Assembly: GCA_030390025.1 (NCBI GenBank)
Contig: CM059449.1
Span: 15,190,001 to 15,254,000, forward strand
Direction of reading: 5' to 3'
DNA length: 64,000 nucleotides
From: Squalus acanthias
Lineage: Eukaryota
In this document: piece after piece, positions 1 to 64,000 of the stretch
Numbering within the stretch: the stretch's first letter is position 1
Layout of the letters: every line of letters begins with the position of its first letter
Notes under the pieces: generated by a model
What the model was told of the DNA's origin: nothing
Seen by the model: the letters and a program-made list of their open reading frames with translations, nothing else
Databases searched by the model: none
Program-made: the position numbers and the translations under genes

Positions 1-248
1 AGAAGCAAATGAAATAATTGGTATCGAATGAAGTGAATTAAATTTTGGGGGCAATTTTAACCAAACACGCGGAGAAACGGACGGGATCGGGGGCAACGTC
101 TTGAAGTCAAATGAGAGCAATATTGGGCGGGTCTAAACCCGGAGTTCCACCCGATCCCCTGCATTTCCCGCCCGGTGAATTAGGATAAAATTACCAGAGA
201 ATTTGCCAACCACATGGAATTTAGTAGAGGTACACTTAGTGCTGTTAC

Positions 249-380
249 CTCTCTTACGATGCCGGCTGATAATAATAACGACTATGATGATGATGATGAT
301 CAGGAGAGGAACCGCTACCGCTGCATAGACGAGTGATGGGATCATTGGTGCGGACTCGCCGTGGCTGCTCTCTCCACCAC
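249..380 (-). CDS. Gene A stalk/transmembrane exon of NKp30-like receptor (SGGESSHGESAPMIPSLVYAAVAVPLLIIIIIIVVIIISRHRKR); cytoplasmic exons lie beyond the window start
   Basis: Acceptor tttacacacAG and donor AG|GTAACA, phase 1-1. Hydrophobic run followed by a basic stop-transfer. Paralogous to 12617-12748 and 33929-34054. Confidence 0.85.
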
Positions 381-1939
381 CTGTGTGTAAATGTAAAGTT
401 TCTTTTGTGAGACAGAGCAGTCAAGAACAGGGCAATGGTCACATTGAGATTGAGTATCAGCAAATGTGACACTGATTCCCAATCCTCTTTGACATGCGGG
501 GCTATTTCACACTGGCATACATCAAACTAGGCCACCGATCAAAACGCAAAATGTCACCAGTGGACAACTGGAGATATTCCCACCCTGGAAGTAACACTGG
601 GAGAATGTTAATGCAGGGACGCTTAATGGGTTGGTGCCAGTTTCCTTTCTTTTAAATAGCGGGGGTGGGGTGGGGATCGTGTGAGTTCTGTTAACATAGG
701 AACATAGGAACAGCAGGAGGCCATTCAGCCCCTCCAGCCTGTTCCACCATTCAATGAGATCATGGCTGATCTGTGACCTAACTCCATATACCCGCCTTTT
801 GCCCAATATCCCTTAATACATTTGGTTAACAAAAATCTATCAATCTCCGATTTAAAATTCACAATTCACCCAGCATCAGTTGTCGTTTGAGGAAGAGAGC
901 TCCAAAGTTTTACCACCCTTTTGTGTGTGTAGAACTGTTTCCTAATTTCACTCCTGAAAGGTTTAGCTCTATTTTTTACGCCATGTCCCCGAGTCCTAAA
1001 CTCCCCAATCAGATGAAGTTATTTCTCTCTATCTACCATCTCCGTTCCCCTTAATATCTCGAGAGTGTCCCGCCCAGTTTTCTTGAATTCACTAGACCCT
1101 GGAGATCCAATTGGATCCTGAGCACGAACGAGAAAATCTTCCCCTCCTATTTGCTGGATGCTTAAGACAAATCGAACATCTGGAAATTAGACGTGCCGAG
1201 ACTGGGTGATCAATGCAGTTCTTCTGCGGACCCATCTTTGCATTTTGTTGGCGCGCAATGTTGTAATTTCCATTTACGCACACAACTATATCCGTCAGTA
1301 CCTCCATTTACAAGATGACAGTGAAATCTAACGTATCATAGATGTGTGGAACGGTTTATTCCTAATATTGTCACGCGGTGATTTCAAGGCTCAAGTGTTG
1401 CTCTTATTACTGGGCTCTAGTCTTCGCCTCGCATACTGTAACTGGGTTGACTACTTATCTATAGTCATACCTAAAATTGTATACAGCAACTGAGTGTAAT
1501 TAATATCCCCTCCATTCATTTATTTTAAAAGGTCATTCTCGGGATACGGGCGACGCTGGCGAGGCGGGCATGTTATTGTCCATCTCTGGTTCATCCCTTG
1601 AGAAGGTGGTTGTGGGCCGCCTTCTTCTTGAACTGCTGCAGCCCGGTGTGGTGAAGGTTCTCCCGCAGTGCTGTTAGGGAGGCAGTTCCAGGGTTTTGGA
1701 AGGAACAGCGATACAAGTCCAAATCAGGCTGGTGTGTGACTTGGAGAGGAACTTGGAGGGGATGGCGTTCCCATGCTTCTGCTGCCCTTGACCTTCTAGG
1801 TGGTGGAGATCGCGAGTTTGGGAGTTCCAATTGATAGAATGGAGAATTTACCGAAACTGACAATATTACCCCCTAGAAAAATCCCATATGATTGCGTGAA
1901 ATTTCATTGGTAAGAATATCTCCACCAATCCAAACTTAC

Positions 1940-2290
1940 TGTATTGACGCCGTTCCACGGTCACTTTTGTCCCGGGTCCGTCTGCTGCAGCGAATCCCAC
2001 GAGCTCCACTTTGCAGAAATAGAACCCGGTATCTTCCGGTTTCAGCTGGATGATTCTAATCGACGCGTTTCGCCTTTGGCTGAAATCCTGTCCACTTGCC
2101 CCGAACACCCTGCCTCTGTATTCCGCTGTATTGTTGGAAACTTCATTTCCCTGTTTGTTGCCTCGGTGCCACGTGTAGCTGCCAATTCCTGTGGGACCCT
2201 CATATCGACAGAGCAGGTCCGCTGTCTGTCCCGCGGTTTTGGTGAGAGATTGCGGGTTCTGAATTACGGTGATGTTTCCAACAGTAACTG
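1940..2290 (-). CDS. NCR3: Gene A second Ig V (VJ-type) exon, NKp30/NCR3-like
   Basis: 351-nt phase 1-1 exon (cttgcAG|CAGTT ... A|GTAAGT). Has C, W, D-x-G-x-Y-x-C and J-like GPGTKVTV. Motifs GIGSYTW, EVSNNTAEYRGRV and CKVELVG mirror human NKp30 AIGSVTW, EVRNGTPEFRGRL and CRVEVLG. Symbol denotes family, not proven orthology. Confidence 0.88.
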
Positions 2291-2506
2291 CTGCAAGTGG
2301 GTAAAACACACCATTTATAAATATACAGGGTACTTCTTTGCTTCAAAGCACGCCGTGGAAGGGCTGGTGGTGGAGGTCGCGAGTTTGGGAGTTCCAATTG
2401 ATCGAATGGTGAATTTACCTTTACGGACAATATTACCCCCTGGAAAAATCCCATATGATTGCGTGCAATTTCATTGGTAAGAATATCTGCACCAATCCAA
2501 ACTTAC

Positions 2507-2857
2507 TGTATTGATCCCGTTCCACGGTCACTGTTGTCCCGGTTTCGTCTGCTGCAGTGAATCCCACGAGCTCCACTTTGCAGAAATAGAACCCGGCATC
2601 TTCCGGTTTCAGCTGGATTATTCTAATAGACGCGTTTCCCCTCTGGCTGAAATCCTCTCTACTTGCCCCGAACACCCTGCCTCTGTATTCCGCTGTATTG
2701 TTGGAAACTTCATTTGTCTGTTTGGTGCCTCGGTGCCACGTGTAGCTGCCGATTCCTCTGGGACCCTCATATCTACAGAGCAGGTCCGCTGTCTGTCCCG
2801 CGGTTTTGGTGAGTGATTGCGGTCTCTGAATTACGGTGATGTTCCCGACAGTAACTG
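2507..2857 (-). CDS. NCR3: Gene A first Ig V (VJ-type) exon, NKp30/NCR3-like
   Basis: 351-nt phase 1-1 exon, open frame, both Cys and Trp intact; J-like motif altered to DETGTTVTV. Confidence 0.88.
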
Positions 2858-3378
2858 CTGCAAGTGGGTAAAACAGAACATTTATAAATATACAGGGCAC
2901 TTCTTTACTTTAACGCAGGCCGTGGAAGGGCTGGTTTTAAGCAAATATTATTTCGGAGGATTTTTGATAAGTTATTCCTGATCTTTAACTTGAGGGAATA
3001 AAAACAGAAAATACTGGAAACGCTCAGCAGGCCAGGCAGCATCTGTGGAGAGAGAAATAGAGTCAACGTTTCAGGTCTATGACCTTTCCTCAGAACTGGA
3101 AAAAGTTGGGGATGTACCAGGTCTTCAGCAAATGTAGGGGCCAGGAAAAGGGGGAGGGGAGGAAAGAACAAAAGGGAAGGTCTGTGATAGAGTGGAAGGC
3201 AGGAGAGATTAAATAACACAAGGGACGATGGGGCAAGAGAAAAGGAGATGGTAATGGGACAAGTTATGAAACAAAAGATGGGTTTAGAGGAGGAGTACAT
3301 GGTTAGCTTGAGGGATATTGGTGCTGGAACTGGAGCGCCTTTGGTTTTTAGGCGCACTCCTACGTCAAGTATAGAATG

Positions 3379-4601
3379 ATGCGGAGATGCCGCTGTTGGA
3401 CTGGGGTGGATAAAAGTGAGAAGTCGCACAAAACCAGGTTATAGTCCAACAGCGTTATTTCAAATCACAAGCTTTCGGAGCGCTGCTCCTTCGTCAGGTG
3501 AAGTGAAGAAATACATATGGGCACAGCATAAATAGTCAGAGAACAATGCCAGACGACTACAGTTAATCTTTCTAACTGCCCTTTATCACACCTCGGCAGA
3601 GAGACAATCACGGCAATCAAAGGTGTGGTTGGTGTCCAACCAGGTCAGTCAGGAAGACATTACATCAAAGACAATAGCAAAATACAACAAAGACAATGAG
3701 GTGGGGTCACAAGGGGTCAAATGTGGCAGCTGCTGGAGTCTGTATGGAAAACAATTTTTTTGTAAACTTTTTTTGCTGGAAATTACAGCAGGCCGCATCT
3801 GTTTAGAGAGAACAAGCCAGCGACGACTCGAGTCTGGATGACTCTACGTCAGGTGCGGTTACAGGTAGCGTGACATGAACCCAAGATCCCGGTTGAGGGC
3901 ATCCTCATGGGTGCGGAACTTGGCTATCAGTTTCTGCTCGATGATTTTGCGTTGTCGTGTGTCTCGAAGGCCACCTTGGAGAACGCTTACCCGAAGATCG
4001 GAGGCTGAATGTCCTTGACTGCTGAAGTGTTCCCTGACTGGGAGGTAACAATCCTGCCTGGCGATTATTGCGCGGTGTCCGTTCATACGTTGTCGCAGTG
4101 TGTGCATGGTCTTGCCGATGTACCATGCTCCGGGGCATCCTTTCCTGCAATGTATGAGGTAGACAACGTTGGCCGAGTCACATGAGTATGTACCATGTAC
4201 CTGGTGGGTAGTGTCCTCACGTGTGATGATGGTATCTGTGTTAATGATCTGGCATGTCTTGCAGAGGTTGCCGTGGCACTCCAGCAGCTGCCACATTTGA
4301 CCCCTTGTGACCCCACCTCATTGTCTTTGTTGTATTTTGCTATCGTCTTTGATGTAATGTCTTCCTGACTGACCTGGTTGGACACCAACCACACCTTTGA
4401 TTGCCGTGATTGTCTCTCTGCCGAGGTGTGATAAAGGGCAGATAGAAAGATTAACTGTAGTCGTCTGGCATTGTTCTCTGACTATTTCTGCTGTGCCCAT
4501 ATGTATTTCTTCACTTCACATGACGAAGGAACAGCGCTCCGAAAGCTTGTGATTTCAAATAAAGCTGTTGGACTATAACCTGGTGTTGTGCGACTTCTCA
4601 C
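3379..4601. mobile_element. Penelope-like retroelement, fold-back insertion with GIY-YIG endonuclease fragment (minus, about 3859-4277)
   Basis: ORF with NVVYLIHC..WYIGKT..LRQRMNGHR. Inverted terminal arms. 14-bp flanking duplication tcaagtatagaatg (3365-3378, 4602-4615); empty site in paralogs near 15352 and 36445. Confidence 0.9.
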
Positions 4602-6417
4602 TCAAGTATAGAATGGATCTGGTACAAAGTACTTCTGCCCCGTTCCAAATAATAAGCATTCACTTTAATTTCAGTTCTCCCGATATGCTTTCTGTGCAGC
4701 CCCCGGTCTCATTTACACTTTGAGCTAGGGTGTGAAATGGGCAATCTCGAAGCCCGATATTCTCTTCCATTTGGGGGTCATTTTAACTTTGGGTGCTAAA
4801 TGGGCGAGGTCGGGTCGGCTGCCTCAAATTACAACGGGCGGATGATCCGATGTCGCCCGTTTCAGACGCTCGCGTAAAGTCCAAATCACCTCCAACAAGT
4901 GATGAGAAGTTTAATCTCATTAGTCTGATCAGATTGGAAGTCAGATAGATGCTAAACCCCAGCACCTTCTCACTAATAATCAGCGGTGACCGGAGAATAT
5001 GTAAAATTCAAACAGAATATTAATAGTCAAAATAATAAATCGATCTGAATGTCCTCAGCTTGTTACATGTAGTGACATTACAAATTGGATGAAAGATTTC
5101 CCACTTTGGGTATACCTTGTAAAACCGCCAATACCTCTTTAATTTGTTTTAATGATTTTGCTACAACTACGGATCAGAGAAAATAGTCAATGCACTTGCG
5201 ACCTCGTTCCGCGCAGCAAGCAGCGCTACTCTTGCCCTGTGCTGATAACTAGAGAAAGTTTGTATCCAATTAAACTGCGAGAAATAATATGAATTGAACA
5301 ATGAAAATGTCATGCCCTCTGGAAACGGGTGTTTACTTGAACACAGCCAGCACTCCAAATATTCACTCCAAGGACTGTTGTGGATACAGAATCTTGACAT
5401 TTTTGGTAGATATAATATCGTAGAATCATAGAATAATACAGCAGAGAAGGAGGCAGTTCGGCCCATCGTGTCTGTGCCGGCTGTTTCGAAGAACAATCCA
5501 GTTAGTCCCACTCCCCCCTCTCTTTCCCCCTATCCCTGGAATCTTTTTCTCCTTCAAATATTTGACCAATTCCCTTTTGAAGGCAAATTGAATCTGTATC
5601 TACCACCCTATCAGGCAGAGTACAAGGGCAATCTATACTTCAGGGAGCAACATACATTATGCTTTCCTGGGCCAGATACAGTAAACCTCTTTACCCGAGA
5701 GCTGATCCGTCTCTCACATTGAGCTCTCTCTTTCTCGCTCTGTCTTCCTCAGTCTCTCTTTCTGTCTCTCACACACACGCACGATTGGAACCCATTTCTC
5801 TCTCTCTCTCTCTCGTTTCCTATTGCTATCCATCACTTCTTGATTTAACTCGTCTTCCCTCCCACTATTTGCATCCTTGATGCTGTCCTTCGCCATGGGC
5901 GATTGGCGCTTCACCTAAATGCCTCAATTCAAAATAAGCAACCTCGAAAGCGTTAGCTTCACTGTGGCGAGCCCTGGTTAACTGGGAGATTGATTATATT
6001 ACCAGGACATAATTCATTACCACGGCGCTGAGATACTAAGATGGTTAATCTCGCGTCTATGAGAATTTCCGCACAAACCTGATGTTTTATGATTTGCAGG
6101 CGAGCTGGTCATGAATATAAAATTGGTTAAATCCACAATCTGGTGCTGTGATCAGCAAATATGGGATATCGGAATAAGATTTAACCAGATACACATATAA
6201 ATAAAAAAAAATGGATGGGAGGACATCGCTATGGGTATTTAATATCTAATTAAGACACACAATATTTCATTAAAGTCATTACGAAATAATGGAAATTAAA
6301 TCCAGTCAATTTCAATAAAATGCGGCCACTCCGAAACGCCAGCTTTACGCTCAGGCGGCAAGTTGAAAATCTACCCCATATTCTTGAATGTATCTGATGT
6401 GTCAGAAATAAGCTTAC

Positions 6418-6484
6418 CGGAGAACATAGCGAATGCCCAGGTAACTGCAGCCCAATTCATTCTCCCTGTCGGCGGTGATATCAT
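6418..6484 (-). CDS. Gene A leader exon (MISPPTGRMNWAAVTWAFAMFS|A)
   Basis: ATG at 6484 (second in-frame ATG at 6460), hydrophobic stretch, donor G|GTAAGC in phase 1 matching the V exon, which supplies AVTVG/NITV. The same exon precedes copy D at 46398. Confidence 0.8.
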
Positions 6485-7034
6485 TTCAGAAAAGAAATTC
6501 AAGTAGAGTACAGACAGGAATATTTGAGTAATGCAGTGGGAGAGTGAACCTGAGTCAGAGTCCGGATGTGATGGAATGGAAAACAATGAATTGCAAGCTG
6601 TATATACAACCGCAGATATCTCTCGCACATGGTTGTGTCTCTCTCTCGCTCACACACACACACTCTCTCTCATTCTCTCTCAAGGACAGTTCGCAGCAGA
6701 TACTCTATCGCGGGTTAGATTCTTGGCTTCACCTGTAACCTGGGTACGTCTCTGACCACGTGATAGGAGGCAGAGAGTCGTAGATGTTGCTGTCACTGGT
6801 GAGAAGTAGCGTTAGAGTTCAGGAGGACATAGCCTGATGAAATGGGCAGGCACATGGCAGATGCAATTTAATGCGTCTAAGTGTGAAGTGATGCACTTTG
6901 AGAGGAGCAACATGGAAAGGCACTGTGACCTAAATGGTGCTATTTTGAGGGGCTGCAGCTGCACAGGGACCTGGGTGTGCACATTCACAAATATTTGAAG
7001 GTGTCAGGGCAAGTTGACAAGGCAGTGAAGAAAG

Positions 7035-10020
7035 TCATGGAGTCATAGAGTTCTACAGCATAGAAAGAGGCCCTTCGGCCCATCGTGTCAGCGCCGGCCA
7101 TCAAGCCCTGTGTATTTTAATCCCATTTTCCAGCACTTGGTCCGTAGCCTTGTATGCTATGGCGTTTCAAGTGCTCATCTAAAGGCTTCTTGAATGTTGT
7201 GAGGGTTCCTGCCTCTACCACCCTTTCAGGCAGTGAGTTCAAGATTCCAACCACCCTCTGGGCGAAAAAGTGTTTCCTCAAATCCCCTCTAAACCTCCTG
7301 CCCCTTACCTTGAAACTATGCACCCTGGTTATTAACCCCTCTACTAAGGGGAAAAGTTCCTTTCTATCTACCCTATCTATGCCCCTCATAATTTTGTACA
7401 CCTCAATCAGGTCCCCCCTCAGCCTTTTCTGCTCTAAGGAAAACAACCCCAGCCTGTCCAGTCTCTCTTCATAGCTGAAGCGCTCCAGCCCAGGTAACAT
7501 CCTGGTGAATCTCCTCTGCACCCTCTCTAATGCAATCACATCCTTCCTATAGTGTGGCGACCAGAACTGCACACAGTATTCCAGCTGTGCCCTAACTAGC
7601 GTTTTGTACAGCTCCATCATAACCTCCCTGCTCTTATATTCTATGCCTTGTCTAATGAAGGCAAGTATCGCATTTGCCTTTTTAAACACCTTATCTACCT
7701 GTCCTGCTGCCTTCAGGGATCAATGTACATGCACATCAAGTACCCTCTGATCCTCTGTCCTTCCTCGTGTCCTACCATTCATTGTATATTCCCTTGCCAT
7801 GTTAGTCCTCCTAAAATGCATCACCTCACACTTTTCAGGGTTAAATTCCATTTGCCACAGTGCTGCCCATCTAACCAACCCGTCCATATCGTCCTGTAGC
7901 CTGAGGATTCCCTCCTCGCGACTTACCACTCCACCAATTTACGTGTCATCTGCGAATTTACTGATCACACCTCTTACGTTCATTTCTAAATCATTAATAT
8001 ACACTACAAACAGCAAAGGACCCAGCACCGATCCCTGTGTTGCACCACTGGACACAGGTTTCCAGTCACAAAAACGACCTTCGACCATCACCCTCTGCCT
8101 CCTGCCACTAAGCCAAATTTTGGGTCCAAAATGCGAAATTGCCCTGGATCCCATGGGCTCTTACCTTCTTGACCAGTCTCCCATGTGGGACTTTGTCAAA
8201 AGCCTTACTGATGTCCATGTAGACTATATCAACTGCACTTCACTCATCCACAAACCTAGTCACCCTCTCGAAAAATGCAATTAAATTGGTTAAACATGAT
8301 CTCCCCCTGACAAAGCCACGCTGACTTTCCTTGATTAATCCTTGCCTCTCCAAGTGGAGACTAATTCTGTCCTTCAGAATTTTTTCCAATAATTTCCCTA
8401 CCACTGATGTTAGGCTCCCTGGCCTGTAATACCCAGGTTGAACCCTACTAACCTTCTTGAATAATGGTACTACGTTAGCTGTTCGCCAGTCCTCTGGCAC
8501 ATCCCTTGTGGCCAGAGAGGTTCTGAAAATTTGTGTCAGAGCCCCTGCAATCTCCTCCCTTACCTCACACAGCAGCCTGGGATACATCTTGTCTGGACCT
8601 GGGGATTTATCCACTTTTAAGCCCGCTAAAACCGCTAGTACCTCCTCTTTCTCAACACTAATTTGTTCAAGTATATCACAATCCCCCTGCCTGATTTCTA
8701 TGCCTACATCGGCCTTCTCCAGAGTGAACCCAGGTGCAATATATTCATTTCAAACCTCACTTACATCTTCCAGCTCTACACACAGATTGCCACTTTGGAC
8801 CCTAATGGGCCCTACACTTTCCCTGGTTATACTCTTGCCCTTAATATACTTGTAAAGCACCTTTGGATTTTCCTTTATTTTGCCCAATAGTGTTTTTTCA
8901 TGCCCCCACTACGCTCCACTAATTTCTTTTTTAATCCCTCCCTGCACTTTCTATACTCCACTAGGGCTTCCACTGTTTTTAGTCCTTTGTATCTGCCAAA
9001 AGCCTCCCTTTATTTCCTAATAAATTTTTGTATATCCCTTGACATCCAGGGTTCCCTAGGCTTGTTGCTCCCACCCTTGACCTTTACGGGAACATGTTGA
9101 CGTTGTACTCTCTCTATTTCCTTTCTGAAATACTCCCACTGCTGTGATGTGGATTTTCCTACAAGTAGCTGATCCCAGTCCACTTTGGCCAGATCCTGCC
9201 TTATATTAAAATCGGCCTTCCCCCAATTTAGAACCTTTCTTTCCGGTCCATCTTTGTCCTTTTCCATGACTACCTTAAATCTCACCGAATTATTGGTCAC
9301 CGTCACCAAAATGCTCTCCTACTGACACTTCTAACACTTGCCCGGCCACATTCCCTAGAATTAGGTCCAGCACCGCCCCCTCTCTTGTAGAACTTTCTAC
9401 ATCCTGGCTCAAAAAGCTCTCCTGGATGCACTTTAAGAATGCGGCACCCTCTAAGCCTTTCACACTCTGACTATCCCAGTTAATATTGGGGAAGTTGAAA
9501 TCCCCCCCTATTATTTCTATACTTCTCAGGGATTTGCCTACATATCTGTTCCTCTATCTCCCCCTGACTGTTTGGGGGCGTTTAGTACACTCCCAGCAAA
9601 GTGCTTGCCCCCTTTTTGTTTTCTAGTTCTACCCATATGGCCTCATTAGAGGAACCTGCTAAGATATCATCCCTCCTTACAGCAGTAATTGACTCCTTGA
9701 TTAATATTGAGACACCCGCTCCTCTTTTACACTGCCCTCTGCCTCGCCTGAAGATTCTATACCACGGAATATTGAGCTGCCAGTCCTACCCCTCCCTCAA
9801 CCATGTCTCTGTGATAGCAACAATATCATACTCCCATGTGTTCATCAACACCTTCAATTCATCTGCCTTACTCGCAAGACTCCTTGCATTAAAATGAATG
9901 CCATCCCACCTTGCCATACTCCCTTGTGCCGTTACATATTTGCTCTGCCTTTCAGGCTGACTTGTTTTTTCCTCTATATTTGGCTCTGCATCACCCCCTA
10001 CTATAGCTCCACTCCGTATC
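7035..10020 (-). mobile_element. CR1 LINE, ~3 kb of ORF2 (endonuclease-RT) with frameshifts
   Basis: ORF fragments KSPGPDKMYPRLL, QGSVLGPLLFVVYINDL, KFADDT, LEYCVQFWSP..RLRGDLIEVYK; 3' tail near 7035-7117. Confidence 0.93.
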
Positions 10021-10629
10021 CCGTATGTGGTCTGGTTTGAATTACACGTCGCACGGATCCTGCGTCCAGGTCTCTGGATTACTGGTCCAGTAACATAACC
10101 ACTATGCTGCCGTTCCCTGTATATGCTTGTGCATGCACCTGCTTATTTGTGTGTGGCTATATGTATTTGCGAGTGTTTGTGTGAGTGTGTCTTTCTGTGT
10201 GTGCAGGTGTTTGAATTCTGGGACTGTTAGATTTCATTTCATGCCTTTCTTGATTGGCTTTCTCTTGAATTATAACTCATATTTTAGTCCCATCTCTATT
10301 CAATTTCGATTTTCAACTTGCATGCGCCTGTGCGTAAAACTGGCGTTTGGGATGGGCCGCACCTGTGCTTTACGCCTGTGTGGCAAGTTGAGAATCTACC
10401 CCACATCTTCAAGAAGAAAAGTTGAGGCCGTCCAACTTCGTTTCATCTTTAGATTTTTACATCCAACTGAGAGAACTGTTTACATGATAATCTACCTGGA
10501 AAAGTAAACCAGAGGTCAGTAGGTTTAAAAATAACAGAATTAGCCCAAGTCATTGTGCTACATACCCGATTTGTTCATCTGCACGCAGAGCTGTCATAAT
10601 TCCTCTCTATAAAGCAGAGAAAAAGGAAA

Positions 10630-11078
10630 AAAAGAAAGACTTGCATTTATATAGCGCCTTTGACCACCTCAGGACGTCCCAAAGCGCTTCACAGTCTTTT
10701 TGAAGTGTAGTCGCTGTTGTAATGTAGGAAACGCGGCAGCCAAATTGCGCATAGCAAGCTCCCACAAACAGCAATCTGACAATGGCCAGAAAATCTGTTT
10801 TAGTGATGTTCATTCAGGAATAAACATTGGCCGGGACACCGGGGAGATCACCCCTGCTCTTCTTCAAAATAGTACCAAGGGATCTTTTACTTCCAGCTGA
10901 GAGGATAGACGGGGCCTTGGTCTACTGTGTCATCCAAAAGATGGCACCTCCGGCAATGCAACGCTCCCTCAGCACTGCACTGGGAGTGTCAGCCTAGATT
11001 ATTGTGCTCAAGTCTCTGGAGTGCGAAGGCCACAACCTTCAATGTTTCAGAGGCGTGGGTTAACAACTGAGCCACTGC
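10630..11078 (-). mobile_element. tRNA-derived Deu-domain SINE (SacSINE1-like); paralogous copy at ~31920-32382
   Basis: Deu-like core tttgtgggagcttgct..aatttggctgccgcgtttcctacattacaacag and tail aaggcgctatataaatgcaag; same family at 44365, 57385, 62930, 63350. Confidence 0.7.
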
Positions 11079-13815
11079 AAATGACCCTGCCTAATTTAAT
11101 TTACTTGAACAGTGTATACAATACAATAAAACATATTGTGCCGTAGATATAGCGCTGTAATGCACTGTGGTCTGATGCTATAGGATACAACATAACATGG
11201 AAGAAAACGAGAAGGCAATAATATAAAATATAGAGTAGGATGTACCGTATTTCACAACAATAAAACGATACAATTAGTATGGTCCAATATATAATACGCT
11301 ACCACGCAATATAAAACAGCCTAAGATTTTTCTGTGCGATATAAACGGTGTTCATATCAGATTCCGAGGCCCACTATTTTAACTGTTTACTTTAAACTAA
11401 TGGGAAAAGCAATTTAACATGAGCGCGACAAGCACTCGTGCGAGAATAGGGTGATATCCAGGCTAATCTATTATAATAGATGATATATAATACAGCATAA
11501 CATTGAAACGTACTTTTAAATATCATGTAATAATACGTCACACAAAAAAGTCAGCGTGTGGTAAGAAAATATTTTTAAATATTATATTAGCCATAAACCT
11601 TAACACTTCAAATTGACATTGTGACCAAGACGTCTAAAATGTGTCACTCAATAGCCGTTTTGGAAGCAAGAGTTATTGAATCATAGAGCCATACAGCACA
11701 GAATGAGGCCATTCGGCCCAATCTGCCTGTGCCGGCTCTCTGCAAGAGCTATTAATTAGTCCCACTCCCCCCTGCTCTTTCCCCATAGCCCTGAAACAGT
11801 ACCCTTTTTAACTATTTATCCAAATCCCTTTTGAAAGTTAATGTTGAATCTGCTTCCACCACGCTTTCAGGCAACGCATTCCAGATCACAACTCACTGAG
11901 TAAATAAAACATCTCCTCATCTCCCCTTGGCTTTTTTTTTTGCCAATACATTAAATCTGTGTCCTCTGGTTACCGACAGAATTATTAGCAGATCAATACT
12001 GAACTCATGGTCAACGGATTATACCTGATATAATAGAAAATTAACCAGATTATCAATTAAAAAAAAATAAATCGAAAGATTAAGCGTTCGGAGTTTATTA
12101 AAAGTGACAGGTTGTTCACGTTTCTTTCTGTCACCCACCTGTTTCATGGATCACTGCGTAGAGCGGATCTGGACTGAAGCAAAAGAGGACATCAGAAAAT
12201 TTAGGTATCCAAAACAATAAAATACATTAAAGAACAAGAAAGTGGCTTTCTTTTAAAAAAAGTAGATCTATGTAAACAGTTACCTGGTGGGTTGCTGAAG
12301 AGCGACTGTGAGGAGAGAAAGACAAAGACAGAAAAATTAAAGAGCTGAAGTTATTGATTATATCTGCAAGAAGCAACTGAAATAATTGGTATCGAATGAA
12401 TTGAATCACATTTTGGGGGCAATTTTAACCAAACCCGCGGAGAAACGGATGGGATCGGGTGCAAAGTTTTGAAGTCAAATGAGAGCAACATTGGGCGGGT
12501 CTAAACCCGGCGTTTCACCCGATCCCGTGCGTGTCCCGCCGGGTGAGTTCGGATAAAATTACCAGAGAATTTGCCAACCACATGGAACTCAGTAGAGGTA
12601 CAATTAGTGCTGTTACCTCTCTTACGACGCCGGCTGATAACAACTATGACTATGATGATGATGATGATCAGGAGGGGAACCGCTACCGTTGCAAAGACGA
12701 GTGGTGGGATCATTGGTGCGGACTCGCCGTGGCTGCTCTCTCCACCACCTGTGTGTAAATGTAAAGTTTCTTTTGTGAGACAGAGCATTCAAGAGCAGGG
12801 CAATGGTCACATTGAGATTGAGGATCAGCAAATGTGACACAGATTCCCAATCCCCTTTGACATGCGGGGCTATTTCACACTGGCATACATCAAACTAGGC
12901 CACGGATCAAAACGCAAAATGTCACCAGTGGGCAACTGGAGATATTCCCACCCTGGAAGTAACACTGGGAGAAATTTAATGTAGGGACGTTTAATGGGTT
13001 GGTGCCAGTTTCCTTTCTTTTAAATGCCGGGGGGTAGAGGCGAGGTCGTGTGAGTTCTGTTAACATCGGAACTTAGAAACAGGAGGAGGCCATTCAGTCC
13101 CTCCAGCCTGTTCCACCATTCAATGAGATCATGGCTGATCTGCGACCTAACTCCATATAACCGCCTTTGGCCCATATTCCTTAATACGTTTGGTTAACAA
13201 AAATCTATCAATCTCCGATTTAGAATTAACAATTGATCTAGCATCAGTTGTCGTTTGAGGAAGAAAGTTCCAAACTTCTAGCAGACTGTGTGTGTAGAAG
13301 TGTTTCCTAATTTCACTCCTGAAAGCTCTGCTATAATTTCTACACCATGCCCCCTCGTCCTAAACTCCCCAATCAGCGGAAATAATTTCTCTCTATCTAT
13401 CATCTCTGTTCTCCTTTTTATCTCGAGAGTGTCCCGCCCAGTTTTCTTGAATTCACTAGAACCTGGAGATCCAATAGATCCTGAGCACGAACCAGAAAAT
13501 CTTCCCCTCCTATTTACGGGATGCTTAAGACAAAGCGAACATCTGGAAATTAGAAGTGCCGAGACTGGGTGGTCAACGTGGTTCTTCCGCGGACCCATCT
13601 TTGCATTTTGTTGGCGCGCAATGTTGCAATTTCTATTTGCACACACAACTATATCCGTCACTACCTCCATTTACAGGATGACAGTGAAATCTAACTTATC
13701 ATAGAAGTGTTTACCGGTTTATTTCCAATATTGGCACGCGGTGATTTCACGTGTTGCTCTCATTACGGGGCTCCAGTCTTCGCCTCGCACACTGTAACTG
13801 GGTTGACTACTTATC

Positions 13816-14005
13816 ATGATGCGGAGATGCCGGTGTTGGACTGGGGTGGACAAAATTGAGAGGTCGCACAACACCAGGTTATAGTCCAACAGTTTTATTT
13901 GAAATCACAAGCTTTCGGAGCTATCGATTTGCTCCTTCCTCCGAAAGCTTGTGATTTCAAATAAAACTGTTGGACTATAACCTGGTGTTGTGCGACCTCT
14001 CAATT
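13816..14005. mobile_element. Short Penelope fold-back (pLTR inverted repeat)
   Basis: Arms of about 65 bp in inverted orientation; flanking duplication ttgactacttatc (13803-13815, 14006-14018); absent from paralogous introns at ~1450 and ~35130. Confidence 0.85.
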
Positions 14006-17000
14006 TTGACTACTTATCTACAGCCCTACCTAAAATTGTATACAGCAACTGAATGTAATTAATATCCCCTCCATTTATTTATTTTAAAAGGTCATTCTCG
14101 GGATACGGGCGGCGCTGGCGAGGCGGGCATGTTATTGTCCATCTCTGGTTGACCCCTTGCGAAGGTGGTGGTGGGCCGCCTTCTTCTTGAACTGCTGAAG
14201 TTCAGTGTGGTGAAGGTTCTCCCGCAGTGCTGTTAGGGAGGCAGTTCTGGGATTTTGGAAGGAACAGCGATACATGTCCAAATCAGGCTGGTGTGTGACT
14301 TGGCGGGGGATTTGGAGGTGATTGTGTTCCCATGCGCCTGCTGCCCTTGACCTTCTGGGTGGTGGAGGTCGCGGTTTTGGGAGTTCCAATTGATCTAATG
14401 GAGAATTTATCTCTACGGCCGATATTACCCCTAGCAAAATCCCATATGATTGCGTGCAATTTCATTGGTAATAACATCTCCACCAATCCAAACTTACTGT
14501 GTTGACGCCGTTCCACGGTCACTGTTGTCCCGGTTCCGTCTGCTGCAGCGAATCCCACGAGCTGCACTTTGCAGAAATAGAACCCGGTATCTTCCGGTTT
14601 CAGCTGGATTATTCTAATGGACGCGTCTCCCCTCTGGATGAAATCCGCTTCACTATCCCCGAACACCCTGCCTCTGTATTCCGCTGTATTGTTGGAAACT
14701 TCATTTCCCTGTTTGTTGCCTCGGTGCCACGTGTAGCTGTCGATTCCTGTGGGACTCTCATATCTACCGAGCAGTTCCGCTGTCTGTCCTGCGGTTTTGG
14801 TGAGAGATTGCGGGCTCTGAATTACGGTAATATTTCCAACAATAACTGCTGAAAGTGGGTAAAACAGACCATTTATAAATTTACAGGGCACCTCTTTGCT
14901 TTAAAGCACGCCGTGGAAGGGCTGGTTTGAAGCAAATATTTGTTCGGAGGATTTTTGATAAGGTATTCCTGATCTTTAACTTGAGGGAATAAAAACTGAA
15001 ACACTGGCTACACTCAGCAGGCCAGGCAGCATCTGTGGAAAGAGAACCAGAGTTAACGTTTCAGCTCCATGACATTTCGTCAGAACTGAAAGGTTGGAGA
15101 TGTACCAGGTTTTAAGCAATTGCAGAGGCAGGGAAAAGGAGGAAGGGGAGGATAGAAGAAAAGGGAGGGTCTGTGATAGAGTGGAAGGCAGGAGAGATTA
15201 AATGACAAAAGGGATGATGGTGCAAGACAAAAAGAGATGGTAATAGGACAAGTAAAGAAACAAAAGATGGGTTCAGAAGGGGTGTGAATGGTTAACTTGA
15301 GGGATATTGGTGCTGGAGCTGGAGCGCCTTTGGTTTTTGGGATCACTCCATGTCAAGTATAGAATGGATCTGGTACAAAGTACCTCTGACCCGTTCCAAA
15401 TAATAAGCATTCACTTTAATTTCAGTTCTCCCGGTATGCTTTCTGTGCTGCCCGCCGCTCTCATTAACACTTTGAGCGAGGGTGTGAAATGGGCAATCTC
15501 GAATTAAACGCCTTGCCCGATGTTCTCTTCCATTTGGGTGCCATTTTAACTCTGGGTGCTAAATGGGCGAGGTCGGATCGGCTGCCTGAAATCAAAATCG
15601 GGGCAGGTGTACAACTGCGGCTGATCCGATGTCGCCATAGCTCTCCATATATCTTTCTACTTCTTTTCTTGATCTGTCTTTGCATTTCTCACTGTCTGCT
15701 TTCTGGTTCTCAGTTTCTCTCACTGGTTCTCTGTGAATTTGGGAGTGATGAAACAGGAGAATGAAAGATGTTTTATTTAAATTTGGAGAGACAGGCGTTG
15801 AGGGTCCCTGGGTTACATTCTGGGACCAGTGGGGGACACACGCAGGCTGTGCAAAGACTGGTGTCCTGTATCTCTAATTCTTTTCATTATATCTCTGTAT
15901 CTCTACAGTTTTCTTTATATCTCTATTCCTCTCTCTCTATGTGCCTATCTGTATGTCGATCTCGCTTTATATTTCTGTATCTCTCTGTACCTTTCCTTTA
16001 TAACTTTATAATTTTGTATTCCTTGAAATCTCCACATCTCTCTCTTTGAAACTCTCAGAATGTCTGTTCTCTTTTTCTCTCAGGATCCCTCTCAGGCCTA
16101 TTATTTGAGAGAGACATTTTAAACTTAAACAGAACCTGCTCCAAAGACACAAGAGATGCGGAACTAGAATGTGTGCCAACACCTTCTGCCTCATCTGGAC
16201 TGGGAACCTTGGGTTTTGTACATTCCACCATCTCCTGTCCATACAATAAACACCTTGCATCCTGTGTAGTTCAGAACAGATTAACAGATCAGGAAAAGCA
16301 TGTCCCTTGCCAGAGTGCTGCCCTGGGCTATCCATGGATTAGCAGGTCAATGGACAGGCCCCCTAGCGAGCAAAGCCAACATGTCAATGGCTAAAGGGGT
16401 GGAGTCTGCAATCTGCTCACCTGGTGGGGGCGGGTTGTGGGTGGTAAGATCCAAGTCCCAATCCTTCCTCCCTCCAGAATAAGGGACGTCTCTCAGTCTG
16501 CTGTGTGTGTGTTTGTTGTGCTGTGTGCAATTTCTCTCTGTCTCAATCTTTAACTCTTTAGATTCTCTGGTTTCTAAGCGGGGTTTACTTGTAATGTGAT
16601 GTTGTCGAGAGATTGTCTGTGTAACTGAGAGAGGGAGCCCTGGGCTCTTGCTGTGCTTTTTTTTGCTTTGTTTCTCCACCAATCTCTTTTCTCTCTCTCT
16701 TCTCCCAAGGACATATTTTATATTTGCAAAGCTGTAACAAGATGCAGAGAAAGCGTGAGAGCTTTGGGACAAGGAATACCTTGGACAAGATCTTCCTCCG
16801 CAGTGGACAATCCGAGGCCTTCACCAAAGGCTGCACCCAAATGGCCCACGTGAGTCTATGTCTGTTTATAACCCCGGGGTTTAATTTCCTCTTGGGGAGC
16901 CTGGGATTCTGGTGCCTCGGGTTAACTTGTTCCTGTTGGATTGTGCGCCTTGAGTTTCCAACAGGTTTAAAGCCTGGGGTTAAAGTAGCCCCGGCCTTGC

Positions 17001-17054
17001 AATGTGGCACAAACACGTTAACCCCTGGTGCGCGACAAAGACGCCCCCAAAGAG

Positions 17055-19532
17055 GAAATTAAAGTCCTCAACGTGTACCCGTGTTAAAATTACAGAATAA
17101 TGCTGGTGTTTTGAGCAGTGCGATTAATTTGACATTTAAATGAGTGTGCGTTGTCCATTTTAATTCATTTTACTGGTGTTCCGAGCGTGGATTTATTACT
17201 GTGTCTATTTCACTCCAGCTTTCTCTGTCTCTCTCCATCTTTCTTTGTCTCTCTCCATCTTTCTCTGTTATGTGGCTCGATGTCTAATTTTGTTTTATAC
17301 CACTCCTGTGAAGCGCCCTGGGAGGCTTTACTACATTAAAGGCACTATACAAATATAAGTTGTTGTTGTTGTTGTTATCTCAGCTTTCCCCGTCTCTCTC
17401 CAGATTTCTCTCTCTCTCTCTAGCTTTTTCTCTCTCTCTCCCGCTTTCCTCTCTCTAGCTTTTTCTCTCTCTCTTTGCAAAGCAACCGAATTTTTCCCCC
17501 TTAACATCTAATAAATGCCGCCCACAGCAATGTGATTTGTCATCATTTTAAGTGATAGACAGAAACATTTCAAAGTACATGTCAATCAAGATTAAAGCTG
17601 AGATAAAGAGAAAGAAAGAGAGAGAGAGCGCGGATGAGTGAAAGAAAAAGAGGGCCAGAGATGAGGACTTAGATAGGAACAGAAAGAGGGGGAGAGTGAA
17701 CAAAAGAGGAGAGATGCGGATGCACTGTAACATTTAATGTACGCACAGCACAAATCCTGGGCCGAACGGGTACAGAGCACAGAGTGAGAGAGGCACGGGG
17801 ATCGCCAGTGTTTGTTTTTTCATAATGAGGCAGACGGCGACTTTAATAAGTGTCCCAAAGGAATCAACAGCTTAATCCCTGTTTAAAGAATGAGTTCTGC
17901 ACTTTCTGGGGAGTGAGGGGTTGTCCGCAGGCTTGGAATACATGCCGGGGGAGGGCGGGTTACAGCGGGCGAGTGGGGGCGGGGGGACGATAGGGAAGGA
18001 GTAGGTCCCATTCCCCACTTGCTCCTTTCAGCCTGTCTGTGAGGTTGGGTGTGAGCTGTGGGTGGAATCGAGCGGTTTCACTGGGGCCTGTTCTTGGCCC
18101 CGCTCCCCTGTGTGGGTTCAGCGTTTGAGATTTTCAAACTGCAGTAATGTTTCTCTGTCTATCACCTTCTGTATCACTCACTCCAGAGTTACACACCTTT
18201 CTGTTCCTCTCCACTGTTGGTGTCTCTCTATCACTGCACAGAGAGTTACGCACCTATCTCTACCTCCCTCTGCTGGTGTCTCTCTCTCATGCCCTGGGGC
18301 CAATATTTATCCCTCAACCAACGTCACTGAAACCGATCATCTGGTTATTATCACATTGTTGTTTGTGGGAGCTTGCCGTGCACAAATTGGCTGCCACGTT
18401 TGCTGTACAGCGCTCCTGAGGTTGTGAAATTAAAGTCCTCCACGTGAACTCGTGCAAAGGCTTGTTATTGAATAATACTGGTGTTTTGGGCGATGCGATG
18501 ATTTTTTCGGTTTAATGATATGCGTGGTGGCCATTTTAATTCATTTTACTGATGTTCTGAATGTGGGGTTATTACTGTGTCTATTTCACTTCATCTTTCT
18601 CTGTGTCTCTCTCCATCTTTCTCTGTTATGTGGCTCGATGTCAAATTTTGTTTTATAACGCTCCTGTGAAGCGCCCTGGGAGGTTTTACTACATTAAAGG
18701 CACTATACAAATACAAGTTGTTGTTGATGTCTCTCTTCAGCTTTCCCCATCTCCCTCTCTAGACCTTTAACATCTAAAAAATGCACACATGGCAATGTGA
18801 TTTGTCGTCATTTTAAATGGTAGACAGAAACATTTCAGAGAACATTTCAATCAAGATTAAAGCTGAGATAGAGAGAAAGAGAGAGAGGAGAGAGAAAGAT
18901 AGCAGATGAGTGAAAGAAAGAGAAAGAGGGACAGAGATGGGGACCTAGAAAGGAACAGAGAGAGAGGGGGAGAGATCATGAAAGAGAGAGAGAGAGAGGG
19001 GGGAGAGAGAGAGATTTTGCTTTATAACAATCCTGTGAAGTGCCCTGAGAGGTTTTACTTTGTTAAAGGCATTATATAAATACAAGTTGTTGTCTCTCTC
19101 CATCTTTCTCTGTCTCCCTCTCGAAACCTTTAACATAGAAAACATGCCACACACAGCAATGTATTTTGTCTTTATTTTAAATGGTAGAGAGAGACATTTC
19201 AATCAAGATTAAAGCTGAGATAGAGAGAAAGAAACAGAGAGAGAGAGAGAGAGAGAGAGCAGATGAGTGAAAGAAGGAAAAGAGGGACAGAGATGGGAAC
19301 CTAGATAGGAACAGAGAGAGGCGGAGAGAGAACAAAAGAGGTAGAGATGGGGAGAGAGAGATTGGGACAGAGAGAGAGAGAGGGACATAGATGGAGGTGA
19401 CTGCTAAATGCCAGAAGTGGAAGATGCACTGTAACATTTATTATATGCACAGCACCAATCCTGGCCCGAGCGGGTACGCGGCACTGAGAGGGAGAGGCAC
19501 GGGGATCACCAGTGTTTGTGTGTTTACAATGA
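17055..19532. repeat. Local degenerate tandem duplication (about 17055-17830 vs 18427-19532) with CT/GA microsatellites and L2-like tails
   Basis: Shared blocks gaaattaaagtcctc.., ctctgttatgtggctcgatgtc.., caatcaagattaaagctgagata.., gcacggggatc.ccagtgtttg. Confidence 0.7.
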
Positions 19533-21497
19533 TGTGGAGATGCCGGCGTTGGACTGGGGTGGACAAAAATGAGAAGTCGCACAACACCAGGTTATAGTCC
19601 AACAGATTTATTTAATTTTACAAGCTTTCGGAGCAGTTCGCTCCTTCGTCAGGTAAGTTTAGCAGTGAGAGAATCTCCCAGAATTCACAATTTAAACACA
19701 GACAAAATATATTCAAATCTTTCCTTACATCAAAGCGCATAGCCAAGACAATGAGATGTGTCCCAGGGGGTCCAACGTGTCAAACCACCTGCTGGCTGCA
19801 TATCCTGTCAATCTGTGTAGGTTCTTGTGTTAGCCTTTTTTAAAAAAAAACACCTGGGAAGACCGGCCATGATGTCAAGTCACGTTCTGTATCGTGACAT
19901 GAACCCGATATCGCGATTGAGGCCATCCTCATGAGTGCGGAACTTGGCTATCAGTTTCTGCTCTATGATTTTGCGCTGTCGTGTATCTCGAAGGCCGCCT
20001 TGGAGAACGCTTACCCGCATATCCGAGGCTGAATGCCCCTGGCTGCTGAAGTGTTCCCCGACTGGGAGGCAACCCTCCTGCCTGGCGATTGTTGCGCGGT
20101 GTCCGTTCATACGTTGTCTCAGTGTCTGCATGGTCTCGCCGATGTACCATGCTCTGGAGCATCCTTTACTGCAACGTATCAGGTAGACAACGTTGGCCGA
20201 GTCACATGAGTATGTACCGTGTACCTGGTGGGTAGTGTCCTCACGTGTGATGATGGTATCTGTGTCCATGATTTGGCATGTCTTGCAGAGGTTGCCGTGG
20301 CAGGGTTGTGTGGTGTCTTGGTTGCTGTTCGCCTGAAAGATGGGTAATCTGCTGCGAACGATGGTACTTTTGAGGTTAGGCGGCTGCTTGAAGGCGAGTA
20401 GTGGAGGCGTGGGGATGGCCTTAGCAAGGTGTTCGTCGTCATCGATGACATGTTGAAGGCTGCGAAGAACATGGCGTAGTTTTTCTTCTCCGCGGAAGTA
20501 CTGGACGACGTAGGGTACTCTGTTGGGACACAACCAACAGAGTACCCTACGTCGTCCAGTACTTCCCCGGAGCGGAAAAACTACGCCATGTTCTTCGCAG
20601 CCTTCAACATGTCATCGATGACGACGAACACCTTGCTAAGGCCATCCCCACGCCTCCACTACTCGCCTTCAAGCAGCCGCCTAACCTCAAAAGTACCATC
20701 GTTCGCAGCAGATTACCCATCTTTCAGGCGAACAGCAACCAAGACACCACACAACCCTGCCACGGCAACCTCTGCAAGACATGCCAAATCATGGACACAG
20801 ATACCATCATCACACGTGAGGACACTACCCACCAGGTACACGGTACATACTCATGTGACTCGGCCAACGTTGTCTACCTGATACGTTGCAGTAAAGGATG
20901 CTCCAGAGCATGGTACATCGGCGAGACCATGCAGACACTGAGACAACGTATGAACGGACACTGCGCAACAATCGCCAGGCAGGAGGGTTGCCTCCCAGTC
21001 GGGGAACACTTCAGCAGCCAGGGGCATTCAGCCTCGGATATGCGGGTAAGCGTTCTCCAAGGCGGCCTTCGAGATACACGACAATGCAAAATCATAGAGC
21101 AGAAACTGATAGCCAAGTTCCGCACTCATGAGGATGGCCTCAATCGCGATATCGGGTTCATGTCACGATACAGAACGTGACTTGACATCATGGCCGGTCT
21201 TCCCAGGTGTTTTTTTTTAAAAAAGGCTAACACAAGAACCTACACAGATTGACAGGATATGCAGCCAGCAGGTGGTTTGACACGTTGGACCCCCTGGGAC
21301 ACATCTCATTGTCTTGGCTATGCTCTTTGATGTAAGGAAAGATTTGAATATATTTTGTCTGTGTTTAAATTGTGAATTCTGGGAGATTCTCTCACTGCTA
21401 AACTTACCTGACGAAGGAGCGAACTGCTCCGAAAGCTTGTAAAATTAAATAAATCTGTTGGACTATAACCTGGTGTTGTGCGACTTCTCATTTTTGT
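19533..21497. mobile_element. Penelope-like element as a ~1.93-kb near-perfect palindrome with two opposed GIY-YIG ORFs
   Basis: Arms 19563-20526 and 20534-21497, 7-bp spacer gacacaa; mirrored ORFs 19880-20533(-) and 20791-21180(+); flanking duplication tgtttacaatga. Confidence 0.93.
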
Positions 21498-22294
21498 TTA
21501 CAATGAGGCAGAAACGGATTGGGAGACAGGCAGAGAGAAAGAAACGGTGAGGCAGAAAGATGCAGCTGGAATAATGGAGAGAGAGAGACGCAGAAGGAGA
21601 GTAGCAGAAGGAGAGACAGAGGAACAGAGGGAGAGAGTAACAGTGGGAGAGACAAAGGGAGAGAGAGACACACAGAAACAGAGGGAGAGAGAGAGAGAGA
21701 GAGAGAGACAACAAGAGCAACAACCATTTATACAGCGCCTTTAACGTGGTAAAACCTCCCAGGGCACTTCACAAGACCTTGAACAAAAAAAATTGACACC
21801 GAGTCACATAAGGAGATGTTAGGACAGATGACCAAAAGCTTAATCAGAGGTAGGTTTGAAGCAGCGTCTTAAAGAAAGAAGGAGTTGACTGGGTTAAACA
21901 CACAGGGAGAGACACAGACTTTGGGGGTCTCCAGTGTGTAGTCACTGCCCCGCTCCCAGCATCTGCAGAAAAGCCCCTCTGTCACAGCCTTCCAGAATGT
22001 AGGGATTAAACCTAAATCCTGGAACGCCGAGTTTAAAAAGTGTCCCAAAGGAATCAGCAACTTAATCCTAGTTTGTGGGAGCTTGCTGTGTACTAATTGG
22101 CTGCCGCTTTTCCTACATTACAACAGCGACTACATTACAACAATGAGTTCATTGTCTGTAAAGCGCTCATGAGGTTGTGAAATTAAAGTCCTCAACATGA
22201 CCCGTCGAAAGGCTTTTAATAATTACAGAGTTTGTGTTTGTCTGGACATGAATTAAACCAAATTAAAGAGGGTCGTGAGTTGAAGCCACGCCAG

Positions 22295-23845
22295 GTAAGT
22301 GAGTCACACAACGGTTTAAAGAGAGTTTCACCAGCAGGGGGGAATGAGATTCACAGGGCGGGGGAGGGGTGATTATACATGGACGGAGATATATGGGGGT
22401 ATTATACAGGGAGGCTGTGGAGTTTCACCAATGGGGAGAGAAGGAGTTTCACAGAGGGAGAGATATACAGGGCGAAGTGTACAGGGAGATGGGGTGAATT
22501 ATACAGGGGCAGTTATGCAGGGGCAGTTATACAGAGGAAGCTATTATAGGGGTGTAGCATACGGGTGGATTATACAGGTGGGGGGAGGGGGACGAGATTA
22601 TAGTGGGGGTGACAAGGGGGAATTTTACTGGGGTGGAGGAGATAAGCGGGGTAATTATTTGAGGCTATTCTATGGGTGGGTGGAACTCACAGGGGGATTA
22701 AACGGGGCATTTCAAAGCGGGGGAAATTATACACGGAGATTAAACGGGGAGTTTCAGTGGGGAATTATAAGGGGGGAGCTTCACGAGAGTGCGTATTATA
22801 CAGGGGTATAATACGGGGGCGTGTTTAATTGGCTGTATTATACCGGGGGGGCAGGGGTGGAAGATTTCCAAGGGTATAGTATACAGGGGCAGGGGGGCGT
22901 TCACAGAGGGCAGCTTCACCAGGGGTATTATAAGGGGGGCGGGTGGGGGACAAGAGTTTCACAGGGTTATTGTATACGGGGGAGGAATTTCACTGGGGCA
23001 TTATACAGACCGCAGGATACGGGGGGAGGGAGATATACAGGGGGTGGGAATTAGACAGCGGAGGGGAGGAATTAACAGGGGCAATAAAAGGGGCAGTTCA
23101 CAGGGCTGGAGTTAGGAATAAATAGCCGGGGAGCGGGGAAATAAACAGTGTTTTGTGCTTATTGCAGAGGGGCAGACATTTTGTGCTTGGTGGGGGGGCG
23201 GGGGGGGGGGTGGTAGGGGACAGCCATTTTTGTTTGTTGCGGGGTTGAGGGTGGCCATTATCTGCTTGGTGCGGGGTGCAGCCATTTTGTGGTTAGTGTG
23301 GTTGGAGTATTTTACAGAGTTGTGTAAGTGAGTCACACAAGGAGCAAAATACATTTTCACCAGCAGGGGGAGGGTGATTCACAGGGCGGTGGTGGGGGGG
23401 GGGGGGGGGTTTGCGGTTATACATGGATGGAGATATATGGGGGTATTATGCAGGGGGGTTGTGGAGTTTCAGCAAGGGTGGGAAGGAGTGGGAGAGATAT
23501 ACAGGGAGATGGGGTGAATTATACAGGGCCAGTTATACAGGGGGAGCACACGGCTGGAATATATTCAGGGGAGGGGGAGGAGATAAGCGAGGAGAATTAT
23601 ACAAGTGGGTGGAATTCAAAGATGGATTAAACGGGGCAGTTCAAAGCGAGGGAAATTATAGGTGGAGATTAAACAAGGAGTTTCATGCGGGGAAGCTGCA
23701 CGAGTGGTTGTAGTATGCAGGGGTATTATACGAGGGGCGGAGGTGGGGGAGTTTAATGGGGTGTAGTATACCAAGGGGCAGGGAGTGGAAGACTCACAGG
23801 GGTGTAGTATACAGGGGGGTGTCATAGGGGTATCGTATACAGGGG
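22295..23845 (+). repeat. G-rich degenerate minisatellite (tatacagggg-type units) with an internal duplication
   Basis: Strong G skew, recurrent (t)atac(a/g)ggg motifs; block 22295-22890 recurs at 23324-23840. Confidence 0.75.
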
Positions 23846-24284
23846 AGTTAACGTTTCAGGTCGATGCCTTTTCGTGAGAACTGGAAAAAGTTGGAGATGG
23901 AACAGATTTTTAAGCAAGTATAGGGGCGGGGAAAGGGGGGAGGGGAGGAAAGAACAAATGGGAAGGTCTGTGATAGGATGGAAGGCAGGAGAGATTAAGA
24001 GACAGAAGGGATGATGTTGCAAGGCAAAAGGAGATGGTAATGGGAAAAGTTAGGAAACAAAAGATGACTCTAGATGAAGTGTAAATATCCATGGCAGAAT
24101 GATCGACCACCCCACCGTTTTCTTGCATTATCTATCACTTTAAGCAAGCGCCACCATACTGACTATATTATTGTTTCTGTTTCTAACAGGAGCTGGAGTC
24201 GAGCCTATCTGCCAGTTCCCCACACTCAGCGTTGGATTACAAGTAACATTTTCAGTTTGTGCAGGATCTTTAATGTTACAGCAC

Positions 24285-24770
24285 ATGTGCAGCAAGTCCC
24301 GTTCGCTCATCTCCCCTGTGCTCGCTGACCTACATTGGATCCCGCTTAAGCAACGCCTCGATTTCAAAATTCTCATCCCTATTTTCAAATCCCTCCGTGG
24401 CCTCGCCCGTACCTATTGCTGTAATCTCCTTCAGTCCCACAACCCCCCGAGATATCTGCGCTCCTCTAATTCTGCCCTCTTGAGCATCCCTGATTATAAT
24501 CCTCAACCATTGGTGGCCGTGCCTTCTGTTGCCTGGGCCCTAAGATTTGGAATTCTCTGCCTAAACCTCTCTGCCTCGATTACTTCTCTTTCCTCCTTTA
24601 AGAGGCTCCTTAAACCCACCTCTTGGACCAAGCATATGGTCACCTGCCGTAATTTCTCCCTATATGGGTCGGTGTACATTTCTGTTGACTTACAATACTC
24701 CTGTGAAGCACCATGGGGCGTTTTACTACGTTAAAGGCGCTATATAAATACAAGTTGTTGTTGCTGTTGA
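24285..24770 (+). mobile_element. L2 LINE 3' fragment
   Basis: ISPVLADLHWIPLKQRLDFKILIPIFKSLRGLA, typical of the L2 ORF2 C-terminus; tail aaaggcgctatataaatacaag(ttg)n. Confidence 0.8.
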
Positions 24771-26367
24771 ATCCTTTAACTTTCATTATAGAAGCAGTCT
24801 TGTGCTGGTCAGGAGTCTTGATTACTCATCCTGTGACTGTAAAGAAGATCCACTTCCACTGCCTAAGGGAGAACTATCTGCTGGTAAATTACAATTGTCC
24901 AAGTCTCGAGAACAGGTCCTTGGCTGCTTATGTGGTAGAATTCAACTGAATTTACAAAAGCGACATTCTGATAACGTATTACTACAACGTGATATTTTAT
25001 GCTATTATAAATGTCTTCTGGGACAGCTTTTGTTTATATTGCTAATTATTATGAAAGGTTTTGCTGTCTTTAATTCAATAGTGCTCGCCATGGGACTAAC
25101 CTCCATACTTGCTTGCAATGCCTTTAACTGAATGCTGTACACGATCTATTCAAAATGCATGGATGCTTACGATGTGCCTTTTTATTGTCCCCTTTATGCG
25201 AGACTTTCTAATATAATGTGACGTATTTACACCATGTATGAAAGGGCTCTTAGAATTTTGTTCCCCGATTAAAGCGAATGCTTTCTTTCTCGTGTTTAAT
25301 CCAAATTGGTCATTACTTACTGGGATCAGTAGAAATCCCATCCTCAGCTTGTCAGCAACAACTTTCGTGCACCCCAGTGCGTCTTGTAAGGGATTCTAAA
25401 ACTAGCCATCATTGCTTAAAAATTAGAGTCAGACCTTTCGGGAGTGAAATTAGGAAATACTTCTACACACAAAGGTTGGTACAAGTTTGGAATTCTCTTC
25501 TACAAACGGCAATTGATGCTAGATCAATTGTTAATTTTAGAACCGGGATTGATAGATTTCTGTTAACTAAAGGTATTAAGGGGTATGAGCCAAAGGTGGG
25601 AAAAGCGAGAATGGCCGGTGAGAGAGAGAGAGCGGGAGAGAGCGGGGAAAAGTGAGGCTATGATTGGTGGATCAGCGAGTGCCAGAGTAGATTGCATGTG
25701 AAACTCAACAGCACGTGACAAGAAAGGGGAGGAGCCTGGAAAAGAACGGAGAGCCCCGGGAAAGACCGGCTTTAGAAAGTTAGAGTGCTGCAAATTCATC
25801 AGTCGAGGTTTGGGGGTTGGGTGGGTGGAGAGTTGGTGGTGGGTGCGGGGCGCTCGGGAAAATCCCCCATTAGCCACTCGGCCTCTGAGGGGAAGTTTAC
25901 GGGCCGGATGAAACTGGTGTAAAGGGGAATGTGGGAGTATAAATACACACGAATACCACCAATAGCAATTTCCAGGCCTAAAGTGACCGTAATGTGCCTG
26001 ATGCCACTGCTTCTGATCTGTGATGTGCACCTACATCTGCACTCAGATTGTGCAGCTAAAGGTATCCCATTCATTAAGTTATTCACATATACAGATAGGC
26101 ACATGCACGATGCGCCGAACGTCCTTCTTCTGTACTGTATCATTGAATAGGAGGAACTAAAGAATGATGGAGGTGTTGATATCCAGGTGTCCAACTCAGT
26201 TCCTTTCAGGCGTTGTGCAGGACAGGTTCAAAGAGAGCAAGTGCAGCCATTTGCACAAAAATTTGAAATCCGCTCTCATTTCCTTGGCCCAGGGCTGAAA
26301 CCAGTCACAGATGAAAGACAGCTCTTTCTACTGGTTGTGAGGGCCCCGTGAAAAATACTGAACATAA

Positions 26368-26997
26368 TAAGAAATAGGAGCAGGAGTAGGACATTTGGTT
26401 CTTCGAGCCAGCTCCGCCATTCAATAAGATCATGGCTGATCTTCCACCTCATCTCCATTTTCCTGCACTATCCCCATATCCCTTGATTCCTTTAATATTC
26501 AAAAATCTATCGAACTCTGTCTTGAATATACTCAACGACTGAGCCTACACGGCCCTCTGGGGTAGAGAATGTCAAAGATTCAACACCCTCTGAGTGAAGA
26601 AATTTCTCCTCATCTCAGTCCTAAATGGCCCACCCCTTATTCTGAGACTGTGATCCCTGATTCTAGACTCCCCAGCCTGGGGAAACATCCTCCCTGCATC
26701 TACCCTGTCAATTCCTGTAAGAATTTTGAATGTCTCAATGAGATCTCCTCTCATTCTTCTCAACTCTGGAGAAGATAGGACTTGTCTACTCAACCTGTCC
26801 TGATAGGACAATCTCCCCATCCCAGGAACCAGTCTGGTGAACCTTGGTTACACTCCTTCTATGGGAAGTATATCCTTCCTTAGGTAAGGAGACCAAGCCG
26901 AACACAATACTCCAGGTGTGGTCTCATCAGGGCCCTATAAAATTGCAGGAAGGCATCTTTACTCTTATACTCAAATCCTCTTGTAATAAAGGCCAAC
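26368..26997 (-). mobile_element. CR1 LINE 3' fragment
   Basis: RRMRGDLIETFKILTGIDRVD..MRRNFFTQRV. Confidence 0.85.
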
Positions 26998-27661
26998 AGT
27001 AAATTCCCAGTTCCTAACGGATGTGGTTCCACAGCACAAATCTTCACCATTGATTGTCACATAAGTGGAAATTTCAACCAATCGGTAAAGCCCTTAGTTC
27101 TGGGGCAGAAGTTTGCGGCTCAAGCCCCACTCCAGGAGTTGAGCACGTAAAGTAGGCGAATGTCCAGTGCAACACTGAGGGTGCCTGGGAGTTAAGCCTG
27201 GGAGGAGCAAAAGGGAACGTTTGGCTGGGAACTTTGCACTGCAGTAACGGAAGGCGCTGGATTCTCCTTTCATCAAAATCAATGGAAGGAAATTCCAGCG
27301 TTGGAACCTTCCCATGAGATTTTCCTCCATGCTGTGCCCCGGCGATGCTGAACGCCTAGACAGTGAAGACAAAAAATCTACCCGCATCAGTCGGAAAGTA
27401 GTTAGGTGTGCCGAGCTTTAAGATGTCCTGCCAAGTAAACGTTTCTCGGGGAGGAGTTTCGGCCGGTCTCCTGCCGTGACATCGCCGGAACTTCGGCAGA
27501 ACCCCCGGTTTAGCTGTTACGCGCTTCTGCTGAGTACCGCCGATCTTCCGCCAACGTTACCACAGAAGAGCGGGAGAACCCCGCATAAGTTATCCCCCTG
27601 CCTTGAGTTTAACATAAAACATTCATTTTAATAAAAGGTACAACGGAAAATCAACAGAGCA

Positions 27662-29070
27662 ACCAGACATGGTTCTTTGAGGAAGTAACATATAGAGTGG
27701 ATAAAGGGGAACCAGTGGACGTAGTGTATTTAGACTTCCAAAAGGCATTTGACAAGGTGCCACACAAAAGATTATTGCTTAAGGTAAAAAATCACGGGAT
27801 TGGGGGTAATATTCTGGCATGGATAGAGGATTGGCTATCTAACAGAAAGCAAAGAGTTGGGATAAATGGTTCATTCTCAGACTGGCAATCAGTAACTAGT
27901 GGTGTTCCACAGGGGTCAGTGCTGGGTCCCCAACTCTTCACAATCTATATTAACGATTTGGAGGAAGGGACCAAGTGTAACATATCAAAATTTGCAGATG
28001 ATACAAAGATGGGAGGGAAAGTAGTGAGTGAGGAGGACATAAAAAACCTGCAAGGGGACATAGACAGGCTAAGTAAGTGGGCAGAGATTTGGCAGATGGA
28101 ATACAACACTGGAAAGTGTGAGGTGATGCACTTTGGCAGGAAAAATCCTAGAGCAATTTATTATCTTAATGGCAAGAAACTGGAGAGTACTGAAGTGCAA
28201 AGGGATCTGGGGGTCCTGGTGCACGAAACTCAAAAGGTTAGTATGCAGGTGCAGCAAGTGATTAAGAAGGCAAATGGAATGTTGGCTTTCATTGCTAGGG
28301 GGATAGAATATAAAAATAGGGAGGTATTGCTTCAGTTGTACAAGGTATTGGTGAGACCGCACCTGGAATACTGCATACAGTTTTGGTGTCCTTACTTAAG
28401 GAAAGACATCCTTGCTCTCGAGGGAGTGCAAAAAAGGTTCACTCGGTTAATCCCGGGGATGAGGGGGTGGTCATATGAGGAGAGGTTGGGTAGATTGGGA
28501 CTCTACTCATTGGAGTTCAGAAGAATGAGAGGCGATCTTATTGAAACATATAAGATTGTGAAGGGGTTGGATCGGGTGGATGCGGGGAGGATGTTCCCGA
28601 TGACGGGTGAGACGAGAACTAGGGGACATAGTCTTAGAATAAGGGGCTGCTCTTTCAAAACTGAGATGAGGAGGAACTACTTCACTCAGAGGGTGGTAGG
28701 TCCATGGAATATGCTGCCACAAAAAGCTGTAGAAGCTACAACATTAATTAAATTTAAAACAGAAATAGACAGTTTCCTAGAAGTAAAGGGCATTAAGGGT
28801 TACGGGGAGCGGGCAGGAATTTGGACATGAGTCTAGGTTCGGATCGGTCATGGCCCTGTGGGTAGTGGAGCGGGCCCAGGGACTGTGTAGCCTGATTCTG
28901 CTCCTATTTCGTGTGTGCAATTCTGTTAGATGCAGGAGATGGTTCTGTGATAAATAGTAGATTGGCGGTTAGGATCAGATCAGCCATGATCTTATTGAAT
29001 GGCGGAGCAGGCTCGAGGGGCCGATTGGCCTACTCCTGCTCCTATTTCTTATGTTCTTATGTTCTTATGT
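27662..29070 (+). mobile_element. 5'-truncated, young-looking CR1 LINE with uninterrupted 377-aa RT C-terminal ORF (27697-28830)
   Basis: YLDFQKAFDKVPH, PQGSVLGP, KFADDTK; (ttcttatg)n tail; tcaacagag on both sides as possible TSD. Confidence 0.93.
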
Positions 29071-29086
29071 TCAACAGAGAAGAACC

Positions 29087-29129
29087 TTTATTACGAAAAT
29101 ATTTTAGCAGCGGCATTAAGCAGTTTATT
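29087..29129 (-). terminator. Candidate polyadenylation signals for gene C
   Basis: Two AATAAA on the minus strand (29124-29129, 29087-29092), about 355-395 nt after the stop. Confidence 0.45.
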
Positions 29130-29482
29130 TTCTAGGATAGCACGCCCCTAAATATAGGGGACTTATACTTGACATAAAAATGTGATAAATGTTCACAACT
29201 AACACTAAAGAGTCGAATGTTAAAGCATTGGAGATTCCAAGTCCTTGTTACTGAATTATGTGTGGATAAACCTCACTCACTAAGTTAGAGGACAGAACAT
29301 TCGCCTGGAAATTCCCATGGAGGGTTCTCCGATCATCCGCCGTTGAAGATCCCACAGAGCCCCCGAGCTTCCGCCCAAGTTACGGCGGGAGATCGGGACA
29401 ACTCTGCGGAAATTCCAGCAGTTGTCCATCGCGGGTGGGGGCAGGTGCGTCTCATCATTGGGGTGAAATGTGCCGGCTCCTC

Positions 29483-29590
29483 TTACTTCACCGAAGCGTA
29501 CAGCACCGCTTCTCGCTTCACAGGGCGCTCAGTTTGATTGCTGTCCTGAACATTCACCGTGGCGTATTGCAACTTGTCATCTCTCTCTCG
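29483..29590 (-). CDS. Gene C terminal cytoplasmic exon with two ITIMs: RERDDKLQYATVNVQDSNQTERPVKREAVLYASVK*
   Basis: Acceptor ctttcatctcaatAG, phase 0, matching the preceding exon. LQYATV and VLYASV fit (I/V/L/S)xYxx(L/V). Stop TAA. Not in the supplied ORF track. Confidence 0.85.
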   Translation of the reverse strand, partial: RERDDKLQYATVNVQDSNQTERPVKREAVLYASVK

Positions 29591-30339
29591 CTATTGAGAT
29601 GAAAGTTTTTCAGTGTTGAATAAAATATTGTAAACTGATTATTGCATAGGGCCTCAAACCCAGCGGAGCAGATGTTGTGCAGTTTCAATGGAATATAATT
29701 CAACCCAGTAAACATTCTACATATAATTAGAATATGACTCCACCTATCAAATATTGTTTCGATAAATAGGATAGATCGCGCCGTCCTAAATATTCCTGTC
29801 CTTTTGAATATATTTCAGCGAGTCAACCATTGCACGATTTAAGTAACAAGCAAGGGAAACAGTCGACCGAATGAACACATCATTATAATGTTAAAATCCA
29901 TGCATTTAGAACAATTCACACTTAATTAATTCAGGAGCAGTGGGTCAGTCAGCATCTGGGAAAGACAGAGTTACATTTGGGAATAACTGTTCAGGAGCAC
30001 TTTCCGTTGAAGGCAAAGTGCCAGATCACCGGTTACCCCGTGCTTTCTCTTCCAGGAGCTGACTGACATTCTTTGCATATCCAGCATTTTCTGTTACAGC
30101 TTCAGATTTACTCCTTATCTCGACTTTGTCAAAGTATGTGTATTTTTGCATGTGTATGCCTGGGTGCCCCTATTTTGGAGTCTATTTTAATGTTCCTGGG
30201 TGTATCTCGTGCTTTATTTATTCGTTAATGGGATGTGGGCGTCGCTGGCAAGGCCACCATTTATTGCCCATCCGTGGTTGCCCTTGAGAAGGTGGTGGTG
30301 AGCCGCCTACTTCAACCGCTGCAGTCAACCTACTTACAC

Positions 30340-31090
30340 ATTGGCCCAGAAATTGATCTCGCTCTGTTCCCGCGGGGGTAAGCCTTTCCCGCGATGTCTC
30401 ACCTCGCTTATGCTTTTTCTGATCCAGCTCGCACGAACTTGATGTTCCAGACATCAGCTGTGCTGGGCTTGCGTATCCCAGCGGCGTAGTTAATTCGTGC
30501 GAGCTGTGGGATCACGTGACTCAGTTAGAGCCAATGGCAGCACACCATCTTCCATTCATAAGTCTCACAGCATGGCTGAGAGACTTATGGATCTTACACC
30601 CCCCCAAAATAACAGCTAAACCTCAATTAAATTTAAAAAAAAACCCATCACATTAATAAAATAAGTATAGTTAATTAAATTAACCATTTTAAATAAAAAA
30701 TTAAATTTTTGAAAAAATTTAAAATCTTTTAAAAAGTTATAAAAATAAACTTACCTGTCTTTAAAGTCTATAAAAAAGATATACCTGTAAAAAAAAATTC
30801 AAAAAAATACTTAATTCACTACTTACCTTCTTAAAAGCGGGTCTTACTCCTCCTTTTTACATTTCCAAAATCTTCAGTACTTACCTGCGCGTCCAAAGCA
30901 TGAAGTGCACAGCGTGCGCGCAGCCTGTAGCGCGCACGCGATGCACTCCGGCCCCGCCCCCTTTTCGGAAGAGCAATTGCCGGTTTTCAGCGCATGCGCA
31001 GGGCATGCAGAAAACCGGCAATTGGAGTGGGAATACGCGAGAGTATGCAGTGCGTACTCTCGCGTCCGGGGATCAATTTTCGGCCCATTG
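30340..31090. mobile_element. ~750-bp non-autonomous TIR element (MITE-like) with internal hairpins, copy 1
   Basis: TIR ttggcccagaaattgatc / gatcaattttcggccca; collinear homolog at 40545-41287. Confidence 0.8.
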
Positions 31091-31767
31091 TTTTTCATAG
31101 CGGCTTTTTACAACTGAGTGGCCATTTTAGAGGACAGTTAAGAGTCAACCACATTGCTGTGGGTCTGGAGTCACATATACGTCAGACCAGGTAAGGACGG
31201 CAGATTTCCTTCCCTAAGGGGCATTAGTGAACAAGATGGGTTTTTACGACAATCCGATAGTTTCATGTCACCATTACTGATACTAGCTTTTTAGTTTAGA
31301 TTTATTTAATTAAATTTAAATTCCCTTGTTGTTGTGATAGGGTTTGAACTCACGTCGCACTGATCATTAGTCCAGGTCTGAAGGATTGCTAATGCAGTAA
31401 CATAACCACTATGCTACCAATCCCTATATATGCGTGTGCATGCACCTGCTGATTTGTGAGTGGCTATATGTATTTGCGAGTGTCTGTGAGAGCGTGTCTT
31501 TCTGTGTGTGCAGGTGTTTTAATTCTGGGACTGTCAGGTTTCATTTCATGCCTTTCCTGGTTGGCTTTCTGTTGAATTATAATGAATATTCTAGCCCCGA
31601 CTCTATTCAATTTCGATTTTCAAATTGCCGCGCCTGTGCGTAAAACTGGCATTTGGGATGGGCCGCACCTGTGCTTTACGCCTGTGTGGCAATTTGAGAA
31701 TCTACCCCACATCTCCAAAAAGAAAAGTTGAGGCTGTCCGAACTCGTTTCATCTTTAGATTTTTACA

Positions 31768-31800
31768 TCATCTGAAAGAACTTTTTACATGATAATCTAC
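31768..31800 (-). CDS. Gene C candidate alternative short terminal exon (VDYHVKSSFR*)
   Basis: Branch point ctgAc plus ttcttgtttacttttccAG, 70 nt after the preceding donor; phase 0; conserved in copy B (10457-10495). Confidence 0.5.
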   Translation of the reverse strand, partial: VDYHVKSSFR

Positions 31801-31870
31801 CTGGAAAAGTAAACAAGAAGTCAGTAGGTTTAAAAATAACAAAAATAGCCCAAGTAATTTTGCTACATAC

Positions 31871-31911
31871 CCGATTTGTCCTTCTGCACTCAGAGCTTTC
31901 ATAATTCCTCT
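31871..31911 (-). CDS. Gene C cytoplasmic exon (ERNYESSECRRTNR)
   Basis: ttctatAG acceptor and G|GTATGT donor; 41 nt, phase 1 to 0, closes the frame to the ITIM exon. Confidence 0.7.
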
Positions 31912-33448
31912 CTATAGAAAAAAGAAAGACTTGCATTTATATAGCGCCTTTCACCACCTCAGGACGTCGCTAAGCGCTTCACAGCCATTCAAGTACTTTT
32001 TGAAGTGTAGTCGCCGTTGTAATGTAGGAAACGCGGCAGCCAATTTGCGCACAGCAAGCTCCCACAATCAACAATCTGACAATGGCTAAATAAACTGTTT
32101 CAGTGATGTTGATTGAGGGACAAACATTGGTCGGGACACCGGGGAGAACTCCCCTGCTCTTCTTCAAAATAGTGCCAAGGTATCGTTTACGTTCAGCTGA
32201 GAGAGCAGACGGAGCCTCGGTTTACTGTCTCATTTAAAGACGGCATCTCTGACAGTGCAACGCTCCCTCAGTACTGCACTGGGAGTGTCAGCCTAGCTTG
32301 TTGTGCTCATGTCTCTGGAGTGGGAATTGAAACCCACAGCTTTCAATGTTTCAGAAGCGAGGATGTTACCAACTGAGCCACGGAAAATGACCCTGCCTAA
32401 TTTAATTTATTTGAACATTGTATACAATACAATACAACATATTGTCCCATAGATATAGCGTTGTAATGCACTGTGATATAATGCTATAGGATACAACATA
32501 ACATGGTAGAAAACAGGAGAACGCAATAAAATAAAGTATACAGTAGGATTTACCGTACTGCACAACAATAAAAGGATACAATTAGTATGGTTCAATATAT
32601 AATACGCTACCACGCAATATAAAACAGCATAAAGATCTTCTGTCCGATATCAACGGTGTTCATGTCAGATTCCTAGGCCCACTATTTTAACTGTTTACTT
32701 TAAACTAATGCAAAAAGCAATTTAACATGAGCGCGCCAAGCCCTCGTACGAGAATAGGTTGATGTCCAGGCTAATCTACTATAATATATGATATATAATG
32801 CAGCACAACATTGAAACGTACTTTTAAATATCATGTAATAATTCATCTCAAAAAAATCAGCGTGTGGTAAGAAAATATCATAAAATATTATTTTATCCAT
32901 AAACCTTAACACTTCCAATTGACTTTGTGGCCAATATGTGTAACATGTGTCACTCAATAGCCGTTCGGGAAACAAGAGTTATTGAATCATAGAATCAGAC
33001 AGCACAGAAGGAGGCCATTCGGCCCAACCTGCATGTGCCGGCTCTCTGAAAGAGCTATTAATTAATCCCACTACCCCCTGCTCTTTCCCCATAGCCCTGA
33101 AAAAGTTCCCTTTTTAAGCATTTATCCAATTCCCCTTTGAAAGATATTATTGACTCTGCTTCCACCATCCTTTCAGGCAGCGCATTCCAGATCACAACAA
33201 CTCACTGAGTAAATAAAAATTCTCCTAATTTACCCTTCGCATTTTTCTCCCCAGTATCTTAAATCTGTGACCTCTGGTTGCCGACAGAATAATCAGACAG
33301 ATCAATACTGAACTATTGGTCAACGGATTATACCTGATAGAACAGAAAATTAACCATATTATCAATTAAAATCAAATTAAATCGGAGCAGTAAGCGTTCG
33401 GAGTTTATTAAAAGTGACAGGTTGTTCACGTTTCATTCTGTCACCCAC

Positions 33449-33483
33449 CTGATTCATGGATCTGTGCGTAGAACGGATCTGGA
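33449..33483 (-). CDS. Gene C cytoplasmic exon (SPDPFYAQIHES)
   Basis: tttgcttcAG acceptor and AG|GTGGGT donor; 35 nt, phase 2 to 1; YxxI motif; conserved in copy B (PLYAVI). Confidence 0.75.
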
Positions 33484-33595
33484 CTGAAGCAAAAGAGGAC
33501 ATCAGAAAATTTAGGCATCCAAAACAATAAAATACATTAAAGAAAAAGAAAGTGGCTTTCTTTTTTAAAAGTAGTAGATCGATGTAAACAGTTAC

Positions 33596-33617
33596 CTGGT
33601 GGGTTGCTGAAGAGCGA
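33596..33617 (-). CDS. Gene C 22-nt cytoplasmic exon (VALQQPT)
   Basis: ttctctcctcacAG acceptor and CAG|GTAACT donor; identical in copy B (12284-12305). Confidence 0.75.
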
Positions 33618-33928
33618 CTGTGAGGAGAGAAAAACAAAGACAGAAAAATTAAAGAGCTGAAGTTATTGATTATATCTGCAAGAAGCAACTGAAATAATTG
33701 GTATCGAATGAAGTGAATCACATTTTGGGGGCAATTTTAACTAAACCCGGGGAGAAACGGATGGGATCGGGTGCAACGTTTTGAAGTCAAATGAGACCAA
33801 TATTGGGCGGGTCTAAACCCGGCGTTCCAGCCGATCCCCTGCGTTTCCCGCCCGGTGAGTTCCGATCAAATTAGCAGAGAATTTGCCAACCACATGGAAT
33901 TCAGTAGAGGTACAATTAGTGCTGTTAC

Positions 33929-34054
33929 CTCTCTTACGATGCCGGCTGATAACAACTGTGATTATGGTGATGATCAGGAGAGGCACCGCTACCGCTGTAT
34001 AGACGAGTGGTGGGATCATTGTTGCGGACTCGCCGTGGCTGCTCTCTCCACCAC
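33929..34054 (-). CDS. Gene C stalk/transmembrane exon (SGGESSHGESATMIPPLVYTAVAVPLLIITIITVVISRHRKR)
   Basis: 126 nt, phase 1-1; uncharged TM then RHRKR. An alternative in-frame donor C|GTAAGA lies 9 nt earlier. Confidence 0.85.
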
Positions 34055-35586
34055 CTGTGTGTAAATGTAAAGTTTCTTTTGTGAGACAGAGCAGTCAAGA
34101 GCAGGGCAATGGTCACATTGAGATTGAGGATCAGCAAATGTGACACAGATTCCCAATTCCCTTTGACATGCGGGGCTATTTCACACTCGCATACATCAAA
34201 CTAGGCCACGGATCAAAACGCAAAAAGTCACCAGTGGGCAACTCGGGTTATTACCAACCTGGAAGTAACACTGGGGAGAATTTTAATGTAGGGACGCTTA
34301 ATGGGTTGGTGCCAGTTTCCTTTCTTTTAAATAGAGGGGGGTGGGGTGGGGATCGTGTGAGTTCTGTTAACATAGGAACATAGGAACAGGAGGAGGCCAT
34401 TCATCCCCTCTAGCCTTTTCCACCATTCAATGAGATCATGGCTGCTCTGCGACCTAACTCCGTATACCCGCCTTTTGCCCCATATCTCTTAAGACCTTTG
34501 GTTAACAAAACTCTGTCAATCTCCGATTTAAATTTAACAATTGATCTAGCATCAGATGTCGTTTGCGGAAGAGAGTTCCAAACTTTTACCACCCTTTGTG
34601 TGTAGAAGTGTTTCCTAATTTCACTCCTGAAAGGTCCGGCTCTAATTTCTACACCATGCCCCCTAATCCTAAACCCCCCAATCAGCTGAAGTAATTTCTG
34701 TCTATCTACCATCTCTGTTCCTCTTACTATCTCGAGAGTGTCGCTTCTCCCGCCCAGTTTTCTAGAATTCACTAGACCCTGGAGATCCAATAGTTCCAGA
34801 GCACGAATGAGAAAATCTTCCCCTCGTATTTTCGGGATGCTTAAGACAAAACGAACATCTGGAAATTAGATGTGCCGACACTGGGTGATCAACGTGGATC
34901 TTCCGCGGCCCCAATATTTGCATTTTGTTGGCGCGCAATGTTGTAATTTAAATTTACACACACAACCATATCCGTCAGTACCTCCATTTACAGGATGACA
35001 GTGAAATCGAACTTATCATACATGTGTTGTCCGGTTTATTCCCAATATTGGAACGCGGTGATTTCAAGGCTCACCTGTTGCTCTCATTACGGGGCTCAGT
35101 CTTCGCCCCGCACATTGTAACTGGGTTGACTTCTTATCTATAGTCCTACCTAAAATTGTATACAGCAACTTATTGTAATTAATATCCCCTCCATTTATTT
35201 ATTTTATAAGATCATTCTCGGGATACGGGCGACGCTGGCGAGGCGGTCATGTTATTGTCCATCTCTGGTTGACCCCTTGAGAAGGTGGTTTTGGGCCGCC
35301 TTATTCTTGAACCGCTGCAGTTCAGTGTGGTGAAGGTTCTCCCGCAGTGCTGTTAGGGAGGCAGTTCCAGGATTTTGGAAGGAACAGCGATACAAGTTCA
35401 AGTCAGGATGGTGTGTGACTTGGCGCCTACTGCCCTTGACCTTCTAGGTGGTGGATTCGCGGGTTTGGGAGTTCCAATTGATCTGATGGAAAATTTACCT
35501 ATACGGCCAGTATTACGCCCTAGAAAAATCCCATATGATTGCGAACAATTTCATTGTTAAGAATATCCCCAACAATCCAAACTTAC

Positions 35587-35937
35587 TGTATTGACGCCGT
35601 TCCACGGTCACTCTTGTTCCGGGTCCGTCTGCTGCAGCGAATCCCACGAGCTGCACTTTGCAGAAATAGAACCCAGCATCTTCCGGTTTCAATTGGATTA
35701 TTCTAATGGACGCGTTTCCCCTCTGGCTGAAATCCTCTTTACTTGCCCCGAACACCCTGCCTCTGTATTCCGCTGTATTGTTGGAAACTTCATTTCCCTG
35801 TTTGGTGCCTCGGTGCCAGGTGTAGCTGCCGATTGCTGTGGGACCCTCATATCTACAGAGCAGGTCCGCTGTCTGTCCCGCGGGTCTGGTGAGAGCTTGC
35901 GGGCTCTGAATTACGGTGATTTTTCCAACAGTAACTG
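35587..35937 (-). CDS. NCR3: Gene C membrane-proximal V exon (V2), NKp30-like
   Basis: 351-nt phase 1-1 exon, NAGNAG acceptor, intact C/W/C and GPGTRVTV. Confidence 0.88.
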
Positions 35938-37295
35938 CTGTAAGTGGGTAAAACAGACTATTTATAAATATACAGGGCACTCCTTTGCTTTTAAGCACGC
36001 CGTGGAAGGGCTGGTTTTAAGCAAATATTGGTTCGGATGATTTTTGTTAAAGTATTCATGATCTTTAACTTGAGGGAATAAAAACAGAAAACACTGGAAG
36101 CGGTCAGCAGGCCAGGCAGCATCTGTGGAGAGAGGAATAGAGTCAACGTTTAAGGCCGATGACTTTTCGTCAGAACTGGAAAAAGTTGGAGATGTAACAG
36201 GTCTTAAGCAAATGTAGGGGCAGGGGAAAGGGGGGAAGGGAGGAAGAACAAAAGGGAAGGTCTGTGATAGAGTGGAAGGCAGGGGAGATTAAATGACAAA
36301 AGGGATGATGGTACAAGTAAAAAGGAGATGGTAATGGGACAAGTAAAGGAACAAAAGATGGGTCTAGAAGAGGATTAAATTGTTAACTTGAGGGATATTG
36401 GTGCTGGAACTGGAGCGCCTTTGATTTTTGGGCGCACTCCTCGGTCAAGTATAGAATGGATCTGGTACAAAGTACCTCTGTCCCGTTCCAAATAATAAGC
36501 ATTCACTTTAATTTCAGTTCTCCCGATATGCTTTCTGTGCTGCCCGCCGCTCTCATTAACACTTTGAGCGAGAGTGTGAAATGGGTAATCTCGAATTAAA
36601 CGCCTTGCCCGATGTTCTCTTCCATTTGGGGGCCATTTTAACTTCGGGTGCTAAATAGGTGAGCTCGGGTCGGCTGCCTGAAATTAAAATCGGGGCAGGT
36701 GTACAACGGGCGGCTGATCCGATGTCGCCCGTTTCAGTCGGTCGCACAAAGTCCAAATCACCCCCAGGAAGTGAGGGGAAGTTTAATCTTATTAGTCTGA
36801 TCAGAATGGAAGTCAGATAGGTGCCAAACCCCAGCGACCTTCTCTCTATTAATCAGCGGTGACTGGAGAATATGGGAAATACAAACAGAATATTAATAGT
36901 CAAAATAATGAAACGGGATAAATGTTACATGTAGCGACATTACAAATTGGATGAAATATTTCCCACTTTGGGTATATCTTGTAAAACCGCCAATACCTCT
37001 TTACAAATTGTTTATGATTTTGCTACATCTACGGATCGGAGAAAATAGTCAATGCATTTGCAACCACGTTCCGCGCAGCAAGCAGCGCAACTCTTGCCCT
37101 GTGCTGATAACTAGAGGAATGTTGTATCCAGTTAAACTGTTAGTAATAATATGAGTTGAACATATCTCTTTCTCTCTCACACACACACGCGATTGGAACC
37201 CATTTCTCTCTCTCTCTTTTCCTATTCCTATCCATCACTTCTTGATTTAACTCGTCTACCCTCCCACTATTTCCAACCTTGATGCTGTCCACCCA

Positions 37296-38290
37296 CGTAA
37301 CTGAAGTTCCTTATCCCCGAACCATTCTCGTAAATCTTTTCTGCATCCTCTCTAAGGCCTTCACATCCTTCCTAATGTGTGGTGCCCAGAATTGGGCAAA
37401 ATACTCCAGTTGAGGCCAACCCAGAGTTTTATAATGTATCATCATAACTGCCATGCTTTGTACTCTATGCCTCTATTTATAAACCCCAGTATCCCATATT
37501 CTTTGTTAACCGCTTTCCCAATCTTGTGCACATATAACCCCAGGTCTCTCTGTTGAGGCACCCACTTTAGGATCGTAACCTTTAATTTATTTTGCCTCTC
37601 CTCGTTCTTCCTCCCGAAATGTATCACTTCGCACTTTCCTACGTTAAATTTCATCTGCCACGAGTGGTGAAGCTCCAATTAACGTATCTTCCACTATCAT
37701 TAATTGATGTTACTGGGTGTCCATTTTTGTTCGAATAATTTCGGATCAATGTATCCGTACATGAAATACAGCAATCTGTCAATTAACGTTGTACAATTAT
37801 TATGAATTGAGCCCAGATAGATCGGTCACTGCGGGGAAGGATCTCATTTCCAAGGGTCACACTTTAGACGTTAACTAGTTAGCTGTAAGAAGGGAACTTA
37901 GGCGGAAACTGTTCCCCTATAGAGTAAAAGATTTCTGGAACAAGTTACTGGAGACGGCAGTGGGAGTGGGCAGTACAAACAGATTCAAGAGACAACATGT
38001 GTGTTTTTAGAAAAAAAGTAGCCTTGACCTGTCAAACAGGGACAGTTTTTTTTTTGACATAATGATCTCATGTGTCTCACAATTTACAAGCTATTGTGAA
38101 GAATTTAAATGCTGATTGATCCAGCAATCATTGAGCTACAAACCGGTATTCAGCTGTCATTACATTGGGTCCTTTTCCCGTTTCTCAACGCAACCTTGGG
38201 AAATTGCACTCCATAATCAGATTGAACAGAGGTATACATTCGGAACCTTTATGGTGCCAAAATTAGAGGCAATTGTCACTTTATAAAGGT
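37296..38290. repeat. Duplicated copy of gene C intron-1 segment (about 39820-41580, without the MITE)
   Basis: Collinear match: CR1 piece, then ..gtatcttccactatc.., gcccagatagatcggtcact.., ttgagctacaaaccggtattcagctgtc. Confidence 0.85.
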
Positions 38291-38988
38291 GGATCTGTTG
38301 TAGAAGGCGGCTCACCACCACCTTCTCAATGGTAACTTAGGATGGGCAATAAATGCTAGGCGACGCCCACATATCAGGAACGTATTAAAAATATAGAAGG
38401 CATGTTTCCTTTTATATGGTGCGGGGATAAAACCGCACAGTGCTCTGGTCAGGTGGCATCTTGAGTATTGTGTTTAGTTCTGGTCACTCAGGCTCAAGGG
38501 AGACATGTAAGACCCGGAGGAGAAGTGAACGCTAGCCTGTTCCCTCGTGTTCTAGTGCGAGGTTATGAGAGAAAAAAAAGACTAGAAAAGCTCGGACTCA
38601 TTAACTTTGTAAAAAGGGACGAACATAGCTGCCTTAACAGAGATATGTAAGGTGCCAAGCATGAAAATCAAGGGATAATGCGAAGTACTATTTTGAGATA
38701 ACCCACACCTTCAGGTGGTGGGTTGGGCTTTGGGGGAGTAGCCTGAAGCTCGTGTAATCCTATTATTAAAGCACCGCGCCTTGAATAGTCAGATTCTAGT
38801 TAGATATATGGCACTTTCAGGATATTAATTGTCGACCAATTGTTCTGGATGTACTTTGAAAGTGATATTGACACACGGACACAATTCAGTACACCGAACT
38901 GAAATCTTTTAGTACAGCACATGTACAGCCATTCCAATGCCAAAATATTGGTAAATTCTTAAAACGAACTCTGATCTTTTTTACTCAC

Positions 38989-39327
38989 TGTCAGTTATTA
39001 TAAGTTGTGTTCCTGTCCCGCTTGCTTTCCCAACCGCCACAATTTCCACCTCGCAGTAATAAATATCTGAGTCCATTTTCGTTAAATTGATGATTTCAAG
39101 GAAAGCCATTCTTTCGGCAAATAATTTCGCCCCTGACTTCGTTATCCGGCTCTGATAGAAACGATCCCGAACCGACACTTCCGTGTTTTGTGAGGCCCGA
39201 CGCCAAACAACTCCTCCGGCAGTACCATTCGCTTCAAAAGTGCAGTTCAGCTGCACCGATCCTCCTTCTGTTGCATTAATGGCATCTGGGGACTGGAACA
39301 CTCTGATTCCACTCATCAACCCATTGT
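38989..39327 (-). CDS. NCR3: Gene C N-terminal V exon (V1), divergent NKp30-like VJ-type domain
   Basis: 339-nt phase 1-1 exon (atactccAG ... A|GTGAGT); VFQSP..EGGSVQLNC..VVW..DSDIYYCEVEIVAVGKASGTGTQLII. Confidence 0.85.
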
Positions 39328-39384
39328 CTGGAGTATAAATGAAACAATGCAATCTGTCAATAGCTACCTACAGATTTACGGACC

Positions 39385-40212
39385 AGTAGAGAATTATAGA
39401 ATGGTTACAGCACAGAAGGAGGCCATTCGGCCCGTCGAGCCCGTGCCGGCTCTCTGCAAGAGCACTTCAGCTAGTCCCACTCCCCCGCCCTTTCCCCTTA
39501 GCCCTGCATTTTTTTCCTTCAGGTACTTATCCAACTCCCTTTTGAAAGCCACGATTGAGTCTGCCTCCACCAACCTTTCAGGCAGTGCATTCCAGGTCCT
39601 AACCACTCGCTGCGTAAAAAGGTTTTTCTCATGTCGCCTTTGGTTCTTTTGCCAATCGCCTTAAATCTGTGTCCTCTAGTTCTCAACCCTTCCACCAATG
39701 GGAACAGTTTCTCTCTATCTACTCTGTCTAGACCTCTCATGATTTTGAACACCTCTGTCATATCTCTTCTCAACCTTCTCTGCTCTAAGGAGAACAACTC
39801 CGACTTCTCTAGTCTATCCTCGTAACTGAAGTTCCTCATCCCTGAATCATTCTCGTAAATATTTTCTTCCCCATCTCTGAGGCCTTCACATCGTTCCTAA
39901 AGTGCGGTGCCCAGAATTGGACACAATACTCCAGTTGAAGCCGAACCAGTGTTTTGTAAAGGTTCATCATAACTGCCTTGCTTTCGTACTCTATGACTCT
40001 ATTTATGAAGCCCACTATCCTGTAAGCTTTGTTCACCGCTTTCTCAACCTGCCCTGCCACCTACAATGATTTGTGCACATATACCCCCAGGTCTCTCTGT
40101 TCATGCACCCACTTAATGATCGTACCCATTAGTTTATTTTGCCTCTCCTCGTTCTTCCCACCAAAATGTATCACTTCGCACTTTCCTGCGTTGAATGTCA
40201 TCTGCCACGAGG
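39385..40212 (-). mobile_element. CR1 LINE 3' fragment in gene C intron 1
   Basis: LEYCVQFWAPHF, RRLRRDMTEVFKIMRGLDRVDRE. Confidence 0.85.
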
Positions 40213-40544
40213 GGTGAAGCTTAAATTAAAGTATCTTCCACTATCACTAACTGATGTTACTGGGTGTCCATTTTTGTTAGAATGAGTTCGGATCAATTTA
40301 TCCGTACATGAAATACCGCAACCTGTCAATTAACGTTGTACAATTATTATGAAATGAGCCCAGATAGATCGGTCACTGTGGGGAAGGATGTAATTTCCAA
40401 GGGTCATACTTTACACGTTAACTAGTTAGCAGTAAGAAGGGAAGTCAGGCGGAAACTGTTCGCCTTTCGAGGAAGAGATTTGTGGAACAAGTTGCTGGAG
40501 ACGGCCGTGGGAGTGGGCAGTACAAATAGATTGAAGAGACATAC

Positions 40545-41287
40545 TGGCCCAAAAATTCGTGAGGAAGCCTTCGTGCGAGGGTAAGGCCTCCCCGCGATCT
40601 CTCACTCTGCGTTGGCTTTTTCAGTTCCAGCTCGCACGAACTTGATGTTCTGGACAGCTGCTGTGCTGGGCTTGCCTATCCCACCGGCGTAGTTAATTCG
40701 TGCGAGCTGTGGGATCACGTGACTCAGTTAGAGGCCAATGGAAGCACACCATCTTCCATTCATAACTTTCACATAAGTGCTGTGAAAGTTATGAATACTA
40801 TAGCCCCCCAAAAGAACCGCTAAACCTCAATAAAATTAAAAAAAACATCACATTAATAAAATAAGTATAGTTAAATAAATTAACCATTTTAAATAAAAAA
40901 TTAAATCTTTGAAAAAATTTAAAATCTTTTAAAAAGTTATAAAAATAAACTTACCTGTCTTTAAAGTCTCTAAAAAAGATATACCTGTTAAAAAAAATCA
41001 AAATAATACTTAATTCACTACTTACCTTGTTAAAAGTGGGTCTTACTCCTCCTTTTTTTATGTGTAGAATCTTCCGCACTTACCTGCGCGTTGAAACCAC
41101 TAATTGCACAGCGTGCGCGCAGCCTGTAGCGCGCACGCGGTTCACCTAGGACCCGCCCCCTTTTCCATTCACCAAGTGCCGGTTTTTAGCGCATGCGCAG
41201 TGCATGCAGAAAACCGGCAATTGGAGACAGAATAGGCGAGAGTACGCAGTGCGGACTCTCGCGTAGCGGCACAAATTTTTGGGCCAA
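40545..41287. mobile_element. MITE-like TIR element, copy 2
   Basis: TIR tggcccaaaaatt / aatttttgggcca; empty site visible in the duplicated segment at ~37995. Confidence 0.85.
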
Positions 41288-42206
41288 TGTGTGTTTCTGG
41301 AGAAAGAAGCATTGATCTGTCAATCAGGGACTGGGTATTTGTGGACACAATGATCTCTTGTGTCCCAGAATTTACAAGCTATTATGAAGAATTTAAAATG
41401 CTGATTGATCCATCAATCATTGAGCTACAAACCGGTATTCAGCTGTCATTACATTGGGTCCTTTTCCAGTTTCTCAACGCAACTTTGGGAAATTAAAGTC
41501 CATAATCAGATTCAACAGCTTTTTACATTCAGAACCTTTATGGTGCAAAAATTACAGGCAATTGTCACTTTATAAAGGCGGTTCTGCTGTATTTCCACGC
41601 ACTTGGTTTTCTTTGCAAAACTATTGACATAATATAATCACCACTTCCCAACGCAGTTCTATTTCACCGTCCTACTAGGGGAAGATTTCACTTCTGTCAT
41701 CTTTAATCATTTAAGACGGAAACCTGTCCTTTATAGTCTGTTAATTGTAAGTATGAAAACTTTGGAAATGTGTTGAATATGAATCGTTTGCTAATGGAAT
41801 AAATTGTGTCGAACGCAAAGACGTTGAATTGTCGAGTAGAAGGTATAATGTCAGATAATTCCACGTGTAACACAGTCGGTTAGGAGTCCGTGAGGTAATT
41901 TATTTCCATAAGTACATTTTAGTAGGCCCTATTAATATGTTAATTTTTAATGCAAATTCACAGCATCTGCATGGAGGAGAACGTTAATGTGTATAATATA
42001 TATATGTAAAGTTCCCCGAAAGATAAAATACCGTTGAAATGGTGGATTCAACGCAAAGTAACACAGCGAAATAAAATAATTTATTTTACACACTGTAACT
42101 TCGTTATATATTAGGTCTGCATAAGGAAACAACCTGCCCAACCAAGTAACCGATATTCTTAATAAATATAGAATTAAACTGTGATCATCAGAAGATAGCG
42201 ACTCAC

Positions 42207-42264
42207 CGACATGCAAAAGTATGGTCAGTAAATTGAAGAACATCCACATGTGAATAGTTTGCAT
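42207..42264 (-). CDS. Gene C leader exon (MQTIHMWMFFNLLTILLHV|D)
   Basis: 58 nt, hydrophobic signal peptide, donor G|GTGAGT in phase 1 matching V1. Confidence 0.8.
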
Positions 42265-43091
42265 TTTGATTATTGCTCCGCAGGACACTACGAGCTACCA
42301 TCTGACCCGCAGCGTCCCAAAGTGCTGTTAAGTGTAACAAACGTCCCACACCAGACGCTGAATTAGATGACGAAACCTTCTGGTGGTTTAACACCACACA
42401 GATGAACTCTGCTCACTACGCACGTTTTCCAATTGTAGTCGGATACGTCATATTTTAAGAATATTAAAGATAGAAGCACTACTTTAACATTACACAAGCG
42501 GTACATTGAAACAAAGGAATAACGCCTCGCAGTTCAGTTTCATCCTTCACTAATTTCAGTGCGTGTTTACGAACCCGGGGGATTGAAACTCATCTTGCAC
42601 CTGTTTAAACAATGACAAACATATTAGAATTAAGTCAGAGGGCGCAGAGTTTGTAAATGAGAACTGGCGATAGTACTCGAGTTTGCTTTAAATGGGTAGT
42701 GCCTGGCAATTGTCTGAAACATGAACATGAGTTGGCCTCATGTCACGGAATGATGCTGAGCCCAGTTGTGTAAATCCAACAGCATGCCTTTCACGTTCAG
42801 AGCGCTTTCGACGGGAACTACATGATCAGTACTTTTTGCTACCTATTCTAGCCCAACCTTTTTTTTTAAAAACGTGTACTTTTAAGAGTTATCTGACCCA
42901 AGAAACTGTAATGCTGCAGTAGGACTACCAGAGCCTATACTGGGATAAATCAACACTGTAGTTACAGAAAGGGGAGAGCACCTTGAAAAAGAACAGCAGA
43001 GTCTAAGCTCAACTTCCTTTGGGATCGGAAAACGGGCAGTGGCGGATCGGCAGCCTGTGACAAACCCCACCCGATTTACCTTTTCATATCA

Positions 43092-43689
43092 ATGGAAGTT
43101 ATGATGAACCTTTATAAAACACTAGTTCAGCCACAACTGGAGTATTGTGTCCAATTCTGGGCACTGTACCGAAGGATGGATGTAAAGGCTTTAGAGAGGG
43201 TGCAGAAAAGATTAACGAGAATTGTTCCAGTGATGAGGAACTTCAGTTACGTTGATAGACTGGAGAAGCTGGGGTTGATCTCTTTGGAGCAGAGAAGATT
43301 GAGAGGAGATTTGATAGAGGTGTTCAAAATCATGAGGGGTCCAGACAGTGTAGATAGAGAGAAACTGTTCCCATTGGCAGAAAGGTCGTGAACCAGAGGA
43401 CACAGATTTAAGGTGATTGGCACAAGAACCAAAGGCGACATGAGGAAAAACATTTTTACACAGCGAAGGTTAGGATCTGGAATGCACTGCCTGAAAGGGT
43501 GGTGGAGGCAGATTCAATCGTGGCTTTGAAAAGGGAATTAGATAAGTACCTGAAGGAAAAAAATATGGCTGGGCTACGGGGAAAGGGCGGGGAGTGGGAC
43601 TGGCTGAAGTTCTCTTGCAGAGATAGCCGGCACGGGCTCGATGGGCCGAATGGCCTCCTTCTGTGCTTTAACCATTCTATGATTCTATG
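43092..43689 (+). mobile_element. CR1 LINE 3' fragment
   Basis: LEYCVQFW..RRLRGDLIEVFK; (attctatg)n tail. Confidence 0.88.
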
Positions 43690-44364
43690 AGAAGTTTCTT
43701 CTGCATTCCCTATTTGATATATCATTGGCCTCTAGTTTTGCTTTAAGGCAAAAGGGGCCTCACACTAAAGCAGTGGAAATATTTGCGAGATGATTCTCTG
43801 CAGTTACCCACTCACAGTTCACACCTCACGATCTGTAGCGTTCAGCGATAACCACATTTCCGTCAGTTGTCGATCGCGCCAGAATATATGTCGGACTTCT
43901 TCTGCGAGTTTTCAAAACACTCGCTGAGGTTAACAGGTTGGGCTGGGCAGTGAAGCGCTCGGCGCCGGCACAGCTTCAGTCTTGGCACGTAGCTGACCGC
44001 AGAGCCGAGTCTACGTGTTGAATGATACCAGGGCCACGAACCTCAATAGCTCGCAGGTCGCTGCAGCCCCTGACAAGCTGTCAGATACTCTGTGCAGAAA
44101 GCCCTTACTGTCCTTCTGATTCGCACGTACACAATCTGTACAGACCTTTCTCTCACACACGTGCGCTCATACACGCCCAGTCAGCCCAGCACTGCTGTTG
44201 CAGTTAGAGTTATGTAAACATCTATATGTGTGTACACGCAATGTGACAAATTCTTCAATGAAAGCAACGATCGGGAAAGGAAAACTCAATTAGGTAAACT
44301 GAAAAGGGAACTCTTGACTTTGTGCGTGTGAAGAAAAATTAAGGAACAGGACCCCTTTAGGATT

Positions 44365-44828
44365 CAGCTGTGGCTCAGTGGGAAGCACCCGAGTCTCTGA
44401 AGGTCGTGGGTTCAAGTCCCACTCCAGAGACTTGAGCACAAAAATCTAGGCTGTAACACTCCAGTGGCAGGACTGAGGGAGCGCCGCACTGTCGGATGTG
44501 CCTTCTTTCGGATGAGATGTTAAACCGAGGCCCTGTCTGCTCTCTCAGGTAAAAGATCCCATGACACTTTTTCGAAGAAGAGCAGGGGGAGTTCTCCCCG
44601 TGTCCTGGTCAATATTTATCCCTCAATCAACATCACTAAAAAACAGATTAACTGATCATTATCACTTTGCTGTTTGTGGGAGCTTGCTGTGCACAACTTT
44701 AGCTGCCGCGTTTCCTACATTGCAACAGTGACTACACTCCAAAAGCTATTTAATTGGCTGTAAAGCGCTTTGGAAAATCCTGAGCTGGTGAAAGGCGCTC
44801 TATAAATGCAATTCCTTCTTTTCTTTCT
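44365..44828 (+). mobile_element. Full-length tRNA-derived Deu-type SINE
   Basis: A box gtggctcagtgg, B box gggttcaagtcc, Deu-like core, aaggcgctctataaatgcaa tail. Confidence 0.78.
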
Positions 44829-45059
44829 AAACGAGAAAACGCGGATAATACTACAGTGTGATGGAGTTTTCAATTAATTATTCACAGGAATTTTCATGTA
44901 AACTATACAGTTAATACTCCAAAGTAGTAATGTTGTGTGGTAATTATTGGCAACAATGTAATGGTGGTTTTAATACTGGGACACTGACTAACTCTAAGGG
45001 TGGCCAATTGTCCTTCCTTAGACTGTGACTCTCCAGGGTATGTTTAAGGTCCAGGCGGT

Positions 45060-46090
45060 AGAATCATAGAATTTCACAGCGCATAAGGAGGCCATTCGGC
45101 CCGCCGTGCCTGTGCTGGTTCGTTGAAAGAGCATTCCAATGTAGTCCTATACCCTGGCTATCTCCCCATAACCCTTCAAGTGCATGTCCAATTGCTTTTT
45201 GAATGTTCCTTCTGAATCTGATTCCACCACCCTTTCAGGTAGTGCGATCCAGATCTTAACAACCCTCTGTGTGAAGAAGTGTCTCCTCATTTCGCCTCTA
45301 ATTCTATTGCCAATTATTTTAAATCTATGACCTCTGGTTACCCACCCACTGTTCAGAGGAAACAATTGCTCCCTACTTGCTCTGTCAAATCCCTTCTTAT
45401 TTTGAATTCCTCTATCAGGTTTCCCCTTATCCTGTTCTGCTCGAAGGAGAACAATCCCATCTTCTCCAATCTCTCCGCAAAACCAAAGTCCCTCATCCCC
45501 GGTATCATCCTGGTAAACCTCAACTGCATCCTATCCAGGACCTTGACATCCTTCCTAAAGTGCGGTGCCCAGAATTGTACACAATACACCAGCGGAGGCC
45601 TAACCAGTGATTAGTAAAGGCTTAGCTTGACTTCCTTGTTTTTGTATTCAATGCCCCTATTTACAAAGCCAGGTATCCCACAAGCTTTCTTAACTGCCTT
45701 GTGAACATGCCCTCCCACCTTCAGATATTTGTGAATATTCACACCCAGGCCCTTCTGCATCTCAAAATAATACCATTTAGTTTACAGCGCCTCTCCATGT
45801 TGCTCCTCTCAAAGTGCATCACTTCACACTTAGCCGCATTAAATTGCATCTGAAATGTGCCTGCCCATTTCATCAGGCTATGTCCTCCTGAAATCTGCTG
45901 CTATCCCTTTTACTATTTACTACGTTACCATGTATTGCATCATTCACAAATTGCGAAATGGTGATCCCTATAACCAAGTCCAGATCATTTCTATGTAGCA
46001 AGAAAAGCAATGATCCTAATGCCGATCACTGGAGAACCCCATTGCATACTTCTCACCATTGACAGAAACATCCACAACTCTCTGCCTCCT
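45060..46090 (-). mobile_element. Older CR1 LINE fragment; partial paralog at ~6770-7030
   Basis: YCVQFWAPHFRKDV..RIRGNLIEEFK. Confidence 0.8.
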
Positions 46091-46191
46091 ATCCTGTGCT
46101 CAATTACGTACCCAGGTTACAGGTGAAGCCAAGAATCTACCCCGCGTGTGAGTATCTGCTGCGAACTGTCCTTGAGAGAGAATGCGAGTGT

Positions 46192-46224
<33 letters not shown>

Positions 46225-47446
46225 AGAGCGAGAGAGAGAGACAGAACCATGTGCGAGAGAGATAACTGCGGTTGTATATACAGCTTGCAATTCATTTTTT
46301 TTCCATTCCCTCACATCCGGACTCTGACTCAGGTTCACTCTCCCACTGCATTACTCAAATATTCCTGTCTGTACACGATCTGAATTTCTTTTCTGAAATG
46401 ATATCACCGCCGACAGGGAGAATGAATTGGGCTGCAGTTACCTGGGCATTCGTTATGTTCTCCGGTAAGCTTATTTCTGACACATCAGGTCCATTCAAGC
46501 AGATTTTCAACTTGCCGCCTGAGCGTAAAGCTGGCGTTGCGGTGCGGCCGCCTGTTATTGAAACGGACTGATTTTAATTTCCATTATTTCATACTGACTG
46601 TAATGAGATATTGTATGTCTTAATTAGATATTAAAAACCCATAGCGATGTCCTCCTATCTATTTGTTTTCTTATTCATATGTGTATCTGGTTAAATCTTA
46701 TTCCGATATCCCATATTTGCTGATCACAGCATCAGATTGTGGATTTAACACATTTTATATTCATGACAATCTCACCTTCAATTTAAAAAACATCAGGTTT
46801 GTGCAGACATTCTCATAGACGCGAGATTAACCATCTTAATTTCTCAACGCCGTGGTAATGAATTATGTTCTGGTAATATAATCAATCTCGCAGTTAACCA
46901 GGTCTCGCCTTAGGGTAACGCTTTTGAGGTTGCTTATTTTGAATTGAGGCATTTAAGTGAAGGGCCCATGGCCCATGGCGTAGGACAGCATCAAGGTTGG
47001 AAATAGTGGGAGGGAAGACGAGTTAAATCAAGAAGTGATGGATAGGAATAGGAAAAGAGAGAGAGAGAGAGAGAAATGGGTTCCAATCGTGCGTGTGTGT
47101 GTGAGACAGAAAGAGAGACTGAGGTAGACAGAGAGAGATAGAGAGAGCTAACCATGAGAGACGGATCAGCTCTCGGGTTACGAGGTTTATTGTATCTGGT
47201 CCAGGAGAGCACAATGTATGTTGCTCCCTGAAGTACATATTGCCCTAGTACTCTGCCTGATAGGGTGGTGGATACAGATTCAATAGTAGTCTTCAAATTG
47301 GAATTGGACAAATACTTGAAGGAGAAAAATATTGCAGGGATGGGGGAAAGACTGGGGGAGTGGGACAAACTGGATCGCTCTTCGAAAGAGCTGGCGCAGA
47401 CTCGATGAGCCGAAAGGCCTCCTTCTCTGCTGTACTATTCTATGAT

Positions 47447-48141
47447 GTGGAGATGCCGGTGTTGGACTGGGGTGGACAAATGTGAGAGGTCGCACAACAC
47501 CAGGTTATAGTCCAACAGATTTATTTGAAATCACAAGCTTTCGGAGCGCTGCTCCTTCGTCAGGTGAAGTGAAGAGATGCATATAAGCACAGCATATATA
47601 GTCAGAGAACACTGCCAGATGATTACAGTTAATCTTTCAAACTGCCCTTTATTACATCGTCAAGCAGAAACTGATAGCCAAGTTCCGCACCCATGAAGGC
47701 GGCCTCAACCGGGATCTTGGGTTCATGTCACACTACATGTAACCCCACCCTACGTAGAGTCATCCAGACTCAAGTCGTCGTTGGCTTGTTCTCTTTACAC
47801 AGATGCGGCCGGACCTGCTGTGATTTCCAGCAAAAAAAGTTTTTTGTTTTCCATACAGACCCCAGCATCTGCCACCTTTGACCCCTTGTGAACCTACCTC
47901 ATTGTCTTTGATGTAATGTTTTCCTGACTGACCTGTTTGGACACGATCCACAACTTTTATTGCCGTGATTATCTCTCTGCCGAGGTGTGATAAAGGGCAG
48001 TTAGAAAGATTAACTGTAATCATCTGGCAATGTTTACTGACTATATATGCTGCGCCTATATGCATCACTTCACTTCACCTGACGAAGGAGCAGTGCTCCG
48101 AAAGCTTGTGATTTCAAATAAAGCTGTTGGACTATAACCTG
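47447..48141. mobile_element. Penelope fold-back insertion in copy D intron 1
   Basis: Inverted pLTR arms; flanking duplication gtactattctatgat (47432-47446, 48142-48156); empty site in gene A at ~5425. Confidence 0.87.
48078..48112 (+). ncRNA. Minimal hammerhead ribozyme motif in Penelope pLTR (others: ~3466-3500 -, 19620-19653 -, 21407-21440 +, 47533-47565 -, 62777-62808 +)
   Basis: CTGACGA-aggagc agt gctcc-GAAA core with a stem II hairpin; Penelope-like elements are known to carry minimal HHRs. Confidence 0.7.
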
Positions 48142-49308
48142 GTACTATTCTATGATTCTATTATATTACATCTAACAAAAAATTCAATATTCTCCATCCA
48201 CAGCAGTCCTTGGAGTGAATATTTGCAGTGCTGGCTGTGTTGAAATAAACACCCGTTTCCAGGGGGCATGACTTTTTTTTTGTTCAATTCATATTATTTC
48301 TAGTAATTTAACTGGATACAATCTTTCTCTAGTTACCAGCATAGGGCAAGAGTTGCGATGCTTGCTGCGCGTAACCAGGTCGCAAATGCATTGATTATTT
48401 TCTCTGATCCGTTGTTGTAGCAAAATCATAAACAATTTTTAAAGTGTTATTGGTGGTTTTACAAGATATACCCAAAGTGGGAAATCTTTCATCCAATTAG
48501 CAATGGCGCTACATGTAACAAGCTGAGGACATTTAGCCCGTTTCATTATTTTGACTATTAAAATTCTGTTTGAATTTTACATATTCTCCCGTCGCCACTG
48601 ATTAACAGTGCGAAGGTCGCTGTGGTTTACTACCTATCTGACTTCCAATCTGATCAAATTAAGAAGATTAAACTTCTCCTCACTTGCTGGGGGTGATTTT
48701 GAATTTTTCCGACCGACTGAAACGGGCGACATCGGATCAGCCGCCTGTTTAACACCTGCCCCGATTTTAATATCAGGCAGCCGACCCGACCTCGCCCATT
48801 CAGCACCCAAAGTTAAAATGATCCCCAAATGGAAGCGATCATCGGGCAAGGCGTTTAATTCGTGATTGCCCATTTCACACTCTCGCTCAAAGTGTCAATG
48901 AGAGCGGCGGGCAGCACAGAAAGCATATCGGGAGAACTGAAATTAAAGTGAATGCTTATTATTTGGAACGGGACAGAGGTACTTTGTACCAGATCCATTC
49001 TATACTTGACCTAGGAGTACACCTAAAAAACCAAAGGCGCTCCAGTTCCAGCACCAATATCCCTCTAGTTAACCATTTAAACCTCTTCTAGACCCATCTT
49101 TTGTTTTCTTTACTTGTCCCATTACCATCTCCTTTTTACTTGTATCACCATCCTTTTGTCATTCGATCTCTCCTGCCATCCACTCTATCACAGACCTTCC
49201 CTTTTGTTCTTTTCTCCCTTCCCCCGTTTCCCTGCCACGACACTTGCTTAAGACCTGGTACATCTGCAAACTTTTCCAGTTCTGACGAAAGGTCATGGAC
49301 CTGAAATG

Positions 49309-50583
49309 TGTAGGCTTCGCAAATCACCCAGAAACTCGAACAGAACCCTAAGTGAAGTGATTTGAGGTAAAAAGCTCAGTTTTGGACATTTTAAAAGATC
49401 AGGGAAGAAAACCCCCTGAGGAAAATGACTTTTTGAATCTTACTGTTAGGAAAGACACCTTTCACAGACACAGACAGGCTGCAAAGGGGCGTGGCCAGGC
49501 AGTGGACAGCTTTGGGTATTGGGGCCCAATCAAACTGTCTGGGAATGTGTTTACACTGCATTCCTACCAAGGAGGAAGAGACAAACCCAAAGCCTCACAC
49601 ACACATCGAAATATCAATAAATCCAAGACCTCTTTTGAAATTCCCAGTCCAAACAGGATACCAGAAGCCTGAAATCAATAAAACATTTAGTACCCCGATT
49701 TACTTCATCAAAAAACAATAAACCAGGTATCCACAGGACAGATTTACAAGCCCGCCAAAAACCTAGGACAATAGGGACAAGATTTGGTGCGTAGATAAAG
49801 GCCTTGCCTGAATGGGGAACAATCGGAAGCCATCGGGACATGTTTAACACCAAGTTAAAGCCATCGAAACTGACAAGCCCGCCAAAACTAAGACAATGGA
49901 ATAAACAGGGCTCATTTGAAATCTAAAGGAATCCGATTTAGTAAGGGGTTTTGGCGCGAAAAGGACAAAGAGGCTGACAATATAATTGGAGGCCTAAACC
50001 CCAAGACTCTCTCTCTCTGGACTCTCTGACAATGCTCTCAACGCTCGCACAGCTCTCTCTCAGCTATGCTCCAGCAAGACACCACAAGCCACGAGGAGGA
50101 GGAGGAAAGAAAGCCAACAACTTCACAAACAGACCAACACACAAGAAGAAACCAGAGCGACTGCCTCAGTGACCATCGGACACCACGTGGCAACAAGGGC
50201 CTTACGAAACATTTTACCCAAAAGACTCTAAACCCTACTCTCAACTGTCAAGGATTCATTTGGTGAGCATTATCCTGAACTCCTGAAACCAAAACCTAGC
50301 TAGATAGTGGGATTTTTGGGAGGGATAAGGTTTTTTTTGTATATTGTATTTCACCCTCGCCTGCACCGTGTGTTTCCCAATCTGTGTTTAAGTATTAAGT
50401 GTGTTTTAAGTGTGTATCATTTTTATGTTAATAAAGTCAAAATTCTTTCATCAGGGCCTGTTGTCTACTGCATCTTTGTTCACAACCCCTAAATAAATCA
50501 AGTCTAGGAACCAGGGGCGTGAGAGCGATTCGAACCACTCACTGAGTAAGAGGTGAAGGTTGACCCCACTAACACCCCCTAAA
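49309..50583 (+). mobile_element. Solo LTR (~1275 bp)
   Basis: TGTAGG...CCTAaA ends; 4-bp TSD aatg/aacg against the empty site cctgAACGttgac in paralogs; TATAA ~49981, AATAAA ~50430 and ~50492. A related LTR end lies at 53042-53205. Confidence 0.8.
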
Positions 50584-52541
50584 AACGTTGACTCTGATTC
50601 TTTCTCCACGGATGCTGCCTGGCCTGCTGAGCGTTTCCAGTATTTTTCTGTTTTTATTCCCTCAAGTTAAAGATCATTAATACCATATCGAAAATCTAGG
50701 AACAAATATTTGCTTAAAAACCAGCCCATCCACGGCGTGCGTTAAAGCAAAGAAGAGCACTGTATATTATCAATGGTCTGTTTTACCCACTTTCAGCAGT
50801 TACTGCTGGAAACATCACCGTAATTCAGAGCCCTCAATCTCTCACCAGAACCGCGGGACAGACAGCGGAGCTGCTCTGTAGATATTAAGGTCCCACAGGA
50901 ATCGGCAGCTACACGTGGCACCGAGGCACCAAACAGGGAAATGAAGATTCCAATAATACAGCGGAATACAGAGGCAGGGTGTTCAGGGCAAGTGGAGAGG
51001 ATTTCAGACAGAGTAGACACGCGTCCATTAGAATAACCCAGCTGAAACCGGAAGATACCGGGTTCTATTTCTGCAAAGTGCAGCTCGTGGGATTCGCTGC
51101 AGCAGACGGACCCGGGACAACAGTGAGCGTGGAACGTGGTGAATCCAGTAAGTTTGGATTGGTGGAGTTATGCTTACCATGAAATTGCAACGCAATCATA
51201 TGGGATTTTTCTAGGGTAATATTCGCCGTATAGGTAAATCTCCATTAGATCAATTGGAACTCCCAAACCCCGCGAACTCCACCACCTAGATGTTCAAGAG
51301 GCAGTAGGCGCCTGGGGAAACACCACCACCTCAAGTCCCCCGCCAAGTCACACACATCCTGACTTGGACTTGTATCGCTGTTTCTTTCCAAAATCCGGGA
51401 ACTCCCTCCCTAACAGCACTGCGGGAAAACCTTCACCACACTGATGCAGCGGTTCAAGAAGAAGGCGCCCACCAGCACCTTCTCACGGGTCAACCATAGA
51501 CGGGCAATAACATGCCCGCCTCGCCAGCGTCGCCCGTATCCCGTGAATCATCTCTTAAAATAATGAATGGAGAAAATATTAATTACATTCAGTTTCTGTA
51601 TGCAATTTTAGTTAGCACTATAGATAAGTAGTCAACGCAGTTACAGTGTGCGAGGCGATGACTGTGAGCCCAGTAATGAGAGCAACACATAAGGCGTTTT
51701 GAAATCCACCGCGTGCCAATATTGGGAATAAACCGGTCAACACGTCTATGATAAGTTAGATTTCACTGTCATCCTGTAATGGATATACTGACGGATATAT
51801 TTGTGGTGTGAAATCGAATTACAACATTGCGCACCAACCAAATGAAAGATGGGCACGCGGAAGAACACGTTGATCACCCAGTGTAGGGCCGTCCTAATTT
51901 CCGGATGTTCGTTTTTGTCATAAGCATCCCATAAATACGAGGGGAAGATTTTCCCGTTCGTGCTTCTGGAACTATTGGACTCCAGCGACTAATGAATTCA
52001 GGAAACTGGGCGGGAGGAGCGAACCTCTCGAGATATTAAGGGGAACAGAGATGGTAGATAGAGAGAATTATTTCCGCTGGTTGGGGAGTTTAGGACGAGG
52101 GGGCATGTGTTATGAAATTAGGAGCCAGAACTTTCAGAGTGAAATTAGGAAACACTTCTACACACACAAAGGGTGGTTGAAGTTTGGAGCTCTTTTCTCA
52201 AACGACAACTGATGCTGGGTCAATTGTTCATTTGAAATCGGTGACTGGTAGATTTTTGTTAACCAAAGGTATTAAGGGATATGGGGCAAGAAGCCGGTAT
52301 ATGGAGTTAGGTCGCAGATCAGCCATGATCTCTTTAATGGTGGAACAGCCTGGAGGGGCTGAATGGCCTCCTCCGGTTCCTATTTTCCTATGTTAACAGA
52401 ACTCACACAATCCCCACCCCCACCACCCCGCTATTTCAAAGAAAGGAAACTGGCACCAACCCATTAAGCGTCCCTACATTAAAATTCTCCCAGTATTACT
52501 TCCAGGGTGGGAATATCTCCAGTTGCCCATTGATGACATTT

Positions 52542-53041
52542 NNNNNNNNNNNNNNNNNNNNNNNNNNNNNNNNNNNNNNNNNNNNNNNNNNNNNNNNNNN
52601 NNNNNNNNNNNNNNNNNNNNNNNNNNNNNNNNNNNNNNNNNNNNNNNNNNNNNNNNNNNNNNNNNNNNNNNNNNNNNNNNNNNNNNNNNNNNNNNNNNNN
52701 NNNNNNNNNNNNNNNNNNNNNNNNNNNNNNNNNNNNNNNNNNNNNNNNNNNNNNNNNNNNNNNNNNNNNNNNNNNNNNNNNNNNNNNNNNNNNNNNNNNN
52801 NNNNNNNNNNNNNNNNNNNNNNNNNNNNNNNNNNNNNNNNNNNNNNNNNNNNNNNNNNNNNNNNNNNNNNNNNNNNNNNNNNNNNNNNNNNNNNNNNNNN
52901 NNNNNNNNNNNNNNNNNNNNNNNNNNNNNNNNNNNNNNNNNNNNNNNNNNNNNNNNNNNNNNNNNNNNNNNNNNNNNNNNNNNNNNNNNNNNNNNNNNNN
53001 NNNNNNNNNNNNNNNNNNNNNNNNNNNNNNNNNNNNNNNNN
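52542..53041. other. Assembly gap (500 N)
   Basis: Run of N. Confidence 1.
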
Positions 53042-54452
53042 TGTCTAGAACCGTAAGGGCGAGTGGGTCGAACCACTCACAGGTGTGTCTAGTGCTCCCA
53101 GACTGGCTGGAGACCAGAACAGGCAACAAGGCCTAAACCCGCACTAGCACCCGGGCTGCACAGAGCCACACGAATCTCACAGGCTGAGAGACAAAAACCC
53201 TTACACTACGGGGAATTTACTAGTAACACGTATTTTAAGCTGTATCTATTGGGGTAGCTGAGGAAACAACCTGGCAGTGAAAATACATCAGTAAAGAAAG
53301 ATTTGAGTAACTTTTATTGGTTCATTTTGTTGCAATTTCTGGGTCCTGATTGGTAGGATTGAGAAAAAACAGAACAACCTCATTGGTTGGTTCTAGGTGG
53401 ATTGGTAGTTCCTGATTGGGCGAATCTCCTACCTGTCTCTACCTGTGCAAATCAACATGGTTAACTTAACAGGGAGTAATTATTTCAGCCAATCAGGTAG
53501 GAGTATGATGGACATTTTGAGATTTGACCCTTTCGACTGTGACACATGTAACACTTTGAGATATGACCGACTCACTAGATTAACATTGTATTATAAAGCA
53601 GTGGAACTCCTGTGGCATTTACTCATGGGTGTAATCGTGTCTACAGCATGGTTGTTCATTAGTAAGAAGAGAAATGATTTTAACAGCATGGGTTCAACAA
53701 GAGTAAGTTCAGTAATGGACGAGTTAATTTCTGGCCAGAACTTCAAATCAGCTTAAAATAAACAAAGCCTCTCAAATTCTCTATTAACTTCATATCTCGG
53801 ATCACACATTCATGAGGAAGGAAATGGAATCAGCTGGTTCCTGTAGCGGGCGGCCGATCCCTAATGTTAGTTTTATGCCAGACAGCAAGCTGAAAATCTT
53901 TCCCAGAAACTGCTGAACGTGAATAAAAAGAAGCCCCATAAAAGTCTGAGAGCTGTACACTAGGAGCAGGAATAGGTCATTCAGCCCATCGAGCCTGTTT
54001 TGCCATTCAGTTAGATCATGGCTGACCTGTATCTTAACTCCATCTAGCTGCCTTGGTTCTGTAACCCTTAATATCCTTGCTAACAAAAATCCTTCAGTCT
54101 CAGTTTTTAATTTTTCATTTGACCCCCAGCCTTACAGCTTTTTGGGGGAGAGAGTTCCAGATTTCCACTACCCTTTGTGTGAAGAAGTGCTTCCTGACAT
54201 CACCCCTGAACGGCCTGGCTTTCATTTTAAGGTTCTGCCCCCTTGTGGACTCTCCCACCAGAGGAAATAGTTTCTCTCTATCTCCCCTCTCAACTCCTTT
54301 AATCATCTTAAACACCTCAGTTAGATCACTCCTTAATCTTCTATATTCGAGGGAATGAATGCTCTGAGAATTTTCATTGATTAAACTAGATGGTATTTAA
54401 TTTTCAGCTGTTTATGGCACAAAAGTGTACAAATTAACTGATCTTTGTTCAG

Positions 54453-54548
54453 GAGGAACTGCGAACCTTACTGAAGCCGGTCCAGGACAAGAAGAAGGAA
54501 TGTGACGCTGTAAAAAGTGATTATGTGGAAACATTAACCCACATTCAG
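54453..54548 (+). CDS. TRIM (RBCC) gene coiled-coil exon, 96 nt (EELRTLLKPVQDKKKECDAVKSDYVETLTHIQ)
   Basis: ctttgttcAG acceptor, CAG|GTACAT donor; a 96-nt phase 0-0 exon is typical of TRIM exon 2. Confidence 0.8.
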
Positions 54549-54894
54549 GTACATTTGACGTCACATTGTTGTATATTTTCCAATCACGATGTGTTTTTCG
54601 TTGAACCGTTGAATGTCCATTACCAAAGTAAAATCTCAATTTAACAAATCATTGAATTAGCACAGACACTTCCCTTGTGCTGGTGAAACCGGAGTTAAAG
54701 AAAATACAGCAGCTCGATCCTCAGTTAGAGCTCCCTCTTCTGAATAAATTATCATCTGGTCCCCATTAACTGGATTTCACTGCAGCAGAGAATGTTTTTC
54801 TCTAAAAGATTCTTGTATGAAGAGAACTGCACAGGCTGCACAACCTTTTTAAAATGCTCATTTGTTTTCTCAATCTCACTATTCTTTTCCAAAG

Positions 54895-55128
54895 GACCAA
54901 GGCGTAAAGACAGAGAAACAGATTAAAGCAGAATTTGAAAAACTTCACCAGTTTCTCCGTGAGGAGGAGAGGATTGAGTTGGAAGATCTGAAACTGGAGA
55001 AAGAGAAAAACAGTCAGGAGATGAAGGGGAGGATTGAGAAGATAACGGAGGAAATCTCATCGCTTTCAGTCACTGTTCAGGATATTGAACAAGAGCTGAG
55101 TGAACAGGACAGCATCAAGTTTTTAACG
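54895..55128 (+). CDS. TRIM gene coiled-coil exon, 234 nt (TRIM35/A33/NF7-like)
   Basis: KQIKAEFEKLHQFLREEE..ISSLS..IEQEL..DSIKFL; phase 0-0. RING/B-box exon not seen, presumably in or before the gap. Confidence 0.87.
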
Positions 55129-55359
55129 GTAGCTGTTTATTTATTTGTTTTTTGTTTCCTTCGTCCCTCTTTGACATAATCTTCAAGATCGTGCAGGGCG
55201 TGCCATCAAAACCTAGAATATTACATTGAATTACATAGTATTTACAGCACAGAAACAGGCCTTTCGGCCCAACAGGTCCATGCTGGTGTTTGTGCTCCAC
55301 ACGAGCCTCCTCCCACCCTTCGTAGCCTAAGCCCACCAACATATTCTATTCCTTTCTCC

Positions 55360-56598
55360 TGAAGGGATAATTACTAGTCCTAGCCCCTTTAGGGCTACCC
55401 CGGATCAGGCGTATTCCCCAGACGTTCACTTTCAACTAAAGTTAAAGGTAGCCGAATCCTAAAGACGCTTAATTGGGTCTAAAGGTCCAGACTATCTATC
55501 CCTAAAGGAAAGGAACAACCTGAAGATGTTACCGTCCTCCAGATAGCACTTTTAATAAGTTTAGCTAGACTGTAATGTTCCGGATATTATGAGGGCCCGG
55601 AAAACTCCCGCAGATTTCTGCAACTCCTCACCAAAGCGCGTACAGAGATTGAGTTCGCGAGTTTGATACAGAAGTACTATGTGAGACAATTCTGAAAATA
55701 TATAGATTTATTAAAGAACCGACATGTAATTACAGTTGGTGATTCAATCGCAACATTAACAGTTCCAAAAACAGAAATCTTACAATTCTATTATCAGAGA
55801 TCCTTATTCTCAAATCTTAACTTCGTTACATTTTTACATTTCTTAGTCTTATTCCAGGATATCCACCAAAATCAAATACAAGTACCTTGATCCCCGAGAC
55901 TCAAAGAGTTGTAGACTTAGAGAACTTGCCTCTGAAGCCGAGAATCGCTTTGCCCCTTCAAGCAAATCTGTCTTCCCATTTGAAAGTTCAATTTTTATGC
56001 TCTTTCTCAGTGGTATATCCTTTGAAGTTTTCTGCTGATGTAAGCTAATTATCTCTGGTAATTTTTCTGTTGACCCCTGCTATTCTTACAGTTAGTTCAG
56101 CTTGTAGCATTAAGAATTATGTCTCCTGTGTAGGTGTCTCAAGCTTTAGACAAAAACAATGTGATGGCTGGTGCATCTATTTGATGTCAATCTTACGAAG
56201 GTCTTCTGTTTGTATCTTTTGCATTTAGAACACCTCAATCGGGAGCACCATTGTCTTCTTAGTTACCTCAACTGGTTGTGACACAGACTCATGTCTCCGT
56301 GTTTCATTTGATGTCATTTTTATGGAGGCATATGTTTCTTTAATCTTCTGTGATTCATTTGAAAGTGTTTTCTTTCCAAGGCTTCAGACTTCCAGGAACC
56401 TCTAACCTTCTGTTTCATTAAGGCTATTGATTCAGTGTCAACAACTTATCTTATCTCAACAGCCTGGATGCCGTTCAAAGCTTTAGATTGTTGAGGTTTC
56501 CAGATTTTCAAGCCCAGTTTGTCATGTTTTAATAAAGTCAAAATTCTTTCATAGGATGGTGTAATTTTCTGAATAGGTATATTGCTTATTCCTTCACA
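55360..56598. mobile_element. Solo LTR (~1240 bp) inserted in a CR1 fragment
   Basis: TGAAGG...CCTTCACA ends; exact 4-bp TSD ctcc; CR1 sequence resumes on both sides. Confidence 0.8.
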
Positions 56599-56602
56599 CT
56601 CC

Positions 56603-57795
56603 CTCGTGTCTATCTAGCTTCCGCTTAAATGCATTTATACTATTCACCTCAACCACTCCATGTGGTAGCGCGTTCCACGTTCTCACCACTCTCTGGGTAA
56701 AGAAGTTTTATTACGTTAAAGACACTATATAAATGTAAGTTTTGTTGAATTCACTATTGGATTTATTAGTGACTTTCTTGTATTTATGGCCCCTAGTTCT
56801 GGTCTCCCCTGCAAGTGGAAACATCTTCTCTACGTCTATCAAACCCTTTCATAATCTTAAAGACCTCCATCAGGTCACCCCTCAGTCTTCTCTTTTCTAG
56901 AGAAAAGAGCCCCAGCCTGTTCACTCTTTCCTGATTGGTACAACCTCTCAGTTCTGGTATCATTCTAGTAAATCTTTTATGCACCTTCTCCAGTGCCTCT
57001 ATCTTTTTTATATAATATGGAGACCAGAACTGTTCCCAGTTCTCCAAGTGTGGTCCAACCAAGGTTCGATACAAGTTTAAGATAACTTCTCTGCTTCACA
57101 ATTCTCTAGAAATGAACCCCAGTGCTTTGTTTGTTTTTATGGCCTTATTAACCTGTGTCACTACTTCTAGTGATTTGTGTATCTGGTATCCCCAGATCCC
57201 TCTGTTCCTCTACCCCATTTAGACTTATTCTCCAAGGAGTATGTGGCCTCCTTTTCTTCCTGCCAAAATGTACCACCTCACACTTGCCGATATTGAAGTT
57301 CATTTGCCAATTACACGCCCATTCTGCAAGTTTATTAAAGTCTTTCTGTATTTTATCGCAGTCCTCCTCGGTATTAATTATATCACCCAACATAACAAAA
57401 ACAGATTATCTGGTCATTATCACATTGCTGTCTGTGGGAGCTTGCTGTGCACAAATTGGCTGCCGCGTTTCCCACGTTACAACAGTGACTCCACTTCAAA
57501 TAGTTCGTCATTGGCTGTAAAGCACTTTGAGATGCCCGGTGATCGTGAAAGGCGCTATATAAATGCAAGTCTTTCTTTTTTTTTAGGTGTCATCTGCAAA
57601 TTTTGAAATTGTACTTCCAATTCCCGAGTTTAATTCGTTTCTGTAAATGGTGAACAACAGTGGTCCCAGCACCGATCCTTGTGGAACACAACTTTACACC
57701 TTTTGTCAATCTGAGTAACTATTTTTAACCCCTACTCTCTTTTTTCTGTTCTGTAGCCAGCTTGCTATCCATTCTGCTACTTGTCCCCTGACTCC
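56603..57795 (-). mobile_element. CR1 LINE fragment interrupted by a SINE piece (57385-57585); 3' end at ~55225-55359
   Basis: RRLRGDLMEVFKIMKGFDR; WQMNFNIGKCEVVHFG. Confidence 0.82.
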
Positions 57796-59461
57796 ACACG
57801 GTTTAAATTAATTCTATCTATGAGAGGTTCTGTCTTTGTTCTGTATTAGAATAACGTGAAACAATATCTATATTCCTACATTCCCCACTTCGAGGCTCAA
57901 AAGAACCTCCTTTTTGTGGCCTCGCAAACTTATTTTCCGGTCAGAGCTCATATTTATATCATATTCTCTCTGATCTTAACTTGATTCAGGGTTTTAAAAA
58001 ATCACAATCAAGCAGACCATTACTGCGGGGGCAATGGGCTCGAATAGCTGTGCTACTAGCAGGAGCACAGAGGCTGTTCTTGCCCAGGGATGCTCTATAC
58101 CACCGCCCACCATTCATGGTTACCCAGGGTGCCAATAGACTGTTCAATATCATTCTGCTGCTGCATAACGACGATACTGTCCCTGAGAAGTGCTGGTGCG
58201 TTGCAATATAGATTTAAGACTCAGGAAAGGGGCGCAATTGGATGGCCAAAATTTACAACTGCCCGTCAGGGTTCTGTCTGAAGGGTAATATTTACTTGAA
58301 TTTCTGTTACTTTGTGGGCCCTAAAAGGCACCAATCTTTTATCCCCAATTTTAGTCATTTTGTTTGGTGTAAGGCAAAATGTGGTTGACCAGACCACACA
58401 TATGGTGTGTAACACAGTAGCTTCCTCTGTCCGAACATTAGTTCTCTTTGAGTTCCATCGATCAACCTGTATAGTGCAGTTAGGGGATTCTTCATCCAGG
58501 GTGAAGCCACATGGTGACGCTGAGCTCCGCAGCACGTCGCAGCCGCATAGTGAGGAACCACTGTCCCTGGAACAGCAAGAGGTGTCTGGGGCTTTCCACA
58601 CTCCCTCATTCCATCTCACCAATACCCTTGGGCAGTTTACAAACTCCTTGGTGTATTTCATCTTCCAACAAGTCTATCAAGTCCACGTCAAATATTTCCA
58701 TCGGTCTCACATCAGCAGATACAACAGGATTGCCATTATCACGGGAATCAGTCCGAAATAATCTCACTCTGCTTGCAGGCTTCCTGGCATAATACACCAA
58801 TCTGAATCTTTGCACATTATGCCAATCCATATTCCCATCTGATTTCCACATTCGCATTTCTTTGCCGAATATAAAATTTGGTATCAAATTGTTTGCTAAT
58901 ACATTTAATCCCTTTTTGGATCGGATTAAGTAAAAAAAAAACTCGATACATACTACACATATTGCCTTTGAGATAAATTCTTTTTTATAGTCTTCGTTGT
59001 TCTGGTATAACATTCCAGCTGCCTATTTATTCCTTTAAACAATCCCTTTAATTGCTTGCGCATTGTTTTATCATTTACCCACATTCTCTTTGTCAAATCA
59101 CCTGATTTTCTTCCCAAATTGACCTTATTAAGATTGTGGACCATTTCTCTGAGCACTGCCTGATTAGATTCTACATACATACGATTACATAAATCGCAAG
59201 TCAAAGATACTAAAGAAAACATTAACAGTAGGAAAATGTGCAAATCGCAAATCGCTATCAGTCCATTATTTGGCCCTTTTCCTTGTCTCAGACATTTTTC
59301 TCATTCACCCTGGTCCAATTTAGCTTCGTTACATGTGGGATCTTGCCTTTTTGCCTTTAACATGAGTCCGCAGTTCAAACAATTGGCACAATTGATCAAG
59401 GTTAATTTATCTGTCTCTTGGCATCGCCAAAACATATAGAAAATTTAAACATACTTGGCCA

Positions 59462-59790
59462 GGGTAGCATATTGGTTATGTTACTGGACTAGTAATCCTG
59501 AGGCCTGGACTAATAATCCAAAGACGTGAGTTCAAATCCTACCACGGCAGTTGGGGAATTTAAATTTAGGTAATTAATTAAATCTGGAATAAAAAAGCAA
59601 TATCAGTAATGGGGACCAGGAAACGACCCAATTGTGGTAAAAACCCATTTGGTTCACTAATGTCCTTTAGGGAAGGAAACCTGCCGTCCTTACCCGGTCT
59701 GGCCATATGTGACTCCAGACCCACAGCAATGTGGTTGACTCTTAACTGCCCTCTGAAATGGCCTAGCAAGACACTCAGTTGTAACAAACC
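59462..59790 (+). mobile_element. tRNA-like SINE (second family; homolog on minus at ~31105-31420)
   Basis: ggttatgttactggactagtaatcc..gagttcaaatcc head; body matches 31110-31410 reverse complement. Confidence 0.65.
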
Positions 59791-60069
59791 GCTACAGAAA
59801 ACAATAGTAAGAATAAAATTGGACACACCACCCGGGATCGACCCGACATCATCCTGACTTGGAAATATATCGCCGTTCCTTCATTGTCGTTTGGTCAATA
59901 TCCGGGAACTCCCTCCCTAACTGCACTGTGGGAGAACCTTCACCACATGGACTGCAGCGGTTCAAGTAGATAGCGCACCACCACCTTCTAAAGAGCAATT
60001 AGGGATGGGCAATAAATGCTGCCATTGTCAGCAAAACCCACATCCCATGAATGATATAAAAAAAAGCGT

Positions 60070-60470
60070 CCTGGTGTTCCGGGAGAAGCTCTTTCATGAC
60101 CTGTCATGGCTTCAAAAGTCAAAAGGTGTTCCTTCAGTACTTTAGACACAGTTCCTTTAATTACTATCACCAATCAGGTGTACTTTTAAGATCCAAGTCT
60201 CACTGGCTTCTTTCTCCAACATAGTTTTAACCATTGTGTTTGTTCTTTCCACCAAGCCTGACACATGCGGGTGGTCTGGGATGTGGAATTTCTGCTCGAT
60301 CCCTAACATAGTGCACATTGTTTAATGACCTGGCCCACAAATCATGCACCATTATCATGATCGATCATCTGGAATTCCCCAACTCAAAGAACTTGCTCCA
60401 CAAGAACTTTCTCAGTAGTGAGTGGCGGGTATCGCTTCGAGCTGATGCTTTCAATAAACAAATCCAGCAT
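60070..60470 (-). mobile_element. Decayed retroviral/LTR-retrotransposon integrase (rve core)
   Basis: Manual translation across stops and frameshifts: EKVLVEQV..IDHDNGA*FVGQVIK..MLGIEQKFHIPDHPHVSGLVERTNTMVKTML, matching the D,D(35)E region. Confidence 0.75.
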
Positions 60471-61329
60471 GTCTTTACATTCAGGATTGCAATCTGGCAA
60501 ATAGCAGTAAGGGGTTAATTACTTCTGCACTGTGAAAAGCCCTTGGGGGTGGGGGAGGAGTCAGCCAGCACAACAGCAGTTTCAGACCTGCTGGTAAGAC
60601 AATAACAAAATGTGCTTGGCAAAAATTCAAACTGTAACTTTGTATTTCTCCAAAGGTGCTTTTTACCTTTCTTTAAAAAACCTTTGTGTATTTTAGCAGT
60701 GGTATTTAAACTTCATCAAAATAAATCCAAACCACATGTCCAATTTAAAATGTACAAACCCTAACACTTTCATAAAGCACAAAAGTTTTCCTTAATTCTC
60801 CTACCTTCTGGGGGAATAATCTTAAATTGAAATGAACATATTGTTAACAAGCACATTCACGCTCTCACAACAACGCCAGGTACCTTAATCACACTCCATC
60901 ATTCAAGCCTTATTAGCTCTCATTCACCTTAAATTATTGATTCCTTGATTAACTCAAAAGTGAAAAAGTTTGTGTGATAATCCCGAATTGCGAGCGAGAG
61001 GTTGTTCACATAATTTACAGAACCAGTTTTCTAAAGTGGCCACCAATAGAAAAGCAGTATTCATAATTTAATAATTTGGTCAAACTCTCTGTCTGTAAAC
61101 TCAGGTTTCAGACTCCAACATAGAAGGACTCAGCAGAGGGCCCGATATCGCCAGTGGCTATCGCTGCTTAAAGGCAGCCTGCAACTCAACAACAACAACA
61201 ACTTGTATTTATATAGCACCTTTAATGGAGTAAAACATCCCAAGGTGCTTCACAAACATGAGTGTTATCAAACAAAATTTGACAGCTTGGTCAAAGAGGT
61301 AGGTTTTAAGGAGCGTCTGAAAGGGGAGT

Positions 61330-62500
61330 TGCTTTGTGACTGCTGGAATTGGTGTCAGGAAGTAAATTGGCACAGAGCTTTCCAAAGAGCTTGGAGCCAC
61401 CCTGTCAAACATGGAATGGGTGTCACTTCCATCAGCACACAGGTGGAACCCACCGTGATGCAGCGTCTGATGGCCGATGTCACAGCTTCCATCAAAGGTC
61501 TGAGTGCTGCAGTGGAATCTGAGACTGCTGCAATTGTGGCTCTGGATCCCACTGTTCAATGGGGCTTCCACGGTGTCACAGCGGTCCATCAAACTGTTTT
61601 CCAACAGATCAGCAGGATTGCTGAGGCGCCGCCCCGGGAGAGTGGCAGTGGCTCCATGGAACAGGAACCTGCAGTGCTCTCTCAGGATGACAGCATTCCT
61701 GCTCCCACGCCTGCCACTCCTTGCTGTTGCCTGTCAGTCAGCTGGCCCAGACAGATGTAGCCCATACTGAGATGGTGCAGTCTGAAGCCAGGCCCTCTAG
61801 GCCCAGAGCTGCTCGAGGTCATCCTCCAAGGCCATCTGTCATCTCCTCAATTGAAGGTCAGAAGCCTTCCACCACCCATGCTGCAACCACTGAGGAAGCA
61901 CCTCGTAGGAGCACTAGGATAGGCAAAGGCACACTGAAGACAGGCACTAAGGGACTGCACAAGAGGGATTAGTTTCATTTTGTATGCATTATTTAACGGG
62001 TGAATTTATAAAATTGGATTTGAATGTGCATTTTCTGGTGGATTTTACTTTTGTGTTGTCAGAAAATCGACGATGTGATGGTCAGTGATAGAGGAAAGGT
62101 AACGAGTGTGGGACTGTTGGTGAATGGAGAGGTGTCGCTGAGGTTACTGGTATCGCTCATGAATAATCTGATCACGTAGAAAGGAGCTGTGTACGTTGTA
62201 GCCTTCCTTCCTTTTTCCACTTCCTCCTCCTCCTCCACTTCATCCCCCTTCTAGCAGCTTGTCCTGCTCTGCGTGGCTTCTCTTCATTCTCAGTCGTGTT
62301 CAATTCCTAGAGGAAGCCCTACCAGGCCACCCATGTCTGGAAGCAACTTCTTTCACCACAATATTTTATATGATAGAAGAAGTACTGCAGGACCAGCCAC
62401 ACCACTCCCTGTAGAGTATTCAAACATTAGCCAAGTACAGGAAACCTCCAAAAACACAAACAATTGCACCAGCAACCAGAAGAAATAATCCAGCAACTAA
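61330..62500. mobile_element. PIF/Harbinger-like DNA transposon remnant (two convergent ORF ends)
   Basis: Plus-strand low-complexity ORF ending ~61972 converges with a minus-strand acidic C-terminus ..EEEEEV..LRDQIIHERYQ* resembling HARBI1-type transposase ends. Confidence 0.5.
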
Positions 62501-62519
62501 CTTGTAATATTTGTAAATA

Positions 62520-62860
62520 GGGATCTCGGGTTCATGTCACACTGCAGAACGTTACTCGACATCGTTGTCTGTTTTTCCAGTTTTTAAAAAAAAAGTTGAA
62601 AGCTTAACTGCAGACGGCAGCATTTGACACGTTGGACCCCCTGTGACCCACCTCATTGTCTCAGCTGTACTCTGATGTGTCTTTGATGTAATGCCTCCCT
62701 GACGGATTGTATCTCTGCAGACACATTGCTCTCTGTGTATATATACTGTGTAATCGATTCCCTCACTGTACCTGTACCTGAAGAAGGAGCGGAGCTCCGA
62801 AACCTCGTAATTTTAAATAAAACTGTTGGACTATAACCTGGTGTTGTGCGACTTCTCATT
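62520..62860 (-). mobile_element. Single-arm Penelope pLTR fragment
   Basis: gggatctcgggttcatgtcac.. and ..ctataacctggtgttgtgcgacttctca; flanking tttgtaaata duplication. Confidence 0.75.
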
Positions 62861-63982
62861 TTTGTAAATACTTGATGATCACTTTAAATAGTGCTGGTGG
62901 GGGGTCCTTCATTCCATTTCACATCAGAATGAAAAGAAAGACTTGCATTTATACAACACTTTTCACAACCAAAGCACTTTATAGTCAATGAAATACTTTT
63001 TCAAAGTGCACTCACTGTTGTAATGTATGAAACACGGCAGCCAATTTGTGCACAGGAAGCTCCCACAGACAGCAAATGTGAGAATGACCAGATAATGTTT
63101 TAATGATGTTGATTGAGGGTTAAATATTGGCCAGGACACCAGGGAGAACTCCCCTGCTCTTTTTCGAAATAGGGCCTCGGTTTAAAGTCTCATCCAAAAG
63201 ACAGCACCTCTGACAGTGCAGCACTCCCTCAGTACTGCACTGGGGTGTCAGCCTAGATTTTGGTGCTCAAGTCTCTGGAGTGGGACTTAGAACCCACAAC
63301 CTTCTGACTCAGAGGTGAGGGTGCTACCAACTGAGCCACTGGCTGACACATGATCACATTCCTGTTTGTGGGAGCTTGCTGTGCGTAAATTGGCCGTTAC
63401 ATTTCCTACATTACAACAGTGACTACACTTCAAAAAGTACTTCATTGACTGTAAAGAGCTTTGCGATGTCCGGTGGTTGTGAAAGGCGCTATATAAATGC
63501 AAGTCTTTCTTTTATAACATCGTGTTCAGCTGTGCGAGGTTAAGACAGGGTGTTGGCTGGAGTGAGGAGTTTCAAAATAGCAGAGGTGGCTTCAAATCAG
63601 CTTTGCCCTCTGATTCACGTCATCATCTCGCTGCTCTACGCGCTGCCGGCGGTCGTTTCAGGTGCGCGCACACACCCCTTTACCAAGATGGCATCCTACG
63701 CACTTCCCATCGGAACTGTGTGCACATCTCCGACCGCATTTTTGAGTCATATGTGGCAGCATAGCAACTAAAAAGCGGGCACTACACGGCCCAATTTAGC
63801 CCCCATAGTCTATGTTATACAAATCTTTGATGTTATGCTCTGTAGTAAAATGAACCTCTTGCCTTATTTATACTGCAGTAATTTCCTTCTCTTATACTCG
63901 CCCTTGCTGTGATCAAAAACCTGCCAGCACAGTTTAAATTAATTCTGTCTCGATAAGCTGTTCTGTCTTTGTTCTGTATTAG

Positions 63983-64000
63983 AATAATGTAAAACATATC
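63983..64000 (+). CDS. Possible start of the next short TRIM exon (NNVKHI..)
   Basis: Polypyrimidine ttctgtctttgttctgtattAG, phase 0 compatible; truncated by the window end. Confidence 0.3.

Follow-up and report, generated by a model that had tools for sequence, protein, structure and literature searches.

How does a one-domain receptor gene of the NCR3 family turn into a potential two-domain one? The NCR3/NKp30 genes encode non-rearranging VJ receptors of interest for how antigen receptors originated. In sharks they form a multigene family, and NCR3 has several subtypes there. In the window, which is the whole stretch of 64,000 nucleotides that was analysed, a shark NCR3-family gene carries two V exons in tandem, and this duplication is real and old. 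The locus therefore records the passage from one domain to potentially two at base resolution, with a breakpoint that is intact and common to another sample. The features of the duplication are the following.

1799..2935, no strand: full extent of the tandem duplication, two units repeated with period 567
2366..2368, plus strand: junction, 3-bp microhomology GGT, bridged by a public-run contig
2507..2857, minus strand: V exon A (V_A), membrane-distal, 351 nt, phase 1-1, open, with Glu104 at codon 2546-2544
1940..2290, minus strand: V exon B (V_B), membrane-proximal, 351 nt, phase 1-1, open, with GxG retained
2291..2506, minus strand: intron between V_A and V_B, 216 nt, made by the duplication

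Self-comparison of the window aligned 1799-2368 with 2366-2935 at a period of 567 bp, with 41 substitutions in 567 positions and no indels. The 567-bp tandem exon duplication proposed in a sequence-only reading is thus borne out, and so are its two 351-nt V exons with a 216-bp intron. Tandem Repeats Finder, whose periods are limited to 500, gave no call for the 567-bp repeat. On the minus strand, V_A (2857-2507) and V_B (2290-1940) have an identical acceptor (TTTTACCCACTTGCAG/CAG), an identical donor (ACA/GTAAGT) and identical final 16 intron bases, while 24/351 exon positions and 17/216 intron positions differ. Neither exon contains a stop, and 13 of 116 residues differ between them, as expected from the earlier view of two open copies diverged in amino acids. 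Phase symmetry of exons is, on textbook grounds, expected to favour change in domain number. The symmetric phase-1 structure that had been claimed was found in both V exons, and inclusion of both, either or neither of them preserves the frame. The intron between them consists of 141 nt of the old downstream intron and 75 nt of the old upstream intron; it has in-frame stop codons and must be spliced out, by which a read-through product was ruled out.

The two units overlap by GGT at 2366-2368. A junction microhomology had been anticipated at 3-4 bp; it is present, and its size is exactly 3 bp, never 4. A random join would give at least 3 bp with P = 0.052, so the fit to template switching or end joining is suggestive only. 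The sequence shows a head-to-tail copy, joined at GGT, of a 567-bp piece that comprised the one V exon, 75 nt of the intron before it and 141 nt of the intron after it; the mechanism was probably microhomology-mediated template switching or end joining.

Four public runs (DNA-type contigs) were aligned to positions 150-3050 of the window. Among the 32 contig pieces listed out of more than 112,000, one from run X6 (depth 2.8) spans 2258-2470 with 8/213 differences and no gaps, reaching 108 letters to the left and 102 to the right of the microhomology (96% alike). Run X6 is labelled organism B, which may differ from the species of the window. As a control, every single-V copy in the window mismatches 2258-2470 at at least 90 of the 213 positions. 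Raw data with a single exon had been named as what would speak against the duplication; the bridging contig carries the junction, which argues that the duplication is no assembly artefact. A 500-N gap elsewhere in the window and the many near-copies would suit an assembly in which two alleles were set side by side, but an independent contig that bridges the exact junction, with more than 100 letters on each side, makes this scarcely credible. No bridging piece occurs among the 24 listed from organism A (runs X2, X3 and X5), which is uninformative on absence, and contig depth in these runs is no measure of copy number. At 2309, the X6 contig has the letter common to V_A and the three paralogs in the window, unlike that of V_B itself, which suggests from one contig of depth 2.8 that two haplotypes parted after the junction arose.

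The host gene of the doubled exon is, by its sequence, a minus-strand NCR3/NKp30-like gene of elasmobranch type. Besides the V exons, the following parts of it were located.

6418..6460, minus strand: leader exon, MNWAAVTWAFAMFS, with phase-1 donor G/GTAAG (G then GTAAG); 12/15 residues match the N-terminus of the Heterodontus protein P0004
249..380, minus strand: short stalk and transmembrane (TM) exon, 132 nt, phase 1-1

Another in-frame ATG lies 24 nt farther upstream of the leader exon, and the cytoplasmic exons lie past the left window end; judging by the 14.8-kb paralog, the first of them would start ~64 nt outside the window. The two V exons match the Pfam V-set at E 9e-13 and 6e-13, and NKp30 is the top solved-structure match by sequence (E 1e-11). 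A single-sequence fold prediction was discarded (pLDDT 41). In a predicted model of V_A with a mean pLDDT of 91, for which NKp30 fills the first four ranks of a fold search, a putative helix at 66-72 matches the position of the NKp30 alpha-2 helix. In PMC3135353, the ligand groove of NKp30 is formed by the alpha-2 helix beside the FG strands, and from Table II of that source 11 B7-H6 contact positions were taken. As aligned, V_A and V_B are each identical to mammalian NKp30 at 6/11 of these positions, and at the equivalent of the contact Glu111 both have Glu and the three paralogs Gln. The likeness to human NKp30 is one of sequence, fold, alpha-2-type helix and contacts; human NKp30 has one V domain, whereas the shark gene has two V exons and an uncharged TM. 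NKp30 activates via a charged TM residue. The hydrophobic stretch of the TM exon (380-249) is without a charged residue, unlike that of activating mammalian NKp30. The NCR3/NKp30 genes are named as MHC-region VJ genes in two papers (PMC12227049, PMC10751288).

The closest database proteins, at 67-68% V-domain identity, are nurse shark QTT61898.1 (NCR3, P0005), Heterodontus XP_067865395.1 (P0004) and likewise a Scyliorhinus model; identity to Chiloscyllium GCC38504.1 (P0011) is 61%. A protein tree of 112 columns was built from 50 proteins chosen by eye from the 150 listed matches of one search and from the longer-length search with V_A. Its deep forks are open and SIRP-like rows are unseparated from the family; being weak at depth, it was used for its shallow starred clades only. 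In this tree, the subtype of P0004, P0005 and P0011 and the window gene form one clade at 99/97. They have in common the leader, a V encoded in one exon with a J-like G strand, in which V_A has lost the first Gly of GxG, and an uncharged TM. In each of the six outside members of the clade a lone V precedes the TM or the sequence end, whereas the V exon is doubled here. A two-V form of this subtype was absent from a longer-length search with V_A (3 proteins, hence weak evidence), and a near-length protein search with V_B gave no match.

Relatives of the doubled exon and further parts of the cluster lie elsewhere in the window.

14848-14498: V exon at 14.8 kb, first Cys changed to Gly, no leader found
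35937-35587: V exon at 35.9 kb, open, no own leader found
50797-51147, plus strand: V exon at 50.8 kb with a stop codon; its leader at 46422 looks intact
29590-29483, minus strand: terminal exon present once in the window, lying downstream of the 35.9-kb V and carrying the ITIM-type motifs LQYATV and VLYASV
39327-38988, minus strand: NCR3-like V exon of divergent sequence, sharing 32% identity with V_A
42264-42207, minus strand: leader-like exon of the 39.3-kb V
~38785-38600, minus strand: proline-rich stalk and Arg-containing TM stretch, frameshifted, read by eye

Of the three paralogous V exons of this subtype, two are broken, and likewise a leader is lacking for two of the three, so decay is common in the cluster. 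An N gap stands where the TM exon of the 50.8-kb paralog would follow. Among the four same-subtype genes of the window, only the two-V gene shows leader, intact V and TM together. The terminal exon at 29590-29483 resembles the tails found in P0004 (Heterodontus) and P0011 (Chiloscyllium). The sequence-only reading had called the tandem duplication a second, independent route to a two-V receptor. This is doubtful, since the candidate first route would join 39327-38988 to 35937-35587, and the 39.3-kb V seems to have a leader of its own and, as read by eye, a frameshifted stalk/TM exon. The 39.3-kb V may be a decayed activating-type gene rather than half of a fused two-V gene, though a fused transcript might exist there. 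A database search with the ~38785-38600 region found no significant match. The region upstream of the 35.9-kb V matches the intron of the two-V gene up to ~37290 only. Farther on, at 37287-38302, it is made up of copies of segments (39812-40541 and 41287-41591) from the intron that precedes the 39.3-kb V.

The distances within this set bear on the age of the duplication. The V_A-V_B distance of 41/567 is slightly below the distances to the paralogs (~9-10%), and five letters are common to V_A and V_B and absent from all three paralogs. A DNA tree of the whole unit pairs V_A with V_B (SH-aLRT 92.8, bootstrap 84), as does one of the downstream intron (90.1/91), and they fail to group in the exon-only and upstream-intron trees. 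The protein tree shows no V_A-V_B pair, placing V_B with the 50.8-kb copy (100/80) and V_A with the 35.9-kb copy (99/63). By these comparisons the duplication is an old event, little younger than the paralogous V exons of the window, and the simplest reading of the sequences is a duplication inside one gene shortly after the paralog split. Alternatively, the units may come from two diverged alleles or paralogs, by a template switch between them or through later gene conversion, in which case the 7% divergence would overstate the age of the junction. The nearness of the V_A-V_B distance to the paralog distances, the exon and protein trees that leave the copies apart and some sites that unite V_A or V_B with a paralog give this origin some weight, but the five private letters and the unit tree join the copies, and the 8 differences of the X6 contig, with its shared letter at 2309, indicate at depth 2.8 that substitutions postdate the junction. 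On balance we consider it unlikely, though worth keeping in mind; it is independent of the readings of the gene product discussed below.

Whether both copies are maintained was approached through their substitutions. The Cys pair, the Trp, three N-glycosylation sequons and the GT/AG sites are all present in V_A as well as in V_B. Between them dN/dS is 0.60 (8 synonymous, 16 non-synonymous; Fisher p 0.32), for pairs with broken paralogs it is 0.61-1.07, and for V_B against the intact 35.9-kb copy it is 0.41 with p 0.044 (one of 10 pairs, uncorrected). In a neutral simulation of substitutions, with indels left out, both copies were stop-free in 31-37% of cases, and in 13-18% they also had Cys/Trp/Cys and GT/AG intact. 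Open frames and amino-acid divergence are within neutral expectation, so openness is weak evidence, and purifying selection on V_A and V_B is unproven. Comparison of profile scores with the neutral simulation was rejected as a selection test, for a stop-carrying paralog looked "constrained" (0.015) much like V_A (0.030).

Such figures allow that the whole gene is unexpressed or non-functional within a birth-and-death cluster and that its exons are open by chance. The neighbours are indeed broken, by loss of a Cys at 14.8 kb and by a stop at 50.8 kb, and some have no leader; the tail of the gene lies outside the window. Yet leader, V_A, V_B and TM exon show no defect and have canonical splice sites, and the low ratio of V_B against the 35.9-kb copy, uncorrected as it is, also tells against this reading. 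A dead gene is doubtful on this evidence.

The two copies are unequal in their state. V_A has Glu at residue 104, where Gly is found in 67/67 outside family domains and in 4/4 other window copies; this Glu stands where the J-like GxG motif, which is kept in V_B, has its first Gly. V_A also has Thr47, against Gly in 47/66 family domains, departs from the window majority by 16 changes (11 in V_B) and scores lower on the family profile (122.7 against 130.0). The distal copy V_A hence shows signs of drift or change, and Glu104 could also be a sequence error. According to PMC11599192, the GxG motif implies a beta bulge, affects the ligand affinity of CTLA4 and is absent from CD28. Since CD28 does without GxG, Glu104 may alter V_A and need not destroy the domain.

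From the same changes one may construct a one-V receptor made through V_B, in which V_A is a relaxed spare that is mostly skipped, with the leader spliced in frame to V_B, and decays slowly. Glu104, Thr47, the larger number of changes and the lower score fit this course; the fact that V_A, free of indels, retains its two splice sites, Cys/Trp/Cys, sequons and Glu95 does not, nor does the lack of GxG in some members of the CD28 family, CD28 included (PMC11599192). We regard it as an unlikely outcome, though by no means a far-fetched one.

A two-V receptor is the most likely product of the gene as judged from its exons, and we give it about an even chance. Full splice signals, phase 1-1 and 351 nt in both exons imply that the default transcript, leader-V_A-V_B-TM, would be in frame, and single-V skip forms, also in frame, might arise as minor products. 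Such a receptor would combine two V domains with an uncharged TM; V_B looks like the conserved domain, and V_A, more altered, may bind differently or chiefly lengthen the receptor. Inhibitory signalling seems most likely by analogy with the 35.9-kb paralog and Heterodontus P0004, each of which has a tail that closes with a pair of ITIM-type tyrosine motifs.

Tandem exons may also be used one at a time, and V_A and V_B could then give two one-V isoforms of different specificity. This fate is known for some tandem exons from PMC8373072, which catalogues either-or use in human genes; its cases are adjacent homologous exons in one gene, as here, and either-or use in the shark gene would be hypothetical. 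A difference at a contact would suit it too, as the equivalent of NKp30 Ser82 (a B7-H6 contact, position 66) is Arg66 in V_A and Gly66 in V_B. However, the 216-nt intron and the kept frame enforce no exclusion, the 25 longest of 58 inverted repeats include no strong pairing of a unit with a flanking intron, and most tandem exons become constitutive according to the same source (PMC8373072). The intron length, the frame and these 25 repeats show no obstacle to including both exons, whether steric, by frame or by RNA pairing; one imposed by protein factors would leave no such mark. Mutually exclusive use is improbable. Differences between V_A and V_B are not enriched at ligand contacts (1/11 positions, ~1.2 expected). 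Across the five window V copies, position 66 holds R, G, E, K and G, which is four residues.

A fuller picture would be that a two-V inhibitory receptor of the NKp30 family is conserved across related sharks, in which V_B keeps the ancestral ligand site, V_A, with its GxG glycine lost and a contact position changed, has gained a new ligand or geometry, and in-frame skipping switches the gene between one-V and two-V forms. We rate this whole as quite doubtful. If true, a two-V inhibitory receptor with a dated breakpoint would offer a clean test of the evolution of domain number and specificity in the oldest NK-receptor family.

The earlier proposal that domain number is changing repeatedly in the family could be compared with gene models of relatives. 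Models with 2-5 V domains occur in five elasmobranch genera and in amphibians. The XMIV genes of Xenopus also possess two or more V.

Mobula XP_062903898.1: gene model with 5 V; another Mobula model has 2 V
Heterodontus XP_067865773.1: gene model with 3 V
Chiloscyllium XP_043533794.1: gene model with 2 V, 83% alike
Scyliorhinus XP_038671255.1: gene model with 2 V
Pristiophorus: gene model with 2 V
Bombina, Leptodactylus, Hyperolius and Mixophyes (frogs/toads) and Lissotriton (newt): multi-V amphibian models
Polypterus: multi-V model

At least 2 domains were found in 23 of the 50 tree proteins, and in 16 after removal of 6 SIRP-like or outgroup rows and of P0003; multi-domain proteins score higher in such searches, so these counts are no frequencies. 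P0003 was rejected as a two-V protein, for it looks like two merged neighbour genes with a TM between the V domains. In six proteins (P0010, P0012, P0030, P0035, P0050 and P0071) the domains of one protein form a starred clade of their own, and V domains 2-5 of Mobula are 85-97% alike, both of which point to separate duplications. On gene models, then, repeated change of domain number is upheld, and a doubled V is ordinary for the NCR3 family. These models resemble the window gene in their tandem V, short linkers and, in several, sister domains; they differ in being of other subtypes, mostly computer gene models and variously named. NKp30-like proteins with 2-5 V are filed as pIgR-like, SIRP-beta-like, turtle-like or uncharacterized, among them P0008, P0009, P0010, P0014, P0015 and P0016 and, in amphibians, P0012, P0027, P0030, P0050 and P0071.

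The emergence of multi-V genes several times in elasmobranch and amphibian relatives may outweigh this single locus in worth, and a survey seems worthwhile. As a mechanism, the doubling of a symmetric Ig exon in tandem is ordinary, so the value of the case lies mainly with specialists in comparative immunology. We found no paper describing multi-V NCR3 genes, but this is weak evidence, since Kinlein et al. 2021 and Flajnik et al. 2012, with their supplements, may already do so, the former reportedly dealing with the shark NCR3 family.

Some further observations concern the surroundings of the duplicated exon. A tandem NAGNAG acceptor (CAG CAG) is present on all five same-subtype V exons, e.g., at 2857-2855 and 2290-2288. 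Heterodontus isoforms (P0004 against P0006 and P0007) differ by one Ala at this site, so both acceptors are probably used. The intron between leader and V_A carries an insertion.

3379..4602, no strand: insertion in the leader-V intron, outside the duplication, with 325-nt inverted arms and a 14-bp direct repeat at 3365-3378/4602-4615

A reading frame in this insertion resembles, in translation, the GIY-YIG endonuclease of Penelope-type elements, a tentative label. Similar insertions with long inverted arms lie at 19529-21497, 47442-48143 and 13816-14008. On the plus strand, open exons at 54453-54548 and ~54895-55128 are coiled-coil-like, and we take them to resemble middle exons of the TRIM family.

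What the first reader, a model, noticed from the sequence alone, without database searches (positions are those of the whole stretch)
29483..42264. Complete two-domain inhibitory NKp30-like receptor hidden in micro-exons
Seen: eight exons (58+339+351+126+22+35+41+108 = 1080 nt), all GT-AG with matching phases, give a 359-aa protein. It has a leader, two VJ-type V domains, an uncharged TM and a tail with FYAQI, NYES and two canonical ITIMs (LQYATV, VLYASV) 22 residues apart. Known: mammalian NKp30 is single-domain and activating, with a TM Arg that recruits CD3zeta/FcRgamma and no ITIM; Xenopus MHC-linked XMIV relatives include ITIM forms. Inference: this is an SHP-1/2-recruiting inhibitory member of an expanded shark NK-receptor family. 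The tail is invisible in the ORF track.
Basis: partly seen in the sequence, partly recalled or inferred. Interest (0 to 1): 0.9.

Follow-up and report, generated by a model that had tools for sequence, protein, structure and literature searches.

The report
Shark NKp30-like receptor gene with ITIM tail
This is one more member of the large shark family of NKp30-like immune receptors with an inhibitory-type tail, and its unusual two-domain form is possible but not shown to be made.

Summary
All eight exons exist on the minus strand, with AG/GT borders, matching phases and a 1080-nt sum.

**Supported:**
- Both V exons are V-set domains whose best solved relative is NKp30.
- V2, the TM exon, the three micro-exons and the dual-ITIM exon are colinear with a Heterodontus RefSeq protein, XP_067865395. 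It has 69% identity in V and two ITIMs with the same 22-residue spacing.
- V2 falls in a supported clade with a nurse-shark NCR3.

**Unproven: the two-domain claim.**
- Close relatives of V2 are single-V.
- Homology to paralogues that carry the family leader stops at 37290, so this unit has lost its own leader.
- V1 belongs to another subfamily. Leader e1 has no homologue.
- In four probable RNA runs no contig joins V1 to V2. The middle of V1 has no cover, and the V2-like contigs come from other paralogues.

ITIM-bearing and multi-V NCR3-like proteins are already predicted in several sharks and rays. This is therefore a new member of a known kind, possibly a recent chimera and possibly a leaderless remnant.

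This scan's first readers noted similar genes elsewhere in this genome.

The parts
42207..42264 (-). e1, putative leader exon (ATG, hydrophobic core, donor GTGAGT, ends in phase 1)
   Evidence: Among 38 ATG..GT phase-1 candidates upstream of V1 (to 46000), it is the only site with both a hydrophobic core and a 6/6 donor; it appears three times, once for each nested ATG start. It has no homology to family leaders and no RNA evidence; it lay outside the stretch that was laid.
38989..39327 (-). e2, V1: divergent VJ-type V-set exon, phase 1-1
   Evidence: Pfam V-set 2.6e-8. Best PDB relative is NKp30, 2.1e-8. It keeps 15 of 18 family-conserved positions, including both Cys, the Trp and GxGT. It is at most 41% identical to any retrieved protein and sits on a long branch outside the V2 clade. 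It is the only exon of its type in the window. Depth is 0 in 39040-39239 in 4 of 4 runs.
35587..35937 (-). e3, V2: VJ-type V-set exon of the QTT61898 / XP_067865395 subfamily
   Evidence: Pfam V-set 6.9e-13. NKp30 1.5e-14. 69% identical to P0004. In a starred clade, 97/91. The exon end at 35587 is used in an RNA contig of a paralogue.
33929..34054 (-). e4, stalk plus uncharged transmembrane segment plus basic stop-transfer
   Evidence: matches P0005, P0002, P0007. The unit B copy has the same borders. One paralogue RNA contig starts this exon 12 nt further upstream, at 34066, which is in frame.
33596..33617 (-). e5, 22-nt micro-exon
   Evidence: Best of 42 candidates against the P0004 tail, by a narrow margin of 15 to 13. 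22 of 22 nt identical in unit B, with the same splice sites.
33449..33483 (-). e6, 35-nt micro-exon with a (D/N)PxY-like motif
   Evidence: Clear best of 32 candidates, 31 to 18. 31 of 35 nt identical in unit B. A similar motif is present in the nurse-shark P0005 tail.
31871..31911 (-). e7, 41-nt micro-exon
   Evidence: Best of 25 candidates, 20 to 17. The same exon is read in another frame by Heterodontus isoform X3. The unit B copy carries a stop.
29483..29590 (-). e8, last coding exon with two ITIMs 22 residues apart, and the stop codon
   Evidence: tblastn against P0004 gives 2.4e-8 at 59% identity; blastp gives 1e-10. It is the only strong copy in the window.
29124..29129 (-). AATAAA 353 nt after the stop; a second one follows at 390 nt
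   Evidence: A motif match only.
37287..38302 (.). Repeat copy 1. At 37290 the homology to leader-bearing paralogues A and D ends
   Evidence: 37165-37290 matches 5755-5888 and 47116-46983. Unit A's 5425-6808, which carries the leader, matches only unit D.
39812..41591 (.). Repeat copy 2 (86-88% identical to copy 1, with an inserted element at 40575-41290), on the other side of V1

Best explanation
The stretch holds a gene of the expanded shark NCR3 (NKp30-like) family.

**Gene body.** It runs V2, uncharged TM, three micro-exons, then a last exon with two ITIMs. It belongs to the same subfamily as a nurse-shark NCR3 (QTT61898) and Heterodontus XP_067865395.

**Inferred mechanism, not shown.**
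- The V domain or domains bind a cell-surface ligand.
- Src-family kinases phosphorylate the two ITIM tyrosines, which lie 22 residues apart.
- The tandem SH2 domains of SHP-1 or SHP-2 dock there and dampen activation.
- With no charged TM residue, the protein would not pair with CD3zeta or FcRgamma as mammalian NKp30 does.

**5' end.** It is a chimera. A rearrangement at about 37290 removed the subfamily's own leader and promoter. It left the body downstream of a divergent V exon (V1) and a candidate leader (e1).
For: - The exons and their phases are confirmed.
- Both V exons are V-set, with NKp30 as the best solved relative.
- V2 is 69% identical to P0004 and lies in a 97/91 clade with named shark NCR3 proteins.
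- The tail exons are colinear with P0004, which has two ITIMs at the same 22-residue spacing.
- An RNA contig of a paralogue uses the V2-exon end at 35587 and splices into the TM exon.
- Homology to leader-bearing units A and D stops at 37290, and no family leader lies on the minus strand upstream.
- None of 12 candidates between V1 and V2 is a credible leader. e1 is the only hydrophobic candidate with a perfect donor upstream of V1.
- V1 keeps both Cys, the Trp, YxC and GxGT.
- All eight exons are open, whereas units B and D carry disabling changes.
- Two-V plus TM plus ITIM relatives are predicted elsewhere, for example Mobula P0010.
Against: - There is no RNA evidence for this locus. In 4 of 4 runs no contig joins 38989 to 35937. 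Depth is 0 over 39040-39239. The V2-like contigs differ from this V2 at 6-9 letters each, and no paralogue in the window carries all their variant letters; A1 carries 8 of 16.
- e1 has no homologue. V1 has no close relative of 62-196 aa.
- The closest relatives of V2 are single-V.
- 2 of the 4 units in the window are pseudogenes, so the local base rate of dead copies is high.
- Exon identity (0.92) and non-exon identity (0.909) to unit B are alike, so an open frame says little about selection.
- Pairwise dN/dS of 0.41-0.83 rests on 24-28 differences.
Confidence: 0.45

Rival explanations
1. Leaderless remnant. The V2-to-ITIM body is a recent duplicate that lost its leader and promoter in the rearrangement at 37290. 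V1 and e1 are relics of a neighbouring gene, or are not transcribed. The open 359-codon reading is an accident of phase-1 Ig exons and the youth of the duplication. No protein is made.
For: - The family leader is lost.
- Units B and D in the same window are disabled.
- No contig from this exact locus turned up in 4 runs, and the middle of V1 has no cover.
- Exon and non-exon identity are alike.
- e1 has no homology.
- All Ig exons are phase 1-1, so any two of them join in frame.
Against: - All 8 exons and 14 splice dinucleotides are intact, whereas B and D, of similar divergence, are hit.
- V1 keeps 15 of 18 conserved positions.
- A hydrophobic ATG exon with a perfect donor lies 2.9 kb upstream of V1.
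- The four runs are small, of unknown tissue, and hold only low-depth family contigs.
Confidence: 0.35
2. Two transcription units. e1-V1 makes its own product: a short or secreted single-V protein, or one spliced to exons that I did not recognise. V2-TM-tail uses an unrecognised, non-homologous or far-upstream leader and remains a single-V ITIM receptor like its relatives.
For: - The closest relatives are single-V.
- V1 and V2 belong to different subfamilies.
- Family leaders are poorly conserved between subfamilies.
Against: - None of 12 ATG..GT candidates between V1 and V2 has a signal-like core with a good donor.
- tblastn finds no TM-like or other family exon between V1 and V2.
- V1's donor, GTGAGT, would meet V2's acceptor first.
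Confidence: 0.15
3. Chance assembly. The eight-exon model is an artefact of choosing AG..GT segments until a frame stays open.
For: Dozens of open AG..GT micro-segments exist in the region. e5 and e7 beat the next candidates only narrowly.
Against: - V1, V2 and e8 have significant homology.
- e6 wins clearly.
- The order and lengths match P0004.
- The same borders are kept in unit B.
- Heterodontus isoform X3 reads the e7 and e8 homologues in a second frame.
Confidence: 0.03

Closest known systems
Shark NCR3 family: nurse-shark NCR3 QTT61898.1 (P0005), Heterodontus francisci XP_067865395.1 (P0004), Scyliorhinus canicula LOC119975537 (P0002), Chiloscyllium punctatum GCC38504 (P0007)
   Same: - A VJ-type V exon 60-69% identical to V2, in the same supported clade.
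- An uncharged TM.
- The same tail order. In P0004 there are two ITIMs with the same 22-residue spacing, and the protein also ends in ..LYA(T/S)VK.
   Different: - These relatives have one V domain and the leader type M(N/D/H)W.AV.W...
- The unit here lacks that leader and has an extra, divergent V exon upstream.
- The nurse-shark cDNA protein P0005 ends after the e6-like motif, without ITIMs.
Mammalian NKp30 (NCR3; PDB 3NOI, 3PV6, 6YJP)
   Same: It is the best solved relative of both V domains, aligned over the whole V-set domain including the J-like GxGT strand.
   Different: - The TM here has no charged residue, and the tail has two ITIMs.
- From recall, not tested here: mammalian NKp30 is single-domain, has a TM arginine and signals through CD3zeta/FcRgamma.
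- Binding of a B7-H6-like ligand is untested.
Predicted multi-V NCR3-like proteins of elasmobranchs: Mobula hypostoma XP_062903900 (P0010: 2 V + TM + IQYAVI), Pristiophorus P0122, Chiloscyllium plagiosum XP_043533794 (P0009, 2 V), Heterodontus XP_067865773 (P0003, 3 V)
   Same: Two or more NKp30-like V domains ahead of a TM, and in some an ITIM tail.
   Different: In those proteins the tandem V domains are usually close kin of each other (the two Cpla domains and the Hfra d1/d2 domains pair up). Here V1 and V2 come from different subfamilies and are only about 31-35% alike, judged from the alignments of V1 with V2-type proteins.
Xenopus MHC-linked XMIV genes and SIRP-type paired receptors (recalled; no paper could be read)
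   Same: Families of V-domain receptors that include ITIM-bearing forms. SIRP is the name RefSeq's automatic annotation gives several of these shark proteins.
   Different: Bos SIRP-beta V domains form the outgroup, separated at 100/100.

Membership tests
NCR3 / NKp30 family | Non-rearranging VJ-type V-set domain encoded in one exon (V framework plus a J-like GxGT strand) | tested here: met
   Both exons match Pfam V-set end to end. Both Cys, the Trp, YxC and GxGTxL lie within the single exon.
NCR3 / NKp30 family | Closer to NKp30 than to other V domains | tested here: met
   Among PDB chains NKp30 ranks first for both. V2: 1.5e-14, next pIgR at 8.8e-10. V1: 2.1e-8, next TCR alpha at 7.2e-6.
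NCR3 / NKp30 family | Groups with named NCR3 genes in a tree | tested here: inconclusive
   V2 is met: a 97/91 clade with nurse-shark NCR3 QTT61898. V1 lies on the NCR3-like side of the Bos SIRP outgroup, but on a long branch (0.85) with other long rows. No TCR, NITR, CD28 or XMIV rows were available.
NCR3 / NKp30 family | Linkage to the MHC | not testable with these tools
   The window holds only family exons and a reverse-transcriptase ORF. The scan's notes that speak of an MHC class III setting are unchecked.
Mammalian-type activating NKp30 | Charged TM residue for pairing with CD3zeta/FcRgamma | tested here: not met
   The TM stretch of e4 holds no D, E, K, R or H.
ITIM-bearing inhibitory receptors | (I/V/L/S)xYxx(L/V/I) in the cytoplasmic tail, ideally two about 20-30 residues apart | tested here: met
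   LQYATV and VLYASV in e8, with the tyrosines 22 residues apart. The same spacing is seen in P0004.
ITIM-bearing inhibitory receptors | Tyrosine phosphorylation and SHP-1/SHP-2 recruitment | not testable with these tools
   Needs biochemistry.
   0 of 4 runs show the junction. None holds a contig identical to this V2, so the locus itself was not sampled. e1 lay outside the 6-kb stretch that could be laid.

The most novel reading that the evidence does not exclude
The gene is a recently born, expressed chimera. A rearrangement replaced the leader of a single-V, dual-ITIM NCR3 gene with the leader and V exon of a divergent subfamily. That created in one step a two-V inhibitory receptor with a new outer binding domain. 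It would be a caught-in-the-act example of how multi-domain NK-type receptors grow by exon capture.
Probability: 0.35. Interest if true: 0.5.

Novelty: new member of a known kind. Interest (0 to 1): 0.3.

Why it matters
NKp30 is the one NK receptor that can be traced from sharks to humans. This locus adds to the evidence that in sharks the family is large and includes forms of inhibitory type (uncharged TM, paired ITIMs), unlike the single activating gene of mammals.

If the two-V mRNA exists, the break at 37290 and the repeat on both sides of V1 would document how such receptors gain domains.

As it stands, it is mainly an annotation result. The gene body is real and its tail is easily missed by ORF finders. 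Equivalent genes are already predicted in other elasmobranch genomes.

Tried and rejected
- **Length limit of the protein search.** I looked for a protein of this genome that would show how the locus is annotated. The search for homologous proteins with P0004 (length range 147-469 aa) gave only 3 proteins at E<=1e-10 out of 787 candidates, all from other species. With the V1 exon it gave none of 5 candidates, and with the V2 exon none of 14. Those two exon searches see only proteins of 62-203 aa.
- **Literature.** Kinlein et al. 2021 (Immunogenetics 73:333) and Flajnik et al. 2012 (Immunogenetics 64:571) are not held. I saw only their titles in reference lists, and what I say of their content is recalled. 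Ohta et al. 2006 was seen only as a reference.
  - The search 'XMIV' found 5 papers, of which 4 were listed and none was relevant.
  - 'NKp30' + 'ITIM' + 'nurse shark' found 0 papers.
  - Two further searches gave nothing on shark ITIM forms (passages read).
  - I therefore cannot say whether two-V or ITIM shark NCR3 forms are in print. I asked for no supplementary files.
- **Paper passages.** PMC12227049 only confirms that NCR3 is treated as an MHC-linked, non-rearranging VJ gene and that the nurse-shark NCR3 genes are MT914154-914161.
- **dN/dS.** The script stopped with an error at the C-D pair because I had set unit D one codon out of register. I report the three pairs already printed and did not repeat the run.
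- **Tree.** In one search three paralogue exons were translated in the wrong frame. I corrected this before building the tree.
- **Rejected reading: a family leader hidden behind a transposon insertion.** Homology to units A and D does not resume anywhere upstream on the minus strand, as far as the end of the window.
- **Rejected reading: the RNA contigs come from this locus.** They differ at 6-9 letters each. Several of those differences are at positions where this V2 differs from all four paralogues in the window.

Full report
**What is there.** Each has an AG before and a GT after every internal exon, an ATG at 42264 and a TAA ending at 29483. The phases are compatible and the lengths sum to 1080 nt. 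I translated each exon on its own.

- e2 (39327-38989) and e3 (35937-35587) are V-set Ig domains (Pfam E 2.6e-8 and 6.9e-13).
- e4 encodes a stalk, a hydrophobic stretch with no charged residue, and a basic stop-transfer.
- e8 carries LQYATV and VLYASV, with the tyrosines 22 residues apart.

**Is it more than chance?** Splice dinucleotides and open frames are not enough for the micro-exons. The region holds 23, 22 and 20 AG..GT segments of 22, 35 and 41 nt, and 20, 14 and 10 of them are open in the needed phase. Homology decides the matter.

- A search of 1.84 billion representative proteins with the V2 exon gave 413 hits at E<=0.001.
- The closest single-V hit, P0004, is Heterodontus francisci XP_067865395. 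It is 69% identical in V. Its tail runs TM, a QQP stretch, a PDPxxAxI stretch, an S/R-rich stretch, then two ITIMs, and ends in ..LYATVK.
They lie in colinear order.
- e8 matches at E 2.4e-8 by tblastn and at 1e-10 by blastp.
- P0004's two ITIMs have the same 22-residue spacing.
- A paralogous copy in the window keeps the same exon borders.
- Heterodontus isoform X3 (P0151) reads the homologues of e7 and e8 in a second frame, which the window also keeps open.

So e3-e8 form a genuine gene body of this family. e6 and e8 are firmly supported. e5 and e7 are supported mainly by their position and length.

**What family.** NKp30 (NCR3) is the best solved relative of both V domains. For V2 the E-value is 1.5e-14, with the next hit, pIgR, at 8.8e-10. 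For V1 it is 2.1e-8, with the next hit, TCR alpha, at 7.2e-6. The sources name the nearest proteins as NCR3, NCR3-like or (by automatic annotation) SIRP-like. They come from nurse shark, Heterodontus, Chiloscyllium, Scyliorhinus, Carcharodon and others.

I built a tree of 51 V domains:
- 46 domain pieces from 31 proteins, which I picked by rank and name out of the 150 listed;
- 5 window exons;
- unit D was left out because of its stop;
- no TCR, NITR, CD28 or XMIV rows were available.

In that tree V2 sits with its window paralogues (100/98), inside a 97/91 clade with Heterodontus XP_067865395, Scyliorhinus LOC119975537 domain 1, nurse-shark QTT61898 and two Chiloscyllium proteins. V1 lies on the NCR3-like side of the Bos SIRP outgroup (100/100). 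It has a long branch (0.85) and groups with other long rows. Its best identity there is 39%; by BLASTP it is at most 41%. V1 keeps 15 of 18 positions that are at least 80% conserved in 43 non-window domains, including both Cys, the Trp, YxC and GxGT. V2 keeps 17 of 18.

**Surroundings.** The window is a cluster of such units among transposon debris.

- **Unit A (minus strand):** family leader at 6460-6419, two tandem V2-type exons (2858-2511 and 2291-1950), TM at 384-301.
- **Unit B (minus strand):** V at 14849-14508 with the first Cys replaced by Gly. Its e7 copy holds a stop and there is no e8, so it is a pseudogene.
- **Unit D (plus strand):** leader at 46422-46463, V at 50799-51137 with an in-frame stop.
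- **The finding is unit C.** It holds the only strong ITIM exon in the window.

**The weak point: the 5' end.** Unit C is 89-91% identical to A, B and D from the tail up into the intron ahead of V2. That homology stops at 37290. Unit A's next 1.4 kb, which carries its leader, matches only unit D. No family leader lies on the minus strand anywhere upstream of V2. None of 12 ATG..GT phase-1 candidates between V1 and V2 looks like a leader.

Upstream of the break lies a roughly 1-kb segment (37287-38302). Its 86-88% identical copy (39812-41591, split by another insert) lies on the far side of V1. V1 is the only exon of its subfamily in the window.

e1 is the only candidate upstream of V1 that combines a hydrophobic core with a GTGAGT donor. 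It resembles no family leader. V1 has no close relative of 62-196 aa.

The picture is of a rearrangement that put the leader and V exon of one subfamily in front of the V-TM-tail of another. A first-stage note on the same stretch reads it the same way (s1-890697).

**RNA.** The V2 exon found only two weak holders, with word shares of 0.28 and 0.16. The runs are coded and their kind is only guessed to be RNA. I laid four runs on 33440-39430 at 90% likeness.

- One X1 contig (226 nt, 11 other letters) joins 35587 to 34066. That is a spliced form, so X1 at least holds RNA. It confirms the V2-exon end at 35587.
- V2-like contigs in X1-X3 differ from this V2 at 6-9 letters each. Of the 16 listed variants, no window paralogue carries all; A1 carries 8 of 16. 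Several variants sit where unit C alone differs from all four paralogues. So these contigs come from other family members, not from this locus.
- One contig (X1, 355 nt) leaves the genome at 35938 and runs on for 140 nt that match nothing in the stretch. In that paralogue, the upstream exon is therefore not this V1.
- No joint 38989>35937 is seen in 0 of 4 runs. The bin 39040-39239, inside V1, has depth 0 in 4 of 4 runs.

This gives no support for the two-V mRNA, and it is no test of it either, because the locus itself was not sampled. e1 and e7-e8 lay outside the stretch; e5 and e6 lay inside it but had no cover.

**How it most likely works.** What is shown: the anatomy, the family, the motifs, and the loss of the native leader. 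What is inferred:
- The protein is a type I membrane receptor.
- Its tandem ITIMs, once phosphorylated, recruit SHP-1 or SHP-2.
- Lacking a charged TM residue, it does not use CD3zeta or FcRgamma.
- If e1 is a live first exon, V1's strong donor meets V2's acceptor next and gives a two-V protein.

I put the two-V chimera at 0.45, a leaderless remnant at 0.35, two separate units at 0.15, and chance at 0.03.

**Novelty.** Public annotations already hold shark NCR3-like proteins with paired ITIMs (P0004, P0042). They also hold multi-V forms with a TM, some with an ITIM tail: Mobula P0010, Pristiophorus P0122, Heterodontus P0003 and Chiloscyllium P0009. A paper on eight nurse-shark NCR3 subtypes exists, but I could not read it. 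This scan's own first readers noted many similar genes over more than 1.6 Mb of this genome. Those notes include another two-V form 98 kb away and are unchecked.

The finding is a new member of a known kind. Its one unusual feature, the chimeric 5' end, is unproven as a working gene.

**Limits.**
- Supplementary files were not consulted.
- The joined model was never searched. Kin of about 359 aa could be seen only through the P0004 query and through the representative search, which has no length limit.

Noticed in passing
window 1950-2858 and 6419-6460 (minus strand): Unit A has the family leader and two tandem V2-type exons (2858-2511 and 2291-1950) that are 89% identical to each other at the protein level. 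Both are open. This is a second possible route to a two-V receptor, by exon duplication.
   Followed up: partly
window 10026-15636 (minus strand): Unit B is a pseudogene copy. Its V exon (14849-14508) has the first Cys replaced by Gly. Its e7 copy (10606-10566) holds a stop. No ITIM exon and no leader were found.
   Followed up: yes
window 46422-46463 and 50799-51137 (plus strand); N run 52542-53041: Unit D is an inverted copy with a family leader and a V exon that carries an in-frame stop. The unit runs into the assembly gap.
   Followed up: partly
window 31870-31896 and 29557-29577 (minus strand): Heterodontus isoform X3 (P0151) reads the homologues of e7 and e8 in another frame, which gives a tail without ITIMs. 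The window keeps that second frame open, with a stop at the matching place. Alternative splicing could therefore switch the ITIMs off. The extra Heterodontus exon that causes the shift was not found here.
   Followed up: partly
window 34055-34066 (minus strand): An RNA contig of a paralogue includes 12 more bases at the start of the TM exon. The window has AC, not AG, before that point in units A, B and C.
   Followed up: partly
window 60760-60843 (minus strand): A weak tblastn match (E 2.8) to the dual-ITIM exon, with two YxxV/L-type motifs at about the same spacing. It may be the last exon of another, divergent family member.
   Followed up: no
window 27697-28830 (plus strand): A 377-aa ORF with a reverse-transcriptase domain (Pfam RVT_1, 4.1e-20). 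Related RT fragments are scattered through the introns.
   Followed up: partly
window 37287-38302 and 39812-41591: An 86-88% identical direct repeat of about 1 kb lies on both sides of the V1 exon. The upstream copy is split by an element that also occurs at 30372-31091.
   Followed up: partly

What the first reader, a model, noticed from the sequence alone, without database searches (positions are those of the whole stretch)
35587..42264. Gene C looks like a chimera: one subfamily's leader+V fused to another subfamily's V-TM-tail
Seen: in copies A and D the V2-type exon has its own leader (MISPPTGRMNW..) and begins with the signal-peptide end AVTVG. In gene C, homology to that intron stops at ~37290, before the leader. 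Beyond it are a duplicated piece of the V1 gene's intron 1 (37296-38290, matching 39820-41580), the divergent V1 and an unrelated leader. No TM exon is visible between V1 and V2. Inference: exon shuffling by unequal recombination produced a hetero-domain receptor under a different promoter.
Basis: partly seen in the sequence, partly recalled or inferred. Interest (0 to 1): 0.8.

Follow-up and report, generated by a model that had tools for sequence, protein, structure and literature searches.

The report
Inversion-fused two-domain shark NKp30-like receptor
In a shark's cluster of natural-killer-receptor-like genes, the front half of one family member sits in frame on the back half of a distantly related one, in four copies that likely stem from one old DNA inversion, and it would give a two-domain inhibitory receptor if it is expressed, which is untested.

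Summary
The chimera is real in the assembly; the proposed breakpoint and mechanism need correcting. Gene C is an intact 8-exon, 359-aa gene: leader and V1 of one NCR3/NKp30-like subfamily, then V2, transmembrane and two-ITIM tail of another (V1 and V2 31% identical). Both subfamilies are single-V genes with their own membrane exon in other sharks, and two complete V1 parents lie 1.6-1.8 Mb away. The fusion exists in four copies with one shared junction (window 38302), so it likely arose once, early in the cluster's expansion. The 37290 junction is a later deletion; the original breakpoint survives only in the two distant copies. The array changes strand at the junction and no junction has long homology, which points to an inversion or template switch, not unequal crossing-over. 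The whole gene looks conserved (0.5-2% chance of staying intact neutrally); V1 alone does not (24-33%), so a leader swap with V1 skipped stays open. Expression and read support are untested. Fusion genes are well known in NK-receptor clusters (KIR). The scan had not noted this fusion on other DNA.

The parts
42207..42264 (-). Leader exon L1 (ATG, signal peptide) of the V1 subfamily
   Evidence: same leader type in V1 proteins of other sharks (P0002, P0009, P0157)
39812..41591 (-). Part of the L1-V1 intron homologous to the duplicated piece (39812-40541 and 41287-41591; 40542-41286 is a repeat insertion)
38989..39327 (-). V1 exon, VJ-type Ig domain, phase 1/1, intact
38302..38988 (-). Sequence downstream of V1 shared with the truncated leader+V1 copies; ends at junction J1 (38302), which is shared by all four fusion copies
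37287..38302 (-). Duplicated piece of the L1-V1 intron; the four fusion copies of it form one clade (97/97)
37165..37290 (-). 126-bp remnant of the V2 gene's intron 1 between two later deletions (about 536 bp at 37290, removing the original breakpoint; about 475 bp at 37165)
35587..35937 (-). V2 exon, VJ-type Ig domain that starts with the end of its former signal peptide, phase 1/1, intact
33929..34054 (-). Stalk and transmembrane exon of the V2 subfamily; no charged residue in the membrane span
33596..33617 (-). Tail exon 1
33449..33483 (-). Tail exon 2 (one tyrosine)
31871..31911 (-). Tail exon 3
29483..29590 (-). Last exon with two ITIM-type motifs (LQYATV, VLYASV) and the stop codon
   Evidence: the ITIM consensus itself is recalled
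46398..46464 (+). Leader L2 of the head-to-head partner gene D, carried in the inverted block
50797..51147 (+). V2 exon of partner D with an in-frame stop (pseudogene); an assembly gap follows at 52542-53041

Best explanation
Gene C is an in-frame fusion of the leader and V domain of one shark NCR3/NKp30-like subfamily to the V domain, membrane span and ITIM-type tail of another, likely made once by a non-homologous strand-inverting rearrangement, and predicted to encode a two-domain inhibitory receptor. Inferred order: (1) a leader+V1 fragment without its membrane exon came to lie head-to-head with a V2 gene and was amplified with it as the repeat unit of the cluster; (2) in one unit an inversion or fold-back template switch, with a slip that re-copied about 1.1 kb of the V1 intron, joined the flipped leader+V1 to intron 1 of a V2 gene about 125 bp after its leader, so V2 lost its leader; (3) because every exon boundary is phase 1 the frame was open at once; (4) the fusion duplicated into two lineages: C/C' lost two intron pieces and stayed intact, E/E' lost a tail splice donor. 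The protein would bind ligand through one or both V domains and signal inhibition through phosphatase recruitment to the two tyrosine motifs. Shown: layout, open frame, copies, shared junction, strand flip, single-V relatives. Inferred: order of events, repair mechanism, selection. Untested: transcription, inclusion of V1, ligands, signalling.
For: Intact 359-aa frame with canonical splice sites in C and C'. 16 V1-type exons found in the genome (150 of 356 candidates scored): 2 complete parents with their own TM exon, 10 truncated leader+V1 copies all on the + strand, 4 fusions all on the - strand. A 301-bp probe across 38302 matches full length at 4 of 40 scored places, the four fusions; all other cluster matches break at the junction. 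The four duplicated pieces form one clade, 97/97. E/E' keep about 190 bp more of the duplicated piece and V2-intron sequence up to about 125 bp from the leader; their junction has a 16-base filler without local source, J1 has one base of overlap. Orientation against the standard array flips at the junction in 4 of 4 copies and stays flipped for 15-21 kb. V1 relatives in Heptranchias, Heterodontus and Stegostoma and V2 relatives in Ginglymostoma, Heterodontus and Scyliorhinus each carry their own TM after that V. Neutral simulation at 4% divergence keeps the whole gene intact in 0.5-1.9% of runs; V2 pN/pS against ten intact V2 exons of non-fusion genes is 0.36-0.80.
Against: V1 shows no purifying signal: pN/pS 1.05 between C and E (17 vs 5 changes) and 0.81-2.1 against all other V1 exons except the identical C', and V1 alone stays intact in 24-33% of neutral runs. 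E and E' have a GC donor at tail exon 2, an AT donor at tail exon 3 and a likely harmful I-to-N change in V2, so 2 of 4 copies look decayed. Trees of the V1 exon region and of V2-gene introns do not group C with E (star-like); single origin rests on the shared junction and the duplicated piece. No reciprocal inversion breakpoint was found, and informative sites do not link the fused intron to its own head-to-head partner, so inversion and fold-back cannot be told apart. Gene conversion from intact paralogues could keep a frame open without selection, and the gene was picked because it looked intact.
Confidence: 0.62

Rival explanations
1. Leader and promoter swap: the gene works as L1-V2-TM-tail, a normal single-V inhibitory receptor under a new upstream region, and V1 is skipped or is a dispensable passenger.
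For: L1 to V2 splicing is in phase. Constraint is seen on the whole gene and on V2, not on V1. The head-to-head L2 gene is broken in 4 of 4 fusion loci.
Against: V1 keeps canonical splice sites, both cysteines, the tryptophan and the J-like motif in both lineages, while 7 of 10 truncated leader+V1 copies are broken. pN/pS near 1 is also what ligand-binding domains under diversifying selection show (general knowledge).
Confidence: 0.2
2. Neutral debris of a birth-and-death cluster: an in-frame fusion by luck of exon phase, not expressed or without function.
For: Many neighbours are broken; E/E' are decaying; V1 pN/pS about 1.
Against: Whole-gene survival is unlikely under neutrality (0.5-1.9%); all 14 splice sites and both tyrosine motifs are kept in C and C'.
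Confidence: 0.1
3. One reading: unequal crossing-over between two same-strand genes, with the breakpoint at 37290.
For: The junction region lies in a LINE-like repeat fragment (37287-37516 matches other repeat copies), and repeats mediate KIR fusions (PMC7516082, passages).
Against: Donor copies lie on the opposite strand (10 of 10) and the array flips at the junction; no junction shows more than a few bases of shared sequence; 37290 is a deletion relative to E/E'.
Confidence: 0.05
4. Assembly artefact or ancestral two-domain layout.
For: A gap lies 10 kb away (52542-53041); C and C' are 99.6% alike over the core; reads across the junction were not examined.
Against: The junction stands in four places in two lineages about 8% apart; there is no gap between C and C' and their flanks differ by 2-6%; no V1-V2 protein turned up among 152 relatives, while single-V forms of both did.
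Confidence: 0.03

Closest known systems
Shark NCR3 (NKp30) family; V2 is closest to nurse shark NCR3 QTT61898.1 (P0005), V1 to Heterodontus 'NCR3-like' XP_067865593.1 (P0006) and a Heptranchias protein (P0002)
   Same: 65-68% identity per domain, same leaders, same TM and tail types, single-exon VJ-type domain; human NKp30 is the best solved-structure match for both domains
   Different: Those proteins have one V each; here V domains of two subfamilies (31% identical) are in one chain. The defining paper on shark NCR3 subtypes (Kinlein 2021) was not held, so I could not check whether it shows such a form.
Multi-V NCR3-like proteins of sharks and bichir (P0013 Heterodontus, P0016/P0153 Pristiophorus, P0018 Chiloscyllium, P0026 Polypterus) and the L2-V2-V2 genes of this cluster
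   Same: Two or three tandem V domains before one TM
   Different: Their neighbouring domains are 47-83% identical to each other, as expected from exon duplication; gene C joins two separate subfamilies and its breakpoints can be traced
KIR fusion genes of primates (PMC7516082, passages read)
   Same: Rearrangement in a tandem NK-receptor cluster shuffles binding and signalling parts, often using pseudogene segments
   Different: KIR fusions arise between head-to-tail, closely related genes by unequal crossing-over at repeats; this one joins distant subfamilies across a strand inversion and adds a domain
Human NKp30/NCR3 (PMC6514059, passages read)
   Same: VJ-type IgV ectodomain; scaffold also carries MHC class I-like genes
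   Different: One IgV, a TM arginine and adaptor-based activation in human; two IgV, an uncharged TM and two ITIM-type motifs here

Membership tests
NCR3/NKp30 family (cartilaginous fish) | V domain most similar to NKp30 and to named shark NCR3 | tested here: met
   NKp30 chains are the top four PDB matches for V2 (E 1.5e-14) and V1 (E 2e-8); 65-66% identity to proteins named NCR3 or NCR3-like
NCR3/NKp30 family (cartilaginous fish) | VJ-type domain in a single, non-rearranging exon | tested here: met
   339- and 351-nt exons with both cysteines and a J-like end; feature as stated in PMC11999971 (passage)
NCR3/NKp30 family (cartilaginous fish) | Linkage to the MHC (separates NCR3 from the NCR3H paralogues; criterion recalled) | tested here: inconclusive
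   16 of 50 MHC class I matches lie on the same scaffold, 15-23 Mb away, but the strongest are on other contigs; the class II search found nothing anywhere
Mammalian-type NKp30 | One extracellular IgV domain | tested here: not met
   Two V exons in frame
Mammalian-type NKp30 | Charged TM residue that recruits an ITAM adaptor | tested here: not met
   No charged residue in the membrane span; two ITIM-type motifs in the tail
Mammalian-type NKp30 | Binds B7-H6 (recalled) | not testable with these tools
   needs a binding assay
Fusion gene of an NK-receptor cluster (KIR-like) | Segments traceable to two separate parental genes | tested here: met
Fusion gene of an NK-receptor cluster (KIR-like) | Breakpoint in shared homology between head-to-tail genes (unequal crossing-over) | tested here: not met
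   Strand flip and no long homology at any junction
Fusion gene of an NK-receptor cluster (KIR-like) | Spliced fusion transcript | tested here: inconclusive
   one search gave no usable cover of the exons in the same-species runs

The most novel reading that the evidence does not exclude
Gene C is an expressed, naturally bispecific inhibitory NKp30-family receptor: two V domains from subfamilies that were already separate in the common ancestor of several shark orders, each keeping its own ligand, held on one ITIM tail, kept by selection and homogenised between two copies by gene conversion. The ten truncated leader+V1 copies would be the cluster's exon donors, and the three intact ones secreted decoy domains.
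Probability: 0.2. Interest if true: 0.62.

Novelty: new variant of a known kind. Interest (0 to 1): 0.36.

Why it matters
It is a clean, traceable case of a new immune-receptor architecture born inside an old gene family: parents, truncated donors, the breakpoint and later decay are all in one genome. If both domains are expressed and bind, it gives a direct way to ask whether shark NCR3 subfamilies see different ligands, and whether one chain can combine them. As a class, fusion and multi-domain genes in NK-receptor clusters are known, so a specialist would find it notable rather than very surprising.

Tried and rejected
Expression: no RNA holder was listed for the stretch. Laying four runs guessed to be RNA, all kept as contigs, gave tables dominated by repeats; none of the 15 joints shown (135 not shown) was an L1-V1, V1-V2 or L1-V2 splice; same-species runs barely touched the exons; a run of another species had an exon-sized contig on V1 (34 differences in 340) and two V2 pieces, which fit paralogues and say nothing on the fusion. 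Protein search with V1 at 61-195 aa: 5 candidates, none significant. No protein with both a V1-type and a V2-type domain among the 152 proteins fetched; these searches are sparse for sharks, so this is weak. Trees of the V1 exon region, V1 with flanks (which lost E/E' and four others to a coverage filter, 10 of 16 kept) and V2-gene introns were star-like and did not order the lineages. Test of the fold-back model by informative sites: no signal. Search for a reciprocal breakpoint: none in the stretches read. MHC class II search: uninformative. A self-BLAST for domain identity returned nothing and was replaced by direct alignment. My first exon boundaries were off by a few bases and were corrected. 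Papers not held: Kinlein 2021, Janes 2023, Flajnik 2012, Ohta and Flajnik 2015; their text or supplements may describe multi-V or hybrid shark NCR3 genes. Searches of the held library listed no paper on such a fusion. No structure or complex was predicted.
Full report
What it is. The window lies at G000:C26:15190001-15254000 in a 3.7-Gb genome. Both V exons of gene C match human NKp30/NCR3 best among solved structures and are 65-68% identical to shark proteins, some named NCR3. The region is a large cluster of such genes. Gene C has eight exons on the minus strand, from leader L1 (42264-42207) through V1, V2, a membrane exon and four tail exons to a stop at 29483. All introns are GT-AG and in phase; the frame is 359 aa, the membrane span has no charged residue, and the last exon has two ITIM-type motifs (consensus recalled). 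V1 and V2 share 34 of 111 residues.

Homology of the V2 intron to copies A and D stops at 37290; 37287-38302 repeats part of the L1-V1 intron at 86-88%; L1 is unrelated to L2; no membrane exon lies between the two V exons.

Both halves have single-V parents. In this genome two complete L1-V1-TM1 genes lie at 13.47 and 13.63 Mb, and many L2-V2-TM-tail genes lie in the cluster. In other sharks V1 relatives (P0002 Heptranchias, P0006 Heterodontus, P0009 Stegostoma) and V2 relatives (P0005 Ginglymostoma, P0004 Heterodontus, P0003 Scyliorhinus) each have their own membrane segment after that V. None of the 152 proteins checked carried both domain types, a weak negative.

The donor was a truncated copy. 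Of 16 V1-type exons found (150 of 356 candidates scored, so a lower bound), 10 are leader+V1 copies without a membrane exon. Their homology to the parents ends about 135 bp after the exon. All 10 are on the plus strand; 7 of 10 lie head-to-head with the leader of a minus-strand V2 gene. Three of the 10 are intact. C shares its V1 flanks and about 2.8 kb upstream of L1 with these copies (92%), and only about 300 bp at 68-70% with the parents.

One origin, four copies. L1-V1-V2-TM occurs at C (15.229 Mb), C' (15.088), E (15.761) and E' (17.137). The V1-V2 introns are 99.6% alike in C/C' and 99.4% in E/E'; C and E differ by about 8%. A probe across 38302 matches full length at these four places only, among 40 scored. 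The four duplicated pieces form one clade (97/97), apart from the genes' own introns. Other trees are star-like and do not by themselves join C with E, so the event is about as old as the cluster's expansion. C and C' have no gap between them. E' lies beyond a gap in a region 96-98.6% like that of E, and could be a second haplotype.

The breakpoint is not 37290. In E/E' the duplicated piece runs about 190 bp further, then a 16-base filler with no local source, then V2-gene intron from about 125 bp after its leader. C/C' lack about 536 bp around this point and another 475 bp further on; 37290 and 37165 are those later deletions. J1 at 38302 jumps 2.5 kb back into the V1 intron with one base of overlap. 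Against a stretch of standard units, orientation flips at the junction in 4 of 4 copies and stays flipped for 15-21 kb, over the leader+V1 and its head-to-head partner. A strand flip, a short local re-copy and junctions without long homology fit an inversion or replication template switch (inference from general knowledge of such junctions), not unequal crossing-over. I found no reciprocal breakpoint and no link of the fused intron to its own partner, so simple inversion and fold-back remain both possible.

Is it functional? For: C and C' keep every splice site and motif; in a neutral simulation with the indel rate measured between C and E, the whole gene survives 4% divergence in 0.5-1.9% of 4000 runs; V2 pN/pS against ten intact V2 exons of non-fusion genes is 0.36-0.80. 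Against: V1 has pN/pS 1.05 between C and E and survives alone in 24-33% of runs; E/E' have lost a tail donor; conversion and selection of the example could inflate the case. L1 can splice in phase to V2, so a working gene does not prove a two-domain product. Transcripts and reads across the junction are untested.

Comparison with what is known. Human NKp30 has one IgV and a membrane arginine (PMC6514059, passages); gene C differs in both. Fusion genes that shuffle binding and signalling parts are frequent in primate KIR clusters (PMC7516082, passages). I also saw passages of PMC12227049, PMC11999971 and PMC10751288 on NCR3 as a non-rearranging, MHC-linked VJ gene, and only the reference entry in PMC10450919. 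The shark NCR3 papers themselves (Kinlein 2021, Janes 2023) were not held; that they describe several divergent subtypes is recalled. Six searches listed no report of a cross-subfamily fusion, and the scan's notes held none.

Verdict. A real, old, single-origin chimera; new variant of a known kind; interest 0.36. My odds: genomic fusion real 0.95, single origin 0.9, strand-inverting non-homologous mechanism 0.8, expressed with both domains about 0.6.

Noticed in passing
G000:C26, ten places from 15.02 to 17.06 Mb (e.g. L017 3966-7035, L002/L003, L023/L024): Truncated leader+V1 copies without a membrane exon; read-through of the V1 donor meets a stop two codons later, so the 3 intact ones of 10 could give secreted single V domains.
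   Followed up: partly
L013 4659-8627 (G000:C26:15124659-15128627, minus strand): An intact V exon of a third subfamily lies 1.1 kb upstream of a V2 exon with a lost acceptor and a stop, followed by V2-type TM and two tail exons: a second cross-subfamily junction that could splice the third V to the V2-type TM.
   Followed up: partly
window 46398-51147 and the matching partners at 15.095, 15.772 and 17.148 Mb: The head-to-head V2 partner gene is broken in all four fusion loci, by different lesions (stop; stop plus TM loss; V and TM deletion).
   Followed up: partly
window 35086-42085 versus G000:C26 15.084-15.091 Mb: C and C' differ at 25 positions in this 7-kb core but at 257 in the next 10 kb, which suggests gene conversion over the fused part.
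   Followed up: partly
window 1940-2857; also 15.034 and 15.527 Mb: Three L2-V2-V2 genes with a tandem V exon and open frames.
   Followed up: partly
window 10566-14848 (copy B): Likely pseudogene: no leader found, first V cysteine changed to glycine, stop in tail exon 3.
   Followed up: partly
G000:C26 13.68, 14.77, 14.89 and 15.41 Mb: Runs of 2-4 V exons of other subfamilies 1-4 kb apart on one strand, probably multi-V genes.
   Followed up: no
window 33929-34054 and paralogues: The TM exon varies from 126 to 141 nt through an isoleucine-codon repeat; C and C' have the shortest.
   Followed up: no
G000:C26 15.70-15.73 Mb and 17.09-17.10 Mb: An array of roughly 2-kb repeats lies before the E and E' units (offsets).
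   Followed up: no
protein P0001 (Mustelus gene model): Ends in a V1-type leader and domain with no TM behind it; either a truncated copy in another shark or an annotation error.
   Followed up: no
window 3415-4602 and 19529-21497: Elements with long inverted arms, probably DNA-transposon derived; the first interrupts intron 1 of copy A.
   Followed up: no
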